A DNA stretch of 64,000 nucleotides, from positions 150,238 to 214,237 of IMG/VR virus record IMGVR_UViG_3300047548_001122, one strand, 5' to 3'. The notes under the pieces are model-generated. The model worked only from the letters and a program-made list of their open reading frames with translations, did not search any database and was not told the origin of the DNA. The position numbers and the translations under genes were made by a program. Shown here one piece after another: positions 1-64,000 of this stretch (positions are counted from its first letter, which is position 1; every line of letters starts with the position of its first letter).

Positions 1-2
1 AT

Positions 3-1061
3 ATGGACAGAAATTTTAGTGATGGTCTAAATTGTAATGATGATGATATTGTCACACTTGCAGGTGTAGAAGATCGTTCTGAATTCTTTTTGAGTGGTGT
101 ATCGTTAAACGACCATTACATTTCTAAAATTGTGAATGAGAGAACTCGTCTAAAGAAAAGTACAATTACATTCAGAGAATCGTTTATTTCCGATCATAAA
201 TCTTGGACAAAATTTTCAAGAGAAACGTATAAAGATTTACAAATCATTGAATTTAGTTCCGATGCTGGAATGATTATTGACAATTTGAGTGTATGTTTTA
301 TTGATTATTCGGTTAATTCAAACGCTGTAGATGTTAAAGTTTATGGTGATAAAGAATTTGTGGAGTTTCATCATAAACTTTTACATAAGAATTTTAATAC
401 TTCTAAATCTAACATAGAATGGATGTATTCTGGTGATGGAAGTTCAGTGAGTATTCCACTATCATCGGAAAAATTACCAGTAACAGAAATGTATCCTTTT
501 CTAAAAGATGAAACTGTAGAAGAATATTATGATAGATATATGAACTCTTCTGCTTCGATTTTGCTTTTGATTGGACCACCAGGTACCGGTAAAACAACTT
601 TCATTAGAGGTCTGTTGCACTATACTGGTAAAAACGCACTTGTTACTTATGATGAAAAACTTCTAGAAAAAGATTATGTGTTTGCTAGATTTCTGGAAGA
701 TGATGCCAACTTTATGATTATTGAAGATGCTGATAATTTTATCATCTCAAGAAAAGAAGGTAATACGATGATGCATCGATTCTTGAATGTTGGTGACGGT
801 CTTGTTGGTGTAAAAGGTAAAAAATTAATTTTCTCTACGAATCTACCTTCTATTGATGATATTGATTCTGCTTTGATTCGTCCTGGCCGTTGCTTTGATA
901 TTCTTCATTTCGATAACTATACTGAAGAACAGGCTAAGAACATTTCTAAAAAACTCAATATTGAATTGGTTAAGAAAGATAATGGAACTTATTCTTTGGC
1001 GGAAGTATTTCATAATGAAATTAAAGCACCAAAAAATACGAAAAAAATGGGTTTTTATTGA
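3..1061 (+). CDS. AAA+ ATPase (BCS1/FtsH-like core); may be 5'-truncated
   Basis: Walker A GPPGTGKT, Walker B IIEDAD, sensor-1 STN, SRH DSALIRPGRCFD. Confidence 0.85.
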   Translation: MDRNFSDGLNCNDDDIVTLAGVEDRSEFFLSGVSLNDHYISKIVNERTRLKKSTITFRESFISDHKSWTKFSRETYKDLQIIEFSSDAGMIIDNLSVCFIDYSVNSNAVDVKVYGDKEFVEFHHKLLHKNFNTSKSNIEWMYSGDGSSVSIPLSSEKLPVTEMYPFLKDETVEEYYDRYMNSSASILLLIGPPGTGKTTFIRGLLHYTGKNALVTYDEKLLEKDYVFARFLEDDANFMIIEDADNFIISRKEGNTMMHRFLNVGDGLVGVKGKKLIFSTNLPSIDDIDSALIRPGRCFDILHFDNYTEEQAKNISKKLNIELVKKDNGTYSLAEVFHNEIKAPKNTKKMGFY

Positions 1062-1444
1062 TGAGTCCCTTTGATTATGTTAATCAGATTCTACAGGGTA
1101 AGAAGAATCTGATTGTGGATGAAATTACTGAGAAAGACTATTCTCCGTTTCTGACAAACCGCAGTCTATCCTACCATATGGACTGTCTTATGTTTGCGAA
1201 TGAGATGAACACCCGCCATTTTGTTGACAAAAAACTTCAGAATGATTTTTTACTAAATACCATACGGTCAAGAAAAAGACCGTTTGCGAAGTGGGCTAAG
1301 TCTGAAAAAAGCGAAGATATAGAATGTATTAAACATTACTTCAATGTATCAGATTCTAAGGCTTTAGAAATCTCCCGTCTACTAAGCAAAGAACAAATCC
1401 AAGCCCTAAAACAAAAAATAGAAACCGGTGGATTGAGGAAATAA
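1058..1444 (+). CDS. 62: Clamp loader small subunit (gp62)
   Basis: SPFDYVN..YSPFLTNRSLS..FANEMN..RKRPFAKW pattern; immediately upstream of regA as in T4-like phages. Confidence 0.85.
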   Translation: MMSPFDYVNQILQGKKNLIVDEITEKDYSPFLTNRSLSYHMDCLMFANEMNTRHFVDKKLQNDFLLNTIRSRKRPFAKWAKSEKSEDIECIKHYFNVSDSKALEISRLLSKEQIQALKQKIETGGLRK

Positions 1445-1445
1445 A

Positions 1446-1847
1446 ATGGTAGATATTAATAAATTCGTAGAAGTTCAATTGGTAGAACAAGATGATTTTC
1501 TAAAGGTCAGAGAAACCTTAACCAGAATTGGTGTATCGTCAAGAAAAGAGAGAATTCTTTATCAGTCATGTCATATCTTGCACAAGCAAGGTAAATATTA
1601 TATTGTACATTTTAAAGAATTGTTTGCTCTTGATGGTAAACCTTCAAATATTACAGAGAATGATATACAAAGACGTAATGCTATCGCCAACCTTTTAGAA
1701 GAATGGGGATTAGTAAAAATCATGAACAAGAAAGTTATGGAAGATAACTTAGCACCAATACATCAAATTAAAATTATTTCCTTCAAGGAAAAAGATGATT
1801 GGGAATTAATACCAAAATACAATATAGGTAAAAAAGAAAAGATTTAA
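1446..1847 (+). CDS. regA: Translational repressor RegA
   Basis: DDFLKVRETLTRIG..LYQSCHILHKQGKYYIVHFKELFALDG signature. Confidence 0.97.
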   Translation: MVDINKFVEVQLVEQDDFLKVRETLTRIGVSSRKERILYQSCHILHKQGKYYIVHFKELFALDGKPSNITENDIQRRNAIANLLEEWGLVKIMNKKVMEDNLAPIHQIKIISFKEKDDWELIPKYNIGKKEKI

Positions 1848-1856
1848 GAAAAAGTC

Positions 1857-1885
1857 TTGACATAATATAAATATTGTTGTATAAT
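1857..1885 (+). promoter_or_regulatory. Sigma70-type promoter
   Basis: TTGACA-17bp-TATAAT perfect consensus, intergenic. Confidence 0.85.
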
Positions 1886-1909
1886 TGTGAAAAACGTTAT
1901 GGTGTTATC

Positions 1910-2092
1910 ATGAAAGAAAAAAAGATTCGACTGATAAATAAATATACAAAAGAGATTGTATATACAAGGGATTACGATAATGTAGTTAAAGAGGGTGTGA
2001 ATGAATTCATACAAGTCTTTAATGAAAGTAATCCCCAAAGAACTTATCTTGTCAATAGAGAAGCCTTTACTATTGACAAGAATAAGTCGTGA
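1910..2092 (+). CDS. Hypothetical protein
   Basis: ORF downstream of the promoter; ATG at 1910 preferred over TTG 1874, which overlaps the promoter. Confidence 0.6.
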   Translation: MKEKKIRLINKYTKEIVYTRDYDNVVKEGVNEFIQVFNESNPQRTYLVNREAFTIDKNKS

Positions 2093-2143
2093 TGCCTTCG
2101 GGGTCACGAAATTTTAACTTGCTTAATTAAGGAGAAAAATATG
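2087..2143 (+). promoter_or_regulatory. ROSE-like RNA thermometer in hsp20 5'UTR
   Basis: cUUCGg hairpin 2087-2109, then CUUGCUU-AAUU-AAGGAG (2118-2134) pairing the U(U/C)GCU motif, with a bulged G, against the SD. Confidence 0.7.
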
Positions 2144-2632
2144 ACACGTATTTCATTTGGACCTTTGTTCCATCAAACTCTTGGCTTTGAAAATTTCATT
2201 CGTGATGTTGAAAAACTTCTAGACACAGAAGTTAAGCCAACAACCTTTCCACCACATAACATTATCAAAGTAGATGAGAATCGTTATATCGTGGAACTTG
2301 CTGTTGCTGGTTTTTCAAAAGATGAAATTGAAATTACAAGGCAAGATGGTTCGTTGAAGATTGTTGGTAATAAAAATCATGAAGATATGGGACAAGCACA
2401 ATATCTATATCATGGAATTGCTGCACGTTCATTCACAAAAACAATTACGATTGCTGATACTGTAGAAGTTCACAGTTCAGAATTCAAAGATGGTGTTCTG
2501 CGTATTGGTCTTATTAATGTTATTCCAGAAAGTAAGAAACCAAAACGTATTGAAATTGGTAGTGAGTTGAAATTCTTTGAGCCACAATTGTTGCAAGAAG
2601 AAGTTTCCACTAAAACTAAAAAAGCAGCTTAA
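2141..2632 (+). CDS. hsp20: Small heat shock protein Hsp20/IbpA family
   Basis: FPPHNI..IVELAVAGF..YLYHGIAARSF..DGVLRI..IPESKKPKRIEI. Confidence 0.95.
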   Translation: MTRISFGPLFHQTLGFENFIRDVEKLLDTEVKPTTFPPHNIIKVDENRYIVELAVAGFSKDEIEITRQDGSLKIVGNKNHEDMGQAQYLYHGIAARSFTKTITIADTVEVHSSEFKDGVLRIGLINVIPESKKPKRIEIGSELKFFEPQLLQEEVSTKTKKAA

Positions 2633-2635
2633 ATT

Positions 2636-2658
2636 ATGGGGGCTCTGCCCCCATTTAT
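2636..2658 (+). terminator. Probable intrinsic terminator
   Basis: ATGGGGGC-TCT-GCCCCCAT hairpin followed by a short T-rich tail right after the hsp20 stop. Confidence 0.55.
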
Positions 2659-2672
2659 GGAGAAAATAATAT

Positions 2673-2861
2673 ATGATGAGAAAAGATCATAGCTTTCGTT
2701 TACCGAAAGAAGTCAAACGCTTGTTGTCTACTATGCCAAGTGCAGATTCGCACAAATACAAAAACCTAATGATTGAAGCAATCATCACAGGATCAAAAGA
2801 AGTTCCCAGAGAAAAGAAAAAAAATAGGAATAAATCAGTAGTTGAAATAGAATCTGAATAA
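2673..2861 (+). CDS. Hypothetical protein
   Basis: ORF with GGAG SD, translationally coupled to the next gene. Confidence 0.6.
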   Translation: MMRKDHSFRLPKEVKRLLSTMPSADSHKYKNLMIEAIITGSKEVPREKKKNRNKSVVEIESE

Positions 2862-3292
2862 TGAAACCAAAATTCCTTTCAGCTCACATGAAAGTTGCTG
2901 AAGTGTATTCGGAGCTTTCTTCAGCTAAGAGATTAAAGGTTGGTGCTGTAATTGTAAAAAACGATACAATTATAGGTATTGGTTATAACGGAACACCTTC
3001 AGGTTGGAATAACAATTGTGAATCACATATAATAAATGATGCCGGTGATTACGATTTGAAAACTAAACCAGAAGTGATTCACGCCGAATCAAATGCTATT
3101 TCCAAAGTTGCAAAATCTACAAACTCAACTGAAGGTTCATATATGTTTGTAACTCATGCACCTTGTTTGGAATGTGCAAAACTAATACACCAATCTGGAA
3201 TTACTAGAGTATATTATAAAAATACTTATAGAAATGATGATGGTGTAAAATTTTTAGAAAAATGCGGTGTTAAGATATTGAATATACAATGA
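2861..3292 (+). CDS. cd: dCMP deaminase
   Basis: VGAVIVK..GYNG..HAESNAI..PCLECAKLI zinc deaminase motifs. Confidence 0.93.
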   Translation: MKPKFLSAHMKVAEVYSELSSAKRLKVGAVIVKNDTIIGIGYNGTPSGWNNNCESHIINDAGDYDLKTKPEVIHAESNAISKVAKSTNSTEGSYMFVTHAPCLECAKLIHQSGITRVYYKNTYRNDDGVKFLEKCGVKILNIQ

Positions 3293-3306
3293 AAGAATAA
3301 AAAAAA

Positions 3307-3756
3307 ATGTTATGCTTACCTGATGATATGATAGGTAAACCAGTAGGATTTACCTGTTCAACCTTTGATCTACTTCATGCGGGACATATATTGATGCTTG
3401 CTGAATGTAAACAAATCTGCGATTATTTGATTGTTGGTTTACAAACTGACCCAACAATTGACCGACCAACAGTAAAAAATAAACCAATACAATCTGTAGT
3501 TGAGAGATACGTACAACTCTCTGCCGTCAAATTTGTTGATGAAATTATAGTTTATGAAACTGAAAAAGATTTAGAAGATTTGTTGATGTTTCTACCTATA
3601 ACGATTCGAATTTGTGGTGTAGAATATAAAGATAAACCTTTAACTGGTCTAGATATTTGTGAAAGTAGAGGAATAAAAACATACTATAATTCCAGAAGCC
3701 ATAGGTTTAGTTCAACTGAATTACGTAAGAGAGTTTATGAAAAGGAAAAATCATGA
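3307..3756 (+). CDS. Glycerol-3-phosphate cytidylyltransferase-like (TagD family)
   Basis: FDLLHAGH (HxGH), LIVGLQTD, C-terminal SSTELR. Confidence 0.85.
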   Translation: MLCLPDDMIGKPVGFTCSTFDLLHAGHILMLAECKQICDYLIVGLQTDPTIDRPTVKNKPIQSVVERYVQLSAVKFVDEIIVYETEKDLEDLLMFLPITIRICGVEYKDKPLTGLDICESRGIKTYYNSRSHRFSSTELRKRVYEKEKS

Positions 3757-4124
3757 GTAAAGTGTTTACGGATGTGGCAACATTCATGTCTGCTGCTGGG
3801 CAATCTATCAATCAAGATAATTCACAACAGGCAGAATTGTATTTGAAACTTATTGAGGAAGAATACGAAAAGGAATTTAAAGAAGCAAGGCAATTAAATG
3901 ATGATGTATTGACAATCGATGCATGTTTTGATACAATATGGGTTATCGTTGGTTATATGCTGTCGAGAGGTTGGGATTGTGAAAGAATATGGGACGAAGG
4001 TGCTCTAAGTAATCTCAAAAAGATTGATAGGGCAACACAAAAAGTTTTGAAGCGAGAAGATGGTAAAGTTTTGAAACCTGAAGGATGGCAACCTCCTGAT
4101 TTTAGTAAATTTGTTAAAAAATGA
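3753..4124 (+). CDS. MazG/PRA-PH-like nucleotide pyrophosphohydrolase
   Basis: LIEEEY..DACFDTIWV..SNLKK..REDGKVLKPEGWQPPD. Confidence 0.8.
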   Translation: MSKVFTDVATFMSAAGQSINQDNSQQAELYLKLIEEEYEKEFKEARQLNDDVLTIDACFDTIWVIVGYMLSRGWDCERIWDEGALSNLKKIDRATQKVLKREDGKVLKPEGWQPPDFSKFVKK

Positions 4125-4360
4125 AAGGCATCAATATAATGAATGAAGTAATTAAAAAACTCGTAGAAACAAATAAAAACATTACTAAAGCTTACAAGTA
4201 TGATTTGTTTTACCGCGACTATGATGACATGGTAGAACTAATTGGTCTTGTTGATGACCCAACTTATGACATGAAAGATTTTGAAGGTAGGGAAATGTTA
4301 TTCCCTAAACGTTGGTTAACTCTAGAAGTATATGATTCGAAAATGGAGATTTCAGTATAA
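4121..4360 (+). CDS. Hypothetical protein
   Basis: ORF in operon context. Confidence 0.55.
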   Translation: MKGINIMNEVIKKLVETNKNITKAYKYDLFYRDYDDMVELIGLVDDPTYDMKDFEGREMLFPKRWLTLEVYDSKMEISV

Positions 4361-4665
4361 TGGCTATTAAACTAATTACATTTAAAACCAATCAAACACT
4401 TATCGGTTCAGTAACCGATAATGATGACTTTGAAACAGTCACCATTCGTGAACCAGTACAAGTAGTTGTTGTACCTCCACGGTCACAAACCGACCAAGGT
4501 GGAATTGCTTTTTCTCCTTATCTGGAATACAGTAGTGAATTTAAAACGGGAATCAAACTCAATAAGTCTGATATTTTGTGTATCAATACTCCACTGGTTG
4601 AATTGGAAAATCAATACAATCAAATTTTCGGTTCAGGAATTCAAATCGCATCAACACTCGTTTAA
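4360..4665 (+). CDS. Conserved T4-like phage hypothetical protein (Sm-like) upstream of gp43
   Basis: IKLITFKT..EPVQV..FSPY..LENQYNQIFGSGI pattern; position before DNA polymerase. Confidence 0.6.
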   Translation: MAIKLITFKTNQTLIGSVTDNDDFETVTIREPVQVVVVPPRSQTDQGGIAFSPYLEYSSEFKTGIKLNKSDILCINTPLVELENQYNQIFGSGIQIASTLV

Positions 4666-7221
4666 ATGAAAAAATATTACACCAACGTTTCGACATACGG
4701 AAATAATATTCTATTTCGAGGTGTAAAAGACGGTCGGAGAGTTAAGATGAAAATCCAATACTCTCCGACTTTGTTTTTACCGACAAATAAAACTACTGAA
4801 TGGAAAAATCTATTTGGTGAGAGTCTTGAACCAAAAAGGTTTGAGACTATTCGTGATACTAGAGATTTTATCAAACGTTATGATGAGGTGTCAAATTTTA
4901 AAATTTATGGTAATTCAAGTTTTGAATATGCTTTTATTGCTGACACACAACCAGGAATGATCGACTGGAATATTAATGACTTAAAAGTTTCTATTATTGA
5001 TATTGAGGTCGGATCAGAAAATGGTTTTCCTGACCCATACAAAGCAACAGAGCCAATTACAGCTATTGCTATTCGTGATTTGAATGGTGACATGGTGGTT
5101 TATGGTTGTGGTGACTATGATAAAGAAAAAGATGAAACGAACAAAGATAAGAATGTTAAGTATGTGAAGTGTCGTGATGAATATACTCTTTGTAAAACTT
5201 TTCTTGATGATTGGGAGAAAGATTATCCTGATGTAATTTCTGGTTGGAATATTAAGTTCTTTGATATTCCATATTTGGTCAATCGTTTCAATCGTATTCT
5301 TGGTGAAGAAGTTACTAAAAAACTTTCACCTTGGAATAATGTTTACGGCCGAGAAAAAATCATACGTGGTAAAAATATGACTTCGTATGATTTAACTGGT
5401 GTAGCTACACTAGATTATATTGAATTGTATAAGTGGTATGCGCCTGGCGGTAAATCGCAAGAGTCTTATCGATTGGATAATATTGCTCACGTAGAACTAG
5501 GTAAGAAAAAGATTGATTACTCAGAATATGATAATCTACACCAACTATATCGTTTAAACTATCAAAAGTTTATTGAGTATAACATCGTTGACGTTGAACT
5601 TGTTTTTGAACTAGAGAGTAAATTAAAACTCATTGAACTTGGTTTGACTCTTGCTTACGATACGAAAACTAATTACGAAGATATTTTTGCTCAAACTAGA
5701 ATGTGGGATTCAATGATATATTCTTATTTGTTTGAGAAAAATATTATCGTACCACCCAAGATTATAAAAAATAAAACAGAGGCTTTTGAAGGTGCTTATG
5801 TTAAAGAACCTCAAGTTGGTATGCATAATTATGTGGCAAGTTTCGACTTGAATAGTCTATATCCTCATTTGATGATGCAATATAATATTTCACCAGAAAC
5901 ACTGATTAATCATGAAGATTACACAGATGACATGCGTGAAATTCTAGGTCAAGTTATTAATGTTGATCGAATGATTGACAGAAAGATCGACACTAGAAAA
6001 CTAAAAGATGTTACGATAACACCTAATGGCCAATTCTTCAGAACAGACATTCAAGGTTTTCTTCCTAAAATGTTGGAAGAAATGTACGAAGATCGGAAGA
6101 AGTTTAAGAAATTAATGTTGAAGTCTAAACAAGATTATGAAAATGAAACTGATGAATTTAAGAAATACGAAATTAAAAAACTTATTGCCAGATACGACAA
6201 CCTACAGTTGGCTAAAAAGGTATCACTTAATAGTGCTTACGGTGCTTTGGGTTCTCAATATTTTAGGTTTTATGATTTGCGTATGGCCTTGGGTGTCACC
6301 ACTGCTGGTCAACTAAGTATTCGTTGGATCGAAAAAGCATTAAATGAATACTTAAATAAATTATTAAAATCAGAAAATGAAGATTATGTTATCGCCTCTG
6401 ATACAGACTCGATTTATCTCCGTCTTGGTGAGCTTGTTGATTCGGTCTTTAAAGACAAATCGAATTCTAATGCAATCATCGCCTTCATGGATAAAGTCTG
6501 TGAACAGAAAATACAACCTTTTATTGATAAGAGTTATCAAGAACTTGCTTCGTATGTTAACGCATACTCACAAAAAATGCAAATGAAACGTGAAGGTCTT
6601 TCTGATAAAGGTATTTGGACAGCAAAGAAAAGATATATTCTAAACGTGTACAACAATGAGGGTGTTCAATACAAAGAACCTCAAATCAAAGTTATGGGTT
6701 TGGAAATGGTAAAGTCATCGACTCCTGCTGCTATACGAGAAAAGATGAAAGAAGTAATTCAGTTAATGATGAAGGGTAGTGAAAGTGATGTTCAAGAATT
6801 TATTTTGAACTTCCGGGAAGAGTTTAAGAAACTGCCTCCTGAAGATATATCTTTTCCCCGCGGATTAAATGGGTTGACAGATTACGCTGATTCTGTTATG
6901 ATGTATAAGAAAGGCACACCTATACATGTACGTGGTGCAATTCTTTATAACCATTATTTGAAAAAGTATGAACTTCTGAAAAAGTATCCTTTAATTCAAG
7001 AAGGTGAAAAACTAAAGTTTACTTATTTGAAAGTACCTAATCATTTTAAAGAGGATGTCATTTCGTATCCAGGTAGATTACCTAAAGAGTTTAACTTGAG
7101 TGAATATATTGATTATGAAACTCAGTTTAGTAAGGCTTTCGTTGAACCTGTTAAAGTTATACTTGATTGTATGGGATGGCAAGTTGAGAAACAAAATTCT
7201 ATAGAGAGTTTTTTTGGATAG
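4666..7221 (+). CDS. 43: Family B DNA polymerase (gp43)
   Basis: Exo DIEV, GWNIKFFDIPY; polymerase SFDLNSLYP, KKVSLNSAYG, SDTDS, KKRY. Confidence 0.98.
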   Translation: MKKYYTNVSTYGNNILFRGVKDGRRVKMKIQYSPTLFLPTNKTTEWKNLFGESLEPKRFETIRDTRDFIKRYDEVSNFKIYGNSSFEYAFIADTQPGMIDWNINDLKVSIIDIEVGSENGFPDPYKATEPITAIAIRDLNGDMVVYGCGDYDKEKDETNKDKNVKYVKCRDEYTLCKTFLDDWEKDYPDVISGWNIKFFDIPYLVNRFNRILGEEVTKKLSPWNNVYGREKIIRGKNMTSYDLTGVATLDYIELYKWYAPGGKSQESYRLDNIAHVELGKKKIDYSEYDNLHQLYRLNYQKFIEYNIVDVELVFELESKLKLIELGLTLAYDTKTNYEDIFAQTRMWDSMIYSYLFEKNIIVPPKIIKNKTEAFEGAYVKEPQVGMHNYVASFDLNSLYPHLMMQYNISPETLINHEDYTDDMREILGQVINVDRMIDRKIDTRKLKDVTITPNGQFFRTDIQGFLPKMLEEMYEDRKKFKKLMLKSKQDYENETDEFKKYEIKKLIARYDNLQLAKKVSLNSAYGALGSQYFRFYDLRMALGVTTAGQLSIRWIEKALNEYLNKLLKSENEDYVIASDTDSIYLRLGELVDSVFKDKSNSNAIIAFMDKVCEQKIQPFIDKSYQELASYVNAYSQKMQMKREGLSDKGIWTAKKRYILNVYNNEGVQYKEPQIKVMGLEMVKSSTPAAIREKMKEVIQLMMKGSESDVQEFILNFREEFKKLPPEDISFPRGLNGLTDYADSVMMYKKGTPIHVRGAILYNHYLKKYELLKKYPLIQEGEKLKFTYLKVPNHFKEDVISYPGRLPKEFNLSEYIDYETQFSKAFVEPVKVILDCMGWQVEKQNSIESFFG

Positions 7222-7224
7222 ATT

Positions 7225-8040
7225 ATGTTACAAGTGATATTTCCTTTTGTTACTGCGGTGGCTTTATCGGCCATCGCAGCTTATTATTCCGTTATAGGTT
7301 TAGCACAAATATTTCCTGGTTCTTTTTGGCCAATCATTATCATGGGGTCTGTATTAGAACTGTCCAAGTTAGTGACAGTTTCATGGTTATACAACAATTG
7401 GACAGATACAATTGGAGTTATGAAATACTATTTTTTGGTATCTATAATTCTTTTAATGACTATTACCTCAATGGGTATTTTTGGTTACCTTTCAAAGGCT
7501 CATTTGGAAACAAATATAATTGTAGGTGCTAATAGTGTTCAAATCAAAACATTAGAACAACAAGAAAAGATAGTAAAAGAAAGACTCGATTACCTATTAA
7601 AAAGAGCTGGCGATCCTGCAACTGCATCTAAAAAGATAGATAAACAAATACAAGAAACGCAACAAGAATTAAAAGAAATAAATGAAAAGAAGTTGCCTCT
7701 ATTAACTGAAGAGAATAAACTAACGGCAGAAATAGGCCCAATTAAATATATTGCCGAGGCTTTATACACAAAAGATGATCCAAACTTTATAGATAAAGCT
7801 GTACGTTTCGTAATACTAATCATCATAGTTGTTTTTGATCCACTGGCAGTTCTTCTTTTGATCGCTTCAAATCAATCGTATAGAAAATACAAAGTGAAAA
7901 ATGAACCAGAGGAAAATAAAAAAACACCCAAGAAGAAAAAGGTTGACAACTCTACAGCACCTAGTGTAGAATTGTTTGCGAAAGAAGATTCAGAATTAAT
8001 ACCTAAATCAAAGATTGCTAATATTGGAGAAATACAATGA
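7225..8040 (+). CDS. Membrane protein with coiled coil
   Basis: Three N-terminal hydrophobic segments, coiled coil, C-terminal TM (IIIVVFDPLAVLLLIA). Confidence 0.7.
   Translation: MLQVIFPFVTAVALSAIAAYYSVIGLAQIFPGSFWPIIIMGSVLELSKLVTVSWLYNNWTDTIGVMKYYFLVSIILLMTITSMGIFGYLSKAHLETNIIVGANSVQIKTLEQQEKIVKERLDYLLKRAGDPATASKKIDKQIQETQQELKEINEKKLPLLTEENKLTAEIGPIKYIAEALYTKDDPNFIDKAVRFVILIIIVVFDPLAVLLLIASNQSYRKYKVKNEPEENKKTPKKKKVDNSTAPSVELFAKEDSELIPKSKIANIGEIQ
7943..7972 (+). promoter_or_regulatory. Sigma70-type promoter upstream of uvsX (inside the previous ORF)
   Basis: TTGACA-18bp-TAGAAT. Confidence 0.5.
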
Positions 8041-9092
8041 GTTTAATGGAAAAGTTAAAAAAAGGTTCGACTATCAAGGAAACATCAATACTTGCTAAGT
8101 CCGAATTCTTTACAGAAAAAGATATGATTCGAACCGATGTGCCTATGGTAAACGTTGCATTATCAGGTTCACTAGATGGTGGCCTAACACCAGGTTTAAC
8201 TATGTTTGCTGGACCATCAAAACACTTTAAGACAGCGTTTGCTCTTTTAATGGCTTCGGCTTACTTGAAGAAATATAGTGATGCTGTCGTTTTGTTCTAC
8301 GATTCAGAATTTGGTACTCCTCAAAAATACTTTGAAACTTTTGGTATCGATACTGATAGAGTTCTACATACACCAATTACAGATGTTGAAGAATTAAAGC
8401 ACGACATTATGAATCAAATGCAAAACATCTCAAAAGGTGAACGTGTAATTATTATTCTAGATTCCATTGGTAACTTAGCATCGAAGAAAGAGATTGAAGA
8501 TTCTCTTGAGGGCAAATCTGTTGCTGATATGACTAGAGCTAAACAGATGAAATCTTTGTTTAGAATGATTACTCCACACCTAACAATTAAAGACATACCA
8601 ATGATTGTTGTCAACCACACTTATAAAGAAATTGGTATGTTTCCGAAAGATATTGTTGGTGGTGGTACAGGTTCTTATTACTCAGCAGATACAATTTGGA
8701 TTCTTGGTCGTCAACAAGAAAAAACCGGAACAGAAATTACCGGTTATAACTTTATCATCAACATTGAAAAGTCGAGATATGTTCGTGAGAAGTCCAAGAT
8801 TCCAATTACAGTAGCTTTCGACGGTGGTATTCAAAAGTATTCTGGTCTACTAGACATTGCATTAGAAGGAAGTTTTGTTGTTAAACCTGCAAATGGCTGG
8901 TATGCAAAAGTAGATCAAGAAACTGGTGAAGTATTAAACAAAGTTCGATTTGATGATACACAAACAAAAGAATTTTGGAGTGATATTTTAACTAATGAAA
9001 AATTTAAAGAATATGTAAGGAAACGTTATGAAATTGCTTATGGAAATATTATGCAAGATATTCCCATGGATGAAGAAACAACAGAGTCCTAA
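8037..9092 (+). CDS. uvsX: RecA-like recombinase UvsX
   Basis: AGPSKHFKT, YDSEFG, DSIGNLASKKE, VGGGTGSYYSAD. Confidence 0.97.
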   Translation: MSLMEKLKKGSTIKETSILAKSEFFTEKDMIRTDVPMVNVALSGSLDGGLTPGLTMFAGPSKHFKTAFALLMASAYLKKYSDAVVLFYDSEFGTPQKYFETFGIDTDRVLHTPITDVEELKHDIMNQMQNISKGERVIIILDSIGNLASKKEIEDSLEGKSVADMTRAKQMKSLFRMITPHLTIKDIPMIVVNHTYKEIGMFPKDIVGGGTGSYYSADTIWILGRQQEKTGTEITGYNFIINIEKSRYVREKSKIPITVAFDGGIQKYSGLLDIALEGSFVVKPANGWYAKVDQETGEVLNKVRFDDTQTKEFWSDILTNEKFKEYVRKRYEIAYGNIMQDIPMDEETTES

Positions 9093-9384
9093 GTATTCCA
9101 TAGATTATAGGGATGAAAATACCTATTTTACCATACTTGATGGTAAATATCAAAACGTCACCGTAACTTACTCGCAAACCCAATTCTTTGAAGATGAGGG
9201 TTTTGCGAGGTTAAAATTCAATTATAATGTCATAGATTCTTCAACATTTGCCTTAGAACAGTTGACAGACGATCAAGAATTTGTTATAATGTTAGGTGAT
9301 ATCTTACAAGACTACATTCTAGTGAAGGCAAAAAATCTTGAAACAGTTAGAGACAGTAATTCTGAAGAACTTGATTTTCAATGA
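9028..9384 (+). CDS. Hypothetical protein in the syntenic position of T4 gp40
   Basis: Between uvsX and gp41; start uncertain (9070 possible). Confidence 0.55.
   Translation: MKLLMEILCKIFPWMKKQQSPKYSIDYRDENTYFTILDGKYQNVTVTYSQTQFFEDEGFARLKFNYNVIDSSTFALEQLTDDQEFVIMLGDILQDYILVKAKNLETVRDSNSEELDFQ
9262..9290 (+). promoter_or_regulatory. Sigma70-type promoter upstream of gp41
   Basis: TTGACA-17bp-TATAAT with TG extension, inside the upstream ORF. Confidence 0.7.
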
Positions 9385-10744
9385 AGAGTATACCCGTAAA
9401 GTATTTCCTTTCATAAAACACGAATATTTTTCAGATAACGTACACAAAAAATTCTTCAATGAAGTAAAACGTTTTATTGAAGAATATAAAACTCCTCCTA
9501 CCTACGAATCACTACTCATCGATTTTACCGAATCTAAAAGATTAACACAAACCGAAGTGAACGGTTGTGTTGATTTGTTGCGTGAACTAAATTCAAATAA
9601 GAATGAAAGTTCCGAAATGGAATGGCTGATTGACCAAACAGAAAAGTTTTGTCAAGATAAAGCAATCTATAATGCAATCATGAATTCGGTCAGTATTCTT
9701 GACCAAAGTGGTGAAGATAAGAAATCTAAAGGTGAGATACCTAAACTTCTCAGTGATGCATTGGCCGTATCTTTTGATAATCATATTGGTCATGATTATG
9801 TAAATGATTTTGATGCACGGTATGATTTCTATCACAAACAAGAAACGCGGATTCAATTTGACCTTGATATCTTTAATAGGATTACCAAAGGTGGTCTTCC
9901 AATTAAAACTCTGAATATCGCACTTGCTGGCACAGGCGTTGGTAAATCTTTGTTCATGTGTCACGTTGCCGCATCTTGTATATCACAAGGTAAAAATGTT
10001 TTGTATATTACACTTGAGATGGCCGAAGAAAAGATTGCAGAACGTATAGATGCTAATCTTTTGAATGTAGACTTGAATGAGTTATATACTTTGACTAAAG
10101 ATGATTATGGTCGAAAGTTTAATCACCTGAAAACCAAACTCAATGGTAAATTAATCATCAAAGAATATCCGACTGCATCGGCATCAACACTTCATTTCAG
10201 AGCTTTGTTGAATGAATTGCAATTGAAGAAGAATTTTAAACCTGATATTGTGTTTATCGATTATCTGAATATTTGTTCATCATCTCGTATTAAACCTGGT
10301 GCGAACGTGAATAGTTATTCTTATATCAAAGCAATTGCAGAAGAACTTCGTGGTCTTGCAGTTGAATTTGCTGTGCCTGTTGTTTCTGCTACACAGACAA
10401 CTAGAAGTGGTTTTACAAATACTGATCCTGGTCTAGAAGATACTTCAGAATCTTTTGGTCTGCCAGCAACAGCAGACTTTATGTTTGCTTTGATTAGTAC
10501 TGAAGAACTTGAACAGTTGAATCAGATTATGGTGAAACAGTTGAAGAATCGTTACGGTGATCCAAATCATTTCAAACGATTCGTTGTAGGTATTGATAGA
10601 GCTAAGATGAAATTGTATGATGCTGAACCTGATGCACAGAATGATATTTCAGATTCAGGTCAACCAAATGATACACCTCCATTAAATACATTTGGTAATC
10701 GTGAGAGTAAATTTAACAAAAACTTTGGCGGAATTAAAGTATGA
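9338..10744 (+). CDS. 41: Replicative DNA helicase (gp41)
   Basis: AGTGVGKS, YITLEMAEE, IIKEYPT, DYLNIC, SATQTTR, SESFGLPATAD. Confidence 0.97.
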   Translation: MKQLETVILKNLIFNEEYTRKVFPFIKHEYFSDNVHKKFFNEVKRFIEEYKTPPTYESLLIDFTESKRLTQTEVNGCVDLLRELNSNKNESSEMEWLIDQTEKFCQDKAIYNAIMNSVSILDQSGEDKKSKGEIPKLLSDALAVSFDNHIGHDYVNDFDARYDFYHKQETRIQFDLDIFNRITKGGLPIKTLNIALAGTGVGKSLFMCHVAASCISQGKNVLYITLEMAEEKIAERIDANLLNVDLNELYTLTKDDYGRKFNHLKTKLNGKLIIKEYPTASASTLHFRALLNELQLKKNFKPDIVFIDYLNICSSSRIKPGANVNSYSYIKAIAEELRGLAVEFAVPVVSATQTTRSGFTNTDPGLEDTSESFGLPATADFMFALISTEELEQLNQIMVKQLKNRYGDPNHFKRFVVGIDRAKMKLYDAEPDAQNDISDSGQPNDTPPLNTFGNRESKFNKNFGGIKV

Positions 10745-11856
10745 GTTTGAATAAAGATCAAGCAATTTATTGTGCGAATGTATTCTCAAACTATTTCGAT
10801 AGATTCGAAAGAATAGATGAATACATGCGTGAACAAAAGTTGTCATCTATGTCAGAGAGGTCACCAACACTTTTTGGTATGGGACCTGAAGATGATTTGT
10901 TTTCAGACTTCACGGTTTCACCAGAAAAAATGAACTTTGAAGTTGTCGAACTTTCGCAAGAAAAGTGGGACATTTATTTGAATATGATTTCTTCTCATTC
11001 AAACATGACAAGTATTCCTGGTCGCTGCTTGAGATTGGCTGTACTAGAAACTACAACCAATAAATGGTGTGGTTTTATTAGACTAGGTTCGCCAGTAATT
11101 AATTGTAAACCTAGAAATGAAATGTTGGGTCAAGTGTTCACTCAAACTGAAGGTGGCGCACAGTTATTTAATCGATGCGCTATCATGGGTTTTGTTATTG
11201 TACCTGCACAGCCATTTGGTTATAATTACCTTGGTGGTAAATTGATGGCTGCGATTTGTACTACACATGAAGTACGTGAAATGTTGAACAAGAAATATAA
11301 CATGACAACTTGTTTGTTTGAAACAACCAGTTTATACGGTTCAACTAAGGCTGTATCACAATATGATGGCATGAAACCTTATATTCGATACAAAGGTTTG
11401 ACAGATAGTGATTTTCTTCCTATGTTACATGGTAAAACATACACCGATCTAAAAGAATATATGGAAGAAATTATTGGTGAACCACTCGCACCAGAAGGTG
11501 CTTCTAGTCGTAAACTAAAGATATCAAATGCCATGGTGTCACATATCAATACTGCTTTGAAGGGTACACCAGAAGGTGCCAAGTTTAAAAAGACCATAGA
11601 AAATGCAAAGAATCTGAACGAACAAAAGCGTTACTATGTTTCAGATTATGGGTTTAGTAACATGGTTGACTTTGTTAATGGAAAAACAACTAAACTGATT
11701 GCTGGTGAAAACTATGAAAAGTTTCATTTGAAAAACATAATTGAGTGGTGGAGAAAGAAAGCCATTAACAGATTTGAAACGTTAAAGACTGAGAATAGAC
11801 TTAGGACAGAGATCGAAGTCTGGACAGGCGAAAAAGAGATTGACATTATTCGGTAG
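10741..11856 (+). CDS. DUF4338/DruA-like protein
   Basis: GFIRLGSP..IVPAQPFGYNYLGGKLMA..FETTSLYG..SQYDG recognised from memory as DUF4338-like. Confidence 0.6.
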   Translation: MSLNKDQAIYCANVFSNYFDRFERIDEYMREQKLSSMSERSPTLFGMGPEDDLFSDFTVSPEKMNFEVVELSQEKWDIYLNMISSHSNMTSIPGRCLRLAVLETTTNKWCGFIRLGSPVINCKPRNEMLGQVFTQTEGGAQLFNRCAIMGFVIVPAQPFGYNYLGGKLMAAICTTHEVREMLNKKYNMTTCLFETTSLYGSTKAVSQYDGMKPYIRYKGLTDSDFLPMLHGKTYTDLKEYMEEIIGEPLAPEGASSRKLKISNAMVSHINTALKGTPEGAKFKKTIENAKNLNEQKRYYVSDYGFSNMVDFVNGKTTKLIAGENYEKFHLKNIIEWWRKKAINRFETLKTENRLRTEIEVWTGEKEIDIIR

Positions 11857-11865
11857 TCCTGATAG

Positions 11866-11894
11866 GATAAATACTCCATTATAAGTGGAGATTT
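11866..11894 (+). promoter_or_regulatory. T4-type late promoter overlapping an SD-sequestering hairpin
   Basis: GATAAATA (11866-73), then CTCCATT-ATA-AGTGGAG stem containing the GGAG SD. Confidence 0.7.
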
Positions 11895-11896
11895 AA

Positions 11897-13081
11897 ATGG
11901 CAGGCAATGCAATAGAAACCGCGAAACAAGAAAACGGATCAAAAGTTTATTTCGAATTAGTAATAGAAAACGGAAAAGACCCGGACAAAGATTTTGCTGT
12001 TTTAGCGACAGCTGTAAAAAAAGTATATTCTAATGTAAATAATGAGTGGATGGAATCTTATGCGAAACAGGCACGAGCCTTGAAAGAATATATTGGTAGA
12101 AATAAGGGTTATGAGTACTCCCGTGATGATGGGTTTATGCCATTTATTGAAAACATTGCGAAACAAAAATGTGGTGTTTCAGTTAAAGATCGTTGGGACC
12201 CTGCTGACATTTACATGGTAAAAAAATCCAAAAGAAAAGAAATTGAAGCCAAAATAAAACAGATAACATCCACTCCAGATAAAGATACAAACCTATTGGC
12301 ATTAAATGATTACATGAGAGAACTGATGCAATCTCTTGATATGTTACCAGTTTCATTAAAAGCTATTAAAAAATCCACAACAAAGGCTAAAGCTGAACCT
12401 GCGAACATAGGAGCTAAAGGTAAAAAAGTTTCTTTTGAAGTTGTTCCAGGTTCAGTAAAATGTTTATTAGATTTTGGACATAAAACTCCAAACGAATTCG
12501 ATACGGGTGAATTTGCATTTGATTTTAAAGTTGGTGATGAAGAGATTCACGGACAAGCTCGTAACTTTCAGTATTCAAAAGCAAGAAACTTAGTTCAAAC
12601 GGATTTGACACCAAAAGGTCGGTCTGGTGGTGCAAAACTTGGTAAAGTATCTTCTGAAGCATTAGATACTTTTTTAAAAAAAATTAATTTGCCAAGACCA
12701 GCATCTGCTGCCAAAGATCCAAATATTGATTTGCCTGGTGAATGGAAAAAAGAAAATATTGATTATTGGATAAAGTATATAGAAAATCTAAAGAGTGAAA
12801 AGATTGCTGGCCGACCTATTGATTTAGGTGGACTGAAAGTAAAAAATGGTAATAAAGAAACTGTGGGTGCAGAAGAAGTAATCAAAAATGCTATTATATC
12901 TGAAAATAAAACAAGAAGTTCTGCTGGTCGTTTTTCATCCAAGTTGATTGGATTAAGATGGGCTTATACATGGGCTTTAATAGAAAAAAAAGGAAAGATG
13001 GATGAATGGTTACAAACTTTATATTATGGTGCTAAAAAAGAATTTGGTGGTAAAAACGGACCATTTTTAAAAATATACTAA
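11897..13081 (+). CDS. Putative PD-(D/E)xK-like endonuclease
   Basis: DRWDPADIY..PVSLK resembles the restriction-endonuclease-fold catalytic motif. Confidence 0.5.
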   Translation: MAGNAIETAKQENGSKVYFELVIENGKDPDKDFAVLATAVKKVYSNVNNEWMESYAKQARALKEYIGRNKGYEYSRDDGFMPFIENIAKQKCGVSVKDRWDPADIYMVKKSKRKEIEAKIKQITSTPDKDTNLLALNDYMRELMQSLDMLPVSLKAIKKSTTKAKAEPANIGAKGKKVSFEVVPGSVKCLLDFGHKTPNEFDTGEFAFDFKVGDEEIHGQARNFQYSKARNLVQTDLTPKGRSGGAKLGKVSSEALDTFLKKINLPRPASAAKDPNIDLPGEWKKENIDYWIKYIENLKSEKIAGRPIDLGGLKVKNGNKETVGAEEVIKNAIISENKTRSSAGRFSSKLIGLRWAYTWALIEKKGKMDEWLQTLYYGAKKEFGGKNGPFLKIY

Positions 13082-13082
13082 T

Positions 13083-14312
13083 ATGAAATTTTTAGACTTT
13101 TTAGTAGAAGCCAAAAATGAAGGCGCAAATCTACACCTAGAACATCTAGAAGATAATATATTTAATTTTGGTGTAAATGGTACTCGACAATCAATTGATT
13201 TTTTAAGATCATTAAGAGATATGTTAGCAGGTCATTCACAATCAAAAGTAAATATTACAACAAAATGGGATGGAGCTCCAGCTGTTATATGTGGAATAAA
13301 TCCTGAAAACGGAAAGTTTTTTGTTGGAACAAAATCTGTTTTCAACAAAGATGGTAAATTAAATTACACCGATGATGATATTGATAAGAATCATCCTGGT
13401 GGGGGATTAAATGAGAAATTAAAAATAGCATTGGCCTTTTTACCAAAACTTGGCATCAAAGGTATATTACAAGGTGATTTGTTATTTACCAAAGGTGATA
13501 TACAATCAGAAACAATTGACGGACAAAAATATATAAAGTTTCAACCAAATACTATTGTGTATGCGGTGCCAACCGATTCAGTTATGGCTAAAAAAATGTT
13601 AGCCTCTCAAATGGGAATAGTTTTTCATACTTCTTATTCAGGAAGAACGATAGATACATTGAAAGCCTCCTTCAATATTGACATTGGAAATTTAACACAA
13701 ACTAAAGACGTTTGGTTCCGAGATGCTTCTTTTGTTGATGCGTCTGGTACTGCAACATTCACCGATAAAGAAACTCAAGCAATAACCTCTCTATTATCTC
13801 AAGCAGGTAGAGTTTTTCAAACCATAAATCCTGTCGTGTTAAATAGAATATCCTCTGGAATATTTAAAGAACAAATTAAGACATTCAATAATACAAAGAT
13901 TAGATCAGGACAAAAAATAACAAATACTGGCCAACATGTTTCAGAATTAATTAAATATATTGAAGATAAACTAAACAAAGAAATACTTGTTGCAAAAAAA
14001 GAAGATACAAAGAAGAAAAGAATTGCCGAAAAGAATGAAGTGATGAGGTTCTATAGAGGAAGTGCCAATCAATTAAAATCTGTTTTTGATTTGATGAACT
14101 TAATAGTTGATGCTAAGTTAATGATAATAAGAAAATTGGAATCAATCAAATCTTCAGTAGATACCTTTGTTAGAACAGAAGATGGTTATAGAGTTACTGG
14201 TCCAGAAGGGTTTGTGGCAGTAGATAGAATAAGTGGTGGTGCATTGAAGTTAGTTGATCGACTAGAATTTAGTCAGACCAACTTTAATGCCGCAAAAAAT
14301 TGGAGCAAATAA
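13083..14312 (+). CDS. Ligase-like nucleotidyltransferase (DUF6267-like) with capsid-targeting N-terminus
   Basis: TKWDG (motif I KxDG), QGDLLF (III), PEGFV (IV), LKLV (V); N-terminus MKFLDFLVE. Confidence 0.65.
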   Translation: MKFLDFLVEAKNEGANLHLEHLEDNIFNFGVNGTRQSIDFLRSLRDMLAGHSQSKVNITTKWDGAPAVICGINPENGKFFVGTKSVFNKDGKLNYTDDDIDKNHPGGGLNEKLKIALAFLPKLGIKGILQGDLLFTKGDIQSETIDGQKYIKFQPNTIVYAVPTDSVMAKKMLASQMGIVFHTSYSGRTIDTLKASFNIDIGNLTQTKDVWFRDASFVDASGTATFTDKETQAITSLLSQAGRVFQTINPVVLNRISSGIFKEQIKTFNNTKIRSGQKITNTGQHVSELIKYIEDKLNKEILVAKKEDTKKKRIAEKNEVMRFYRGSANQLKSVFDLMNLIVDAKLMIIRKLESIKSSVDTFVRTEDGYRVTGPEGFVAVDRISGGALKLVDRLEFSQTNFNAAKNWSK

Positions 14313-14584
14313 TGGCATACGACTTAAATAAAATATTACAAGAATATGGAGATGATGATTTCGGTTTCTCCGCTGTTTCTGAAGAAGAGTATAATGCTGT
14401 AATCAATGAGAAAGCTGATACAGCGGAAGAGTTTCAAGCAAGATTACAACAAGTTGAGAAATTAGTTTTACCATTCTTCACAAAACTTTTACAAACATCC
14501 GATAAAGAATACATATATTGGCCAAACAGAAAAAAATTAGTTGAAGATCAGATACAAAAGATACTTAAATTAACAAGAGGTTAA
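14312..14584 (+). CDS. Hypothetical protein
   Basis: DDDFGFSAV..KEYIYWPNR; ATG overlaps the upstream stop. Confidence 0.65.
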   Translation: MAYDLNKILQEYGDDDFGFSAVSEEEYNAVINEKADTAEEFQARLQQVEKLVLPFFTKLLQTSDKEYIYWPNRKKLVEDQIQKILKLTRG

Positions 14585-14585
14585 T

Positions 14586-14975
14586 ATGGCATATTCAACT
14601 CAAGTATTAGATCATTACGAAAATCCTAGAAACGTAGGTAAATTTGATATAGGTGATGAAAGTGTTGGCACAGGATTAGTAGGTGCTCCAGCTTGTGGTG
14701 ACGTTTTGAAATTGCAGATAAAAGTAGAAGATAATATTATCACTGATGCGAAATTTAAAACATATGGTTGCGGTAGTGCTATTGCTTCGTCATCATTAGT
14801 AACTGAATGGGTCAAAGGAAAAACACTTGAAGAAGCGGGTGCAATTAAGAACACTGAAATTGCAGAAGAGTTAGCTCTACCACCAGTAAAGATACATTGT
14901 TCAATCTTAGCTGAAGATGCTATTAAAGCAGCAATCAAAGACTATCAAGATAAAAACTTAACAAAGGCTGCATAA
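14586..14975 (+). CDS. iscU: Fe-S cluster scaffold IscU
   Basis: YSxxVLDHYENPRNVG, GAPACGD, KTYGCGSAIASSS, LPPVKIHCS. Confidence 0.97.
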   Translation: MAYSTQVLDHYENPRNVGKFDIGDESVGTGLVGAPACGDVLKLQIKVEDNIITDAKFKTYGCGSAIASSSLVTEWVKGKTLEEAGAIKNTEIAEELALPPVKIHCSILAEDAIKAAIKDYQDKNLTKAA

Positions 14976-15247
14976 TGTTAAAACAAATAAATGGTCGTTG
15001 GGCTTTAGTTTCGAAAAAAACTCAAAGACCTCTTGCCTATTATAAAGGCGAAGGTAAACCATCGGATGAGTGGGTAAAGAAGCAAGAAGCAAGAATTCAG
15101 ATGTTCAAATCTATGAATGAACAACAAGAATTTGTTTCAAAGGCAGGCGCAGGAGAATGGGGTAGACCCGAAACCACAAGAAAATATATAGAAGATACAC
15201 CAGGACAAAAAGTTCAAAGATTTAAGAAATATATAAAGAATATATAA
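14975..15247 (+). CDS. Hypothetical two-module protein
   Basis: GRWALVSK module plus GAGEWG..DTPGQ module joined at SMNE. Confidence 0.65.
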   Translation: MLKQINGRWALVSKKTQRPLAYYKGEGKPSDEWVKKQEARIQMFKSMNEQQEFVSKAGAGEWGRPETTRKYIEDTPGQKVQRFKKYIKNI

Positions 15248-15266
15248 TTATTTTATGGAGTAGAGA

Positions 15267-16100
15267 ATGAAAGATTTGATTATAGGATGTTCCACCAACT
15301 ACGATTGGTCTAAGTTAAAATATTGGATCAATTCTATCAATGCATCAGGATTTGAAGGTGATAAAATCCTGATTCTAATGAACTGTGATGCTGAAACAGT
15401 TAAAAAAATTACAGAAGCAGGTTTCGGTGTAATTGGATTCAATCAAGATGAACAAGGTAATTTGAGTTATAGTTCTTCAATGCCTGTCCACACCGAAAGA
15501 TTTTTACACATCTACAATTATTTAAAAGACAGAGACTATCGTTATGTAATCACAACCGATGTTAAAGATGTTGTCTTTCAAAAAAATCCTATCGAATATC
15601 TTGAAGCGGAATGTATTTCTAAAAATCTAATTTTTGCTTCCGAAAGTATCAAGTATAAAGACGAACCTTGGGGTGACCAAAACCTAAAAGAAACTTTTGG
15701 TCCATACATCTACGAACAGTTTAAGAACAATGAAATCTTCAACGTTGGTGTTTTGGCTGGTCACGGCTACGCTATTCGTGATTTAGCTTTGAACATTTTT
15801 GTCGCTAGTTTAAATCGTCCTATTCCAATTTGTGACCAATCTACGTTTAATTTCCTCATTAGTCAAAACCCTTACACCTCATTGAGTAAGTATTGTTTCT
15901 CTGAAGATGGTTGGGCTGCACAACTAGGAACAACAGGTGATCCATCAAAATCTGCACAATTCGATCCTTTGTTACTCGAAGAGAAACCAAAATTTGATGG
16001 TAATATTGTAACTACATCAAAAGGTAAAGAATTCTATATTGTACACCAATATGATAGAGTTCCAGAAATGAAAAAGGTCATTGAGGAAAAATTTGCATGA
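15267..16100 (+). CDS. Glycosyltransferase-like protein (GT-A)
   Basis: ITTDVKDVVFQKNP (DxxD), NVGVLAG, DQSTFN, IVHQYDR. Confidence 0.7.
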   Translation: MKDLIIGCSTNYDWSKLKYWINSINASGFEGDKILILMNCDAETVKKITEAGFGVIGFNQDEQGNLSYSSSMPVHTERFLHIYNYLKDRDYRYVITTDVKDVVFQKNPIEYLEAECISKNLIFASESIKYKDEPWGDQNLKETFGPYIYEQFKNNEIFNVGVLAGHGYAIRDLALNIFVASLNRPIPICDQSTFNFLISQNPYTSLSKYCFSEDGWAAQLGTTGDPSKSAQFDPLLLEEKPKFDGNIVTTSKGKEFYIVHQYDRVPEMKKVIEEKFA

Positions 16101-17053
16101 AACGTCTATTGTTTGTAGTTCATCGTTATGCTCCTTATCCTGGCGGTTCTGAAAATTATGTCAGAGATATGGCCGAAGAATGTGTTCGGAGAGGACATGA
16201 TGTTTCTGTTTTCACTGGCGAACACAAAGGCGATTTGAATGGAGTAAAAGTTACATCAGACGTAAATATTCTAGGTCAAAAGTTTGATCTCATTATCGTT
16301 CATGGCGGCGACGTTGGCTTACAAAATTTAGTATTGATGAACGCAGAAAGAATACCTTCACCAATACTATTCATGATTATAAAACCATCCGAAAGTCCTG
16401 TTTATATTCATGCGATGAACACCGTAAAATACCTAGGATGTTCTGCACCAGAGGATTATGAATTATTGAAAAAACATAATCACATGAATAAGTGTGTTAG
16501 AGTTATTCATGGTATAGATGAAAAGATATCAGTTGGTATGACAGGTTTTAGAGAGAAGTATGGTATAGAAACAAAATATATGTTTTTATCGTGTGGAGGT
16601 TTCTGGCCAAATAAAGCAATGAATGAACTCGCACAAATATTCAATGATATTGGAAGAGATGATGCTACGCTAGTATTAACAGGTTATGATAACAGACATA
16701 ACATTCGTCCAATTGATACGAAATATGTTAAGACATTTATGATAGAAGATAGAGAAGATGTTTTGTCGGCCATTCGTGATGCAGATTTATACATTATGCA
16801 TTCCTTCAGTGAAGGGTTTGGTTTAGTTCTTCTAGAGTCTATGTTAAATAAAACTCCTTGGGCTTCTAGAAAAATTGCTGGTGCTAATTTAATGAGTGAG
16901 TTTGGATTTACATACGAAAATGACCATCAACTTAGAGAATATATTTTAGATTTTGATGGTAATAAAGATGCACAAATAGAAAATGCATATGAGTATGTAA
17001 CATTAAATCATATGATAAAAAATACAGTTGATGATATTATGAGGTTAGTATGA
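16097..17053 (+). CDS. GT4-family glycosyltransferase
   Basis: PYPGGSE N-terminus, SFSEGFGLVLLESM (Ex7E). Confidence 0.9.
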   Translation: MKRLLFVVHRYAPYPGGSENYVRDMAEECVRRGHDVSVFTGEHKGDLNGVKVTSDVNILGQKFDLIIVHGGDVGLQNLVLMNAERIPSPILFMIIKPSESPVYIHAMNTVKYLGCSAPEDYELLKKHNHMNKCVRVIHGIDEKISVGMTGFREKYGIETKYMFLSCGGFWPNKAMNELAQIFNDIGRDDATLVLTGYDNRHNIRPIDTKYVKTFMIEDREDVLSAIRDADLYIMHSFSEGFGLVLLESMLNKTPWASRKIAGANLMSEFGFTYENDHQLREYILDFDGNKDAQIENAYEYVTLNHMIKNTVDDIMRLV

Positions 17054-17685
17054 ATTTTACTTTTGGTATTCTTACAAAATACGATGATGAAGAAAAACTA
17101 AAAGAAGTTATAGACTCGATACACAATCTAAACATTCCGGAAAATGGTGGTGATTATCAAGTTTTGGTAATAGGCGAAAAGAAAGTAGAAGGATCAAAAT
17201 ATGAGAGGTACATTTATTTTGATGAAACTGCCAAACCAGCCTGGATAACCAAAAAGAAAAATTTATTGGCTCGTGCCGCAAATTTTCAAAACATTGTTTT
17301 AATGCACGATTACTTTGTTTTTGATAAAGATTGGTATAAAAACTTTTTAGAGTTTGGAAATGATTGGGACATTTGTTCTTGTCCACAATATCTAATAAAC
17401 GGTAAACGACATTTTACCGATTGGGTTTGTTGGGATTCACCTTTATTTCCGAGATATACTTCATTACATTATGATGATTGGTCACATGTGAATTACATGT
17501 ATCAATCTGGCGGTTTCGTTGTTGCAAAAACACAGTTGATTATTGATAATCCATTCAATGAACAATTAGGTTGGGGTCAAGCTGACGATGTTGAATGGTC
17601 TCTCCGAGTGAGACATAGATACAAGTATGTTTGTAATGGAAAAAGTATAGTGAGACATAATAAGGTACATCGTGATGCGAAATAA
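17050..17685 (+). CDS. GT2-like glycosyltransferase
   Basis: WITKKKN..LMHDY..GQADDVEWS. Confidence 0.7.
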   Translation: MNFTFGILTKYDDEEKLKEVIDSIHNLNIPENGGDYQVLVIGEKKVEGSKYERYIYFDETAKPAWITKKKNLLARAANFQNIVLMHDYFVFDKDWYKNFLEFGNDWDICSCPQYLINGKRHFTDWVCWDSPLFPRYTSLHYDDWSHVNYMYQSGGFVVAKTQLIIDNPFNEQLGWGQADDVEWSLRVRHRYKYVCNGKSIVRHNKVHRDAK

Positions 17686-19045
17686 ATTAATTATATTTGA
17701 CTTAGATGGTGTTTTGATTGAATCTAGAGAATTGCATTATCACGCTCTTAATGATGCATTAAGAAAAGTCGATGAACGTTATGTAATTGACCGAGAAGAA
17801 CACCTCAGTGTTTATGATGGTTTAAACACCACTAGAAAACTTGAAATGTTGACCGAAAGAAAAGGTCTGCCTACGAGTTTCTACGATCAAGTATGGCAAG
17901 ATAAACAGTCAGCAACTTTTGAATTAATCAAACAGTTTCCAAAAAATCCAACCTTAATAGAATTTTTCAGTAGTCTAAAATCGCAAGGTATAAAAGTTGC
18001 CGTTGCAAGTAACTCTATACGTGAAACGGTAAAGCTTGCTTTAATATCTATAGGTGTGTTAGAATATGTAGATTACTTTGTAAGTAATGAGGATGTTAGG
18101 AGACCCAAGCCATATCCAGAGATGTATTGGCAATGCATGACCGTTTTAAATGCATTGCCAAAAACTACAGTTATCTTTGAAGATAGTCACATTGGTAGAG
18201 AGGGTGCTTTAAATTCTGGAGCTCACTTAATTCCATTAAAAGATTCTTTTGATTTGACCAAAGACAAAATAGACGATGCGCTTGATATATTAAATGGAAT
18301 TAAAAAAACAAATATACCATGGAGAAATAAAAAAATGAATGTATTGATACCAATGGCAGGCGCAGGTAGTAGATTTGCTGCAGCAGGTTATACTTTTCCA
18401 AAACCTCTAATCGAAGTTCGTGGAAAACCAATGATTCAGGTTGTTGTGGAAAATCTTAATGTTGAAGCGCACTTCATTTTCATTGTACAAAAAGAACACT
18501 ACGAAAAGTATAATCTAAAACAATTGTTGAATCTTATTGCTCCAGGTTGCGACATAATCCAGGTTGACGGTATAACAGAAGGTGCTGCGTGTACAACATT
18601 ACTCGCAAAAGAACTTATTAATAACGGTGAACCTCTATTGATGGCAAACTCGGATCAATTTGTTGAGTGGAATTCCAATGAGTGTTTATATGCATTTACT
18701 GCTGATACTATCGATGGTGGTATAGTTACTTTTGAAGCCACGCATCCAAAGTGGTCTTTTGCTAAATTGGATGAAAATGGTTTTGTTTCAGAAGTTGCGG
18801 AGAAAAAACCAATCTCGAATATTGCAACGGTAGGAATATATTATTGGAAACAAGGTAGCGATTATGTTAAGTATGCTGAACAGATGATACAGAAAAACAT
18901 TCGTGTCAATAATGAATTCTATGTTTGTCCAGTATTTAATGAAGCAATTGCCGATGGTAAAAAGATAAGAACCAAACATATCGAAAGAATGTGGGGAATA
19001 GGAACACCAGAAGATTTAAATTACTTTTTGGAGAACCATAAATGA
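17672..19045 (+). CDS. HAD phosphatase fused to sugar-phosphate nucleotidyltransferase
   Basis: FDLDGVL, KPYPE, FEDS; then IPMAGAGSRF..PKPLI..GIGTPEDL. Confidence 0.9.
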   Translation: MMRNKLIIFDLDGVLIESRELHYHALNDALRKVDERYVIDREEHLSVYDGLNTTRKLEMLTERKGLPTSFYDQVWQDKQSATFELIKQFPKNPTLIEFFSSLKSQGIKVAVASNSIRETVKLALISIGVLEYVDYFVSNEDVRRPKPYPEMYWQCMTVLNALPKTTVIFEDSHIGREGALNSGAHLIPLKDSFDLTKDKIDDALDILNGIKKTNIPWRNKKMNVLIPMAGAGSRFAAAGYTFPKPLIEVRGKPMIQVVVENLNVEAHFIFIVQKEHYEKYNLKQLLNLIAPGCDIIQVDGITEGAACTTLLAKELINNGEPLLMANSDQFVEWNSNECLYAFTADTIDGGIVTFEATHPKWSFAKLDENGFVSEVAEKKPISNIATVGIYYWKQGSDYVKYAEQMIQKNIRVNNEFYVCPVFNEAIADGKKIRTKHIERMWGIGTPEDLNYFLENHK

Positions 19046-19770
19046 GAGTTGCTGTCGTATTGACCGGACACCTAAGGTGCTGGAAACAAGTGTTTCCGAA
19101 TTTTAAAGAAAAAGTAATTGATCGATATAACCCAGATATATTCATTCATACTTGGGATGAAGAAGGCTGGTGGATACCTGGTGATAAACAAAATGAAAAA
19201 GGTTTCTTTGAGGGTACACCTGAGATTGTAGATCAAGAAGTGATTGATGCTTACAAACCTTTATACTTTGTAAAAGAATATTGGGACGATTTTAATCAAC
19301 ACTTCGAACAGTGTGGAACTTATTTTAAAAACTTCGCACACAGACCAAAAAATATACTTTCGATGTATTATAAAATGCATCAAGGATTTTCTTTGGTTGA
19401 AAAACATCTGGCACAACTACAGGGAAATTATGATCTAGTCATTCGTATGCGACCAGACATGGTTTTTCATGAGGATCTTCCTGATTTTAATATGGGAACT
19501 TTCTATACTATTGCTCACAGAAATCATCTAGGTCAAGGAACTGGAGATTTGATGCAAGTTGGTAGTGTGGGACAAATGTTATTCTTTACAAAAATTATTT
19601 GTTTTATTTCTGAATTATATAAACAAACAGACTTATTATGTCCTCATGTTATAACTGAACAACATATAACAAATTTAAGATTGAACTGGAAAGAATTTAA
19701 TATCAACAAAACTTTAATGCATACGCCGAAGGGTGCTTATGTAGAAATGGATAAAATAAATGCTGAATGA
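19042..19770 (+). CDS. Glycan-biosynthesis-associated protein
   Basis: VAVVLTGHLR..DIFIHTW..YDLVIRMRPD; within the GT cluster. Confidence 0.6.
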   Translation: MRVAVVLTGHLRCWKQVFPNFKEKVIDRYNPDIFIHTWDEEGWWIPGDKQNEKGFFEGTPEIVDQEVIDAYKPLYFVKEYWDDFNQHFEQCGTYFKNFAHRPKNILSMYYKMHQGFSLVEKHLAQLQGNYDLVIRMRPDMVFHEDLPDFNMGTFYTIAHRNHLGQGTGDLMQVGSVGQMLFFTKIICFISELYKQTDLLCPHVITEQHITNLRLNWKEFNINKTLMHTPKGAYVEMDKINAE

Positions 19771-20434
19771 AATTTTAAAATTAGATGATGGTCCAATTAA
19801 GTATGAGCCAAGTGGCCGTGGACATATTAAGATGGTGGGACATTCTGTGCCATACAGTATTATGCAAAAAGAATTTGATTTTTTACATAATATCATTGTA
19901 GAAAATAATTTACAAAGAGGTTTCGAATTAGCCACAGCATTCGGTATTTCCGGTACAGCAATAGGCACAGCTTTCAAAAAAACAGGTGGAAAGTTTGTAA
20001 CCATGGATGCGTATATTGAAGAGAAGTATGATAACGCAGGAACGTATGAACATTTCCAAAAAGAAGTTTATGAAAAGTCTGATGGATATAAAAGTGTAAA
20101 TTATCTCATAGATAAATTTGAATTAAGAGATACGATGTTTGCTGAAATTGGTTGGTCTCCAGACGATGTTGACAGTATAGTTGGAAAACATTTCACGGAA
20201 AAATTAGATTTTGTATTTTTGGATGCTGGACATTTTGGCGACCAGATGATTAAAGATATTAAAGAAATAAATAAACACTTAGATGAAAAATTTGTTTTTG
20301 TGTTCCACGATATTTACCCTTGGAGTTGCACACAAGAAGTTCATAATCTGTGTATAGAATTGTTTGGAAAAGATATTGATATTAAACTTCCTTATCCGGA
20401 AGGAGAAAATTTAGGCATAATTTCATGTTTATAA
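19760..20434 (+). CDS. Class I SAM-dependent methyltransferase (Methyltransf_24-like)
   Basis: ELATAFGIS, DFVFLDAGH, VFHD. Confidence 0.75.
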   Translation: MLNEILKLDDGPIKYEPSGRGHIKMVGHSVPYSIMQKEFDFLHNIIVENNLQRGFELATAFGISGTAIGTAFKKTGGKFVTMDAYIEEKYDNAGTYEHFQKEVYEKSDGYKSVNYLIDKFELRDTMFAEIGWSPDDVDSIVGKHFTEKLDFVFLDAGHFGDQMIKDIKEINKHLDEKFVFVFHDIYPWSCTQEVHNLCIELFGKDIDIKLPYPEGENLGIISCL

Positions 20435-20889
20435 TTTCACATAGAGCTAATTTAAACGGTCCAGACCCATCAATCGAAAATAAACCTGAATCAATTGTTC
20501 ACGCTATCGATCAGGGATTTTCGGTTGAGGTTGATCTTCGAATGAAAGATCAAAAACTATATTTTGGACATGATGAAGCTCAATATGAAACTGATATTAA
20601 TTTTTTAAAGAAGTACAAACAATATCTATGGATTCATTGTAAAGAAATGGAAACCATGGAGTTTTGTCTTGAACAGGCTCTACACTGTTTCTGGCATAAC
20701 GATGATGATTATACACTGACAAATTACAGATATGTCTGGGCATACCCCGGAAAAGAACCTGTCGGCAAACTAACGATAATGGTGATGCCAGAAAGGCACT
20801 GGAGTCCAGAAGAAACCCTATCAAAAAAACCATTTGGAGTATGCACAGACTACCCTTATGCGTATCAAGATATTATAAATAAGAGATAA
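20425..20889 (+). CDS. Glycerophosphodiester phosphodiesterase-like protein
   Basis: ISHRAN..EN..VEVDL..GHD..WIHCK..GVCTDY. Confidence 0.75.
   Translation: MFIISHRANLNGPDPSIENKPESIVHAIDQGFSVEVDLRMKDQKLYFGHDEAQYETDINFLKKYKQYLWIHCKEMETMEFCLEQALHCFWHNDDDYTLTNYRYVWAYPGKEPVGKLTIMVMPERHWSPEETLSKKPFGVCTDYPYAYQDIINKR
20874..20881 (+). promoter_or_regulatory. T4 late promoter
   Basis: Exact TATAAATA 33 nt before the 914-aa ORF. Confidence 0.7.
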
Positions 20890-20914
20890 AATAACACTGC
20901 TGTAGAGGCGGAGA

Positions 20915-23659
20915 ATGAAATTTAAAGACTTTCTAACAGAAAAGAAAGAAGTACATGCCGTAATGGCCTTTGGGAGAATGAATCCCATAACTTCTGGCCA
21001 CGAAAAATTAGTCAACGCTGTCAAAAAAGTTGCTGCCAAAGTTGGCGGTTCACATATTATCGCACTATCACATTCTCAAGACCCAAAGAAAAATCCTCTC
21101 ACAGCCGCACAAAAAGTCAAATACGCCAAAGGTGCATTTCCTGGCACAAATTTTGTTGCTGCATCTAAAGACGCACCTACATTCTTTGAACACGCCGAAA
21201 AACTATACAAACAAGGTGTAACACATTTACATATGATTGGTGGTTCTGATCGCGTAGAAGAATATAACAAATTACTTCACAAATATAATGGCACACATAA
21301 AGGTGCTCGTTTCAATTTTAAAACCATCGAAGTACATTCTGCTGGTGAACGTGATCCTGATGCAGATGGCGTCGAAGGAATTTCTGCAAGTAAGATGCGT
21401 GAGGCAGCAAGTAAAGGAGACTTTAATACTTTTAAGAAAGGTGCTCCGTCAACAATGTCAGTCGATCTAATGAAACAAATGTATAAAGATGTACGCAAAG
21501 GTATGAACCTTAAAGAAAGTATTAATGAAGAATTTGAAGAACTTTTGATTGAAGGTGTTCACGACAAAGGTATTTTTAAAGCTGTATTTTTAGCAGGTGG
21601 TCCAGGTTCAGGTAAAGATTATGTATTGAGTAATACACTTGATGGTCATGGTTTAACTGAAATCAATTCTGATAAGGCTTTAGAATTTTTAATGGACAAA
21701 AAAGGTCTCGATAAAAGAATGCCTGCAAGTGAAACGGAAGCTAGAGATAAAGTTAGAGCTAAAGCAAAAAATGTTACAGAGCTTCGTCAAAGACTTGCAT
21801 TACAAGGAAGAAATGGACTAATCATTAATGGTACTGGTGATGATGTTGAAAAAGTAACAAGAATCAAATCTAAGTTGGAAGAATTAGGTTACGACACTTC
21901 AATGATTTTAGTGAATACGAATGATGAAGTATCTGCTCAAAGAAATATTGAACGTGGTCAAAGAGGTGGTCGCACAGTACCAGAAACCATTCGTAAAGAA
22001 AAATGGGACAATGTTCAAAATGCTCGTACTGAATATGCAAAACTTTTTTCTAATAATTATATGGAGTTTGATAACTCCGAAGATTTGAGACAAGCTCCTC
22101 CTGATGTTGTTAAAAGTAAAAAAATGGAGATGATGCAACTGTTTAAAAACGTACAACAGTTTGTTGCACAACCTCCTCAATCACCTGCTGCACAAGAGTG
22201 GGTAGCAAATGAATTAGAACAAAAAGATACTCTTAAACCACCAAAAAATGGTGTTGAACAAGTTGTACCACATGGTTCGAGTGCAGCAGAAGAAGCCAGA
22301 AAATTAGGATTACAATATTATGGTTTCGGTAGATATGGTAAAAACGGAAAAACTACACACCGTTCCATTCATGATAAACTTGTACAAGTTACTGATAAAA
22401 AACCAGAACAACCTAAACTACCTACACCTGGTTCTTCACCAATTTCAAACAAAAAAAATGTTTCAGAAGAAATTAATATTGATGAAGAATTTAACGAAAT
22501 GCTTGATTCTTTAGATGAAGATTTACGTAAATGGTTTGACCCAAAACATCCAGAAGGTGGTTGGAAAAGAATTAACTCTAAAGGTGAAGCTATAGGTCCT
22601 TGCGCTCGTGAACCAGGTGAACCAAAACCAAAATGCATGTCAAACGAAAAGAGAGCTAAGTTGAGTAAACAAGAAAGAGCTTCTGCTGTTGCTGCAAAAC
22701 GCAAACATGATCCTATTGCAGATAGATCGGGTAAAGGTGGTAAACCAGTAAACGTTTCCAATTTTGGAAAAGGTAAATTGTCTGAATCTGTAACAGTTTC
22801 AATTACTGGTGATACTGTTGATGAAGTTAAAGATTTCTTCAACACAATGGGATCAAATTTAAATACAACTACAGAACAATATGCATTATCAGATTCCAAA
22901 AAAGAATTGATAACTCTGGGTAAATTTACTCAACCATTTGGTGAGAAAATGGAAAATACCACCATTACAAATGATATGGTTGAAAATATGCTTGAACAGA
23001 AAGAACCTAATTTACTCAAAGACAAGAGTGGTAAAGTTAGGGTATTCATGTTAAGATCGGTAGCGGCTAAAGAAGCTCATACAAGTCAAGGTACAGTTTT
23101 AAAGTATAAAAACGGTTATGTCGTTAAACTAAAAGAGGAGATTGAAGATGTTGAAGTTTATAAAGGAACTATTCGGAATTGGATTGAAGAATCCAGAAAA
23201 ACATGGATTGGAGGGAGCAACCAGAGCACCCAACGAGGACTTCTCACAGAGAGTGGAACAATATCAAACGGAAGTTCCGAAGGTAGAGGAACCGAAAGTA
23301 GAAGAATTGAAAGTGGAGAAACCAAAGAAGAAACAACCATCCAAGAAGCCTGCGAAAATAACTCCACAACCGCAACCAAAAAAATCACCCTCGCAGAAAT
23401 CAAACAGAGGCAGAAAGCCAAACACCAAAAACAAATCGACGAAATAGATCGAGGTATTGAACCTGGCATATCAATGGCTGGTGCTGGCGAAGGCATCGGC
23501 CGTGATATGGGTGAAAAAATTAAAAAAAGGTCACATAAAGTTACTGTTGTTGAATTAACTGGTGATGAAACAACAGCATCTATTGGTGACCAAAAAGAAG
23601 ATGAGTTAAAGAAAAAAGGTATCTCACTAACTACATTTAAAAAGAGAAACTACATATGA
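20915..23659 (+). CDS. Multidomain polyprotein: HIGH-type nucleotidyltransferase + zeta-toxin/PNK-like P-loop kinase + small modules
   Basis: MKFKDFLTE N-terminus; FGRMNPITSGH..GSDR..ISASKMR; LAGGPGSGK..INSD..RGGRTVP; acidic linkers LKESINEE, LLIE, SLDE, KLSE. Confidence 0.8.
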   Translation: MKFKDFLTEKKEVHAVMAFGRMNPITSGHEKLVNAVKKVAAKVGGSHIIALSHSQDPKKNPLTAAQKVKYAKGAFPGTNFVAASKDAPTFFEHAEKLYKQGVTHLHMIGGSDRVEEYNKLLHKYNGTHKGARFNFKTIEVHSAGERDPDADGVEGISASKMREAASKGDFNTFKKGAPSTMSVDLMKQMYKDVRKGMNLKESINEEFEELLIEGVHDKGIFKAVFLAGGPGSGKDYVLSNTLDGHGLTEINSDKALEFLMDKKGLDKRMPASETEARDKVRAKAKNVTELRQRLALQGRNGLIINGTGDDVEKVTRIKSKLEELGYDTSMILVNTNDEVSAQRNIERGQRGGRTVPETIRKEKWDNVQNARTEYAKLFSNNYMEFDNSEDLRQAPPDVVKSKKMEMMQLFKNVQQFVAQPPQSPAAQEWVANELEQKDTLKPPKNGVEQVVPHGSSAAEEARKLGLQYYGFGRYGKNGKTTHRSIHDKLVQVTDKKPEQPKLPTPGSSPISNKKNVSEEINIDEEFNEMLDSLDEDLRKWFDPKHPEGGWKRINSKGEAIGPCAREPGEPKPKCMSNEKRAKLSKQERASAVAAKRKHDPIADRSGKGGKPVNVSNFGKGKLSESVTVSITGDTVDEVKDFFNTMGSNLNTTTEQYALSDSKKELITLGKFTQPFGEKMENTTITNDMVENMLEQKEPNLLKDKSGKVRVFMLRSVAAKEAHTSQGTVLKYKNGYVVKLKEEIEDVEVYKGTIRNWIEESRKTWIGGSNQSTQRGLLTESGTISNGSSEGRGTESRRIESGETKEETTIQEACENNSTTATKKITLAEIKQRQKAKHQKQIDEIDRGIEPGISMAGAGEGIGRDMGEKIKKRSHKVTVVELTGDETTASIGDQKEDELKKKGISLTTFKKRNYI
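23148..23447 (+). CDS. Nested +1-frame Lys/Pro-rich small protein
   Basis: GAGGAG SD 7 nt before ATG 23148; MLKFIKELFG amphipathic start, VEEPK repeats, basic tail. Confidence 0.55.
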   Translation: MLKFIKELFGIGLKNPEKHGLEGATRAPNEDFSQRVEQYQTEVPKVEEPKVEELKVEKPKKKQPSKKPAKITPQPQPKKSPSQKSNRGRKPNTKNKSTK

Positions 23660-24183
23660 AGTCATTTACTCAATTCATAAACGAAGAAGTTGAAATTCTG
23701 GATGAAATGCCTGGTGCCAATATGGACACCAGAGCGGTTCATCAACATCTGAAAAAACAAGGATGGAAATTAACCAGAAGTTCTGGCAATCATGATGTGT
23801 TTACTCATCCAGATGCTAAACATCACATTCCCGTTCCTCGTCACAAACAATTGAAAGCTCCTTTAGTTCGTGGTATCTTAAAACAAGCTAAAGTAAATGA
23901 AGAAGTTGAATTGGATGAAACTGCTGCATGGCAACGTAAAGAAGGTAAAAATCCTGAAGGTGGATTAAACCGTAAAGGTATCGAATCGTATCGCCGTGAA
24001 AATCCTGGTTCTAAACTATCGATGGCTGTAACTACTCCTCCATCAAAACTAAAACCAGGTTCAAAGGCTGCAAAGAGAAGAAAATCCTTTTGTGCAAGAA
24101 TGGGTGGTATGCCTGGTCCAATGAAGGATGAAAAAGGTCGTCCAACAAGAAAAGCATTATCTTTGCGTAAATGGAACTGCTAA
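23656..24183 (+). CDS. Capsid-targeted two-module protein: HicA-family toxin domain + KSFCARM module
   Basis: MKSFTQFINE; LKKQGWKLTRSSGNHDVFTHP..IPVPRH..LVRGILKQA (HicA); EEVELDE linker; AAWQRKEGK..RKSFCARM..LRKWNC. Confidence 0.8.
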   Translation: MKSFTQFINEEVEILDEMPGANMDTRAVHQHLKKQGWKLTRSSGNHDVFTHPDAKHHIPVPRHKQLKAPLVRGILKQAKVNEEVELDETAAWQRKEGKNPEGGLNRKGIESYRRENPGSKLSMAVTTPPSKLKPGSKAAKRRKSFCARMGGMPGPMKDEKGRPTRKALSLRKWNC

Positions 24184-25482
24184 ATGGCACAGTTTAGAAC
24201 CGACAAAAACATTATCGATTCGGGTCAAGTATTTACTCGATATGAGATAATGATGTTATCTGATAGGCTGACACCATCTGGTACAGCCACAGATGCGTTC
24301 GGTCGTTTACGTGTTGCTGAACCACATACTCTTTTTGATTCACAACATCAAGACGTTGAAAATGATAAATGGGATACACTCATTACAGGTTCGGGCACCA
24401 AAACACATTTACCAAATGAATCTGTAATTGCTTTAGAAATTGGTACTGCAAATAACGATGGTATTATTCGTGAAACACTAAGAACAATGCCATACCAACC
24501 AGGCAAATCATTGTTGATTATGAGCACATTTGCTATGGGACAACCAAAAGCGAACGTTGTTCAGAGAGTAGGATATTATGGAGCAAATAACGGAATTTAT
24601 TTTGAAAACGATTCTGGAAATAACTATGTTGTATTAAGAAGTTCTGTTACAGGAAATGTTGTAGAAACTAGAGTTGCACAAACAAATTGGAATGTGGATA
24701 AATTTGATGGTACGGGATATTCGAGTCAGGGAACAGGACCAGAACACGTTGATGGAATAAATGTAAACAAATCAAATCTTTTTTGGATTGATATTGAATG
24801 GCTAGGCGTTGGTGATGTTCGATGTGGTTTTTTGAATGACGGCCTATTAAAAACTGCACACATATTTCATAACGACAATAAAAACAATACAACTTATATG
24901 CGTAGTGCAATTCAACCATTGCGATATGAAATATTTAACAAAGGTGTTACAACATCAAATACGCTGATGCGTCAAATTTGTTCTACAGTCATATCCGAAG
25001 GTGGTTATACACAAATTAATCAATCAAGGTCAGCATCAAATCCTTTGGCTGGTAAAAACTTAACTGTTAGTATTAATAACCCAATGGTAAGCCTTCGGTT
25101 AAAAAATGGTAGAACAAATGCTGTCGTTGTACCTGTTGCAATTGATATGTATGGATTACAAGCAACAGCATTTAAATATAGAGTGTATGAGAATGTCACA
25201 AGTTTAACCGGTCCATCATGGGTTACAACCGACGCCGCAAGTGCAGTTGAGTATGATATATCGGCAACGGCAATGACTGGTGGAACTTTACTTAAAGAAG
25301 GTATTTTCAAAGGATTAGAAGTTGCAAAAGAAGTTAATTTGTTACAACTATTAGATGGTGTTATACAACTAACAAGAAAAATAAATGCAAACACTGGCGA
25401 CATATTCACGGTTGCAATAGAACCAACAACAAACAACGATGATGCTATCGTAGCATTATCATGGCAAGAACACATTAATTAA
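24184..25482 (+). CDS. Probable virion structural protein (beta-rich)
   Basis: DAFGRLRV..YQPGKSLL..EWLGVG..ICSTVISEGG pattern in late region. Confidence 0.6.
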   Translation: MAQFRTDKNIIDSGQVFTRYEIMMLSDRLTPSGTATDAFGRLRVAEPHTLFDSQHQDVENDKWDTLITGSGTKTHLPNESVIALEIGTANNDGIIRETLRTMPYQPGKSLLIMSTFAMGQPKANVVQRVGYYGANNGIYFENDSGNNYVVLRSSVTGNVVETRVAQTNWNVDKFDGTGYSSQGTGPEHVDGINVNKSNLFWIDIEWLGVGDVRCGFLNDGLLKTAHIFHNDNKNNTTYMRSAIQPLRYEIFNKGVTTSNTLMRQICSTVISEGGYTQINQSRSASNPLAGKNLTVSINNPMVSLRLKNGRTNAVVVPVAIDMYGLQATAFKYRVYENVTSLTGPSWVTTDAASAVEYDISATAMTGGTLLKEGIFKGLEVAKEVNLLQLLDGVIQLTRKINANTGDIFTVAIEPTTNNDDAIVALSWQEHIN

Positions 25483-25497
25483 AAATAGGAGACTCAA

Positions 25498-26904
25498 ATG
25501 TTTCAAGACAAACTAACAAGAGAAATTGCTGCAGCTGCTGCACAAATCAAAACAGAACCACCAAAGAATGAAGTTAATTCTGAGTCTGTTGAGGGTGCAG
25601 TCGTTTCTGTTATGACGAATGAAGAACTAAAAGGCAATCAACACAAGATTGATGCTAACAAAAACGGCAAAGTTGATGCACATGACTTTAAACTTCTTCG
25701 TGCCAAGAAAGGTAAAACGGTAGAAGAAGGCATTAAAGGTGCTGGTATAGGTGCTGCTGTAGGTTCTGTTGCTGGTGGACCGATTGGTGCAGCAGTTGGT
25801 GGTGCTTTGGGGCATGTAGCAGGTGAAGTTCTATCAAGTGCTAAGAATAAAACAAAAGCTATGTATCGTATTGCAAAAGGTCCTTCGATGGCCGACAGCA
25901 AAATAAAGAAAGAAGAAGTTGAAGAACTCGATGAATTGTTTGGAAAAGGTAAATTACCAGCAATTGCAGCATATCACAAAGAAAAAGGTGCTGAAGCTAA
26001 AGGTAAGATGGAAACAATTAGAAGTGGTAACACTAAACTTCCTGTTCCAAAATCTACATCTGCTAAAATCTTTTCTAAAGATGCTGAAGCTAAATATCAT
26101 TCAACTCAGGAGAAAAGAGCAAAATCTTTGATGAAAAAAGAAGAAGTTGAATCCGTTGAAGAGGGATTTGGTGATCTAGTTAAAGGTATTAAACGTGTCG
26201 TTGCCGGTAAAAAGAGTCCTAGTGCCGTAAGAGATGCACACTTAGCAAAATCTGCTTTTAGTACAGATCCGAAAGTTAAAGAGCGTGAAGGTCGCCGTTA
26301 CGATAAAGTGGATAACTTCATGATGAAAAAAGAAGAAACGGAATTGGATGAAGCCTTTCCAACTGTAGCTGATGCTAGAAAACGTATGGCTGCAAAAGAA
26401 AGTGGTTTCGAGAAAAAGAAAATTTCTACTGGTACAGTTTACTCACGTAAGTATAAGGCAGAACCAGAAGAGAATGATGAAGCGCCAAAGAAAAAGGCCA
26501 AGACCATGAAAGAAATGTTGAGTATCTATTCAGCAGGTGGCGCCGAAGCTTTGGTAGAAAATCTCATGATCGAAGAACCATCACAAGATGAATATAAAAA
26601 GGAAGTTGAAACTGCTCAGGCAAAAGCTGACGGTAAAATTCGTAACGATAAAGGTATAGCTAAAGCAGCATCACAGGGTGTAAAGATGGAAGAAGTTGAA
26701 ATTGAAGTTCTTGATGCAGATGAAATCAATGGAGTTCAGATTGACAATATTGAAGAGCGCCACATGACTGATGCTGAAATGGATAAACGTGAAGAAATCG
26801 TTAAGTCAATGAAAAAAGGTATTCAAGGTTTCAAAGATCGTTATGGCGATAAAGCAAAAAATGTAATGTATGCTACTGCAACCAAATTGTCCAAAAAGGA
26901 TTAA
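25498..26904 (+). CDS. Modular polyprotein with repeated KKEEVExxxE linkers (putative head internal protein)
   Basis: EF-hand-like DANKNGKVDAHD, glycine zipper and several basic modules separated by acidic linkers. Confidence 0.7.
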   Translation: MFQDKLTREIAAAAAQIKTEPPKNEVNSESVEGAVVSVMTNEELKGNQHKIDANKNGKVDAHDFKLLRAKKGKTVEEGIKGAGIGAAVGSVAGGPIGAAVGGALGHVAGEVLSSAKNKTKAMYRIAKGPSMADSKIKKEEVEELDELFGKGKLPAIAAYHKEKGAEAKGKMETIRSGNTKLPVPKSTSAKIFSKDAEAKYHSTQEKRAKSLMKKEEVESVEEGFGDLVKGIKRVVAGKKSPSAVRDAHLAKSAFSTDPKVKEREGRRYDKVDNFMMKKEETELDEAFPTVADARKRMAAKESGFEKKKISTGTVYSRKYKAEPEENDEAPKKKAKTMKEMLSIYSAGGAEALVENLMIEEPSQDEYKKEVETAQAKADGKIRNDKGIAKAASQGVKMEEVEIEVLDADEINGVQIDNIEERHMTDAEMDKREEIVKSMKKGIQGFKDRYGDKAKNVMYATATKLSKKD

Positions 26905-26906
26905 AC

Positions 26907-28334
26907 ATGAAGAAGATGTCTGACGTTTTCAAATCCATTCGTTTTGCCAAAATGGACCCAAAACACGATAAGCCCGAAATTGGTGGTTCGAAAGATGACG
27001 AGGAACATTATACTGTTGGTGAAAAGGAATATGAACAACAGGTAAAACATGTAAAAAAGCGTGCTATGCAAGAAGAAAAGAAAGACAAATATGATGAAGG
27101 TGAATATGACCGAGAAGGCGATATGGCTAAATCTGATCTTCGTTCTATCATTGCAAATGCAAAAAGATTGCATGATATGATCGAAGATTCGGCTAACCTT
27201 CCTGAATGGGTGCAGTCTAAAATTACTGTTGCTGAAGATTATATTTCTACAGTTGCTAATTATATGACATCAGAAATGAGTGAAGGGGTATCTGATAAGT
27301 TGTACAAATCTCATCAAGATTTGCGTAAGAAGAGTGGGTTACCTCATCCCGATTACTACAAAGCATTAGGTAAATCTTATGACATTGAAGATGATAAAGA
27401 ACGCCTTACACATCAATCTGAATTAAAGAAAAAATATGGTGTGAAAGAAGAGGTTGAACTTGAAGAGTCCTCTAAATTTGCAAAAATTTTTGATAAGAGA
27501 GTCAAACAAAGAGAACTCAATAAATTACCTAAAGAACCAAAAGGTGAATATGAACGTAAAGTGGACAAGTATTTGAAGAAGAAATATAACAAAGAAGAAG
27601 TTGAACTTCAAGAAGGTCGTCCATCACAACGCCATCCATTAGAGGGTCATGAGTATCACAAAAAGTCTAATGAAGAATTGATTGGTATTGCTAAAGATGC
27701 ACATGCGGCTGCTGAAGCAATGAAGGGTCACAGTACCAGAGCAGAAAACAAATATCGTGACCAAGCAAATGATTCTGCAACAGTACGTTATTTCCGACAA
27801 AAGAGTGGTATGCCTGACTGGTACAAAAAGAAGTATGGTCATGTCAAAGAAGGAGTAGAACTTGAAGAGGGTTTACAACAAACTCTTAGAAAAGTTGTTC
27901 CTGGTTATGCAAAGAAACAAATAAACGATAAAATGGACCGTGAAAAGTTTGGTAGAAGAGATGTGGATAAAGACGAGAATTATTATCGTTATAAAAAAGT
28001 CCTCGACAAATTAAAAAAAGAAGATGTTGAACAATTAGAAGAAAAGAATGTTCCAACTTCTCCAGAAAAATGGGCTCAAGCCAAAGCACAAGCAAAGGCC
28101 AAGTTTGACGTTTATCCTTCTGCCTATGCAAATGGTTGGGCTGCAAAGAAATATAAAGCAATGGGTGGTGGTTGGAAATCAGTCAGTGAAGAATCTATTT
28201 TAGAGTCTCGTAAGGCTGAAATTGTCAAAAAGATAGTTAAGAGTAAAAAAACTAATAGTGATGATAAATTTGAACCTAACCCTATCATGTCGAAAGATGA
28301 AGATAGGGGCAGAGATAACATAAATAACAAGTAA
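26907..28334 (+). CDS. Modular polyprotein with repeated KEEVELxE linkers (putative head internal protein)
   Basis: EGDMAKS..LPEWVQSKIT module, HPLEGHEYH module, YPSAYANGW..GGGWK module; four KE(E/G/D)VE(Q)LxE linkers. Confidence 0.7.
   Translation: MKKMSDVFKSIRFAKMDPKHDKPEIGGSKDDEEHYTVGEKEYEQQVKHVKKRAMQEEKKDKYDEGEYDREGDMAKSDLRSIIANAKRLHDMIEDSANLPEWVQSKITVAEDYISTVANYMTSEMSEGVSDKLYKSHQDLRKKSGLPHPDYYKALGKSYDIEDDKERLTHQSELKKKYGVKEEVELEESSKFAKIFDKRVKQRELNKLPKEPKGEYERKVDKYLKKKYNKEEVELQEGRPSQRHPLEGHEYHKKSNEELIGIAKDAHAAAEAMKGHSTRAENKYRDQANDSATVRYFRQKSGMPDWYKKKYGHVKEGVELEEGLQQTLRKVVPGYAKKQINDKMDREKFGRRDVDKDENYYRYKKVLDKLKKEDVEQLEEKNVPTSPEKWAQAKAQAKAKFDVYPSAYANGWAAKKYKAMGGGWKSVSEESILESRKAEIVKKIVKSKKTNSDDKFEPNPIMSKDEDRGRDNINNK
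28319..28326 (+). promoter_or_regulatory. T4-type late promoter
   Basis: CATAAATA before ORF 28359. Confidence 0.5.
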
Positions 28335-28358
28335 AAACAATTTTTAGGAGAAATAAAA

Positions 28359-28697
28359 ATGCCTTTATTTTCAGCAACAGATGCAAACACCGGTGCCCCA
28401 AAATGGGCAGTAGCTAGTGGTCTTGGTGTGTCTGCAAATGGATTTACATTATATGCAAACACCACTTCTGGTGCATACGTAAGTGGCGCAGCAGTTGGTG
28501 TTTTTGGTGTTAACGCAACAGAAATCGGTCTAGCAAATAATGCCTTAAATAAACCAGCACATACTGGTTGGGTATTAAGAACGCAAGGTACTGGTGGTCG
28601 TGCAGGTCGTATTCAAACTGAAGTTCTTGTAGCCGGCGGTATGAGTGCTGACACTTCAGCAACAGCTAACGACAACGTTGTTTACGCCAATACCTAA
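28359..28697 (+). CDS. Probable virion structural protein
   Basis: HTGWVLRT.GTGGRAGR.QTEVLVA motif; strong SD; late promoter. Confidence 0.6.
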   Translation: MPLFSATDANTGAPKWAVASGLGVSANGFTLYANTTSGAYVSGAAVGVFGVNATEIGLANNALNKPAHTGWVLRTQGTGGRAGRIQTEVLVAGGMSADTSATANDNVVYANT

Positions 28698-29116
28698 TGA
28701 GATACGAGGACGATAGCATCGAATCTGCTTCGACACCTAAAACCATTCAGGCAGGTCAAGCAATCGATGCACATGAACCATCAGGTGAGGATTCAATCTC
28801 AGCATTGAATCCGAACGTGATTACTGAAATCAATTTCAGACTCAGAAATGAACTGAATGAAATATTACTCAATGCCGATCAAGGTATTCAAAAAATAAGA
28901 AAGACCTTGCATCGGTATGGGTTTGATTTACCTGCTATTTACGAGGCAGATAGAGAAGGTGATGAACTAGTCATTGAATTAAATCAATTTGGATTCGATG
29001 ATATAGAGAGTAATATATACATTTTGTATTATATGACTGATAAAGGAGTTTATGAGTTTTATGCTGAAATTGGTGATGACGAACGTATGGATGAACTATT
29101 GTCCGACGGTATTTAA
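28697..29116 (+). CDS. Hypothetical acidic protein
   Basis: ORF coupled to the upstream gene. Confidence 0.6.
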   Translation: MRYEDDSIESASTPKTIQAGQAIDAHEPSGEDSISALNPNVITEINFRLRNELNEILLNADQGIQKIRKTLHRYGFDLPAIYEADREGDELVIELNQFGFDDIESNIYILYYMTDKGVYEFYAEIGDDERMDELLSDGI

Positions 29117-29127
29117 AAAGAAAAATA

Positions 29128-29520
29128 ATGGTTTTTGATAATTTGACTAGTGAAAATATAATGCTTTATGCAATGAAGATTTATGATAGACCAGATTGCA
29201 TCATGAGTGAGTTTAAAGAAGATATGAAACGATTCAACTATTTAAAAAGGTTGTTTCGTAGGTATAGAAAAATAGGTGAAATAAAAGAACGTTTAGTTCT
29301 GAATCACTTGGTTGTTCTTTATAACGTTTTTGGTGCTGAAGCAATGACCAGAATGTTATTTTTTAAAATGTCAAAAGATGACCTACCAATAGTAAAAACA
29401 TATCTTTTATTTTTAAGTTGTATGCCAGAAATTGTAAAGGGTATAAAAGGACAAGATATACTTTCTTCCGATATACCTGTTGATTTAAAGATAGCTGAAG
29501 TTTTAAGAGAAATAAAATGA
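29128..29520 (+). CDS. Conserved T4-like phage hypothetical protein
   Basis: EFKEDMKRFNYLKRLF..ERLVLNHLVVLYNVFG. Confidence 0.7.
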   Translation: MVFDNLTSENIMLYAMKIYDRPDCIMSEFKEDMKRFNYLKRLFRRYRKIGEIKERLVLNHLVVLYNVFGAEAMTRMLFFKMSKDDLPIVKTYLLFLSCMPEIVKGIKGQDILSSDIPVDLKIAEVLREIK

Positions 29521-29744
29521 CCAACGAATTTAAAAAACAATGTGGTGAAGGAATGTATTGGTGCAACACTGATAAAAAGTGTAAACCAATACAGGAAGAT
29601 ATGCCCACAAATAATGCTGGAGGTGGTGCTGTTGCAGGCATTGGTGTTGGTCCACAAGGTGAACCTGGTATAAACAAAAAGAAAAAAAGAAATTTAATCC
29701 CTTTAATGGCCTTTATGAGAAGAAAAGCAAATGTGGCTTCTTAG
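29517..29744 (+). CDS. Hypothetical two-module protein
   Basis: CxxGMYWCxxxKKCK module, IQE, then PTNNAGGGAVAG module. Confidence 0.6.
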   Translation: MTNEFKKQCGEGMYWCNTDKKCKPIQEDMPTNNAGGGAVAGIGVGPQGEPGINKKKKRNLIPLMAFMRRKANVAS

Positions 29745-30246
29745 TTTTTTATCGACAGAGTTTTTGGAGTATGTTGTTAATTCAGTATTGATTTTGGGTA
29801 TTGTTGGTACTATCGTAGGATTTTTTGGCGGCAAAATACCTTTTGTCGGGTCTTATTTAAATATTATTAAATATGTTTCTATTGTTCTATTCTGCATTGG
29901 TTTATATTGGAAAGGTGGAATGAGTGTAGAAAAAGAATGGCGTCAAAGAGTTGAAGAGATGGAAGCAAAAGTAAGAGCTGCCGAAGAAAAGTCAAAAGAA
30001 GTAAACACTGAAATAGAAACGAAAGTAGTTCAAAAAACTAAAGTAATCAGAGAAAAGGGTAAGATACAGATTGAATATATCAATCGTTTAGTTGAAGGTA
30101 AAACGGTTGAAATCGTAAAAGATATGAGTGCAGAAGAAAGAGCAGTTTTTGAAGCAAAACAAAAAGAATTATTAGATTCAATCAAAAATTGTCCAATACC
30201 TAGAATTATTATAGAAGAACATAATAAAGCGACAGAATCAAAATGA
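29731..30246 (+). CDS. Putative inner-membrane spanin (Rz-like)
   Basis: N-terminal TM segments plus coiled coil ending in Cys; directly followed by a lipoprotein. Confidence 0.6.
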   Translation: MWLLSFLSTEFLEYVVNSVLILGIVGTIVGFFGGKIPFVGSYLNIIKYVSIVLFCIGLYWKGGMSVEKEWRQRVEEMEAKVRAAEEKSKEVNTEIETKVVQKTKVIREKGKIQIEYINRLVEGKTVEIVKDMSAEERAVFEAKQKELLDSIKNCPIPRIIIEEHNKATESK

Positions 30247-30509
30247 AATCATACACTATTTTATTAAGTTTATTACTTGTTGGTTGTTCGACAACTGTAC
30301 CTGTCGTAGCAAAGTTTCCAGAAGCACCAAAATCTTTAACAGAAAATTGTTCACCGTTGAAAAAAATAGACGGTGAAACTGTTTCTATTGTAGATTTGCA
30401 CAAAGTTGTGGTTGAAAATTACACCACACATCATGAATGTGCCATAAAGGTAGAATCTTGGAATGAATGGTATATTAAACAGAAACAAATATTTGAGGAA
30501 ATAAAATGA
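30243..30509 (+). CDS. Putative outer-membrane spanin lipoprotein (Rz1-like)
   Basis: Lipobox LVGC, Pro-rich segment, two further Cys. Confidence 0.65.
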   Translation: MKSYTILLSLLLVGCSTTVPVVAKFPEAPKSLTENCSPLKKIDGETVSIVDLHKVVVENYTTHHECAIKVESWNEWYIKQKQIFEEIK

Positions 30510-30859
30510 AATATTTAATGATTGCAGTATTATCAATTTCTTTAATGGGTTGTACTACTATTAAAAAATATTGGCCAAGAGATCATGACCCCGTTATGTT
30601 TAGTCAGTTAGTTGAAATTGATAGAATGGTTGAAATGGTAGATTGTGAAAATCCTGATTGGCGTATGGCTGAAAATTTAAGTTCACATTTATCCAGATAT
30701 ACTGAATGGCGTCAAGACCCACAAGCGGAAAATATTAAAGGTTTACATTCTCATACTGTTCGTATGAGTAAAGGTGGCAGTAAAACGTTTTGTGAACTCG
30801 GTAAAAAAACTGCTGCACAAAGAATACAAGCAGCTAAAAGTGCATGGGAGGGAAGATAA
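30506..30859 (+). CDS. Lipoprotein
   Basis: Lipobox LMGC. Confidence 0.65.
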   Translation: MKYLMIAVLSISLMGCTTIKKYWPRDHDPVMFSQLVEIDRMVEMVDCENPDWRMAENLSSHLSRYTEWRQDPQAENIKGLHSHTVRMSKGGSKTFCELGKKTAAQRIQAAKSAWEGR

Positions 30860-31047
30860 TGCATCCATTAGAACAAGAAATACAAGCTCTTAATGAAGCT
30901 TATGAAAACGGTGATATAGACCGAAATGAAAGAGATTATTTGTTGCTCGAAATCAGAGATATTAGAGCAGCACAAGAATGTGCAGGTGACGAACAATTAG
31001 CAAGACAAATATTTCAAGCCTGCAATATAGCAATGGCAGTACTTTAA
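30859..31047 (+). CDS. Hypothetical protein
   Basis: Coupled ORF; YENGDI motif similar to the ORF at 38416. Confidence 0.55.
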   Translation: MHPLEQEIQALNEAYENGDIDRNERDYLLLEIRDIRAAQECAGDEQLARQIFQACNIAMAVL

Positions 31048-31113
31048 AATTATGCAACAGGAATCTTGTCCTATTTGTGGTGGCAAACATAAAAAATAAA
31101 GGATGAATTATCT

Positions 31114-31731
31114 ATGGAATTAACTAAAGAACAATTAAAACAATTATTACCAAAAAACCCATACATTAATCAATGGCACCATGCACTAAGTCAGTTATTA
31201 CCTGACTATGAAATCAATACTCCACAAAGAATTGCATCATTCATTGCACAATGCGCTCATGAATCTGGTAATTTTATTTTTCTTACAGAAAATCTAAACT
31301 ATAAAGCAGAAAGTCTAATGAAGGTATTTCCAAAATACTTCAAAGATATAACTACTGCAAAAGCTTATGAAAAGAAACCGGAAAAGATTGCAAACAAAAT
31401 TTATGCCAATCGCATGGGTAACGGCGACGAAACTAGTGGCGATGGTTGGCGTTATCGTGGACGTGGACTAATTCAATTGACTGGTAAAACAAATTATCAG
31501 TGGTTTGCTGCATCACTTGAAATTTCACCAGAAGAAGCCGCAGAATATACACAAACATTTGAAGGTGCTGCACAGTCAGCATGTTGGTTCTGGGAAACTA
31601 ATAAGTTAAACAATGAAGCTGACAAAGGTGATATTAAAGTAATGACTCGTAAAATCAATGGTGGTTTCATTGGACTAGAAGATCGTATTAAACACTATAA
31701 TCACGCTCTTCATGTTTTAGGAGTGCATTAA
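31114..31731 (+). CDS. Glycoside hydrolase family 19 endolysin
   Basis: FIAQCAHES..ENLNY..YRGRGLIQLTGKTNY..SACWFW..TRKINGG. Confidence 0.93.
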   Translation: MELTKEQLKQLLPKNPYINQWHHALSQLLPDYEINTPQRIASFIAQCAHESGNFIFLTENLNYKAESLMKVFPKYFKDITTAKAYEKKPEKIANKIYANRMGNGDETSGDGWRYRGRGLIQLTGKTNYQWFAASLEISPEEAAEYTQTFEGAAQSACWFWETNKLNNEADKGDIKVMTRKINGGFIGLEDRIKHYNHALHVLGVH

Positions 31732-31973
31732 TGAAATATCTAGCAATTTTATTTTTACCACTATTGGTGGCATGTCAAGAAAATTATCGTTATCCTTGCC
31801 AGGACCCCGATAATTGGGAAAAGAAAGAATGTCAAAAACCTTATTGTAGCGCAAACGGAACTTGTCCTGAAGATTTAACTCCATATGAAAAAGATAAAGT
31901 TGGAGGATTACCAGGAAATACAAATATAACACAGCCTGCACAACAGATGCCAAAAAAAGGAGAATGTAAATGA
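31731..31973 (+). CDS. Cys-rich lipoprotein
   Basis: Lipobox LVAC; YRYPCQDP..C..C..CP. Confidence 0.7.
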   Translation: MKYLAILFLPLLVACQENYRYPCQDPDNWEKKECQKPYCSANGTCPEDLTPYEKDKVGGLPGNTNITQPAQQMPKKGECK

Positions 31974-32449
31974 TTAACGAATTATGGTCAGGAGAAAGAT
32001 ACACAACTGAAGAATTAAATGCTCGTTTGAAATTTTTTATTGGTATTGTTTTGGGCTTGACTTTATTTGGTATTGTTTTCGTTGTTCTCTACAGTCTTAT
32101 TTTCGTAACTCAGCCAATGAATGGTATGAGTCCTGTTGATAACAAGTTCTTTGAATTGATTATTCCAATTGCTACATTTTTAACAGGTACACTGTCAGGC
32201 ATCATGTTGGCGGGTGACGATAAAGAATTAAGAGCAAAGGCTATTGATGCTGCAAACAAACCTTATACACCACCTCCATCACCACCATCAGTAACACCAA
32301 AAGTTGGTTCATCGTTTACACCAAGCGCTGCACCAGTTTCAAGTTCTTTTGATACTGTGATGAACAGTGTACCTTCATTTGTCGCAAGTGAAGTTTCAGG
32401 ATTTGGTGGTAAACCAGCACCATCACAACCAGAACATCCGGAGAAATAA
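31970..32449 (+). CDS. Two-TM membrane protein (holin-like)
   Basis: Two hydrophobic helices, Pro/Ser-rich tail, adjacent to endolysin. Confidence 0.55.
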   Translation: MINELWSGERYTTEELNARLKFFIGIVLGLTLFGIVFVVLYSLIFVTQPMNGMSPVDNKFFELIIPIATFLTGTLSGIMLAGDDKELRAKAIDAANKPYTPPPSPPSVTPKVGSSFTPSAAPVSSSFDTVMNSVPSFVASEVSGFGGKPAPSQPEHPEK

Positions 32450-32673
32450 TGAACTTTTTCACCAAAATGCTCTCAGGAGAAGGTGAAAATAATCCAAGTA
32501 GTAAGAGAGTAATTACGTTTTTAGCTTTCTTATTACTTGCTGTTGGATTTATTGCAGAAATGTTTTTTGAAAAAAAAGTAAACCCTACTACATATGAATA
32601 CATGATGTATATTGTCATAGGTGGTTTAGGGTTTACTGCATCTGAAAAATTTACTAAAAAGGATACAAAATGA
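32449..32673 (+). CDS. Small two-TM holin-like protein
   Basis: SSKRVITF + 2 TMs + basic C-terminus. Confidence 0.55.
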   Translation: MNFFTKMLSGEGENNPSSKRVITFLAFLLLAVGFIAEMFFEKKVNPTTYEYMMYIVIGGLGFTASEKFTKKDTK

Positions 32674-32858
32674 AAAGATTACTAACTATTGCTTTACTAG
32701 CATTGATGCCTTTAGCCTATGCGGATTGTCATGCTGCCGAAGAAAAAAAAGTTTGCGTTAAAGAGTTCGATAACAAAACTAAAAAAGAAAAAGAAGTTTG
32801 CAAAACTATCAAAGTTCATAAGAAACTTGAAGGCACAAAGATTCCTGATAAAAAATAA
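32670..32858 (+). CDS. Small secreted basic protein
   Basis: Signal peptide (AYA), two KxVC motifs. Confidence 0.6.
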   Translation: MKRLLTIALLALMPLAYADCHAAEEKKVCVKEFDNKTKKEKEVCKTIKVHKKLEGTKIPDKK

Positions 32859-32868
32859 AGGTTAAGTA

Positions 32869-33609
32869 ATGCCACTCACTAGAATAACTACCGAAAATAT
32901 CTCCAATACTGCTATTGGGATACAGGATTTAAATGCGGATACAGTAAATTCGTTAATGTCTACTTCCAATTCTGCGTTAAGTATTGCCACTAGTGCTAAT
33001 TCCAATACTGGCGTTGTATCTGGAACATATGGAGGTATAGCTATAAATCCAATAATAGTGACAGATTCTAGAGGAAAAATAACTTCCGCTACAAATGGTG
33101 TTGGTTTTTTACTTTATAGGTTAAATGATAATATTGTTGGTAGTAATGCTACAGGAAATCAAAAAGTTTTTGATAAGGCTGTAACATTAGAGGGTAGTAC
33201 ACAATATGAAATAGAAGCTCAATACGCATTTTCCAAAACATCTGGCACCACTAGTCATAACTTTCAAATAGGATTTGGTGGAACAGCAACACTTAATAAC
33301 ATAGCATATCATACTTCCTTTAAATATAATACTGGTAGTTTTACTTCAGCTCCAACAACAGACAGTTTGCACTCATTTATACAAGTTCCAACTCAAACTA
33401 CAATTTTATCAGGATTAACTTCTGCTGCTGCATACATAGTAATCTCAATTAGAGGAACAGTTTCAATAAATGAAGCGGGAACTTTTCAACCAAATTATAG
33501 TTTGACTACTGCTCCAGGCGGAGCTTACACTGTTGCTTTAGGAAGTTATATTAAACTCACTAAAATAGGATCCGCTGGTTCTGATGTTGTTATTGGAACT
33601 TGGGCATAA
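32869..33609 (+). CDS. Tail-fibre/virion appendage-like protein
   Basis: SGTYGG..TDSRGKITSATN fibre motif; Ser/Thr/Gly-rich beta C-terminus. Confidence 0.6.
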   Translation: MPLTRITTENISNTAIGIQDLNADTVNSLMSTSNSALSIATSANSNTGVVSGTYGGIAINPIIVTDSRGKITSATNGVGFLLYRLNDNIVGSNATGNQKVFDKAVTLEGSTQYEIEAQYAFSKTSGTTSHNFQIGFGGTATLNNIAYHTSFKYNTGSFTSAPTTDSLHSFIQVPTQTTILSGLTSAAAYIVISIRGTVSINEAGTFQPNYSLTTAPGGAYTVALGSYIKLTKIGSAGSDVVIGTWA

Positions 33610-33623
33610 TTAATAGGGAAAAA

Positions 33624-33989
33624 ATGGCACATTTTGCACAATTGAATGAAGAAAATAAAGTTATTCAAGTTATCGTAGTTCACAATAATGAACTAATGCT
33701 TGATGGTGAAGAAAACGAAACAAAAGGAATTTTGTTTTGTAAATCTCTATTTGGTGAAGAAACTAAATGGAAACAAACGAGTTATAATGGAACTTTTAGA
33801 AAAAATTATGCTGGAATAGATTACACATATGATGCGGTCAAAGATGCTTTTATCCCACCAAAACCATATAATTCTTGGTCACTAAACGAAACAACATGTT
33901 TGTGGGAAGCACCTACACCATATCCTACTGATGGCCAACCTTATATTTGGAATGAAGAAACAACCAGCTGGGTACTAGTTGCAGAATGA
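33624..33989 (+). CDS. Fibre-associated conserved phage protein
   Basis: MAHFAQL..VIQVIVV..WKQTSYN..RKNYAGI..DAFIPPKPY. Confidence 0.65.
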   Translation: MAHFAQLNEENKVIQVIVVHNNELMLDGEENETKGILFCKSLFGEETKWKQTSYNGTFRKNYAGIDYTYDAVKDAFIPPKPYNSWSLNETTCLWEAPTPYPTDGQPYIWNEETTSWVLVAE

Positions 33990-34354
33990 CAACATACATA
34001 AACAGCGGTAACATAGAACAAACAGCAGTCGATGAATTTGTTAAACCAAAAATAACATCGATCACTGTTACAAATAGTAGCTATGTTGCCACTGGAGCTA
34101 ACACCGTATCAACAAGTGGTGGATACGTACAAATAGTCGGATCAAGTTTTAGTAGTCCGATGCAAGTGTTTTTGGACCCAATAGGAACAAATAGAGTAGA
34201 AACTACAACATCAGCAACAGCAGTAACGTATGTAAGTTCCACAACAATTAATGTGCAACTACCAGCAAAAGCAGCAGGAAATTATACATGTTTTATTGTG
34301 AGAACATCAGATGGTCAATTCGCAACAAAAATTAACGGCATAAGATACGCATAA
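33986..34354 (+). CDS. IPT/TIG (Ig-like) domain protein
   Basis: PKITSI..GGYVQIVGSSF..TYVSSTTINVQLPA..GNY. Confidence 0.7.
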   Translation: MTTYINSGNIEQTAVDEFVKPKITSITVTNSSYVATGANTVSTSGGYVQIVGSSFSSPMQVFLDPIGTNRVETTTSATAVTYVSSTTINVQLPAKAAGNYTCFIVRTSDGQFATKINGIRYA

Positions 34355-34357
34355 AAA

Positions 34358-37300
34358 ATGACACAAAAAATATCCTCAGTAAACATTGAAGCTGCGACAC
34401 TGGCATCTTTTTCTGGACCAACAATTGCAAATGTTTCTATTGCGAATTCAACATATACAATATTAGATGATACAGCAGTTTCAAATGCTGGAGGTTATGT
34501 CGTCATCACTGGTAGTAACTTTCAATCAGGCGCTCAAGTTTTATTTGGAAGCACTTCAGCATGTACGGTTACTTTTGTAGATTCGACTCAACTGAATGTT
34601 CAAGTTCCCGCATTAACATCTGGTAGTTATGTGGTGTATGTACAAAATGGTGATGGTTCAACAGCAATTAAATTAAATGGTATTACATCAAGTCCAATAC
34701 CAGTTTGGTCAACAGATAGTACTTTAACACAACAAGATTCTGGCGCAGTAATTAGTATTTCTTTGGCAGCACCATCCGATTCAAATGTTACATATTCTCT
34801 TGCACAAGGAAGTTCTTTACCAAGTGGAACCACACTAGCAGCAAATGGATTGTTTAGTGGTACAGTTACAATAGAAAATGAAACGACTTACAATTTTACG
34901 GTTAATGCAATCGATGATGAAAATCAAGATGCTTCGAGGTCGTTTAGTATCACAATTGCAACTGGAGACCCATACTACTATCTCACAACTCTACATTTAT
35001 CCGGCGAAACACCCGCAAATAATTGGTTAACTGATGTAAGTACAAATAATTTTGCATTAACTGTAAATGGTGATGCAAAGCCAACATCATTTAGTCCATA
35101 TGAAACCAATTGGGGCGTTTACTTCGATGGATCGGATGATTATGTTTATGCAGCAGCAAACGCTGCCTTTGATTTACCTGGAGATTTCACAATCGAATGT
35201 TGGGCTAATTTTAGCAATTTAGGAGGAAACAGATTACTAATTGATACTTATATTGCTGGAGATAATGCATCTTATCAGTTATACTGGAGAACCACAGGAA
35301 GTTCAATCGTATTTTATACTCCTGGTGATGGCGTCATTTTACAGGATCCATCATCCTCAACAGTTGTGATAAACAAGTGGTATCATATTGCTGTTGTAAG
35401 AAGTGGTACAACAGCAAAACTTTATATTGATGGTCAAGAAAAAGCGTCAGCAACACTGACTAGAGATTTAACACATGGAAATGATCTTGCGTTAGGTATT
35501 CAGAAAACTTCACTTACTAATGATTTAACTGGATATATTTCTAACGTTCGTATTGTAAAAGGTACGGCGGTCTATACCTCAAACTTCACACCATCAACAT
35601 CACCATTAACAGCAATATCAGGTACAACTTTCTTGGCATGTCAATCCAATAGATTTGTTGACAATAGCACTAATAACCTTCCTCTTATTGTTAGTGGCAC
35701 AGTAAATACAACTAGTTATGGTCCATTTACAGAAACAGATTTAGTAACTGGTAGTGCATATTTTGATGGTTCTGGAGATTATTTAACTGCTTCTGCTAAC
35801 TCCAGTTTAGCTATGGGAACAGGAGATTTTACAGTAGAATTTTGGATCAATCTTAATGTATCTCAATCATCAGATGTTATTACTTTATCCCCCGGCGGTT
35901 GGTCGATTATTCTGTTCTCGGGAGATTTGTATTTTCAAACAGGTCGCGGCGGCGGAAGTTTAAATAATTATTTCACTGTAGGAACATATATTCCATATAA
36001 ATCTTGGGGACACGTTGCATATGTTAGGTCTGGTGGTACTGGAAGATTTTATGCGAATGGTGTAGCGGTGGGAACGCCTGTTGCCGACTCTACGAATTAT
36101 TCTTCAACACAAACTTCTGTTTTAATAGGCGGAGGTGCAAGTCCTGCTTACGGAGCATTAGCAGGTTATATTTCAAACATTCGCATAGTAAAAGGTGTTG
36201 CTTTATATACCGGCAACTTTACACCTCCTGTAAACACTTTAGTTCTAACTGGATCATCACCTTACTCCAATACAACAAACGTAAACACTACATTTAGTTC
36301 ATCTAACACCAGTCTGCTAACACTACAAAACAGATTTGGTGAAAACAATAATCGTTTTGTTGATACATCTGGAACCAATAATATTATTACAAGAGTTGGC
36401 AATTCAACACAAGGTACATTTAGTCCGTTCAGTAAAACTGGTTGGAGTAATTATTTTGATGGTACAGGAGATTATGTTACATTTTCTAACTCATCACAAT
36501 TTGCATTTGGCACAGGACCATTTACCATTGAATTTTGGATTAATGCTCCTTTAAATAATGATAAGTTTATTTTAGGAGGAAGAACCGCAATCGGAACGAT
36601 GCATATTACTACTGGAGGTTTTAGTAGTACCGCTGGAGTTTTAAGATATGTTGGTTCGTCAACGATTGTAAGCTCGAATGTTATCACTGACAATACATGG
36701 CACCATTGTGCAATAGTTCGAGATGGAAGTAATAACATTACATTATACGTGGATGGCGTATCTGTTGGAACTGGAACTGATACTACAAACTATACTACTA
36801 CTAGTGGAGAATGGAAAATTGGATCAAATGATAATTTTGCCGGTAGTAATTTACTAACAGGTTATTTGTCCAATATGCGTATCATAAAAGGTACCGCACT
36901 TTATACATCCACATTCACACCATCAACAACTTCACTAACAGCAATTGCAAACACTAGTCTATTAACGTGTCAATCAAATCAATTTGCTGATAGTAGCAAC
37001 AACAATTTAACTTTAACTGTCAATGGTAATCCTAGCGTTCAACCATTCAGTGCATTTAAACCAACTTCTGAATGGTCATTAAGTACAGTTGGTGGTAGTA
37101 TGTATTTTGATGGGTCTGGAGATTATTTGTCGTGTCCAAACAATGCAAATTTAAATCCAAACACTAATGATTTTATTATGGAAGCTTGGGTTTACATTAC
37201 TGGAACAACAGGGTCGAATCAAGGATTTAATGGAAAAGGAACAGCGGGTACCGATGGATACAGTTTTTACATAACAAATTCTCTTGTTCTGTCTTTCATA

Positions 37301-38257
37301 TGGAATGGAACAGGAGGAGCAACAATCACAGCTGGAACATTAAAATTGAACAATTGGCATCATGTAGCTGTAGTTAGAAACAGTGATGTCATTCGACTAT
37401 ATTTGGATGGCGTTGGTGCAGGTAGTTCTACTAGTTGCACCACAGATATAACCACCACCGGTATAAAATATATTGGACAAGCAAGAGGTGCCAATGTAAT
37501 GAAAGGATACATGTCGGGTTATCGAATGATAAAAGGTAATTTGCCAGCTGGTTATGATGCAACATCTAGCACCATCACTGTTCCGCCAGCGCCACCAGAA
37601 GTAGTTAAATCATCTTCTCTAATACTTGGTGGAACTAATGGTGGCATTATAGATTATACAACAAAAAATAATTATGAAACTGTAGGTAATGTACAGCTGA
37701 GAAATAACATTGTAAAGTATGGAAATAGTTCAATGTATTTTGATGGAAATGGAGATTTTCTTTTACTTGGAAACACAAATCTAATAACATTTAATGGTTC
37801 TTCCACATTCACAGTAGAAGGATGGTTTTATCAAACTGCATATGATTCTACCTCAGGATTTATGAATAATGTGGTAGGAGACTTAACACCAAATGGCACT
37901 TATGGTGATGCGCTTTATTGGTCAATAGGTATGAATTCAGCAAATAAACCTGCCATTAGATGGTATGGAGGTCCTACGGTGTGTGATGCTACGAATGCTT
38001 TATCTTTGAATACGTGGAATCATGTTGCTTGGGTTGTGAGTAATGGAGCAGTTAAAATTTTCATAAATGGTGTACAAGAAACTTTAACGGGTACAACAAC
38101 TATAACAGCCGCAGCAGGTTCAGTGGGATATCTTGTTCTTGGCGCTGATAGGGGAAAATATTATACTGGTTATATTGACGATCTTCGCATTACTAATGGA
38201 TATGCACGTTATACATCCAACTTTACGCCGCCAACAACAGCATTCAAATTAAAATAA
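34358..38257 (+). CDS. Large adhesin: Ig/TIG domains + five LamG/concanavalin-A-like repeats
   Basis: Five YFDGxxD[YF] .. W[YGHN]H[IVC]A.V .. GY..xxRI repeats; N-terminal TIG and Ig-like domains. Confidence 0.85.
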   Translation: MTQKISSVNIEAATLASFSGPTIANVSIANSTYTILDDTAVSNAGGYVVITGSNFQSGAQVLFGSTSACTVTFVDSTQLNVQVPALTSGSYVVYVQNGDGSTAIKLNGITSSPIPVWSTDSTLTQQDSGAVISISLAAPSDSNVTYSLAQGSSLPSGTTLAANGLFSGTVTIENETTYNFTVNAIDDENQDASRSFSITIATGDPYYYLTTLHLSGETPANNWLTDVSTNNFALTVNGDAKPTSFSPYETNWGVYFDGSDDYVYAAANAAFDLPGDFTIECWANFSNLGGNRLLIDTYIAGDNASYQLYWRTTGSSIVFYTPGDGVILQDPSSSTVVINKWYHIAVVRSGTTAKLYIDGQEKASATLTRDLTHGNDLALGIQKTSLTNDLTGYISNVRIVKGTAVYTSNFTPSTSPLTAISGTTFLACQSNRFVDNSTNNLPLIVSGTVNTTSYGPFTETDLVTGSAYFDGSGDYLTASANSSLAMGTGDFTVEFWINLNVSQSSDVITLSPGGWSIILFSGDLYFQTGRGGGSLNNYFTVGTYIPYKSWGHVAYVRSGGTGRFYANGVAVGTPVADSTNYSSTQTSVLIGGGASPAYGALAGYISNIRIVKGVALYTGNFTPPVNTLVLTGSSPYSNTTNVNTTFSSSNTSLLTLQNRFGENNNRFVDTSGTNNIITRVGNSTQGTFSPFSKTGWSNYFDGTGDYVTFSNSSQFAFGTGPFTIEFWINAPLNNDKFILGGRTAIGTMHITTGGFSSTAGVLRYVGSSTIVSSNVITDNTWHHCAIVRDGSNNITLYVDGVSVGTGTDTTNYTTTSGEWKIGSNDNFAGSNLLTGYLSNMRIIKGTALYTSTFTPSTTSLTAIANTSLLTCQSNQFADSSNNNLTLTVNGNPSVQPFSAFKPTSEWSLSTVGGSMYFDGSGDYLSCPNNANLNPNTNDFIMEAWVYITGTTGSNQGFNGKGTAGTDGYSFYITNSLVLSFIWNGTGGATITAGTLKLNNWHHVAVVRNSDVIRLYLDGVGAGSSTSCTTDITTTGIKYIGQARGANVMKGYMSGYRMIKGNLPAGYDATSSTITVPPAPPEVVKSSSLILGGTNGGIIDYTTKNNYETVGNVQLRNNIVKYGNSSMYFDGNGDFLLLGNTNLITFNGSSTFTVEGWFYQTAYDSTSGFMNNVVGDLTPNGTYGDALYWSIGMNSANKPAIRWYGGPTVCDATNALSLNTWNHVAWVVSNGAVKIFINGVQETLTGTTTITAAAGSVGYLVLGADRGKYYTGYIDDLRITNGYARYTSNFTPPTTAFKLK

Positions 38258-38387
38258 TATGTGGGCACTGAATACATTTTTCTTTTTTATTATATTGATC
38301 GCTATAAGAACTGGTGAACTTTTTGCTTTAATTCCTAGTCTTATCGTTTATATTATACTCCTAACAGTTTGGGAAAATCAAATAAAA

Positions 38388-38395
38388 GATAAATA
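38388..38395 (+). promoter_or_regulatory. T4-type late promoter
   Basis: GATAAATA before ORF 38416. Confidence 0.5.
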
Positions 38396-38415
38396 CTAGT
38401 TAAACGGAGAAAACG

Positions 38416-38610
38416 ATGAGTCCCAAAATGATCGAAGCTGCTTTTCAAGGAGCTAAACAAATGTATGAATCAGGTGATGTCACTAGAGATGATTACTTAA
38501 AGATGTTAAAAAGCATCGATACGGAAAAAATACCTTCCACCACCGAAAACGATACCAAAAAACAAGAATTGAGAACTTTGATTGATGATGCTATTTTATC
38601 GGTAGAATAA
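38416..38610 (+). CDS. Hypothetical protein
   Basis: GGAG SD; YESGDV motif. Confidence 0.6.
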   Translation: MSPKMIEAAFQGAKQMYESGDVTRDDYLKMLKSIDTEKIPSTTENDTKKQELRTLIDDAILSVE

Positions 38611-38611
38611 A

Positions 38612-39049
38612 ATGCTGCAAGATCAAGACGAAATAAACCTCAAGGTAGATGTAAGCGTACTTAAAGAAAAAGTATCGACACTCACAATACTTTGTGATAA
38701 AATGGACAGAGTAATTGAAAAGTTGGCAGACAGTCAACTAGATTTGTCATCACAAATTTATAGAGATATGGAAAAAAGAAAAGAAGAAACTGTTGGTGAC
38801 ATTAAAGAATTACATTCTAGAATTACTACCGTCGATAGAAATTTATCCGATAAGATTGAACTTACCGAACGTAGAATTATGGATGAAATTAAATCTTTAC
38901 GTGACCACATTACCGAACATAATCAAAAAGAAGATGATGCCATGCAAACCCTTACCCAATGGAAATGGATGATTGCTGGTGGTGTCATCATATTGGCATG
39001 GGTAATTTCCAACATAAAATTTGAATCTTTGGTAAAGTTATTTTTATAA
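38612..39049 (+). CDS. Coiled-coil protein with C-terminal TM
   Basis: Heptad pattern; WKWMIAGGVIILAWVI. Confidence 0.65.
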   Translation: MLQDQDEINLKVDVSVLKEKVSTLTILCDKMDRVIEKLADSQLDLSSQIYRDMEKRKEETVGDIKELHSRITTVDRNLSDKIELTERRIMDEIKSLRDHITEHNQKEDDAMQTLTQWKWMIAGGVIILAWVISNIKFESLVKLFL

Positions 39050-39050
39050 C

Positions 39051-39079
39051 TTGATATAGATTTGTTTTTGTGTTATAAT
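39051..39079 (+). promoter_or_regulatory. Sigma70-type promoter upstream of primase
   Basis: TTGATA-17bp-TATAAT with TG extension. Confidence 0.65.
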
Positions 39080-39105
39080 TTGATTTTGAGAAAAAATTTA
39101 TTGTT

Positions 39106-40137
39106 ATGTCCTTGTCTATTGATACAAAATATGTTCGCCTAATCTCCTCTCGTCTGAGGAATTTTAAACAGAAGAATGACAACCTGTTTAATTTCTCTTG
39201 TAATTTTTGTGGTGATTCACAGAAAAACAAAACTAAGGCTCGAGGATATGTTTTCGAAAAAGCTGGTGGTCTTTTCTATAGATGCCACAATTGTGGTATA
39301 AGTACAAATGTTGCCAATCTCATCAAACATACAGATGCCGCTTTATACCAAGAATATATTATGGAGCGATACAAGTCTGGCGAATCGGGTAACTCCAATT
39401 ACCAAAAGCCAACTTTCGATATACCGCAACCAAAGTTCGATAAAGTTAAAAAGCAAACTGTATTCGAATATGCAGAACCCATTTCAAAACTCCCAAGTGG
39501 ACATTTTTGTTTAACATACGTACAAAAAAGAAAGATACCCGAAAGGTTCTACGATAAGTTATACTTTACTACAAATTATGAAAAGTTCATCAAGACTTTA
39601 ATACCTGATTGTGAAAAAGAATTAACGAAAGACGCAAGACTTGTAATTCCTTTTTATAATGAGTATAATGAGTTAATTGCTGTAACTGGTCGATCACTTG
39701 AATCTGGTAATAAAACACTTCGTTATGTAACTGTGCGAACAAATGATTCTACAAATAAATTATTGTATGGCATGGACACCGTTGATTTGAATGAGCCCGT
39801 AAAGATTGTTGAAGGACAGATAGATTCTCTGTTTCTAAATAATTGTGTTGCATCAGGTGACGGTAATCTATCAATCGCTGCAAAAAATATTGATTGTAAG
39901 AAAAAGATTTTAATTTTTGATAATGAAAAAAGAAATCGTGAAATTTTGAAGATGATGCAGGATGCAATCAAATTAGGTCATGATATTGTTATTTGGCCTG
40001 ATTCTATTGAACCCAAAGATATTAATGAAATGGTTATGTCGGGTATTTCACCTCTCGAAATTGAAGAAATTATAAGTAATAACACATTTTCTGGTTTGGA
40101 AGCTCAGACTAGATTTACATTTTGGAAGAAAATATAA
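39106..40137 (+). CDS. 61: DNA primase (gp61)
   Basis: CNFCGDS..CHNCG zinc finger; VEGQIDSLF; FDNE; KDINEM TOPRIM. Confidence 0.95.
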   Translation: MSLSIDTKYVRLISSRLRNFKQKNDNLFNFSCNFCGDSQKNKTKARGYVFEKAGGLFYRCHNCGISTNVANLIKHTDAALYQEYIMERYKSGESGNSNYQKPTFDIPQPKFDKVKKQTVFEYAEPISKLPSGHFCLTYVQKRKIPERFYDKLYFTTNYEKFIKTLIPDCEKELTKDARLVIPFYNEYNELIAVTGRSLESGNKTLRYVTVRTNDSTNKLLYGMDTVDLNEPVKIVEGQIDSLFLNNCVASGDGNLSIAAKNIDCKKKILIFDNEKRNREILKMMQDAIKLGHDIVIWPDSIEPKDINEMVMSGISPLEIEEIISNNTFSGLEAQTRFTFWKKI

Positions 40138-40799
40138 TGAAAGTTGAATTGATTAGTTATTCGCAACCTGAAGTTCGTTTTGTTGAAAACACCACAGAAT
40201 TGGTTGCATTTTGTGCTAGAGTATCAAACCCTAGTAATCAAATGAATAAAGAAACAAGTGAGAAGCTGATTCGTTATTTAATTAAACATCAACACTGGTC
40301 ACCACTTGAGATGGTCAGTATGTGTTTGGAAATTGAAACGACCCGTGACATTGCAAGACAAATTCTTCGTCACCGTAGTTTCAGTTTTCAAGAGTTTAGT
40401 CAACGATATGCTGACCCAACTGCTGAACTAGATGAAACATTTGTTTATCGTGAAGCAAGACTACAAGATGTAAAGAATCGTCAGAACAGTATTGAAACAG
40501 ATGATGATTATTTGCAAGAAAGATGGGAAGCAGAACAGGCTTCTGTTATTCTACAATCGATGAAGTCCTATAAATGGGCTATTGATAATGGTATTGCCAA
40601 AGAACAAGCCAGAGCAGTTCTACCTGAAGGCTTGACCAAATCACGTTTGTATATGAATGGAACCTTGCGTAGTTGGATACACTATATACAACTCCGTTCC
40701 GCAAACGGCACACAGAAAGAACACATGGAAATTGCACATAAATGTGCAGAAGTAATCGCCAAAGTATTTCCTATGGCGAATGAATTTATAGAAAAATAA
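40137..40799 (+). CDS. thyX: Flavin-dependent thymidylate synthase
   Basis: HWSPLE, RHRSFSFQEFSQRY motif. Confidence 0.96.
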   Translation: MKVELISYSQPEVRFVENTTELVAFCARVSNPSNQMNKETSEKLIRYLIKHQHWSPLEMVSMCLEIETTRDIARQILRHRSFSFQEFSQRYADPTAELDETFVYREARLQDVKNRQNSIETDDDYLQERWEAEQASVILQSMKSYKWAIDNGIAKEQARAVLPEGLTKSRLYMNGTLRSWIHYIQLRSANGTQKEHMEIAHKCAEVIAKVFPMANEFIEK

Positions 40800-40816
40800 T
40801 AACTGGAGCAGAATTA

Positions 40817-42613
40817 ATGGAAAATATCATCAATGGTATTACGGTAGACTATTCACGCGATAATTTGTTTGATGAATTAGGAATTAAACGATTAAAAGAA
40901 TCGTACATGAAAGAAGAAGAAAACTCTCCGCAAGAAAGGTTTGCATATGTATCAAAAGCTTTTAGTAGTAATCCAGAACATGCACAAAGACTTTATGATT
41001 ATAGCAGCAAGCATTGGCTTAGTTATTCTACTCCCATTCTTAGTTTTGGCCGTTCTAAGCGCGGTTTGCCTATCTCTTGTTTCTTACCTTATTTGGATGA
41101 TAGTGCTGAAGGCTTGGTCAATACGTTATCAGAAGTCAACTGGCTTTCAATGTTAGGAGGAGGAGTTGGAATTGGACTTGGTATACGATCCGCTGACGAT
41201 AAAAGTGTTGGCATCATGCCTCACTTGCGTACTTACGATGCTAGTAGTTTGGCTTATAGACAGGGGAGAACACGCCGTGGCTCCTATGCTGCTTACCTTG
41301 ATGTGTCTCATCCCGACATTCTTATCTTCTTAGAGATGCGTAAGCCTACGGGCGATCAGAATATGCGCTGTTTGAATTTACACCATGGAATTAACATTAC
41401 AGATAAATTCATGCAATTAATTCAAACGTGCATGGAAGATCATCACGCTGATGATACATGGGAACTTGTTGATCCACACTCAGGTGAAGTAAGAGATAAA
41501 GTTTCTGCTCGTGAATTGTGGCAACGTATACTTGAAATGCGTATGATGACTGGTGAACCATATCTACACTTCATCGATACAAGTAATCGTATGATGCCAG
41601 AGTTTCAAAAGAAAAAAGGACTGAGTATCAAGCAATCAAACTTGTGTAGTGAAATTATTTTACCAACTGATAAAGATCGAACGGCAGTTTGTTGCTTATC
41701 GTCTGTTAATTTGGAGTATTATGATGAATGGAAAGATAGTGAACTTTTTCTTCGGGACATTGCAGAGATGCTGGATAACGTACTTCAGTACTTTATTGAC
41801 AATGCTCCTAGCCATATCAGCAGAGCGAGGTTCTCTGCTGAGCAGGAGCGCAGCATTGGTGTGGGCGCTCTCGGTTTTCATGCTTATTTACAGAGAAATA
41901 ATATACCGTTTGAATCGGCGTTAGCAACAAGTGCTAACAATAAAATGTTTAGTCACATACGAAAAGGATTAGATCATGCAAATATTGAATTGGGTAAAGA
42001 ACGTGGTGAAGCACCCGATGCTGTGGGTACCGGTTTCCGTTTCTCTCATCTTATGGCTATCGCACCAAATGCTTCTAGCTCCATTATTATGGGTAACACT
42101 AGTCCTAGTGTCGAGCCTTACCGTGCTAATGCTTACAGGCAAGATACTCTATCTGGTGCTCACCTCAATAAAAACAAATTCCTAGATAAAATTATTCAGG
42201 AGAAATGTAATGCAGACACAAAACTGGATTACCAAGAAATCTGGTCATCTATCATTGCTAACGACGGTTCCGTCCAACATTTGGAATTCTTGGATGAATG
42301 GACAAAAGATGTCTACAAAACTAGTATGGAAATTGACCAAAGATGGATTGTGGACCACGCAGCTAACAGACAAAATTACATTGACCAGGCGCAATCCATT
42401 AACACCTTTTTTAGACCTGATGTAAATGTCAAGTATCTACACGCAGTACATTTTCAAGCCTGGAAACAGGGGTTAAAGACATTGTATTACTGCCGCAGTG
42501 AAAAATTAGCTAAAGCTGATAAGGTTTCAAAACGAATAGAAAGAAAAGTTATTGAAGAAATCGATTTGAAAGCCTTAGCAACTGAAGATGTTTGTTTAGC
42601 TTGCGAAGGGTAA
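40817..42613 (+). CDS. nrdA: Class I ribonucleotide reductase alpha subunit (no ATP cone)
   Basis: PISCF, GGGVG, SNLCSEI, APNASS, KTLYY, C-terminal CLACEG. Confidence 0.96.
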   Translation: MENIINGITVDYSRDNLFDELGIKRLKESYMKEEENSPQERFAYVSKAFSSNPEHAQRLYDYSSKHWLSYSTPILSFGRSKRGLPISCFLPYLDDSAEGLVNTLSEVNWLSMLGGGVGIGLGIRSADDKSVGIMPHLRTYDASSLAYRQGRTRRGSYAAYLDVSHPDILIFLEMRKPTGDQNMRCLNLHHGINITDKFMQLIQTCMEDHHADDTWELVDPHSGEVRDKVSARELWQRILEMRMMTGEPYLHFIDTSNRMMPEFQKKKGLSIKQSNLCSEIILPTDKDRTAVCCLSSVNLEYYDEWKDSELFLRDIAEMLDNVLQYFIDNAPSHISRARFSAEQERSIGVGALGFHAYLQRNNIPFESALATSANNKMFSHIRKGLDHANIELGKERGEAPDAVGTGFRFSHLMAIAPNASSSIIMGNTSPSVEPYRANAYRQDTLSGAHLNKNKFLDKIIQEKCNADTKLDYQEIWSSIIANDGSVQHLEFLDEWTKDVYKTSMEIDQRWIVDHAANRQNYIDQAQSINTFFRPDVNVKYLHAVHFQAWKQGLKTLYYCRSEKLAKADKVSKRIERKVIEEIDLKALATEDVCLACEG

Positions 42614-42624
42614 ACTGAAATAAA

Positions 42625-43263
42625 GTGGCCACGATTGGTTTATTTGTTCAACACCCTAAATGTTCAGTTCAATCGTGCAATGGTATAATCAAAGCACTTG
42701 GATCAGATTACACATATAAATTATTTACTAAACATGAAATCGAAAACGACTTTTTCAATTCTGTGGACCTCGTATGCTTTCCTGGTGGTGTCGGTGATAG
42801 TGATGCTTATGACACATATTTTAAATCTAATGGGCGTCTTATCACCGACTACATCAAAAATGGTGGAAGATATCTTGGTATCTGTATGGGTGCCTACTGG
42901 GCTGGTCCTGATTATTTTAATATTTTGTACGGATCCAGACCAACGCAATACATCAAACGACCAAACACTTGCACAAGAAGGTCATATTCAAAAGCAGTGG
43001 AATGTAACTGGAATGGCACACAAGATAGATTCTTCTTTTACGATGGACCTGCATTTGTCGGAAATTCAGAATACTTCGAAACAGTTGCACGATATAAAAA
43101 TGGTGACGCAGCAGCAATAATTCAAGGAAATATAGGTTTAATTGGTCCACACTTAGAAGCAGAAGAGTATTGGTACGATAAACCATATTTGCACAGACAT
43201 TGGAATGAAGGCAGACATCATGGTTTGTTGAAAAAATTTGTAGACAAATTAATGGAGAAATGA
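42625..43263 (+). CDS. BPL_N-like class I glutamine-amidotransferase-fold protein
   Basis: FPGG, YLGICMGAY (nucleophile elbow), GPHLE. Confidence 0.75.
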   Translation: MATIGLFVQHPKCSVQSCNGIIKALGSDYTYKLFTKHEIENDFFNSVDLVCFPGGVGDSDAYDTYFKSNGRLITDYIKNGGRYLGICMGAYWAGPDYFNILYGSRPTQYIKRPNTCTRRSYSKAVECNWNGTQDRFFFYDGPAFVGNSEYFETVARYKNGDAAAIIQGNIGLIGPHLEAEEYWYDKPYLHRHWNEGRHHGLLKKFVDKLMEK

Positions 43264-43445
43264 TATGATTGGTGAGTTATTACTTGCTGGATTCATATCA
43301 GCATTAGGATGGATGAGTGCTAATTGGACCGTGGATAAATTAATGTCTGAGAAAACAGAAACACAGATTTGTTCAGAGTGGAAAGAAGAACTTCAGTCAG
43401 ACGGTACAATTCAACGAACAAGAACCTGTAACCCTAAAAAATAAA

Positions 43446-44081
43446 ATGGCACATTTAGTAGCGAACTTACCACCAGTACATTGTTATGTGCGAAAAGAAT
43501 TTTTATATGACTTTCAAAAAGGACACGGAGAGTATGAACCGTGTATATGGGTATCGATTAAAAGTATTCGTGGTCAAGCATTTAGAATAGAAAGTTATTT
43601 ACCAAACTATGGAGCACTTTATGACAAACTACCTCTCCATGCGTATGTATCACGCACAGAGAATCTTGACCCTACAAAGTTTTTACCTTTAGATACATTG
43701 CAAATTTGGGATTGCTTTAGTTACGATTTTACTATTATACAAAAACCGTTTCTAAGAAATCTTTCTGCAAAGTTTTATGCAAAAGATAAAAATTTTTATC
43801 AAGGTAATTATATGTTCACTGTAGACCACTCTGCACCAGACTTTAATATCATTGATACGAGTTATGCGGAATGGCCAGAAGATCATAAGAGTTTTAATTT
43901 CTTAGAAATGGATAATGGACAATATGCTGCACAACCAAACAATCGTTGTTTATTTTTTGATGCGGCAAGTAATCCAAAAGAATTAAAGTTTCCAGATTTT
44001 AAAGTTTGTACTAAAAAATATGTAGTTGAACAAAATCCAAAATGGGCACTAGGTGACACAGACACCGTAATGTATGAATAG
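43446..44081 (+). CDS. Conserved phage hypothetical protein
   Basis: ANLPP..VRKEFLYD..LQIWDCFSY..HKSFN..NGQYAAQPNNR. Confidence 0.7.
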   Translation: MAHLVANLPPVHCYVRKEFLYDFQKGHGEYEPCIWVSIKSIRGQAFRIESYLPNYGALYDKLPLHAYVSRTENLDPTKFLPLDTLQIWDCFSYDFTIIQKPFLRNLSAKFYAKDKNFYQGNYMFTVDHSAPDFNIIDTSYAEWPEDHKSFNFLEMDNGQYAAQPNNRCLFFDAASNPKELKFPDFKVCTKKYVVEQNPKWALGDTDTVMYE

Positions 44082-44220
44082 GAGAAAATATGGCTAAGCA
44101 AAGTGGAACATCAAAACACAAATCGGTACACAAAAGAACTAAACAAGGTGGTCAGAAAAAAACATCATCTATGAATAAAACTGAAAAAAGAACTTATAAA
44201 AAATATAGAGGACAAGGACG

Positions 44221-44466
44221 ATGAAAAAAATATTAAGATTCACAGCATCATGGTGTGGTCCATGTAAGTCACTAGCAAAAACACTAGAACAAATCGAAAC
44301 AAATATACCTATTGAAGTGATTGATATTGACGTTCATCCTGAAATCGCAACTGAATTTGGAATACGTGGAGTTCCAACTCTCGTTATGATGGAAGATAAT
44401 GTCGCAACAAAAAGAATAGTAGGAAGTCAAACAATACAAGAATTAGAGGCATTCATCCATGATTAA
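44221..44466 (+). CDS. trxA: Thioredoxin
   Basis: WCGPC, GVPT. Confidence 0.93.
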   Translation: MKKILRFTASWCGPCKSLAKTLEQIETNIPIEVIDIDVHPEIATEFGIRGVPTLVMMEDNVATKRIVGSQTIQELEAFIHD

Positions 44467-45451
44467 AAAGCAAAATACAAAATTAACAGACGAAAGAACC
44501 GCATTTAAACCCTTTGCTTATCCTTGGGCTTACAATGCATGGTTGCAACACGAACAGGCTCATTGGCTTCATTCTGAAGTTCCTATGATTGAAGATGTAA
44601 AAGATTGGAAAAATAAATTAACAACAGAACAAAAACAATTTTTAACACACATCTTTAGATTTTTTACGCAAGGTGACATTGATGTGGCTGGTGGATATGT
44701 TAAAAACTATTTACCATATTTTCCACAACCAGAAGTTCGTATGATGTTACTTGGTTTTGCTGCTCGTGAAGCTTTACATATCGCAGCATACTCACACTTG
44801 ATTGAAACATTAGGACTGCCTGACACAATGTACAATCAATTCTTAGAATATCAGGCAATGAGGGACAAACATGATTATGTTCTTGGTCTTAGCGCACAGA
44901 ATGGCGATGCTGCTTCTACTGCTACTCACATTGCAGTATTCTCTGCTTTCACCGAAGGGATGCAACTATTCAGTTCCTTTATCATGTTACTTAACTTCCC
45001 ACGCCACGGTGCGATGAAAGGTATGGGACAAATCGTTACTTGGTCTATCGTCGATGAAACGATGCATGCCGAGAATATGATTAAATTATTTCGTACATAT
45101 ATTGAAGAGAACAAAGAAATTTGGAACGATGATTTAAAATCGAGAATATATACTATTGCAGAGAAAATGGTTGAACTAGAGGACAAGTTCATTGATTTAG
45201 CATTTGAGATGGGTCCTATGGAGAATCTAGATGCAAAAGATGTTAAGTCTTATATTCGCTATATTGCTGACCGCAGGCTTATTTCTCTTGGTCTTAAAGG
45301 GATTTTTAAAGTAAAGAAAAATCCTTTACCTTGGGTCGAAGAAATGATTAATGCACCAATTCACGGCAATTTCTTTGAGAATCGTGTAACAGATTATGCA
45401 AAAGGTGCTTTATCTGGTCAGTGGGATGATGTATGGGGTAAAGCCGCATAA
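44459..45451 (+). CDS. nrdB: Class I ribonucleotide reductase beta subunit
   Basis: FFTQGD, REALHIAAYS, EGMQLFSSF, DETMH, NFFENRVTDY. Confidence 0.96.
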   Translation: MIKKQNTKLTDERTAFKPFAYPWAYNAWLQHEQAHWLHSEVPMIEDVKDWKNKLTTEQKQFLTHIFRFFTQGDIDVAGGYVKNYLPYFPQPEVRMMLLGFAAREALHIAAYSHLIETLGLPDTMYNQFLEYQAMRDKHDYVLGLSAQNGDAASTATHIAVFSAFTEGMQLFSSFIMLLNFPRHGAMKGMGQIVTWSIVDETMHAENMIKLFRTYIEENKEIWNDDLKSRIYTIAEKMVELEDKFIDLAFEMGPMENLDAKDVKSYIRYIADRRLISLGLKGIFKVKKNPLPWVEEMINAPIHGNFFENRVTDYAKGALSGQWDDVWGKAA

Positions 45452-45452
45452 T

Positions 45453-45564
45453 ACTAAATATGAAGTCTGATTATCTTCGATGGTCGGACTATTAAAAAAA
45501 ATTTCAAATTGTGACAATCCCGTTACAGTTGAATTGTTTTAGTAGTCTAACCATAGGAGATAAT
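45453..45564 (+). promoter_or_regulatory. Late-type promoter plus structured pstS leader
   Basis: ACTAAATA, hairpin 45464-45490 and long hairpin 45486-45548 sharing GGACT; SD AGGAG at 45555. Confidence 0.55.
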
Positions 45565-46575
45565 ATGAAGAAGTTTTTAACATCTTTTCTATTCGCAGTA
45601 TCTTCAGTTGCATCGGCAGTAGATATAACTGGAGCAGGCGCAACATTTCCATTTCCAATCTATGCAAAGTGGGCTGAAGCATACAAAGCACAAACTGGCA
45701 TTGGTCTGAATTATCAATCAATAGGTTCAGGTGGTGGCATCAAACAAATCAAATCAAAAACAGTTGATTTTGGTGCCTCTGACATGCCGTTGAAATTAGA
45801 AGAACTTGATAAAGAAGGTCTTGTACAATTCCCAGCAATTATTGGTGGTGTTGTTCCCGTAGTAAATGTTGAAGGTGTTAAACCTGGACAATTGAAATTA
45901 ACAAGTGAAATTATCTCATCGATTTATCTGGGCAAAATTACAAAATGGAATGATAAATTAATCGTAGATTTAAATCCTGATGTAAAATTACCCAACCAAA
46001 GTATTACAGTTGTGCATCGTTCAGATGGTTCCGGCACTACATTTCTATTCACAAATTGGTTGAGCAAAACTAATAGTGATTGGAAAACAAATGTAGGTGA
46101 AGGCACCGCTGTAAAATGGCCTACAGGTATTGGTGGTAAAGGTAATGAAGGTGTTGCGTCGATGATTATGCAAGCAAAAGGTAGTATTGGTTATGTAGAA
46201 TATGCATACGCTAAAAAGAATAAGTTGTCACACACATTATTGAAGAATCGTGATGGTAAATTTGTGGAACCTGATGATGAAACATTCAAATCTGCAGCAA
46301 GTAATGCAGAGTGGTCGACAACAAATGGAATGTATAACATATTAACCGATCAAAGTGGAAAAAATAGTTGGCCAATTACAGGAGCATCTTATATCTTAAT
46401 GCATCGCCAACAACAAGATCCACTAGTCGGCAAAGCAGTTTTAAAGTTTTTTAGTTGGGCGTATAACAATGGTTCTGGAATGGCGACAGAATTAGATTAT
46501 GTGCCTTTACCAAAAGAAGTAGTATCAAAAGTCCGTGTGGAGTGGACAAAATTTAACCTAGGAGAAATTAAATGA
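45565..46575 (+). CDS. pstS: Phosphate ABC transporter substrate-binding protein
   Basis: Signal peptide; GAGATFP, GSGGG, DFGASD, RSDGSGTT, GYVE, WPI; ATG with SD at 45565. Confidence 0.97.
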   Translation: MKKFLTSFLFAVSSVASAVDITGAGATFPFPIYAKWAEAYKAQTGIGLNYQSIGSGGGIKQIKSKTVDFGASDMPLKLEELDKEGLVQFPAIIGGVVPVVNVEGVKPGQLKLTSEIISSIYLGKITKWNDKLIVDLNPDVKLPNQSITVVHRSDGSGTTFLFTNWLSKTNSDWKTNVGEGTAVKWPTGIGGKGNEGVASMIMQAKGSIGYVEYAYAKKNKLSHTLLKNRDGKFVEPDDETFKSAASNAEWSTTNGMYNILTDQSGKNSWPITGASYILMHRQQQDPLVGKAVLKFFSWAYNNGSGMATELDYVPLPKEVVSKVRVEWTKFNLGEIK

Positions 46576-47141
46576 AATTAGTAAAAACATTATCACTAAC
46601 ATTATTATTAATCACAGGACTTGCTCAAGCACAAAACAAAGGTTATACAAGTTTAGAATACTACGACGAACATAATCGTGCAACTAATGCTGATAACATT
46701 GCAGGTGCGATAGTTGTTGGTATCAAAACAACTGATAATTGGGATTATAGTTTGAAAGCTTCTGGTAGTCAAACAGAGTTGGGAAATGGTTCTATCAGTA
46801 CAGCAATAGAAACACGTATACGTAAAAATTTTCCAAAAGCATTGGGTGTTCTTTCACCATGGGTTGGAATTCGTTTAGGAGAATCAATCAAATCTTCGGA
46901 ACATTTTAGTTATTATGCTGCTGAAGGTGGCGTAAAGTTTCCATTATTTGGTAATTTTAGTGGCGATGTTGGATATCGTTACAGAGATGCTTTTACTCAT
47001 GATTCTTACAAAACAGACCGAGTTTATGGTCTAGTAAGTTATGCTCTAACCAAGCAAGATAGTATTGCTGTACGTTTTTCACGTAGTTATGGTGATGAAG
47101 AAAAAGATGTATGGCGTTTGAATTACACACGTTCATTCTAA
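46572..47141 (+). CDS. Small outer-membrane beta-barrel/porin-like protein
   Basis: Signal peptide, alternating amphipathic strands, C-terminal YTRSF BAM signal; coupled to pstS. Confidence 0.7.
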   Translation: MKLVKTLSLTLLLITGLAQAQNKGYTSLEYYDEHNRATNADNIAGAIVVGIKTTDNWDYSLKASGSQTELGNGSISTAIETRIRKNFPKALGVLSPWVGIRLGESIKSSEHFSYYAAEGGVKFPLFGNFSGDVGYRYRDAFTHDSYKTDRVYGLVSYALTKQDSIAVRFSRSYGDEEKDVWRLNYTRSF

Positions 47142-47156
47142 TAAATGAAAGTTGAT

Positions 47157-47180
47157 AAAGCCCCGAAAGGGGCTTTTTTT
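47157..47180 (+). terminator. Intrinsic terminator
   Basis: AAAGCCCC-GAAA-GGGGCTTT + T run. Confidence 0.9.
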
Positions 47181-47182
47181 CG

Positions 47183-47190
47183 TCTAAATA
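47183..47190 (+). promoter_or_regulatory. T4-type late promoter
   Basis: TCTAAATA directly after the terminator, before iscA. Confidence 0.55.
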
Positions 47191-47209
47191 AAGATCAAAG
47201 GAGAAACAT

Positions 47210-47530
47210 ATGATAACAATGACCGAACTTGCATCGAGAAAAACTAAATTATCACTCGAAAAAAGAGGCAAAGGCTTAGGAATAAAAGTTGGTGTAAGAA
47301 CTACAGGTTGTAGTGGTCTAGCATATGTTCTCGAATATGTGGATTCACCATTGGAAACGGATACTATATACGAGTCCAATGGTGTTAAAATTTTTGTTGA
47401 TCCAAAAAATATTCCTTATCTAGAAGGTATGGAAATAGATTGGAAAAGAAATGGACTTAACGAAGGTTTCGACTTCATCAACTCTCTCGAAAAAGCAAGA
47501 TGTGGTTGTGGCGAGAGTTTCACTGTTTAA
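47210..47530 (+). CDS. iscA: Fe-S carrier IscA
   Basis: TTGCSGLAY, GLNEGF, CGCGESF. Confidence 0.95.
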   Translation: MITMTELASRKTKLSLEKRGKGLGIKVGVRTTGCSGLAYVLEYVDSPLETDTIYESNGVKIFVDPKNIPYLEGMEIDWKRNGLNEGFDFINSLEKARCGCGESFTV

Positions 47531-47539
47531 GGAGAAAGT

Positions 47540-47983
47540 ATGAAAAAGTTTTATTCTTTGGTTGGATTTTTATTTCTTTGTTTAGTTTTACCCGTATCAG
47601 CAAAAACTCCACAAGGTGTCATGTATGATGCACAAATCGTCCGTGTAAACGATGGTGATACCGTAGTTATTGCTGCACCTTTTTTACCACAACCTTTGAA
47701 ACCAGAATTGGCAGTTAGAATTTATGGTGTAGATACACCAGAAAAAGGACACAGAGCGCAATGCCCTAGTGAAGATCAAAGGGGTCAAGCTGCAACAGTT
47801 TTTACAAAAAATGCTGTTGCTAAATCCCTAAAACGTCAAGTTATTTTATATGGTTGGGATAAATTTGGTGGTCGTGTATTAGGTGATATTGTTTTAGATG
47901 GACAAAGTTTACGTGCAATGTTAATTCAAAATGGGTTTGCTCGCGAATACTTTGGTGAAGCAAAGCAATCATGGTGTAATTAA
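47540..47983 (+). CDS. Thermonuclease (SNase-like), with signal peptide
   Basis: DGDT, RIYGVDTPE, DKFGGRVLG. Confidence 0.9.
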   Translation: MKKFYSLVGFLFLCLVLPVSAKTPQGVMYDAQIVRVNDGDTVVIAAPFLPQPLKPELAVRIYGVDTPEKGHRAQCPSEDQRGQAATVFTKNAVAKSLKRQVILYGWDKFGGRVLGDIVLDGQSLRAMLIQNGFAREYFGEAKQSWCN

Positions 47984-48132
47984 TGGCTTCGTTGAAACAC
48001 CATTGCGAGGCCTGTTCCTCAGAATTCACTATTCGTTATGATGAATCTGCTTGTGAGGATGATCCACACTTTTGCCCCTTCTGCGGCGAATATTTAATTG
48101 AGACAGAAGATTTTGATGATGAAGATGAATGA
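47983..48132 (+). CDS. Small zinc-ribbon protein
   Basis: Translated by hand: CEAC..CPFCG, acidic tail. Confidence 0.6.
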   Translation: MASLKHHCEACSSEFTIRYDESACEDDPHFCPFCGEYLIETEDFDDEDE

Positions 48133-48530
48133 CCTGGACACATAACGGCGTAGAATTTACTTCTGAATTGGCCGAAGGTTATTTTGGTTTCGTATATTTA
48201 ATCACTCATACTCTTACCGGCAGAATGTATGTCGGTAAGAAGTTCTTTACTAAATCTAAAACAAAACAAGTTAAAGGTAAGAAAAAGAAAATCAGAGTAG
48301 AATCTGATTGGGCTGATTATTATGGTTCAAATGAACAGTTAGCAAATGAAGTAAAGGGAAAAGAATCTGAATACACTAGAGAGATTCTTCACCTCTGCAA
48401 ATCAAGGTCGGAATGTTCCTATTGGGAAACTTGGGAGATTTTCAATAGGCACGCTTTACTTAAAGAAGAATACTACAATCAATGGGTTTCTTGTAAGATT
48501 CGGAAAAATCACGTATTAAAACGTGATTGA
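48129..48530 (+). CDS. GIY-YIG family nuclease
   Basis: GFVYLIT..MYVGKK..YYGS..REIL..E..YYN. Confidence 0.8.
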   Translation: MTWTHNGVEFTSELAEGYFGFVYLITHTLTGRMYVGKKFFTKSKTKQVKGKKKKIRVESDWADYYGSNEQLANEVKGKESEYTREILHLCKSRSECSYWETWEIFNRHALLKEEYYNQWVSCKIRKNHVLKRD

Positions 48531-49436
48531 ACCTGCGCCTGTAAATTTATAGTATGTGTAACCATCACCAGGAGTTGTAATTGTTGGTGATCCTGTAGTT
48601 GATGCTTGAAAAGCAGTTCCCAAATGTCTGACTATAATTACACCCGAACCGCCATTACCGCCGCGACCGGCAGCACTGTTATTACCTGCACCACCTCCGC
48701 CGCCGCCACCTGAATTGGCGCCACCCGCACCACCTGTACCTACTACTCCCGCACTACCAGTACCACTATTTCCACCATTCGAACCCCCAGTACCACTTCC
48801 TGCAGCTGCGCCACCGCCGCCGCCACCTCCATTGCCGCCGTTACCGCCAGTACCACTGTTAGACATACCAGCACCACCTCCACCACCAGCATAATATGTA
48901 GATCCACCTGAAGGCCAAACCTCACCTATGCCGCCGGTACCACCAACAAAAGCAGAAGCCGGAGTTTGTCCAACAGCGCCTTTGCCGCCACCGCCGGCAG
49001 ATTGATAGGTGCCGCCGCCGTTATTACCTTGGCCGCTTGTGTTTGTGCCCGCTGTTGCGCCGCCACCACCTGAGCCTCCAGAAGTTGCTGGACCTGCCGC
49101 ATCGGCACCTTGACCAGCACCACCACCTACAGCAGTTAAAGAAAAACCAGTGGTGTTTGAACCATTTGTTCCTCTTGTTGCGTTTGATGATGTTGTTCCG
49201 CCGGCACCTACTGTAAAACTATAAGTTCCTGATGGACCACTTATAGTTCCTGTCAACATACCACCAGCACCGCCACCACCACCCGGACTGTAGTTAGTTA
49301 CTCCACCGCCGCCTGCGCCGCCGCCGGCAACAACTAGATAATCTAATGATGTTGGTCTTCCAGAAGGATTTGCAGTATTTCTTTTATTAAATCTTTGTTC
49401 TCTGAAAGACTGTTGAGTAAATGCTTTGATTGACAT
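48516..49436 (-). CDS. Glycine-rich virion appendage protein
   Basis: YLVVAGGGAGG..YYAGGGGG..GGSGVIIVR..YKFTGAGSITF; GC-rich. Confidence 0.75.
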   Translation of the reverse strand: MSIKAFTQQSFREQRFNKRNTANPSGRPTSLDYLVVAGGGAGGGGVTNYSPGGGGGAGGMLTGTISGPSGTYSFTVGAGGTTSSNATRGTNGSNTTGFSLTAVGGGAGQGADAAGPATSGGSGGGGATAGTNTSGQGNNGGGTYQSAGGGGKGAVGQTPASAFVGGTGGIGEVWPSGGSTYYAGGGGGAGMSNSGTGGNGGNGGGGGGGAAAGSGTGGSNGGNSGTGSAGVVGTGGAGGANSGGGGGGGAGNNSAAGRGGNGGSGVIIVRHLGTAFQASTTGSPTITTPGDGYTYYKFTGAGSITF

Positions 49437-49437
49437 T

Positions 49438-49770
49438 TTAGGTTATTTCCGATCCAAAAATACCAAAAGAAATATTAGATGTCGAAGCATAAACTGTAAC
49501 GACATCTGTATTCCCTAATGTTAAACCTAATGTTAAACCTATACTGTCTCCACTCTGAACAACATTATTATTCGTAATATAGTGTTTAGCTTCAAGTGTT
49601 TGTCCTGCTGGTCTAACTGCTATACTGTAGTTGGAATTTGATATAGCACTTGCATTAGCTATAGTAATAGTGGAAATCACTGCTTGAGTTGCTTCTGGTA
49701 CCGTATACAAAGTAGTATTTGTAAAGGCTGTTGGATTCGATTGACCTAGTACTTTAAAATTTTGTGCCAT
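49438..49770 (-). CDS. Small virion-associated beta protein
   Basis: KVLGQSNP..LYTVP..LTLGLTL..FGIFGSEIT. Confidence 0.65.
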   Translation of the reverse strand: MAQNFKVLGQSNPTAFTNTTLYTVPEATQAVISTITIANASAISNSNYSIAVRPAGQTLEAKHYITNNNVVQSGDSIGLTLGLTLGNTDVVTVYASTSNISFGIFGSEIT

Positions 49771-49771
49771 T

Positions 49772-49972
49772 TTACATTCCCGATAACATTAACATTGTTG
49801 GTATTGATGATTCTGCGCTGCCGCCTCCAGTACTAACCGCAACATTAGATGCAGCAGTAATTCTACCTTGTGCATCGACGACAAATGAAGCAGCATTGGC
49901 GCCCCCACCATACGTTCCTGCGGTCACTGTGGTATTTGCTAGATTGTGCGATTTTACTTTTGTATTTGACAT
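49772..49972 (-). CDS. Short fibre-like protein
   Basis: VTAGTYGG..VDAQGRITAASN motif. Confidence 0.6.
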   Translation of the reverse strand: MSNTKVKSHNLANTTVTAGTYGGGANAASFVVDAQGRITAASNVAVSTGGGSAESSIPTMLMLSGM

Positions 49973-49994
49973 GAATACCTCTTGAATTATACAC

Positions 49995-50002
49995 TATTTA
50001 GT
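49995..50002 (-). promoter_or_regulatory. T4-type late promoter for the minus-strand operon
   Basis: ACTAAATA on the minus strand, followed by SD GAGG and ATG 49972. Confidence 0.6.
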
Positions 50003-50022
50003 CGAACTCACAATTACCGTTA

Positions 50023-50045
50023 TTTATGTTGTGCTGCAACATAAA
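50023..50045. promoter_or_regulatory. Perfect palindromic operator-like site
   Basis: TTTATGTTG-TGCTG-CAACATAAA (9-bp arms) in a divergent intergenic region. Confidence 0.6.
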
Positions 50046-50074
50046 ATAGGATATATACTTGTATAGGAGATTTT

Positions 50075-50215
50075 ATGCAATTACTGAAAAAAATACTAAA
50101 CGTTTTTATACCCGACACAAAAACCGATATAGAATTATTTATTGAATCGAAACAACCAAAGACCACAGCTGATGTGGAACATTGGATACAAGTTTATAAC
50201 TATAGGAGACACTAA
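50075..50215 (+). CDS. Small hypothetical protein (46 aa)
   Basis: AGGAG SD; MQLLKKIL..FIESKQPKTTADVEHW. Confidence 0.6.
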   Translation: MQLLKKILNVFIPDTKTDIELFIESKQPKTTADVEHWIQVYNYRRH

Positions 50216-50216
50216 A

Positions 50217-50465
50217 ATGTTTTATAACTTCCCACCCGTACCAACTTTTAATGAGGTCGTTGATCGTCAAAAAGATTTTGCTAAGGCTTTCGTTGACCTC
50301 AAAGTAGAAGGTTATAAGTCTTTTTCTAAGGCTTTCGACCATGCTACATATTCCTTTTTTACTACATATACCAAAGAGTCTGAAAAATTTGTAGTAGGAT
50401 TAGGAAACTATGCAAAAGAAGCTATTGACTACGACCCAGCAAAAGTACAATCAAATAAAAAGTGA
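50217..50465 (+). CDS. Small amphipathic helical protein (phasin-like?)
   Basis: AGGAG SD at 50204; all-helical amphipathic pattern QKDFAKAFVD. Confidence 0.5.
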   Translation: MFYNFPPVPTFNEVVDRQKDFAKAFVDLKVEGYKSFSKAFDHATYSFFTTYTKESEKFVVGLGNYAKEAIDYDPAKVQSNKK

Positions 50466-50679
50466 TTTAAAATTGTGGTCAACCGTTGAAAGGAATGGGT
50501 GGTATATAAAATTCTCTATTCTTAGAGATGAATGTGTATTACTCATTTTTGTTTCGGGAGACACATATCAAACTATCATAAGATATTTTGGTAATGAAGA
50601 TGAAGCAGTAAAATATATCAATTTTATCTGCGAAAAAGATCCAAGAATTATGTTACAAGGTGACGAGAACCCGGCTTAA
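50410..50679 (+). CDS. Hypothetical protein
   Basis: ORF ending at a terminator. Confidence 0.55.
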   Translation: MQKKLLTTTQQKYNQIKSDLKLWSTVERNGWYIKFSILRDECVLLIFVSGDTYQTIIRYFGNEDEAVKYINFICEKDPRIMLQGDENPA

Positions 50680-50696
50680 TGTCGGGTTTATTTTTT
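50668..50696 (+). terminator. Intrinsic terminator
   Basis: AACCCGGC-TTAAT-GTCGGGTT + TATTTTTT. Confidence 0.75.
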
Positions 50697-51011
50697 ATGC
50701 CGATTGAAAAAACTTGTCCACAATGCGGTACGAAACATCAAAAGAGAGGACCTTATTGCTCAAGGTCTTGCGGTAATGTTCGCGTTCATACCGAAGAAGA
50801 TAAAAAGATTCGCCGCAAAAAACTCATAGAATATCACCAAACTCCTGAAGGTATAGCTACACAAGAAAAATCTCGCCGTATGGTTATTGCCATGAATAAA
50901 GGTGAAGATTGGACACAAGTGTCCGTTGAAGATTTTGCTGTTGACATTCCTGATGTAACCGACTATAATGAATTTTATGATTCATCGTGGGGTCGGGCAG
51001 AAAAATGGTAG
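50697..51011 (+). CDS. Zinc-finger protein
   Basis: CPQC..YCSRSC; start placed after the terminator. Confidence 0.6.
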   Translation: MPIEKTCPQCGTKHQKRGPYCSRSCGNVRVHTEEDKKIRRKKLIEYHQTPEGIATQEKSRRMVIAMNKGEDWTQVSVEDFAVDIPDVTDYNEFYDSSWGRAEKW

Positions 51012-51012
51012 C

Positions 51013-51041
51013 TTGACAAAACTTATTGGTACGTGTATAAT
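51013..51041 (+). promoter_or_regulatory. Sigma70-type early promoter
   Basis: TTGACA-17bp-TATAAT. Confidence 0.85.
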
Positions 51042-51046
51042 AAGTT

Positions 51047-51457
51047 ATGATTATCAATGGAAAAGTACCGAAATTACATTTATCGGCAATTAATCATTTT
51101 GCCGAGTTACTTTTCACACCACAAAAAATTGTCAGAATTGAAATAACTATAAAATACCTAAAGATGCAATTTCTTGGTTCGGCTTACATAGATAGTTATG
51201 ACCTAAAAGGAAAACCGGATTCATTTGTCGTTGAAATAAATCGTTCATTATCTACTGAAGATAAACTTAAAACTTTAGCACACGAAATGGTACACATTAA
51301 ACAATTTTCGTGTGGATATTTAAATGAATCGATGACAAGATGGCGAGGCAAAAAAGTGGACGTATATTGTTATGATTATGATGAATTGCCTTGGGAAATT
51401 GAAGCCGAATCTTATGGTCTTAATCTTTACGAATCCTTTATTTACAATCATAAATGA
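51047..51457 (+). CDS. Zincin-like metallopeptidase
   Basis: LAHEMVH + PWEIEA. Confidence 0.8.
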   Translation: MIINGKVPKLHLSAINHFAELLFTPQKIVRIEITIKYLKMQFLGSAYIDSYDLKGKPDSFVVEINRSLSTEDKLKTLAHEMVHIKQFSCGYLNESMTRWRGKKVDVYCYDYDELPWEIEAESYGLNLYESFIYNHK

Positions 51458-51726
51458 AAGACCTATTTAAATTTTTACCTCAAATACTTTCTGCATTGCC
51501 AGAACTATCAAAGTATGTTAAAATAATTCCTATTTTATTGTTATTGGCAGGCCTTGGGTATGGAGCATTTTACTATTTTACCAACTATAAAGATCCTTAT
51601 AAATGCGTAAACAATCAAGTCTTTGAACAAATCAGAGTGGATTCGAATGTTTATGTTTTTAAGGGAGATACATGCATTGACGGACAAAGGAGTTATAATG
51701 AATCTGAACAAAAAAGCCGCGATTAA
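51454..51726 (+). CDS. Membrane protein
   Basis: Single TM, two Cys. Confidence 0.55.
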   Translation: MKDLFKFLPQILSALPELSKYVKIIPILLLLAGLGYGAFYYFTNYKDPYKCVNNQVFEQIRVDSNVYVFKGDTCIDGQRSYNESEQKSRD

Positions 51727-51988
51727 AACCGCAAAAATAACCTTAGGATTTTCTTTTCTAGTTTTGTTGTTTTCAATTATACTTGCAAACATAACTATAG
51801 AGGTTTTTCTTGGTGTAGTTTTCGTTCTAATACTGGGTATCTTCATTCGATTAATATATCAAATTTGTTTGAGTGATATTGAATGGGAAGAAAAATATAA
51901 AGAGCGTGAAGCTATGTGGCAAAAAATAGATGAGAAAAGACAAGCTATGCTTGATGATCGTCAAAAATCAGTTAAGAATAATGAATGA
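51698..51988 (+). CDS. Two-TM membrane protein
   Basis: AGGAG SD before MNLNKK; two hydrophobic helices. Confidence 0.55.
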   Translation: MNLNKKAAIKTAKITLGFSFLVLLFSIILANITIEVFLGVVFVLILGIFIRLIYQICLSDIEWEEKYKEREAMWQKIDEKRQAMLDDRQKSVKNNE

Positions 51989-52388
51989 CATTGAAAAAAT
52001 AATTGCTGATAAAAAGGTGAGAGTTAAGTTTTTACTTGATGATGCTGATTTTCTCGATGAAGATGGTTATCCCACCGAACAAGCTCTAGAAGTCGTTGAA
52101 AAATGGCATTGGGATGATATACCTGGTTGGTTTCAATTCATCAAGTCAATTTGGCATCTCCATTCTTGGGGTTGGAAAGAAAAACTTGAACCTCACGATT
52201 GGAATGGAAAATTTGAACAATATAAAAACAGAATGGTGCAACGCCATTATGTTTCCACTGGTGGTTGGTCTGGCAACGAATCAATCATTGGTGCTATGCA
52301 AAGAAACGATATGATGTGGCATTTGAATTGGGTACAATCACGCCGAGGTGGCCATTATATTTTTGAGGAGTATCATCTTGCGGATTGA
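51981..52388 (+). CDS. Conserved phage hypothetical protein
   Basis: DGYPT..STGGWSGNESII..RRGGHY. Confidence 0.65.
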   Translation: MNDIEKIIADKKVRVKFLLDDADFLDEDGYPTEQALEVVEKWHWDDIPGWFQFIKSIWHLHSWGWKEKLEPHDWNGKFEQYKNRMVQRHYVSTGGWSGNESIIGAMQRNDMMWHLNWVQSRRGGHYIFEEYHLAD

Positions 52389-52662
52389 TTTGAACCAAAA
52401 TAATACAAGAGTTTATCATAGCACACTTTCAATTGGTTATGCATCTGAAATGAATATGAGTCCAAGTATGGATCCAAAACAAGTTGAGCAAGAAATAAAG
52501 AGAAAGTTGACCTCAATGCTTGTTCAAAAATTATTTGAAGATGGTTATATTGAATTCACGAAAGAAACAAACCCAACCGATTTCAATCGTGTGTTTCGTG
52601 CTAGAATTGTGACAGTGGATAAGAATGTAGTAGGTGAATTAAGAAAAAATAGTATCATATAA
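52348..52662 (+). CDS. Hypothetical protein
   Basis: ORF fills the gap; start uncertain. Confidence 0.45.
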   Translation: MAIIFLRSIILRIDLNQNNTRVYHSTLSIGYASEMNMSPSMDPKQVEQEIKRKLTSMLVQKLFEDGYIEFTKETNPTDFNRVFRARIVTVDKNVVGELRKNSII

Positions 52663-52672
52663 AGGAGATTCA

Positions 52673-53452
52673 ATGACCCGAAAAAACTCTGTTCCTAATG
52701 TAGACCTTAGAGTTATTCATGCTGAAAACGACAACTCTATAAAACAAACAAAAACAAAAACAATGACACATACATTAAAGGTTAGAATAGATGATTTAAA
52801 AACTTTCGAACCACTTACAGATAATCAAAAAAAATTCTTTGATGCATATAAGAGACAAGATTATTTTATAGCACTGCATGGAGTAGCAGGTACAGGGAAA
52901 ACATTTTGTGCATTATATAAAGCTCTTGAAGAGGTATTGGATAGAAATAATCCCTTTCAAAAAATAATCGTAGTTCGTTCGGCAGTACAGTCGAGAGAAA
53001 TCGGTCATTTGCCAGGTGATGTAAGTGATAAGATGGAAATCTATCAACAACCATATAGACAAATTTGTGAAACATTATTTGGTCGCAAAGATGCATGGGA
53101 TAGATTAGAAGAGCAGGGTCATATTGAGTTTATCAGCACCAGTTTCATTCGAGGAATGTCATTTGATAATGCAATCATTATTGTGGACGAAATGCAAAAT
53201 CTTTCCTTCGAAGAGATTGATACAGTAATGACACGGGTTGGTTATCGTTCAAAAATTATGTGGTGTGGTGACTATAGACAAACCGATTTGAATAAAAAGA
53301 AAAATGATGTAAGTGGTATTTTAAAATTCTTTGAAATCGCTCATCACATGGATGCATTTACGAGAATTGAATTTAGTGTTGATGATATTGTGAGAAGTAG
53401 CTTAGTGAAAGATTATATTGTAGCAAAACTTAAAGTTGAGGACTTTACATAA
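52673..53452 (+). CDS. phoH: PhoH family ATPase
   Basis: GVAGTGKT, IGHLPG, FIRGMSF, VDEMQN, GDYRQTDL, DIVRS. Confidence 0.95.
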   Translation: MTRKNSVPNVDLRVIHAENDNSIKQTKTKTMTHTLKVRIDDLKTFEPLTDNQKKFFDAYKRQDYFIALHGVAGTGKTFCALYKALEEVLDRNNPFQKIIVVRSAVQSREIGHLPGDVSDKMEIYQQPYRQICETLFGRKDAWDRLEEQGHIEFISTSFIRGMSFDNAIIIVDEMQNLSFEEIDTVMTRVGYRSKIMWCGDYRQTDLNKKKNDVSGILKFFEIAHHMDAFTRIEFSVDDIVRSSLVKDYIVAKLKVEDFT

Positions 53453-53461
53453 GGAAATATT

Positions 53462-53908
53462 ATGACCATATATTATGACGATAAACGTGATTATTCTGTA
53501 ATAGTTGAAGGTTGGGTAAGAGATTTCATTGATACTATGGACCACGAAGATGATTTGTATCCTGGAAATGAATCTGGTGATACACCATTCGGTGTTAAAA
53601 TCATTTTCGATGGTTTTGGATATGATGAAGAAACAGATGAAGAAAATGCGGATCGAAATACCCAATCCTTTGCTGTATTCGTTCACAAAAATTCTTTGAC
53701 CGAAGAATTCCCTCCACACGAACTCACACCTTGGGCATTAATTCACCGACCAAAAGAAGAAGTTTGCATTTATGCTTGGTATGATGTTGCGGCCGATTTG
53801 GTTGATATTATTCCATTCGAGGATAATAATTCAACAGAACTAGATCCGAAATTCGTTACAGAATTAATTTTCAAAATACAAGAAAGGGATTATGGTGAAT
53901 CAGCTTGA
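53462..53908 (+). CDS. Hypothetical acidic protein
   Basis: ORF with SD. Confidence 0.6.
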   Translation: MTIYYDDKRDYSVIVEGWVRDFIDTMDHEDDLYPGNESGDTPFGVKIIFDGFGYDEETDEENADRNTQSFAVFVHKNSLTEEFPPHELTPWALIHRPKEEVCIYAWYDVAADLVDIIPFEDNNSTELDPKFVTELIFKIQERDYGESA

Positions 53909-54167
53909 GATAAAATTCTTTTGGCCACTTACTGAACAGATATCACTTGATTTGGATTATAGTAATTGTGAAAAACCAAAATTAACAACAACTACGAATT
54001 ATAATGTACTTAATACAGGTCTCTACACTCTTGCGAGTTCAAATACACAATGGTCAACCTACATTAATATTGATGAGAATAATTTTGTAGTTAAAACAAA
54101 TAAAGAAATACCTTGGTATCGTAGTTTAATATTTAAAATTATTGGAATTAAATTGGAGAAAAAATGA
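53892..54167 (+). CDS. Hypothetical protein
   Basis: ORF in operon. Confidence 0.55.
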   Translation: MVNQLEIKFFWPLTEQISLDLDYSNCEKPKLTTTTNYNVLNTGLYTLASSNTQWSTYINIDENNFVVKTNKEIPWYRSLIFKIIGIKLEKK

Positions 54168-54670
54168 GTTTAGTCAAATACGCAGAAAATGAATTAGACC
54201 GTATTGGTATGACCGATGATGGAGATATGAATGGCATGATGCGAAAGCATTTGTTACACATGGTCAAAGAGTTTGCAGATGAAGGACACACCGGTTTCTC
54301 TGCTAGTTATGCATTACAATGCCTTGAAAAATTAATGCGATTCAAACCACTGTCACCACTGACCGGTGAAGATGATGAGTGGACAGAAGTAACCCGAATA
54401 AGTGGTTATCCTCATTTTCAAAACAAACGATGCAGTTCAGTATTTAAAGAGGGTCAAAATGGTGAAGCATATGACATCGATGGCAAGGTATTTTGGGAAT
54501 GGTATCGTGATGAAGAAACTGGTGAAGCGTATAAATCATATTACACTTCGTTCGAAAGTCGTGTGCCTGTAACTTTTCCATATATTGTACCCGATGAACC
54601 CATTTACGAGTATCGAAAGTCCGATTCAGAACCACAATCACCACCACAGAACGAAAATGGATTATTGTAA
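54164..54670 (+). CDS. Conserved phage hypothetical protein
   Basis: EGHTGFSA..PLSPLTGEDDEW..QNKRCSSVFK. Confidence 0.7.
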   Translation: MSLVKYAENELDRIGMTDDGDMNGMMRKHLLHMVKEFADEGHTGFSASYALQCLEKLMRFKPLSPLTGEDDEWTEVTRISGYPHFQNKRCSSVFKEGQNGEAYDIDGKVFWEWYRDEETGEAYKSYYTSFESRVPVTFPYIVPDEPIYEYRKSDSEPQSPPQNENGLL

Positions 54671-54906
54671 TGAAGTACTACACCATATGCTATCCTGACT
54701 ATAATACACTTGGTCAAGATTATGTACATTGGGAAACACTATCAGAAAAAGAAATTCTTAATGATTATTGGAATTATTGGTCAAATAAAATGGCAGAACT
54801 TGACCAACACCATTTAATCACAAAAGAAAATTGCATTGATGATTGGTGTGTTATTCATTGGGCAGAAAGAAATTATTGGCGTGAGATGAAGGACTGTATA
54901 GCGTGA
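54670..54906 (+). CDS. Hypothetical protein
   Basis: SEKEIL..YW.YW..CIDDWCVIHWA. Confidence 0.6.
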   Translation: MKYYTICYPDYNTLGQDYVHWETLSEKEILNDYWNYWSNKMAELDQHHLITKENCIDDWCVIHWAERNYWREMKDCIA

Positions 54907-55085
54907 ATCAATTACACACACAATTTAAAGTTGTAGAATTCTATGACCAAGCGAAAAACAAAATTTGGAAAGTAGAACTACAATACAAACAAGATATCAA
55001 AGATTCATATGGTAATATTGTTAATGCCGGTTATTGGACTACTGTACCTAGAGAACGATTTAATATGATAGAAGGTGTTTCATGA
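54903..55085 (+). CDS. Hypothetical protein
   Basis: Coupled ORF. Confidence 0.5.
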   Translation: MNQLHTQFKVVEFYDQAKNKIWKVELQYKQDIKDSYGNIVNAGYWTTVPRERFNMIEGVS

Positions 55086-55801
55086 GAAGCAATTTTTTTG
55101 AATTTACTTGGTCTGAATACAATCATTTTCATTTTTACTTGACATTGCCTACAGAAGATTCTGAAGATAAGAATCTTAAAATGTATGTTGGTTTTTGGAA
55201 ATTATATTTCTTCATTGGTTTTTGGCCTGTAGCACCTAAAAAGATTGATTGGGAATTAGGACAAATTTCTAATCAATATGGTTTTTCCTACTTTGAAAGA
55301 AACCTGATGATTTATCGTGGAGAAAAGCCTACGATATTTTTTGAAATGCCCTGGTCTTGGCAAATCGTTCGACACGACCTTTTAATGCCTGATGGAAAAG
55401 TTTATCACAGTAACCGTTGGGACTATGATGGTAAAAAAATAGGCCGACATTTATCTTGGTTTGATATCTTTAATGGTTGGAAAGATAAACGAATACAAGA
55501 TCGTTTAAAGAAAAAATGTACGAAAAAAATGGATTTGGTACACTACACTAAAGATGGCCGAAAGCAAGAAGCAGTCATTACATTTACCGGCGAAGAAAGA
55601 GAATGGCGTTGGAAATGGTTTACATGGTTGCCATTATTCAATAAGGTTTCAAGAGTAATTTCTTGTGATAGTAACGTTGAATTGGGTAAAAGAGCAGGCA
55701 GCTGGAAAGGCGGCATGATGGGTTGGTCTTGTGAGTGGGATTTACATGAAAGTATGGAGATGGCCTTTAGGAGATGGTATGACAAATGGGACGGAAACTA
55801 G
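55082..55801 (+). CDS. Trp-rich hypothetical protein
   Basis: EEREWRWKW..ELGKRAGSWKGG. Confidence 0.6.
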   Translation: MRSNFFEFTWSEYNHFHFYLTLPTEDSEDKNLKMYVGFWKLYFFIGFWPVAPKKIDWELGQISNQYGFSYFERNLMIYRGEKPTIFFEMPWSWQIVRHDLLMPDGKVYHSNRWDYDGKKIGRHLSWFDIFNGWKDKRIQDRLKKKCTKKMDLVHYTKDGRKQEAVITFTGEEREWRWKWFTWLPLFNKVSRVISCDSNVELGKRAGSWKGGMMGWSCEWDLHESMEMAFRRWYDKWDGN

Positions 55802-56006
55802 ATGCGAGTGTCACGCTTGCATCAAAGAATTTAATATCACTGCCGGCGGACAAGGAATTTTCGGCAGTTTGCCTTTAAGTTCCACCAAAATGATTCTTTG
55901 CCCAAAATGCGGCAATAAAAGATGTCCTAAGGCAAGCGACCATCGTTTAGAATGTACAGGCAGTAATGTACCTGGACAACCAGGCAGTATTTACTATAAG
56001 TCTTGA
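55776..56006 (+). CDS. Cys-rich zinc-binding protein
   Basis: CECHAC..MILCPKCGNKRCPKASDH..C. Confidence 0.6.
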   Translation, partial: GMTNGTETRCECHACIKEFNITAGGQGIFGSLPLSSTKMILCPKCGNKRCPKASDHRLECTGSNVPGQPGSIYYKS

Positions 56007-56031
56007 CAGGCAACCTTTTATGCTGTATAAT
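56003..56031 (+). promoter_or_regulatory. Sigma70-type early promoter
   Basis: TTGACA-17bp-TATAAT. Confidence 0.85.
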
Positions 56032-56082
56032 ATACAAAATCGAGGTTGAATTCTTATTGATGACATAGAGAGTGTACCCATA

Positions 56083-56643
56083 ATGTTTACTCAAGAACAA
56101 AAAGATCATATTCAAGAAGTAAAAAAGAAAATTCAAATGCACATTGTCGAAGTTTGGATGTATGATGTAAAATACACCAGAGCTCTTAGATTAGATAAAA
56201 TAAATTTATCTGGTGGTGCAATTGCTTCTTTGCTTCAAGGTGAAGAACCGAAAGACTGGGATTTTTATTTCGAAGATCAAATGTCATGTGAAAACTTTGA
56301 ACAGGCTATTCTTAGTAACGTAGATAAAGTTGAAGTTGCTGATGTAGATCCAAAATATGGAGATTATATCGGACAAAATGGCAAAATGATTACTGCTAAT
56401 GCTATTACAATGAAAGACGGTAATTCATTCATCACGAAATTTTATGGTGAAATTGATGACATTAAAAAAGAATTTGATTTTTTACATTGTACACCACACT
56501 ATAGTTTGAAAGAAGAAAAACTTTACATTAGTTATAATCAATATGATGCTTGCGTAAATAAAAAACTTATCGTAAACAATCCAAAAAAAGTTAAAAGTCA
56601 CCGTATTTTAAAATTTAAAGAGAGAGGTTATCACCGTGTCTGA
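56083..56643 (+). CDS. Pol-beta-superfamily nucleotidyltransferase-like protein
   Basis: SGGAIASLL..KDWDFYF (GG..DxD), FDFLHC. Confidence 0.65.
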   Translation: MFTQEQKDHIQEVKKKIQMHIVEVWMYDVKYTRALRLDKINLSGGAIASLLQGEEPKDWDFYFEDQMSCENFEQAILSNVDKVEVADVDPKYGDYIGQNGKMITANAITMKDGNSFITKFYGEIDDIKKEFDFLHCTPHYSLKEEKLYISYNQYDACVNKKLIVNNPKKVKSHRILKFKERGYHRV

Positions 56644-56845
56644 TTCTAAAAATGAGATTCTTATGGATAGAAATGATTTGTCAGCAATTATGGAAAAAAT
56701 TGAAAAGGTCAACAGCGAAGGACCTTTTTTCATTCGTCAAAAAGAAACAGATACAGAAAATACATTTCCAGATGAGGAAATTTTTGAAATTGAGGTGCCA
56801 TTGACAATCAATGGAATTTTTGGTCTTTTTACTTTTAAGGTATAA
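56636..56845 (+). CDS. Hypothetical protein
   Basis: ORF in operon. Confidence 0.5.
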   Translation: MSDSKNEILMDRNDLSAIMEKIEKVNSEGPFFIRQKETDTENTFPDEEIFEIEVPLTINGIFGLFTFKV

Positions 56846-56847
56846 AA

Positions 56848-57075
56848 ATGGAAGATATCATTGCTGATGATGAAATTCTTGAATCTGCTGCTAATGTAGA
56901 TGATTGTATGATGGACATGGTTGAAAAAGGTTTTGGCATCAATGCTATCAATGGTATTGTATTGGCCAGATTATTCATGTTAAATCGTGAAACAAATAAT
57001 GAAAATGATTTTTTTAAATTTCTGACCGATATGAAACAATCTAATGCTTATCAAGCACCTAAAACTTTGCAATGA
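56848..57075 (+). CDS. Hypothetical protein
   Basis: ORF in operon. Confidence 0.55.
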   Translation: MEDIIADDEILESAANVDDCMMDMVEKGFGINAINGIVLARLFMLNRETNNENDFFKFLTDMKQSNAYQAPKTLQ

Positions 57076-57369
57076 TGTACGCCGCAATAATTTATAACCT
57101 TGTGATATTGGCAGGCACAGCATATCTTGTGCAAGTATATAATTGGTCACCAGCAACGTTTATATTATCCATTCTTTTATTGTTTACGTTCCGTGAAATA
57201 GATGAACTCAAATAAAAATGAATATACTTTTTCTTATACTTGATGTTTATCTTGCTTATACATTCTATACTTGGTCTACAGAATTTCAGAAACAAGGCAA
57301 AAACATTCTATCTTTAATTTCTTTTTTATCTAGCACTTATTTTGGCGCAATGATTTTGGTGCGAATACT

Positions 57370-57609
57370 ATGAATGAAAAAATAAAACAATTGGCAGAGA
57401 AAGCAGGTTTCCATCTATGGGAAAATGAACCGTGGAAACCAGAAGGTGCTGTTGTTGATTGGTCATGTAATTATGATTCTGAATTGGAAAAATTTGCTGA
57501 GTTGATTATTCGTGAATGTGGCTTATCGTTGAATCCTATGTTGCGTGATATGATTAGTCGTGGACATGCATACGATTTAATTAAACAAAATTTTGATATT
57601 GAAACGTGA
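57370..57609 (+). CDS. MNE(R/K)I..FAELIIxEC family small protein
   Basis: Paralog of 60991, 61570 and 62601. Confidence 0.65.
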   Translation: MNEKIKQLAEKAGFHLWENEPWKPEGAVVDWSCNYDSELEKFAELIIRECGLSLNPMLRDMISRGHAYDLIKQNFDIET

Positions 57610-57616
57610 GTAATGA

Positions 57617-58213
57617 ATGTTTATTTTTGATGTAGAAACCCTTGGCAAGCAATCTCATTCAGTGATTCTATCGATGGCATGTATCTATTTTAATCCTGAT
57701 GAAGATATAAATTTTCGTGAATTAAAAGAATCGGCCTTCTTTGCAAAGTTTGACGCTGAAGATCAGATAAAGAGATTGAATCGTAAAGCAGGAAAATCCA
57801 CCATTGAATGGTGGGCAAAGCAATGTGATAATGTACGAAACAAATCATTCAAGCCATCAAGTATCGATGAAAAATTTGAAGATGGTTATGAGCGTATGCG
57901 TGAATGGGTAAAATCCAAAAACGATACAAAATGTTGGGTTTGGGCTCGAGGCAATTTAGATCAGTTGGTTATGGATGATATTGAAGAATCTATTGGCCTC
58001 GAGCCAATTTTTCCTTATGCTCGATGGCGTGATGTGAGAACTGCTATCGATTTTCTTTATGGCACAATGAATGGTTACGTTGAAGTTGATGTACCGCCAT
58101 GGGTTGAAGAGTTTGATCCACAATTACATATAACCAAACATGATCCAGTTGATGATTGTGTTTTTGATGCGATGATGCTAAAATATGGAAAAACACAAAT
58201 TCGGGATGAATGA
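57617..58213 (+). CDS. DEDDh 3'-5' exonuclease (DexA-like)
   Basis: FDVETLG, WARGNLD, RDVRT, HDPVDDC. Confidence 0.85.
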   Translation: MFIFDVETLGKQSHSVILSMACIYFNPDEDINFRELKESAFFAKFDAEDQIKRLNRKAGKSTIEWWAKQCDNVRNKSFKPSSIDEKFEDGYERMREWVKSKNDTKCWVWARGNLDQLVMDDIEESIGLEPIFPYARWRDVRTAIDFLYGTMNGYVEVDVPPWVEEFDPQLHITKHDPVDDCVFDAMMLKYGKTQIRDE

Positions 58214-58784
58214 AAAAATATTCATTATAGCTGGCAATTATAATGAATATAAAGATTGGGTGCAAAAAAACATGGCGCGCCTATATTCAGAAAATAATTC
58301 AATCAGTTTATCAAATTTTGTTTATGTTGATAGTATCGATAGACTTCGCGGCCGAAAAGAGGTGCATGGGTTTTTTATTGGGTCGTATGAAAATAGAGCC
58401 GACTATCGAAAGATAAAAGCTTATATTGAGATAGTAAATTCTGTAAACAAAGTAATAAAAAATGATCTTGCTGACCCCGATGATGTAAAAGCAGTCGTTA
58501 AAAAAATAAATGGCGGAAGCTTATACGGCACAATTCCAAGTGGTAACGCAGCACCCTATACAAAATTTAACGAAACAAGGTTTTGTCCCGTAGTCGTTTA
58601 TCATCAAAATAAAATAATAGATTCAAAAACTTGGGATGAAGAATTGTGGGTAGAACGAGGTGAAGATTATTATGGTTTAATGAGCTCACAATTGGTAAAT
58701 AAAAAAGTTAGGGTAATTGACCGTGAAGAGTGGTTAAAATCACCAGTGATAGTTAAAGATATAAACTATGTTGACAGGAGTTAA
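58207..58784 (+). CDS. Hypothetical protein
   Basis: ORF in operon; start uncertain. Confidence 0.5.
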
Positions 58785-58789
58785 AAAGT

Positions 58790-59200
58790 ATGTTAGAATG
58801 TTTAATAGTGGGTGACAGTATTGCTGTCGGTGTTTCACAAGTAAGGCCTGAGTGTCAAGCAATCGCTAAGAGTGGTATTAATTCCTCGAATTGGAATAAA
58901 CTTCATTTACACAAATTAAAACCCACAAAAACTTTAATTATTAGTTTAGGTGCCAATGATTTGGGTATTAATACTGAAGGTAATATTCGTTCGTTGAGAA
59001 CAATGGCAAATGCTGAAAAAGTATTTTGGTTGTTACCTAGTCAAAAACTAAAACCGAAACAAGTTGAAGCTGTGAAACAAGTTGCATCAGAATTTGGTGA
59101 TACAGTAATACCACGACCAGAAAAAGATATTTCTGGTGATGGTGTTCACCCAACCTATAAAGGTTATAAAGTTTTAGCTGAACAAACTAAGGAACATTAA
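58790..59200 (+). CDS. SGNH/GDSL hydrolase
   Basis: GDSI, LGAND, DGVHP. Confidence 0.85.
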   Translation: MLECLIVGDSIAVGVSQVRPECQAIAKSGINSSNWNKLHLHKLKPTKTLIISLGANDLGINTEGNIRSLRTMANAEKVFWLLPSQKLKPKQVEAVKQVASEFGDTVIPRPEKDISGDGVHPTYKGYKVLAEQTKEH

Positions 59201-59385
59201 TGAAAATTTTAACTACTACAACCTTTGGTCGTCCTGTATCCTTTAACTGTGCTTTGATTAGTCGAGTTGAAGAACACGTTTCAGAAAATCAAAAAACCTG
59301 GATTTATACTGGCAATGAAATGTTGGGCATTATCATTGATATGTCTTACCTTGAAGTTGTGGGATTTTTGAAAGCAATCGAATGA
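59200..59385 (+). CDS. Hypothetical protein
   Basis: Coupled ORF. Confidence 0.5.
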   Translation: MKILTTTTFGRPVSFNCALISRVEEHVSENQKTWIYTGNEMLGIIIDMSYLEVVGFLKAIE

Positions 59386-59597
59386 ACATGATATGGAAAA
59401 CTTTAGCGCCGTATAAAAAAGTTTATTATGATGAATCTAGTGGCCTTATTTTTGGTATAGTTCTATATAATGTATCTGATGGTACAGCTCAAGGATATTA
59501 TAATAATAAACTTATTGGTGATTTTATATCTGAAGATAAAGCAAAAAATGCCGTTGAGAATCACCATGCAGTTGAATTAATGGAATATCCACAATGA
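59382..59597 (+). CDS. Hypothetical protein (paralog-like of next ORF)
   Basis: W..YY..G.I.G..LG.(F/Y)I..AK.AV shared with 59594. Confidence 0.55.
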   Translation: MNMIWKTLAPYKKVYYDESSGLIFGIVLYNVSDGTAQGYYNNKLIGDFISEDKAKNAVENHHAVELMEYPQ

Positions 59598-59842
59598 AAG
59601 AATATAAGTGGGAACGCCATCGTGATAATTATTATTACTATGAGATCGATACTGGCAAAATTCGTGGACTTGCATCGAAGATAGCCTTGAGTGAAATTTG
59701 GATCGGACTCATATACATTGGTGACATGTCATATACGATTAATGATGAAAAACATTTAGGTCAGTATATTACAATGGAATTTGCAAAAGAGGCAGTACAA
59801 AGATTTTGGGACATTCAAAATAGGACTTTACTCGAGCAATGA
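59594..59842 (+). CDS. Hypothetical protein
   Basis: Coupled ORF; same motif as 59382. Confidence 0.55.
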   Translation: MKEYKWERHRDNYYYYEIDTGKIRGLASKIALSEIWIGLIYIGDMSYTINDEKHLGQYITMEFAKEAVQRFWDIQNRTLLEQ

Positions 59843-60021
59843 AAAATTTTTTAAGGACCACACTACCATTAATTATAATCGGTATATTGGTAATAATGTT
59901 TTTAATTTTTATGCCGCAACCTAAACAGCAGGTTGTAAATTGTAGTCTGGTGGAAATATCGCCTGATTTTACAGCCGAACACCGCAAGGAGTGTAGAATG
60001 ATACGAGGCACAAAACTATGA
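59839..60021 (+). CDS. Small membrane-anchored protein
   Basis: TM + CSLVEISPD..ECR. Confidence 0.55.
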   Translation: MKNFLRTTLPLIIIGILVIMFLIFMPQPKQQVVNCSLVEISPDFTAEHRKECRMIRGTKL

Positions 60022-60206
60022 AATTCTTTTCAAGTCCGTTGAATTGGTTGATCGCCTTTGTGGGATTATTGTGTATTGCATTGGTGTTCATTATGATGCG
60101 AAACCTGGATTATCGTACCGAACAATGCACTGAGAAAAAAGGTACAATGGTAAGAACGTTAGAAGGTTGGCGATGCCTTGATGTGCGAGAATTGAAACTA
60201 GATTAA
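60018..60206 (+). CDS. Small membrane-anchored protein
   Basis: TM + C..KGTMVR..C. Confidence 0.55.
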   Translation: MKFFSSPLNWLIAFVGLLCIALVFIMMRNLDYRTEQCTEKKGTMVRTLEGWRCLDVRELKLD

Positions 60207-60388
60207 TCGATCAAATAGTCTTTGAATGTACAGGATGCGGTGATTTTGCTATTTTTAAGTTTTAGTGTTTCTTTGGCAGCATCCATTTCACGGGTACATT
60301 CCGCTTCGGTTTTATAGGTGTTGAAGATTGAACCCATATGTTTATGGGGTGGTGTAGAGGTGAGGACGACAATAAGTAATAACCACAT
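60203..60388 (-). CDS. Small exported protein under a late promoter
   Basis: Exact TATAAATA (60394-60401, minus strand) 5 nt before ATG; MWLLLIVV..EC..ITASC. Confidence 0.55.
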   Translation of the reverse strand: MWLLLIVVLTSTPPHKHMGSIFNTYKTEAECTREMDAAKETLKLKNSKITASCTFKDYLID

Positions 60389-60575
60389 ATGGGTATTTAT
60401 AAAGGCGAATAAAATTGAAAGAATATACTGCATTATCGGACAGTGATAAGTATGAGTTGATAAATGAGTTTTTCAAGACTACGCCAGGTTTACCAAACCC
60501 TGACAATCAGCCTATGATCGTGAAAACTCTGTTTAAATTTTTTCTGTATAGTAAAGGGTATGAGGTGCCCAAATA

Positions 60576-60752
60576 ATGTGGACTTTAATTGTAATGCTTC
60601 ATGCGGTATCTCCAGATATACCGCCATCAAAGGGTTCTATACTGTTACCTACAAAAGGGTATGAGGAATGTTTACAGTCTAGGGATTCTGTAATCAAAGG
60701 GTGGGGGTCGAATATGTATAGAGTAACGGCTAATTGTATTAGGATGAAATGA
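60576..60752 (+). CDS. Small exported protein, similar to 60203-60388
   Basis: Hand translation MWTLIVML..GSI..EEC..VTANC; GAGG SD. Confidence 0.55.
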   Translation: MWTLIVMLHAVSPDIPPSKGSILLPTKGYEECLQSRDSVIKGWGSNMYRVTANCIRMK

Positions 60753-60994
60753 TGAATAAAATTTTATATAAGACGGTGAAGGTTATCTATAACGCTCACG
60801 TTAAATGTTATGATGTTTATTATCGGAACTGGTTTACTTGGCACTTGGACGAGAGGTATTGGTATGATGAAGATCCGAGGCACCCTGTGCATCATAAGAG
60901 TAAGGAACAAGCCAAAAACCGAGCGATTGAACGAGCTGAGTCTTTACTGAATACGGTAGAAGTTTTTCGAAAATCGAATGTATTTTATTATTGA
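60749..60994 (+). CDS. Hypothetical protein
   Basis: Coupled ORF. Confidence 0.5.
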   Translation: MMNKILYKTVKVIYNAHVKCYDVYYRNWFTWHLDERYWYDEDPRHPVHHKSKEQAKNRAIERAESLLNTVEVFRKSNVFYY

Positions 60995-61188
60995 TGAATA
61001 AGAAAATTGAAGAGATTATGCGGAATCATGGGTTGCACAAGAATATATCCCAGGACTGCCAGCATCGTATGGAGATGTTATCTGAGCTGATAGTTCGGGA
61101 ATGTGCTAGCGTAGCGCATACCTGTATAGATGACGAGTGGTTTGATGTAGGTGGTGCGATACTGGATCATTTTGGTGTGAAGAAATGA
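60991..61188 (+). CDS. MNE(R/K)I..ELIVREC family small protein
   Basis: ELIVRECA..HFGV. Confidence 0.6.
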   Translation: MMNKKIEEIMRNHGLHKNISQDCQHRMEMLSELIVRECASVAHTCIDDEWFDVGGAILDHFGVKK

Positions 61189-61448
61189 ATGAACTCCTGG
61201 TGATACTACAGGAAGAATGTGCCGAGGTTTCTCAAGCAATCTCCAAGATACACCGATTCGGTATGGAGGCACAAAACCCTGAGACTAGGGAGCATAATAT
61301 TGATGCCTTGCATAAAGAGGTGGGAGATTTACTTTGCATGGTTGAACTTTGCATTGAAAAAGGTATATTTTCGGAAGAAGAGTTATTCCTGTATACCGCC
61401 ATGAAACGAGAAAAACTCAAAAAATGGTCAAATATTCCTATAGATTAA
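61185..61448 (+). CDS. MazG-like NTP pyrophosphohydrolase
   Basis: LQEECAEV.QAISK..RFG..EVGDL. Confidence 0.75.
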   Translation: MNELLVILQEECAEVSQAISKIHRFGMEAQNPETREHNIDALHKEVGDLLCMVELCIEKGIFSEEELFLYTAMKREKLKKWSNIPID

Positions 61449-61569
61449 TTTTCCTCCTACTACTCTTCGGATGTACCAATCCTACCACAATCCGAGTAAT
61501 CAGCGTTTCCGACGGTTCTAATGACCACTGTATAAAGAATAACCATATAGTCTGCGAGTATAGTACAAA

Positions 61570-61788
61570 ATGAATGAACGAATTCAATCCTTAGCCGAAG
61601 AATCCGAATTTTCACTGAAAGACCTACACCTACAGAACGATAATTTTCAACGATTCGCCGAACTCCTCATTCGAGAATGTATAGAGGTTATACGTAAAGC
61701 CGAGAGAACGCCGCCAGGGTTTTTCTATGCCAAGGGTGCCAATATCCTTGAAGTGGAAATTTATAAACATTTTGGAGTTGAAAAATGA
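61570..61788 (+). CDS. MNERI..FAELLIREC family small protein
   Basis: Paralog motif, ends HFGVEK. Confidence 0.65.
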   Translation: MNERIQSLAEESEFSLKDLHLQNDNFQRFAELLIRECIEVIRKAERTPPGFFYAKGANILEVEIYKHFGVEK

Positions 61789-61954
61789 TACAAATGCGAT
61801 GGTATGCTACAGTAAATAGACCCGAACCGAGACTGCAATATCGTCAACAATATGATGTTACTATTCGTGCAGGGCTAAACTGGTCAAATGAAGAACTGGC
61901 TAGAACTGCAAAATATGAGTGGTCAGATTGGATGGATGTACCTATGGTGAAAGA

Positions 61955-62116
61955 ATGATGATGACAGAATTTGAACAAGATTGTATGCATTTTCATGGTA
62001 AAGTACTCACCGGTAAGTATAAGCATTATTGTTCGGACTTCGATTATTTACCTATAGATGAAACCTGTACCGAATTTGAATATTGCCTTTGCGAATGGGA
62101 GAATGATGACCAATGA
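61955..62116 (+). CDS. Cys-rich hypothetical protein
   Basis: HYCSDFDYLPIDETC.EF..C.C. Confidence 0.5.
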   Translation: MMMTEFEQDCMHFHGKVLTGKYKHYCSDFDYLPIDETCTEFEYCLCEWENDDQ

Positions 62117-62600
62117 TTACATATAATATAGCACCCCGTGAGATACAGGAAGCCATTGATAAAGCGGCCTATTTCCTGTTAGAATCAAAGAAAGCAGGTA
62201 TTGCATATGGTACGGCGATTACAGAAAAACACCTAGAAAACCTGTATAAACTACAGATGACCGTCCTGAGTAGAGTAGATTCAAAATAACCATGAATATA
62301 TTTAAACACATATATTGGGCGGTTCGATACGGTGACTGGGATTGTGGTTGGGAACTGTATGATGGAAAACCCATGTTAAATGTATTCCATTTCTGGTATG
62401 ACGGCCATTGGACGGGGTTTCACCTTTATAAGTTATGGGTTTCGGTGCATTACTGATGAAAGGTCCCCGAGAATTAAAAAATTATGTGGCTAGACACCGA
62501 AAACACCTGAAGGCCATACACTGGGACAGTCTATTGATATTTAAACTTGAACGGTGTAAAAAGTGGTTTAAACGAAATAAACGAGTGGATTGGAAAGATG

Positions 62601-62822
62601 ATGAATGAACGAATTGGAGAACTTTGGGACAAGGCTGCGGAAGGTACGATGGACTACTCTTGGGAAAGTCAAACTAAATTTATGGAGAGATTTGCTGAGT
62701 TGATTATCCAAGATTGTATCTATACTATACAGATGAAGATACCGAGAAATGGAAAAACACCAGAAAACCTTCGTAGTTATGAACATGTAAGAGATATCCG
62801 AGAACGATTTGGAGTAGAATAA
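62601..62822 (+). CDS. MNERI..FAELIIQDC family small protein
   Basis: Paralog motif, ends RFGVE. Confidence 0.65.
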   Translation: MNERIGELWDKAAEGTMDYSWESQTKFMERFAELIIQDCIYTIQMKIPRNGKTPENLRSYEHVRDIRERFGVE

Positions 62823-63140
62823 TGCCTAGATTTATTGTTGACCTCTGGCTAGATGGGTATGAAACCGAAGAAGATATGATAGAAGCCTGTGAGGATTTTA
62901 TCTATGAGCAATTAAACATGACATCCAGCTCCGTAACAATTACTCTATTGGAGGATGTGGAATGAAAGAACATTTTAAAAAACAAATTGAAGATGGTGCG
63001 ACCGACATGTTTTTTTATGCTATGGAAGACAATGATGGTAATTTAAAGATTGACCGCCATCGTGGTACAATCGATACAATTCCCACTATGGAATATCTAA
63101 GACACCTCACCGATGGAATTCCACTATTCAAGAAAATCTG

Positions 63141-63326
63141 ATGAACAAAATAATCAAAGTATCCCATAATGATACACAAATAGCCGTTACCGTACAGACC
63201 ATTCAAGGGTATGAGATCCACCTGTATAATGAGAATGGGTACGTAGAACTCCATAGTAAAGCCGATGATATAGACACCGCACTAGAATACCACCAGTACC
63301 TATGCGAAAAGTGTAGTATGAAATAA
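63141..63326 (+). CDS. Hypothetical protein
   Basis: ORF in early region. Confidence 0.5.
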   Translation: MNKIIKVSHNDTQIAVTVQTIQGYEIHLYNENGYVELHSKADDIDTALEYHQYLCEKCSMK

Positions 63327-63349
63327 CCATTCTGCGGATCATTGGTTTT

Positions 63350-63393
63350 ACAGAATATCCTACTGTAGAATAGAGTATAACAGAATATCCTAC
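63350..63393 (+). repeat. Direct repeat ACAGAATATCCTAC x2 (30-bp period)
   Basis: Copies at 63350-63363 and 63380-63393 in non-coding DNA. Confidence 0.7.
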
Positions 63394-63538
63394 CGTGGTG
63401 ATGTACTGGATATGCTGCGCGAACGCACTACCTATAGACCATTGAAAACCAGAGCTTTCCTTTAAAAAGACGACCGTACTAAAATTCGAACGGTTTTCCC
63501 AGGTTTCCTAATGTTGTCACTCTGATAACCATTCTGGC

Positions 63539-63566
63539 TTGCCATTTTACGTGGTTGTGTTATACT
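63539..63566 (+). promoter_or_regulatory. Sigma70-type early promoter
   Basis: TTGCCA-16bp-TATACT with TG extension. Confidence 0.6.
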
Positions 63567-63604
63567 GTAACCGTGGTAGAGGTTCTTAAAAAAAGGAGAA
63601 TACC

Positions 63605-63799
63605 ATGTCAGAAATGCAACTATCTGGACCCCTTTTCAAAGTGACAATGACCGAGTATGAGCGTGGTTATGGCCAGCGTGAAATGGGCGTTAAGTTTTTT
63701 ACAACGGAATTCGAAGCTAAAGAATTTTGTTTCAATTATAACAACCCTCCTGGCGACCCCGATTGTTTCTACCGTGCAAGTTATCAAAAAGTAAACTAA
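63605..63799 (+). CDS. Hypothetical protein
   Basis: AGGAG SD; EYERGYGQR motif. Confidence 0.65.
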   Translation: MSEMQLSGPLFKVTMTEYERGYGQREMGVKFFTTEFEAKEFCFNYNNPPGDPDCFYRASYQKVN

Positions 63800-63807
63800 A
63801 ATAATGC

Positions 63808-63835
63808 TTGCCATCCTGGCCATTACCTGTATACT
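63808..63835 (+). promoter_or_regulatory. Sigma70-type early promoter
   Basis: TTGCCA-16bp-TATACT. Confidence 0.6.
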
Positions 63836-63841
63836 ATAGGC

Positions 63842-64000
63842 ATGGTTAAGAGAAAAGATAAATTCGATATAAGTGAGGCCTGCGGTTGGGTCGGTATGTT
63901 ACTGATCCACGCTGCGACCCTTCCTACTAGTCTGGGTGTGATTCTGGGATATAGTGATAAACTGCCACCACTGAGCATGGTTCTGATGGTCTGGAGTGGT
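63842..64000 (+). CDS. Membrane protein (3'-truncated by window end)
   Basis: Hand translation MVKRKDKFDISEACGWVGMLLIHAATLP..; open to window end. Confidence 0.55.
   Translation, partial: MVKRKDKFDISEACGWVGMLLIHAATLPTSLGVILGYSDKLPPLSMVLMVWSG

Follow-up and report, generated by a model that had tools for sequence, protein, structure and literature searches.

Linkers ending in a prohead-protease motif bound exchangeable modules in candidate packaged polyproteins of a freshwater T4-like phage

Array genes and their linkers

The window analyzed here is a stretch of 64,000 nucleotides from the 214-kb genome of a freshwater T4-like myovirus. Within 23656-28334, three genes carry 10 copies of a short linker, all in frame and on the plus strand, with a peptide of the type K-E-E-V-E-(x)-L/I-x-E. 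The genes of the locus and associated features are listed below (CTS, capsid targeting sequence).

8037..9092, + strand: UvsX-like recombinase (phrog_97, 3e-92)
20874..20881, + strand: TATAAATA, ~34 nt upstream of the cluster's first gene, the sole TATAAATA in 20001-29000
20915..23659, + strand: 914-aa polyvalent protein opening with MKFKDFLTE (CTS-like), then a domain like cytidylyltransferases, a P-loop kinase of the Zeta-toxin-like type and other domains
23656..24183, + strand: 175-aa gene with CTS-like MKSFTQFINE, linker L1, a HicA module (23707-23898), linker L2 and a DUF6321 module (23920-24180)
24184..25482, + strand: 432-aa virion structural protein (phrog_1645, 2e-102), without linkers, the conserved anchor of the locus
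25498..26904, + strand: 468-aa candidate polyprotein of five modules, with linkers L3-L6; the L3-L5 slot is hypervariable
26907..28334, + strand: 475-aa candidate polyprotein of five modules, with linkers L7-L10; the last module is DUF5872-like

The linkers are as follows, with the start given by the first-pass annotation of this DNA in brackets where it differs.

23683-23706, + strand: L1, EEVEILDE, in ORF 23656-24183
23899-23919, + strand: L2, EEVELDE, in ORF 23656-24183
25912-25935 (25909), + strand: L3, EEVEELDE, in ORF 25498-26904
26140-26163 (26137), + strand: L4, EEVESVEE, in ORF 25498-26904
26332-26352 (26329), + strand: L5, EETELDE, in ORF 25498-26904
26689-26715, + strand: L6, EEVEIEVLD, in ORF 25498-26904
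27447-27467 (27444), + strand: L7, EEVELEE, in ORF 26907-28334
27594-27614 (27591), + strand: L8, EEVELQE, in ORF 26907-28334
27849-27869 (27846), + strand: L9, EGVELEE, in ORF 26907-28334
28020-28043 (28017), + strand: L10, EDVEQLEE, in ORF 26907-28334

We take TATAAATA to be the T4 late-promoter consensus. The 914-aa protein matches Pfam Zeta_toxin (3e-12) and phrog_3041 cytidyltransferase (4e-64), and its domain borders carry acidic L-I-E and L-D-E stretches; the 175-aa protein matches Pfam HicA_toxin (4e-13) and DUF6321 (3e-23). A glycine-zipper module is also found in the arrays. The 13 modules are 42-180 aa long, and 12 of them have a net charge between 0 and +17 (the other, -3), while the linkers range from -4 to -6. 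ORF 26907-28334 has >4678 database homologues; its AlphaFold2 model, from a 14-sequence alignment, is all-helical, with a pLDDT of 46, too poor for fold searches.

The first-pass annotation had listed nine in-frame linker copies on this strand, each of which is present. The tenth, L6, is an exact GAAGAAGTTGAA at 26689 (MEEVEIEVLD). The annotation had further pointed to KKKY ahead of the linkers, which we find in three cases (KKKYGVK-EEVELEE, KKKYNK-EEVELQE, and KKKYGHVK-EGVELEE), and to a resemblance between RKKSGLPHPDYYK and RQKSGMPDWYK, which proves weak (BLASTP, 8/14 identical, E = 0.002 as a single comparison). A direct-repeat search returns the linkers as the dominant repeat families of the region (D1-D4), the longest exact common words being 15-17 nt.

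In this AT-rich genome no codons are commoner than GAA and GTT, and the pattern could in principle stem from chance, from low complexity, or from an artefact of assembly. We consider this extremely improbable. With up to one mismatch, GAAGAAGTTGAA has 13 matches in the window (eight of them linkers), against 0.78 expected from shuffles, the highest shuffle giving five. Across the 214-kb genome, the linker peptide motif is confined to five of the 277 proteins scanned: the three array genes and two head-core proteins. Exact repeats of at most 17 nt argue against misassembly; the words used in typical assemblies are longer than this. The motif also recurs across many samples, in thousands of homologues, and an identical variant joint appears in four independent runs, with a near-equivalent in a fifth.

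The linker as a candidate head-protease site

Two features had gone unmentioned in the first-pass annotation: The linker closes with the prohead-protease motif of T4, and neighboring genes begin with T4-like capsid targeting sequences. To these we attribute the conservation of the linker as protein. T4 gp21 has a published cleavage motif of L/I-X-E, at which Asp in P1 prevents processing. Among 126 distinct linker contexts taken before three module families with no motif filter, Glu occupies P1 in every one and Leu or Ile occupies P3 in 120, with P2 variable; a filter that permits Asp at P1 likewise returns Glu in 139 of 139 linkers. Eight of the 10 window linkers end in L-x-E, the exceptions being L6 (EEVEIEVLD) and L4 (V-E-E). 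The EEVE part before L-x-E is conserved as well, beyond what the T4 motif requires, and L/I-x-E itself is short and is found within modules too.

The genome encodes a gp21-type prohead protease (Peptidase_S77, PF03420, E = 3e-35; phrog_207 head maturation protease; G000:C1:129486-129944). In the alignment, gp23 of this phage retains L-T-E/A, ~5 residues from F-L-T-E/A of T4 (slash, cut site; the mature start of T4 gp23 was deduced from its chain lengths of 456 and 521 residues). Outside the arrays the motif occurs in two proteins, the gp22-like scaffold (phrog_237) and a 271-aa unannotated protein whose gene lies between the portal and protease genes.

Three ORFs (23656, 20915, and, elsewhere in the window, 13083) have N-termini like a CTS, which is ~10 residues long with targeting positions 4 and 7 and processing positions 8 and 10. 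These N-termini (MKSFTQFINE, MKFKDFLTE, and MKFLDFLVE; compare MKTYQEFIAE of T4) are characterized by aromatics at 4 and 7, I/L at 8, and E at 10. The genome holds four such N-termini, against 0.43 expected. A comparison of N-termini with T4 found no canonical CTS in ORFs 25498 and 26907. Using the 432-aa phrog_1645 protein, we retrieved syntenic loci from related phages (L002-L038; three-digit labels denote relatives). A module that stands behind a linker in the window stands directly behind a CTS in relatives L003 and L020; in L003 the GRPSQRHPLEGH module has this position.

From these sequences we infer, with a probability of roughly 0.65, that each of the three genes encodes packaged internal proteins as a polyprotein to be cut in the prohead, a reading that would entail cleavage, packaging, injection, and functions for the individual modules. 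The array genes would be expressed late, alongside the virion structural protein, and the polyproteins would enter the prohead, two neighboring genes bearing a T4-like N-terminal CTS. There the gp21-type protease would cut at L/I-x-E to give proteins of ~40-180 residues, which would remain with the DNA and enter the next host by injection, in the manner of T4 internal proteins. In favor of this reading we counted, besides the motif, the protease, the CTS-like N-termini, and the shuffling of modules, the virion structural protein in the locus, TATAAATA upstream, and the pairing of basic modules with acidic linkers. Against it we counted the shortness of L/I-x-E and its presence inside modules, the EEVE part that the T4 motif leaves unexplained, the two ORFs (25498 and 26907) with no canonical CTS, the pLDDT of the ORF 26907 model, and the acidic linker that a single cut would leave on the C-terminus of the upstream module.

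The proteins might instead act uncut, as multidomain polyvalent proteins, the linker serving only as a spacer, flexible or helix-breaking, with a sequence retained for solubility or spacing. Phages are known to encode polyvalent proteins with many effector domains, and the linkers fall at helix breaks in the low-confidence AlphaFold model. However, a spacer needs no invariant terminal Glu with Leu or Ile two residues earlier, nor would it be expected again in a scaffold protein. The same modules are moreover found as separate CTS-led genes in relatives, and can therefore act alone. We regard uncut action as unlikely. Still less probable is that the linkers are no cutting sites but act in capsid targeting or scaffold binding as repeated motifs, or mimic DNA as acidic patches. 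They are acidic, repeated, and present in head-core proteins, and ORFs 25498 and 26907, with no N-terminal CTS, need another way into the head; but the linkers have no aromatics at the targeting positions of the T4 CTS and share with it only the processing half, I/L-x-E.

Gain, loss, and exchange of cassettes at the linkers

Since the same short sequence bounds every module, exchange within a linker would yield an in-frame and still cleavable product, and the locus would therefore evolve as an open cassette array. The first-pass annotation had suggested that modules could be added, deleted, or swapped in frame at the linkers, and the comparison with relatives bears this out for gain, loss, swap, and permutation alike. 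Among the best 120 homologues we find ~69 module orders, built from ~30 module families. The families were clustered after removal of the linkers, since a first single-linkage clustering collapsed because the linkers themselves matched. Relative L002 has at least 10 modules in one reading frame.

Module joints coincide with the linkers more often than expected. At least one boundary lies within a linker in 71% of clean insertions (19% expected), and of the 19 points where DNA homology to close relatives breaks off, 10 map to a linker ±6 nt (10.6% expected, p = 7e-6). These two tests replace a survey of where BLAST HSPs end when all proteins are compared with one another; that survey gave a 2.5-3-fold enrichment near linkers that is noisy because HSPs extend into the conserved linker. 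Contigs from other lakes, on which joints were mapped as well, contain a seamless loss of 57 codons between two linkers, counted in five independent runs, along with one insertion at a linker and several more linker-bounded joints.

Two cassettes of ORF 26907-28334 illustrate exchange and loss.

27615..27848, + strand: GRPSQRHPLEGH cassette, 94.0% identical in DNA to relative L011 (14 of 234 nt differ, 13 of them at third codon positions)
27870..28019, + strand: GLQQTLRK cassette of the L9-L10 slot, whose presence varies in natural populations

Elsewhere in the locus, alignable DNA matches L011 at 66-76%, apart from two short stretches of 80-87%, and identity falls to chance level within 24-36 nt on either side of the GRPSQRHPLEGH cassette, inside the linkers. 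This cassette has apparently been exchanged recently between diverged phages. The GLQQTLRK cassette is absent, with a joint of 27852 to 28029, in runs X5, X6, X7, and X8; in run X10 a seamless joint of 27845 to 28017 removes 171 nt (57 codons), and 10 nt fit both sides. Relatives fill the L9-L10 slot with at least nine different cassettes, and L044 has another cassette where the window has GLQQTLRK. The L3-L5 slot varies too: Among orthologues with 85-88% identical flanking DNA, it holds two cassettes in the window, one in L042, and five in L044.

The linker had also been described as conserved at the level of DNA. This is not supported in that form: The excess over codon bias is slight and confined to the EEVE core, at its Val codon. 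DNA identity in the core is 0.887 against 0.818 expected (P = 0.0008 under genome-wide codon usage), an excess that becomes marginal under gp23-like usage (P = 0.04). It does not extend to the L-x-E tail, where identity is not above expectation (P = 0.76) and Leu is written with five codons among the window linkers. Val is GTT in 10 of 10 window linkers but in 53% of cases elsewhere in these genes; gp23 of the phage also prefers GTT (25/30) and CTT (14/35). Codon-pair context was ruled out as a source of the GTT/CTT preference (Leu after Glu is CTT in only 19% of cases genome-wide). Conditional mutual information gave no significant sign, in either direction, that the linker tail travels with the downstream module.

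These data bear on the possibility that recombination is itself the selected function, the linker being kept identical as DNA so that UvsX-type, microhomology-driven recombination can join modules there, with the peptide secondary. Apart from the core excess and the uniform GTT, breakpoints do fall at linkers, one deletion has the 10 nt that fit both sides, UvsX is encoded in the window, and T4 is documented to recombine at microhomologies of 6-10 bp. Against this stand the varied Leu codons, a tail no more identical as DNA than expected, the gp23 codon preferences under which the excess is marginal, and orthologous linkers that differ in both residues and codons. The residue constraint (P1 Glu in 126/126) far exceeds the DNA constraint, and joints at linkers are also expected if selection purges junctions that are out of frame or cannot be cleaved. 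We rate a selected DNA joint as distinctly unlikely. Judged from the sequences compared, the constraint on the linker is chiefly on the protein, with only a small DNA excess over codon bias. The joints are either driven by microhomology or merely kept by selection.

Relation to known systems and meaning

The T4 internal proteins (IPI, IPII, IPIII, and Alt) offer the closest parallels to the packaged polyproteins proposed here: a gp21-type protease, leaders of the form M-K-x-F/Y-x-x-F-I/L-x-E, the L/I-X-E motif, small and highly basic products, and a hypervariable cargo set. However, in T4 each protein has its own gene with a single cut behind the CTS, whereas here up to five modules (at least 10 in L002) share a frame with the cutting motif between each pair, and two of the three array genes have no canonical CTS. 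T-even internal-protein loci are said, in work attributed to Repoila et al. in 1994, to be hyperplastic, with number, order, and identity of packaged proteins varying between relatives, and shuffling was reportedly proposed to occur between separate genes through ~70 bp non-coding flanking repeats with promoters. The joints at the present locus are instead coding linkers of 21-24 nt within one reading frame.

Polyvalent proteins bring many unrelated effector domains together in one polypeptide encoded beside virion genes; delivery along with the DNA is predicted for these domains, as is proteolytic release, for which an embedded metallopeptidase is proposed (Iyer et al. 2017, PMC5512222); in that paper the word "linker" is absent and "prohead" occurs in the reference list only. 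Similarly, unrelated domains share a polypeptide here (cytidylyltransferase with Zeta toxin; HicA with DUF6321) beside the phrog_1645 virion gene. Pfam and PHROG scans of four genes found no peptidase family, and the release we propose would be performed in trans by the head protease, at a repeated motif.

In polymorphic toxins (CdiA with VENN, Rhs with DPxGL), a short junction peptide tied to processing marks the swappable module and is a presumed recombination joint, but only the C-terminal toxin is swapped, together with its immunity gene. The present arrays differ in that internal cassettes are swapped at several slots, with no immunity genes. The first-pass annotation had likened the locus to an integron. 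Both are open-ended arrays at a fixed place in which cassettes are gained, lost, and reordered; an integron, however, has a tyrosine-recombinase integrase, attI and attC sites, and promoterless cassette genes, whereas the cassettes here share a single reading frame and a single protein product. Scans with Pfam and PHROG of genes 20915-29113 and four further window genes found no integrase family, and no att-like site was noted at the locus, so the likeness would fit the outcome and not the mechanism.

We found no earlier description of such arrays in the literature searched on metagenomic-phage CTS, DUF6321, and internal-protein polyproteins, which does not prove that there is none. The cultured phages searched yielded no full array; in cultured cyanophages modules occur singly, apart from one gene of three modules joined by weaker linkers. 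We propose, tentatively and at a little under an even chance, that the head-protease site doubles as a standard joint for in-frame addition, loss, and exchange of injected anti-host effectors, with no dedicated recombinase, in a large freshwater (partly marine) clade of T4-like phages. The locus would then be both an operon at the protein level and a cassette array, and fusion into a polyprotein might hold back the activity of toxic modules, HicA among them, until cutting takes place inside the capsid.

Proteins injected by phages are the first move against host defenses and are hard to recognize outside T4. If the proposed reading is correct, the linker together with the CTS would be a simple sequence signature, marking candidate injected effectors by the thousands in environmental T4-like phages, and many effectors would be packaged with one targeting signal. 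This further suggests a ready-made rule by which T4-type capsids could be loaded with several cargo proteins. The arrays would also illustrate, in nature, how a functional peptide motif sets up a standard point of in-frame exchange in modular evolution.

Linker copies and the array genes

The window forms the final 64 kb of a virus record that is 214,237 bp long, carries terminal repeats, and has a G+C content of 34%; the source virus is a T4-type myovirus. Genes for a gp43-like polymerase, a UvsX-like recombinase, and a DnaB-like helicase lie inside the window, and those for the portal, a gp21-type protease, a gp22-like scaffold, and gp23 lie outside it in the same genome. At the DNA level the closest cultured relatives are cyanomyoviruses and Pelagibacter phages, which match over short stretches only; the runs containing this DNA are freshwater and lake metagenomes.

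The first-pass annotation had listed nine copies of an acidic linker, and we found all nine in frame on the plus strand of three genes (23656-24183, 25498-26904, and 26907-28334), along with a tenth at 26689 absent from that list (together L1-L10; the stretches between them are modules, or cassettes). The gene cluster is laid out as follows.

20874-20881, plus strand: motif TATAAATA, the T4 late-promoter consensus, preceding the start of the cluster
Gene 1, 20915-23659, plus strand: 914 aa, cytidylyltransferase-like and Zeta-toxin-like kinase domains
Gene 2, 23656-24183, plus strand: 175 aa, HicA and DUF6321 (L1-L2)
Gene 3, 24184-25482: 432 aa, from a family annotated as virion structural protein
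Gene 4, 25498-26904, plus strand: 468 aa (L3-L6)
Gene 5, 26907-28334, plus strand: 475 aa (L7-L10)
Genes 4 and 5 consist of small modules, including a glycine-zipper stretch and a DUF5872-like end.

The 12-mer of the linker core has 13 matches in the window at one mismatch or fewer (0.78 expected), and in a scan of 277 genomic ORFs the peptide motif turned up only in the three array genes and two head-core proteins. The KKKY ahead of linkers is present as described; the internal module duplication proposed along with it has a weak 14-residue match as its support. In silico cutting at the linkers gives modules of 42-180 aa with net charges of 0 to +17 (one at -3); the linkers carry -4 to -6. 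Pfam and PHROG scans of the array-locus genes found no embedded peptidase domain.

Several nearby regions have features of their own. The best-conserved DNA of the locus (25621-25714; 87%-90% identity to relatives, with flanks at ~70%) has very high depth in lake runs and codes for NEELKGNQHKIDANKNGKVDAHDFKLL, which may resemble an EF-hand calcium-binding loop. The gene after the array (28359-28697) encodes 112 aa here and 265 aa in L042 and L044, two related loci whose DNA homology stops at ~28474 and restarts at 28695; it makes a second variable spot, one that lacks linkers. Two neighboring small lipoprotein-like ORFs, MKSYTILLSLLLVGC and MKYLMIAVLSISLMGC (30243-30859), follow a membrane protein and are probably a lysis/spanin cassette; the relatives' equivalent gene has Pfam LysC. 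Within 57370-62822, small ORFs at 57370, 60994, 61570, and 62598 start MNE(K/R)I, have a common (F/L)(A/S)EL(L/I)(I/V)(R/Q)(E/D)C motif, and look like a paralogue family near the genome end.

Exchange of modules at the linkers

That module breakpoints would fall at the linkers, as proposed from the window alone, is borne out by five independent lines (loci, module homology, homologues, DNA, and contigs), and we put the probability that cassettes shuffle at these joints at about 0.9. Syntenic loci, fetched with the 432-aa protein as anchor, differ in module number at the same locus, and one 1431-aa gene among them has at least nine linkers. Arrays occur in the clade with anchor identity of at least 49%; in more distant loci they are almost absent, with a single match (L014) under a strict motif filter. 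Module homology begins at the first residue after the linker, and modules change genes: HicA, upstream of the anchor in the window, lies in downstream genes in three loci (L002, L004, and L011). The best 120 of more than 4678 homologues contain ~69 module orders out of ~30 module families. By a linker filter that overlooks degenerate linkers, at least one end of the insertion falls in a linker in 71% of clean insertions (19% expected) and both ends do in 10.5% (0.7% expected). The slot before the last module holds at least nine different cassettes.

The same boundaries appear at the DNA level. Orthologues of ORF 25498 have flanks of 85%-88% identity and differ in the number of cassettes between L3 and L5 (two, one, or five). 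Locus L042 has an additional 45-codon cassette at L8, with GAAGAAGT(C/T)GAA on either side, and in L044 the L9-L10 cassette is replaced. Ten of 19 distinct DNA homology breakpoints lie within a linker ±6 nt (10.6% expected; P = 7e-6). The GRPSQRHPLEGH cassette (27615-27848, plus strand) is 94.0% identical to that of L011, with 13 of the 14 differences at third positions, and identity drops to chance within both linkers; the rest of the alignable locus DNA is 66%-76% identical, apart from two short stretches at 80%-87%, and the anchor protein 49%.

Linker-bounded variants also occur in contigs from other lakes and from fish-gut samples. Four runs contain the form lacking the L9-L10 cassette; a fifth has a seamless 171-nt loss with 10 nt matching both sides, and another variant is an insertion at L9 with linker sequence at both its ends. 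Other joints end at the starts of L3, L4, L6, L8, and L10, and one of these links the opening module of ORF 25498, in frame, with the final module of ORF 26907. Some joints lie away from linkers (26915 to 27072 and 28183 to 27081). Assembly chimeras are an unlikely cause of the joints, since exact repeats are at most 17 nt long.

A gap of 2 nt (26904-26907) separates ORFs 25498 and 26907, which lie in different frames. In one lake contig (X8), 25703 is joined to 28017 with 22 nt between, restoring one frame across both genes, so the two ORFs behave as a single cassette space.

Linker DNA, codon usage, and the origin of the joints

The proposal that the linker is conserved as DNA holds for a small excess in the core and fails for the L-x-E tail, and the part beyond codon bias is minor. 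Genome-wide, 85% of Glu codons are GAA and 50% of Val codons GTT; in the window linkers Val is GTT in 10 of 10 cases and Glu GAA in 32 of 35, and Leu is encoded by five different codons. Linker-core DNA identity is 0.887, compared with 0.818 expected in simulations with genome-wide codon usage (P = 0.0008) and 0.844 with the phage's own gp23 codon usage (P = 0.04). The tail has no excess (0.654 vs. 0.671 expected, P = 0.76). Pooled over eight loci, linker GTT (32/41) and CTT (17/32) both exceed the genome average and agree with gp23 usage (25/30 and 14/35); codon choice in the linkers showed no codon-pair effect. The excess is genuine but amounts to under one nucleotide in twelve; codon preference at conserved residues or shared ancestry of the linkers can account for it.

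These data locate the joints, not their origin. Amplifications and deletions through recombination at 6-10 bp microhomologies are documented in T4, which, with the phage's UvsX, makes the linker cores (12-17 nt) plausible substrates. Selection alone would produce an identical pattern, since junctions that are out of frame or cannot be cleaved would be lost, and we regard placement by microhomology rather than by selection as an even call. The four residues ahead of the core go with the upstream module (P < 0.0004); the linker tail has no significant tie to its upstream or downstream neighbor.

Probable proteolytic processing and capsid targeting

Most likely the linker is there mainly for proteolytic processing. 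Leaving the linker filter unused, we took the 12 residues preceding three module families in the best 120 of more than 4678 homologues. Across 126 distinct contexts, Glu is invariably the last residue (126 of 126), Leu or Ile occupies the third-last position in 120, and the residue between is variable; with a filter permitting Asp at the last position, Glu stands there in 139 of 139 linkers. This L/I-x-E end with its invariant Glu matches the published motif of the T4 prohead protease gp21, which cuts after the Glu of L/I-X-E and is blocked by Asp there. The phage encodes a gp21 homologue, and its gp23 retains L-T-E|A, ~5 residues in the alignment from the F-L-T-E|A of T4, whose mature gp23 start we deduced from chain lengths. 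Elsewhere in the genome the extended motif occurs only in the gp22-like scaffold (phrog_237) and in an unannotated 271-aa protein from the portal-protease interval; in T4, it is the scaffold and core proteins that gp21 cleaves at many places. The phage head protease thus seems a fairly likely agent of cutting at the linkers.

The portal-protease interval has two unannotated ORFs of 271 and 148 aa (L046 1903-3158; G000:C1:127802-129060), which start MKSLNEFKNLVEE and MKLINLILE, and the 271-aa product contains the linker-like SEEVQLEE and REETEEINE. We found no family match for either; their probable identity is that of gp67/gp68-type prohead core proteins.

The 914-aa protein starts MKFKDFLTE and the 175-aa protein MKSFTQFINE. 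In the capsid targeting sequence (CTS) of T4, MKTYQEFIAE, positions 4 and 7 serve targeting and 8 and 10 processing; the genome has four CTS-like N-termini (0.43 expected). The GRPSQRHPLEGH module, behind a linker in the window, stands directly behind MKSFKSYITE in locus L003, and DUF6321, behind a linker in most loci, follows a CTS in L020. Linker and CTS have only the CTS processing half in common, consistent with a single targeting signal on each polyprotein and a single cutting site for each module.

Away from the array, a 409-aa DUF6267 protein (13083-14312; Pfam 2e-113) has a CTS-like start, MKFLDFLVE, with the Pfam domain immediately after, and is a candidate further packaged protein. 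The family phrog_455 covers DUF6267 as well as the cytidylyltransferase portion of ORF 20915, a sign that other phages probably carry the two as a fusion.

The array resembles the T4 internal proteins in the CTS-like starts of its 914-aa and 175-aa proteins, its predicted gp21 cutting, and basic cargo that differs between phages, and its locus resembles their hyperplastic loci, reportedly described in T-even phages by Repoila in 1994. It is likewise compatible with the concept of polyvalent proteins. It differs from both: several cargo proteins share one reading frame, each separated from the next by an internal cutting motif, and the Pfam and PHROG scans found no embedded peptidase. Our literature search found no earlier description of such arrays. 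The cultured cyanophage S-BM3 (OQ319121; L040 2033-3046) has a three-module gene, hypothetical protein T4-GC_119, that adjoins the small terminase gene, with module families as in the array and weaker linkers. Its junctions are EEYIEE|KNVPT and an internal CTS-like KSFKDFTE|GAAW ahead of DUF6321, an arrangement suggestive of a relict gene fusion at a CTS. The array principle may therefore extend past the freshwater clade.
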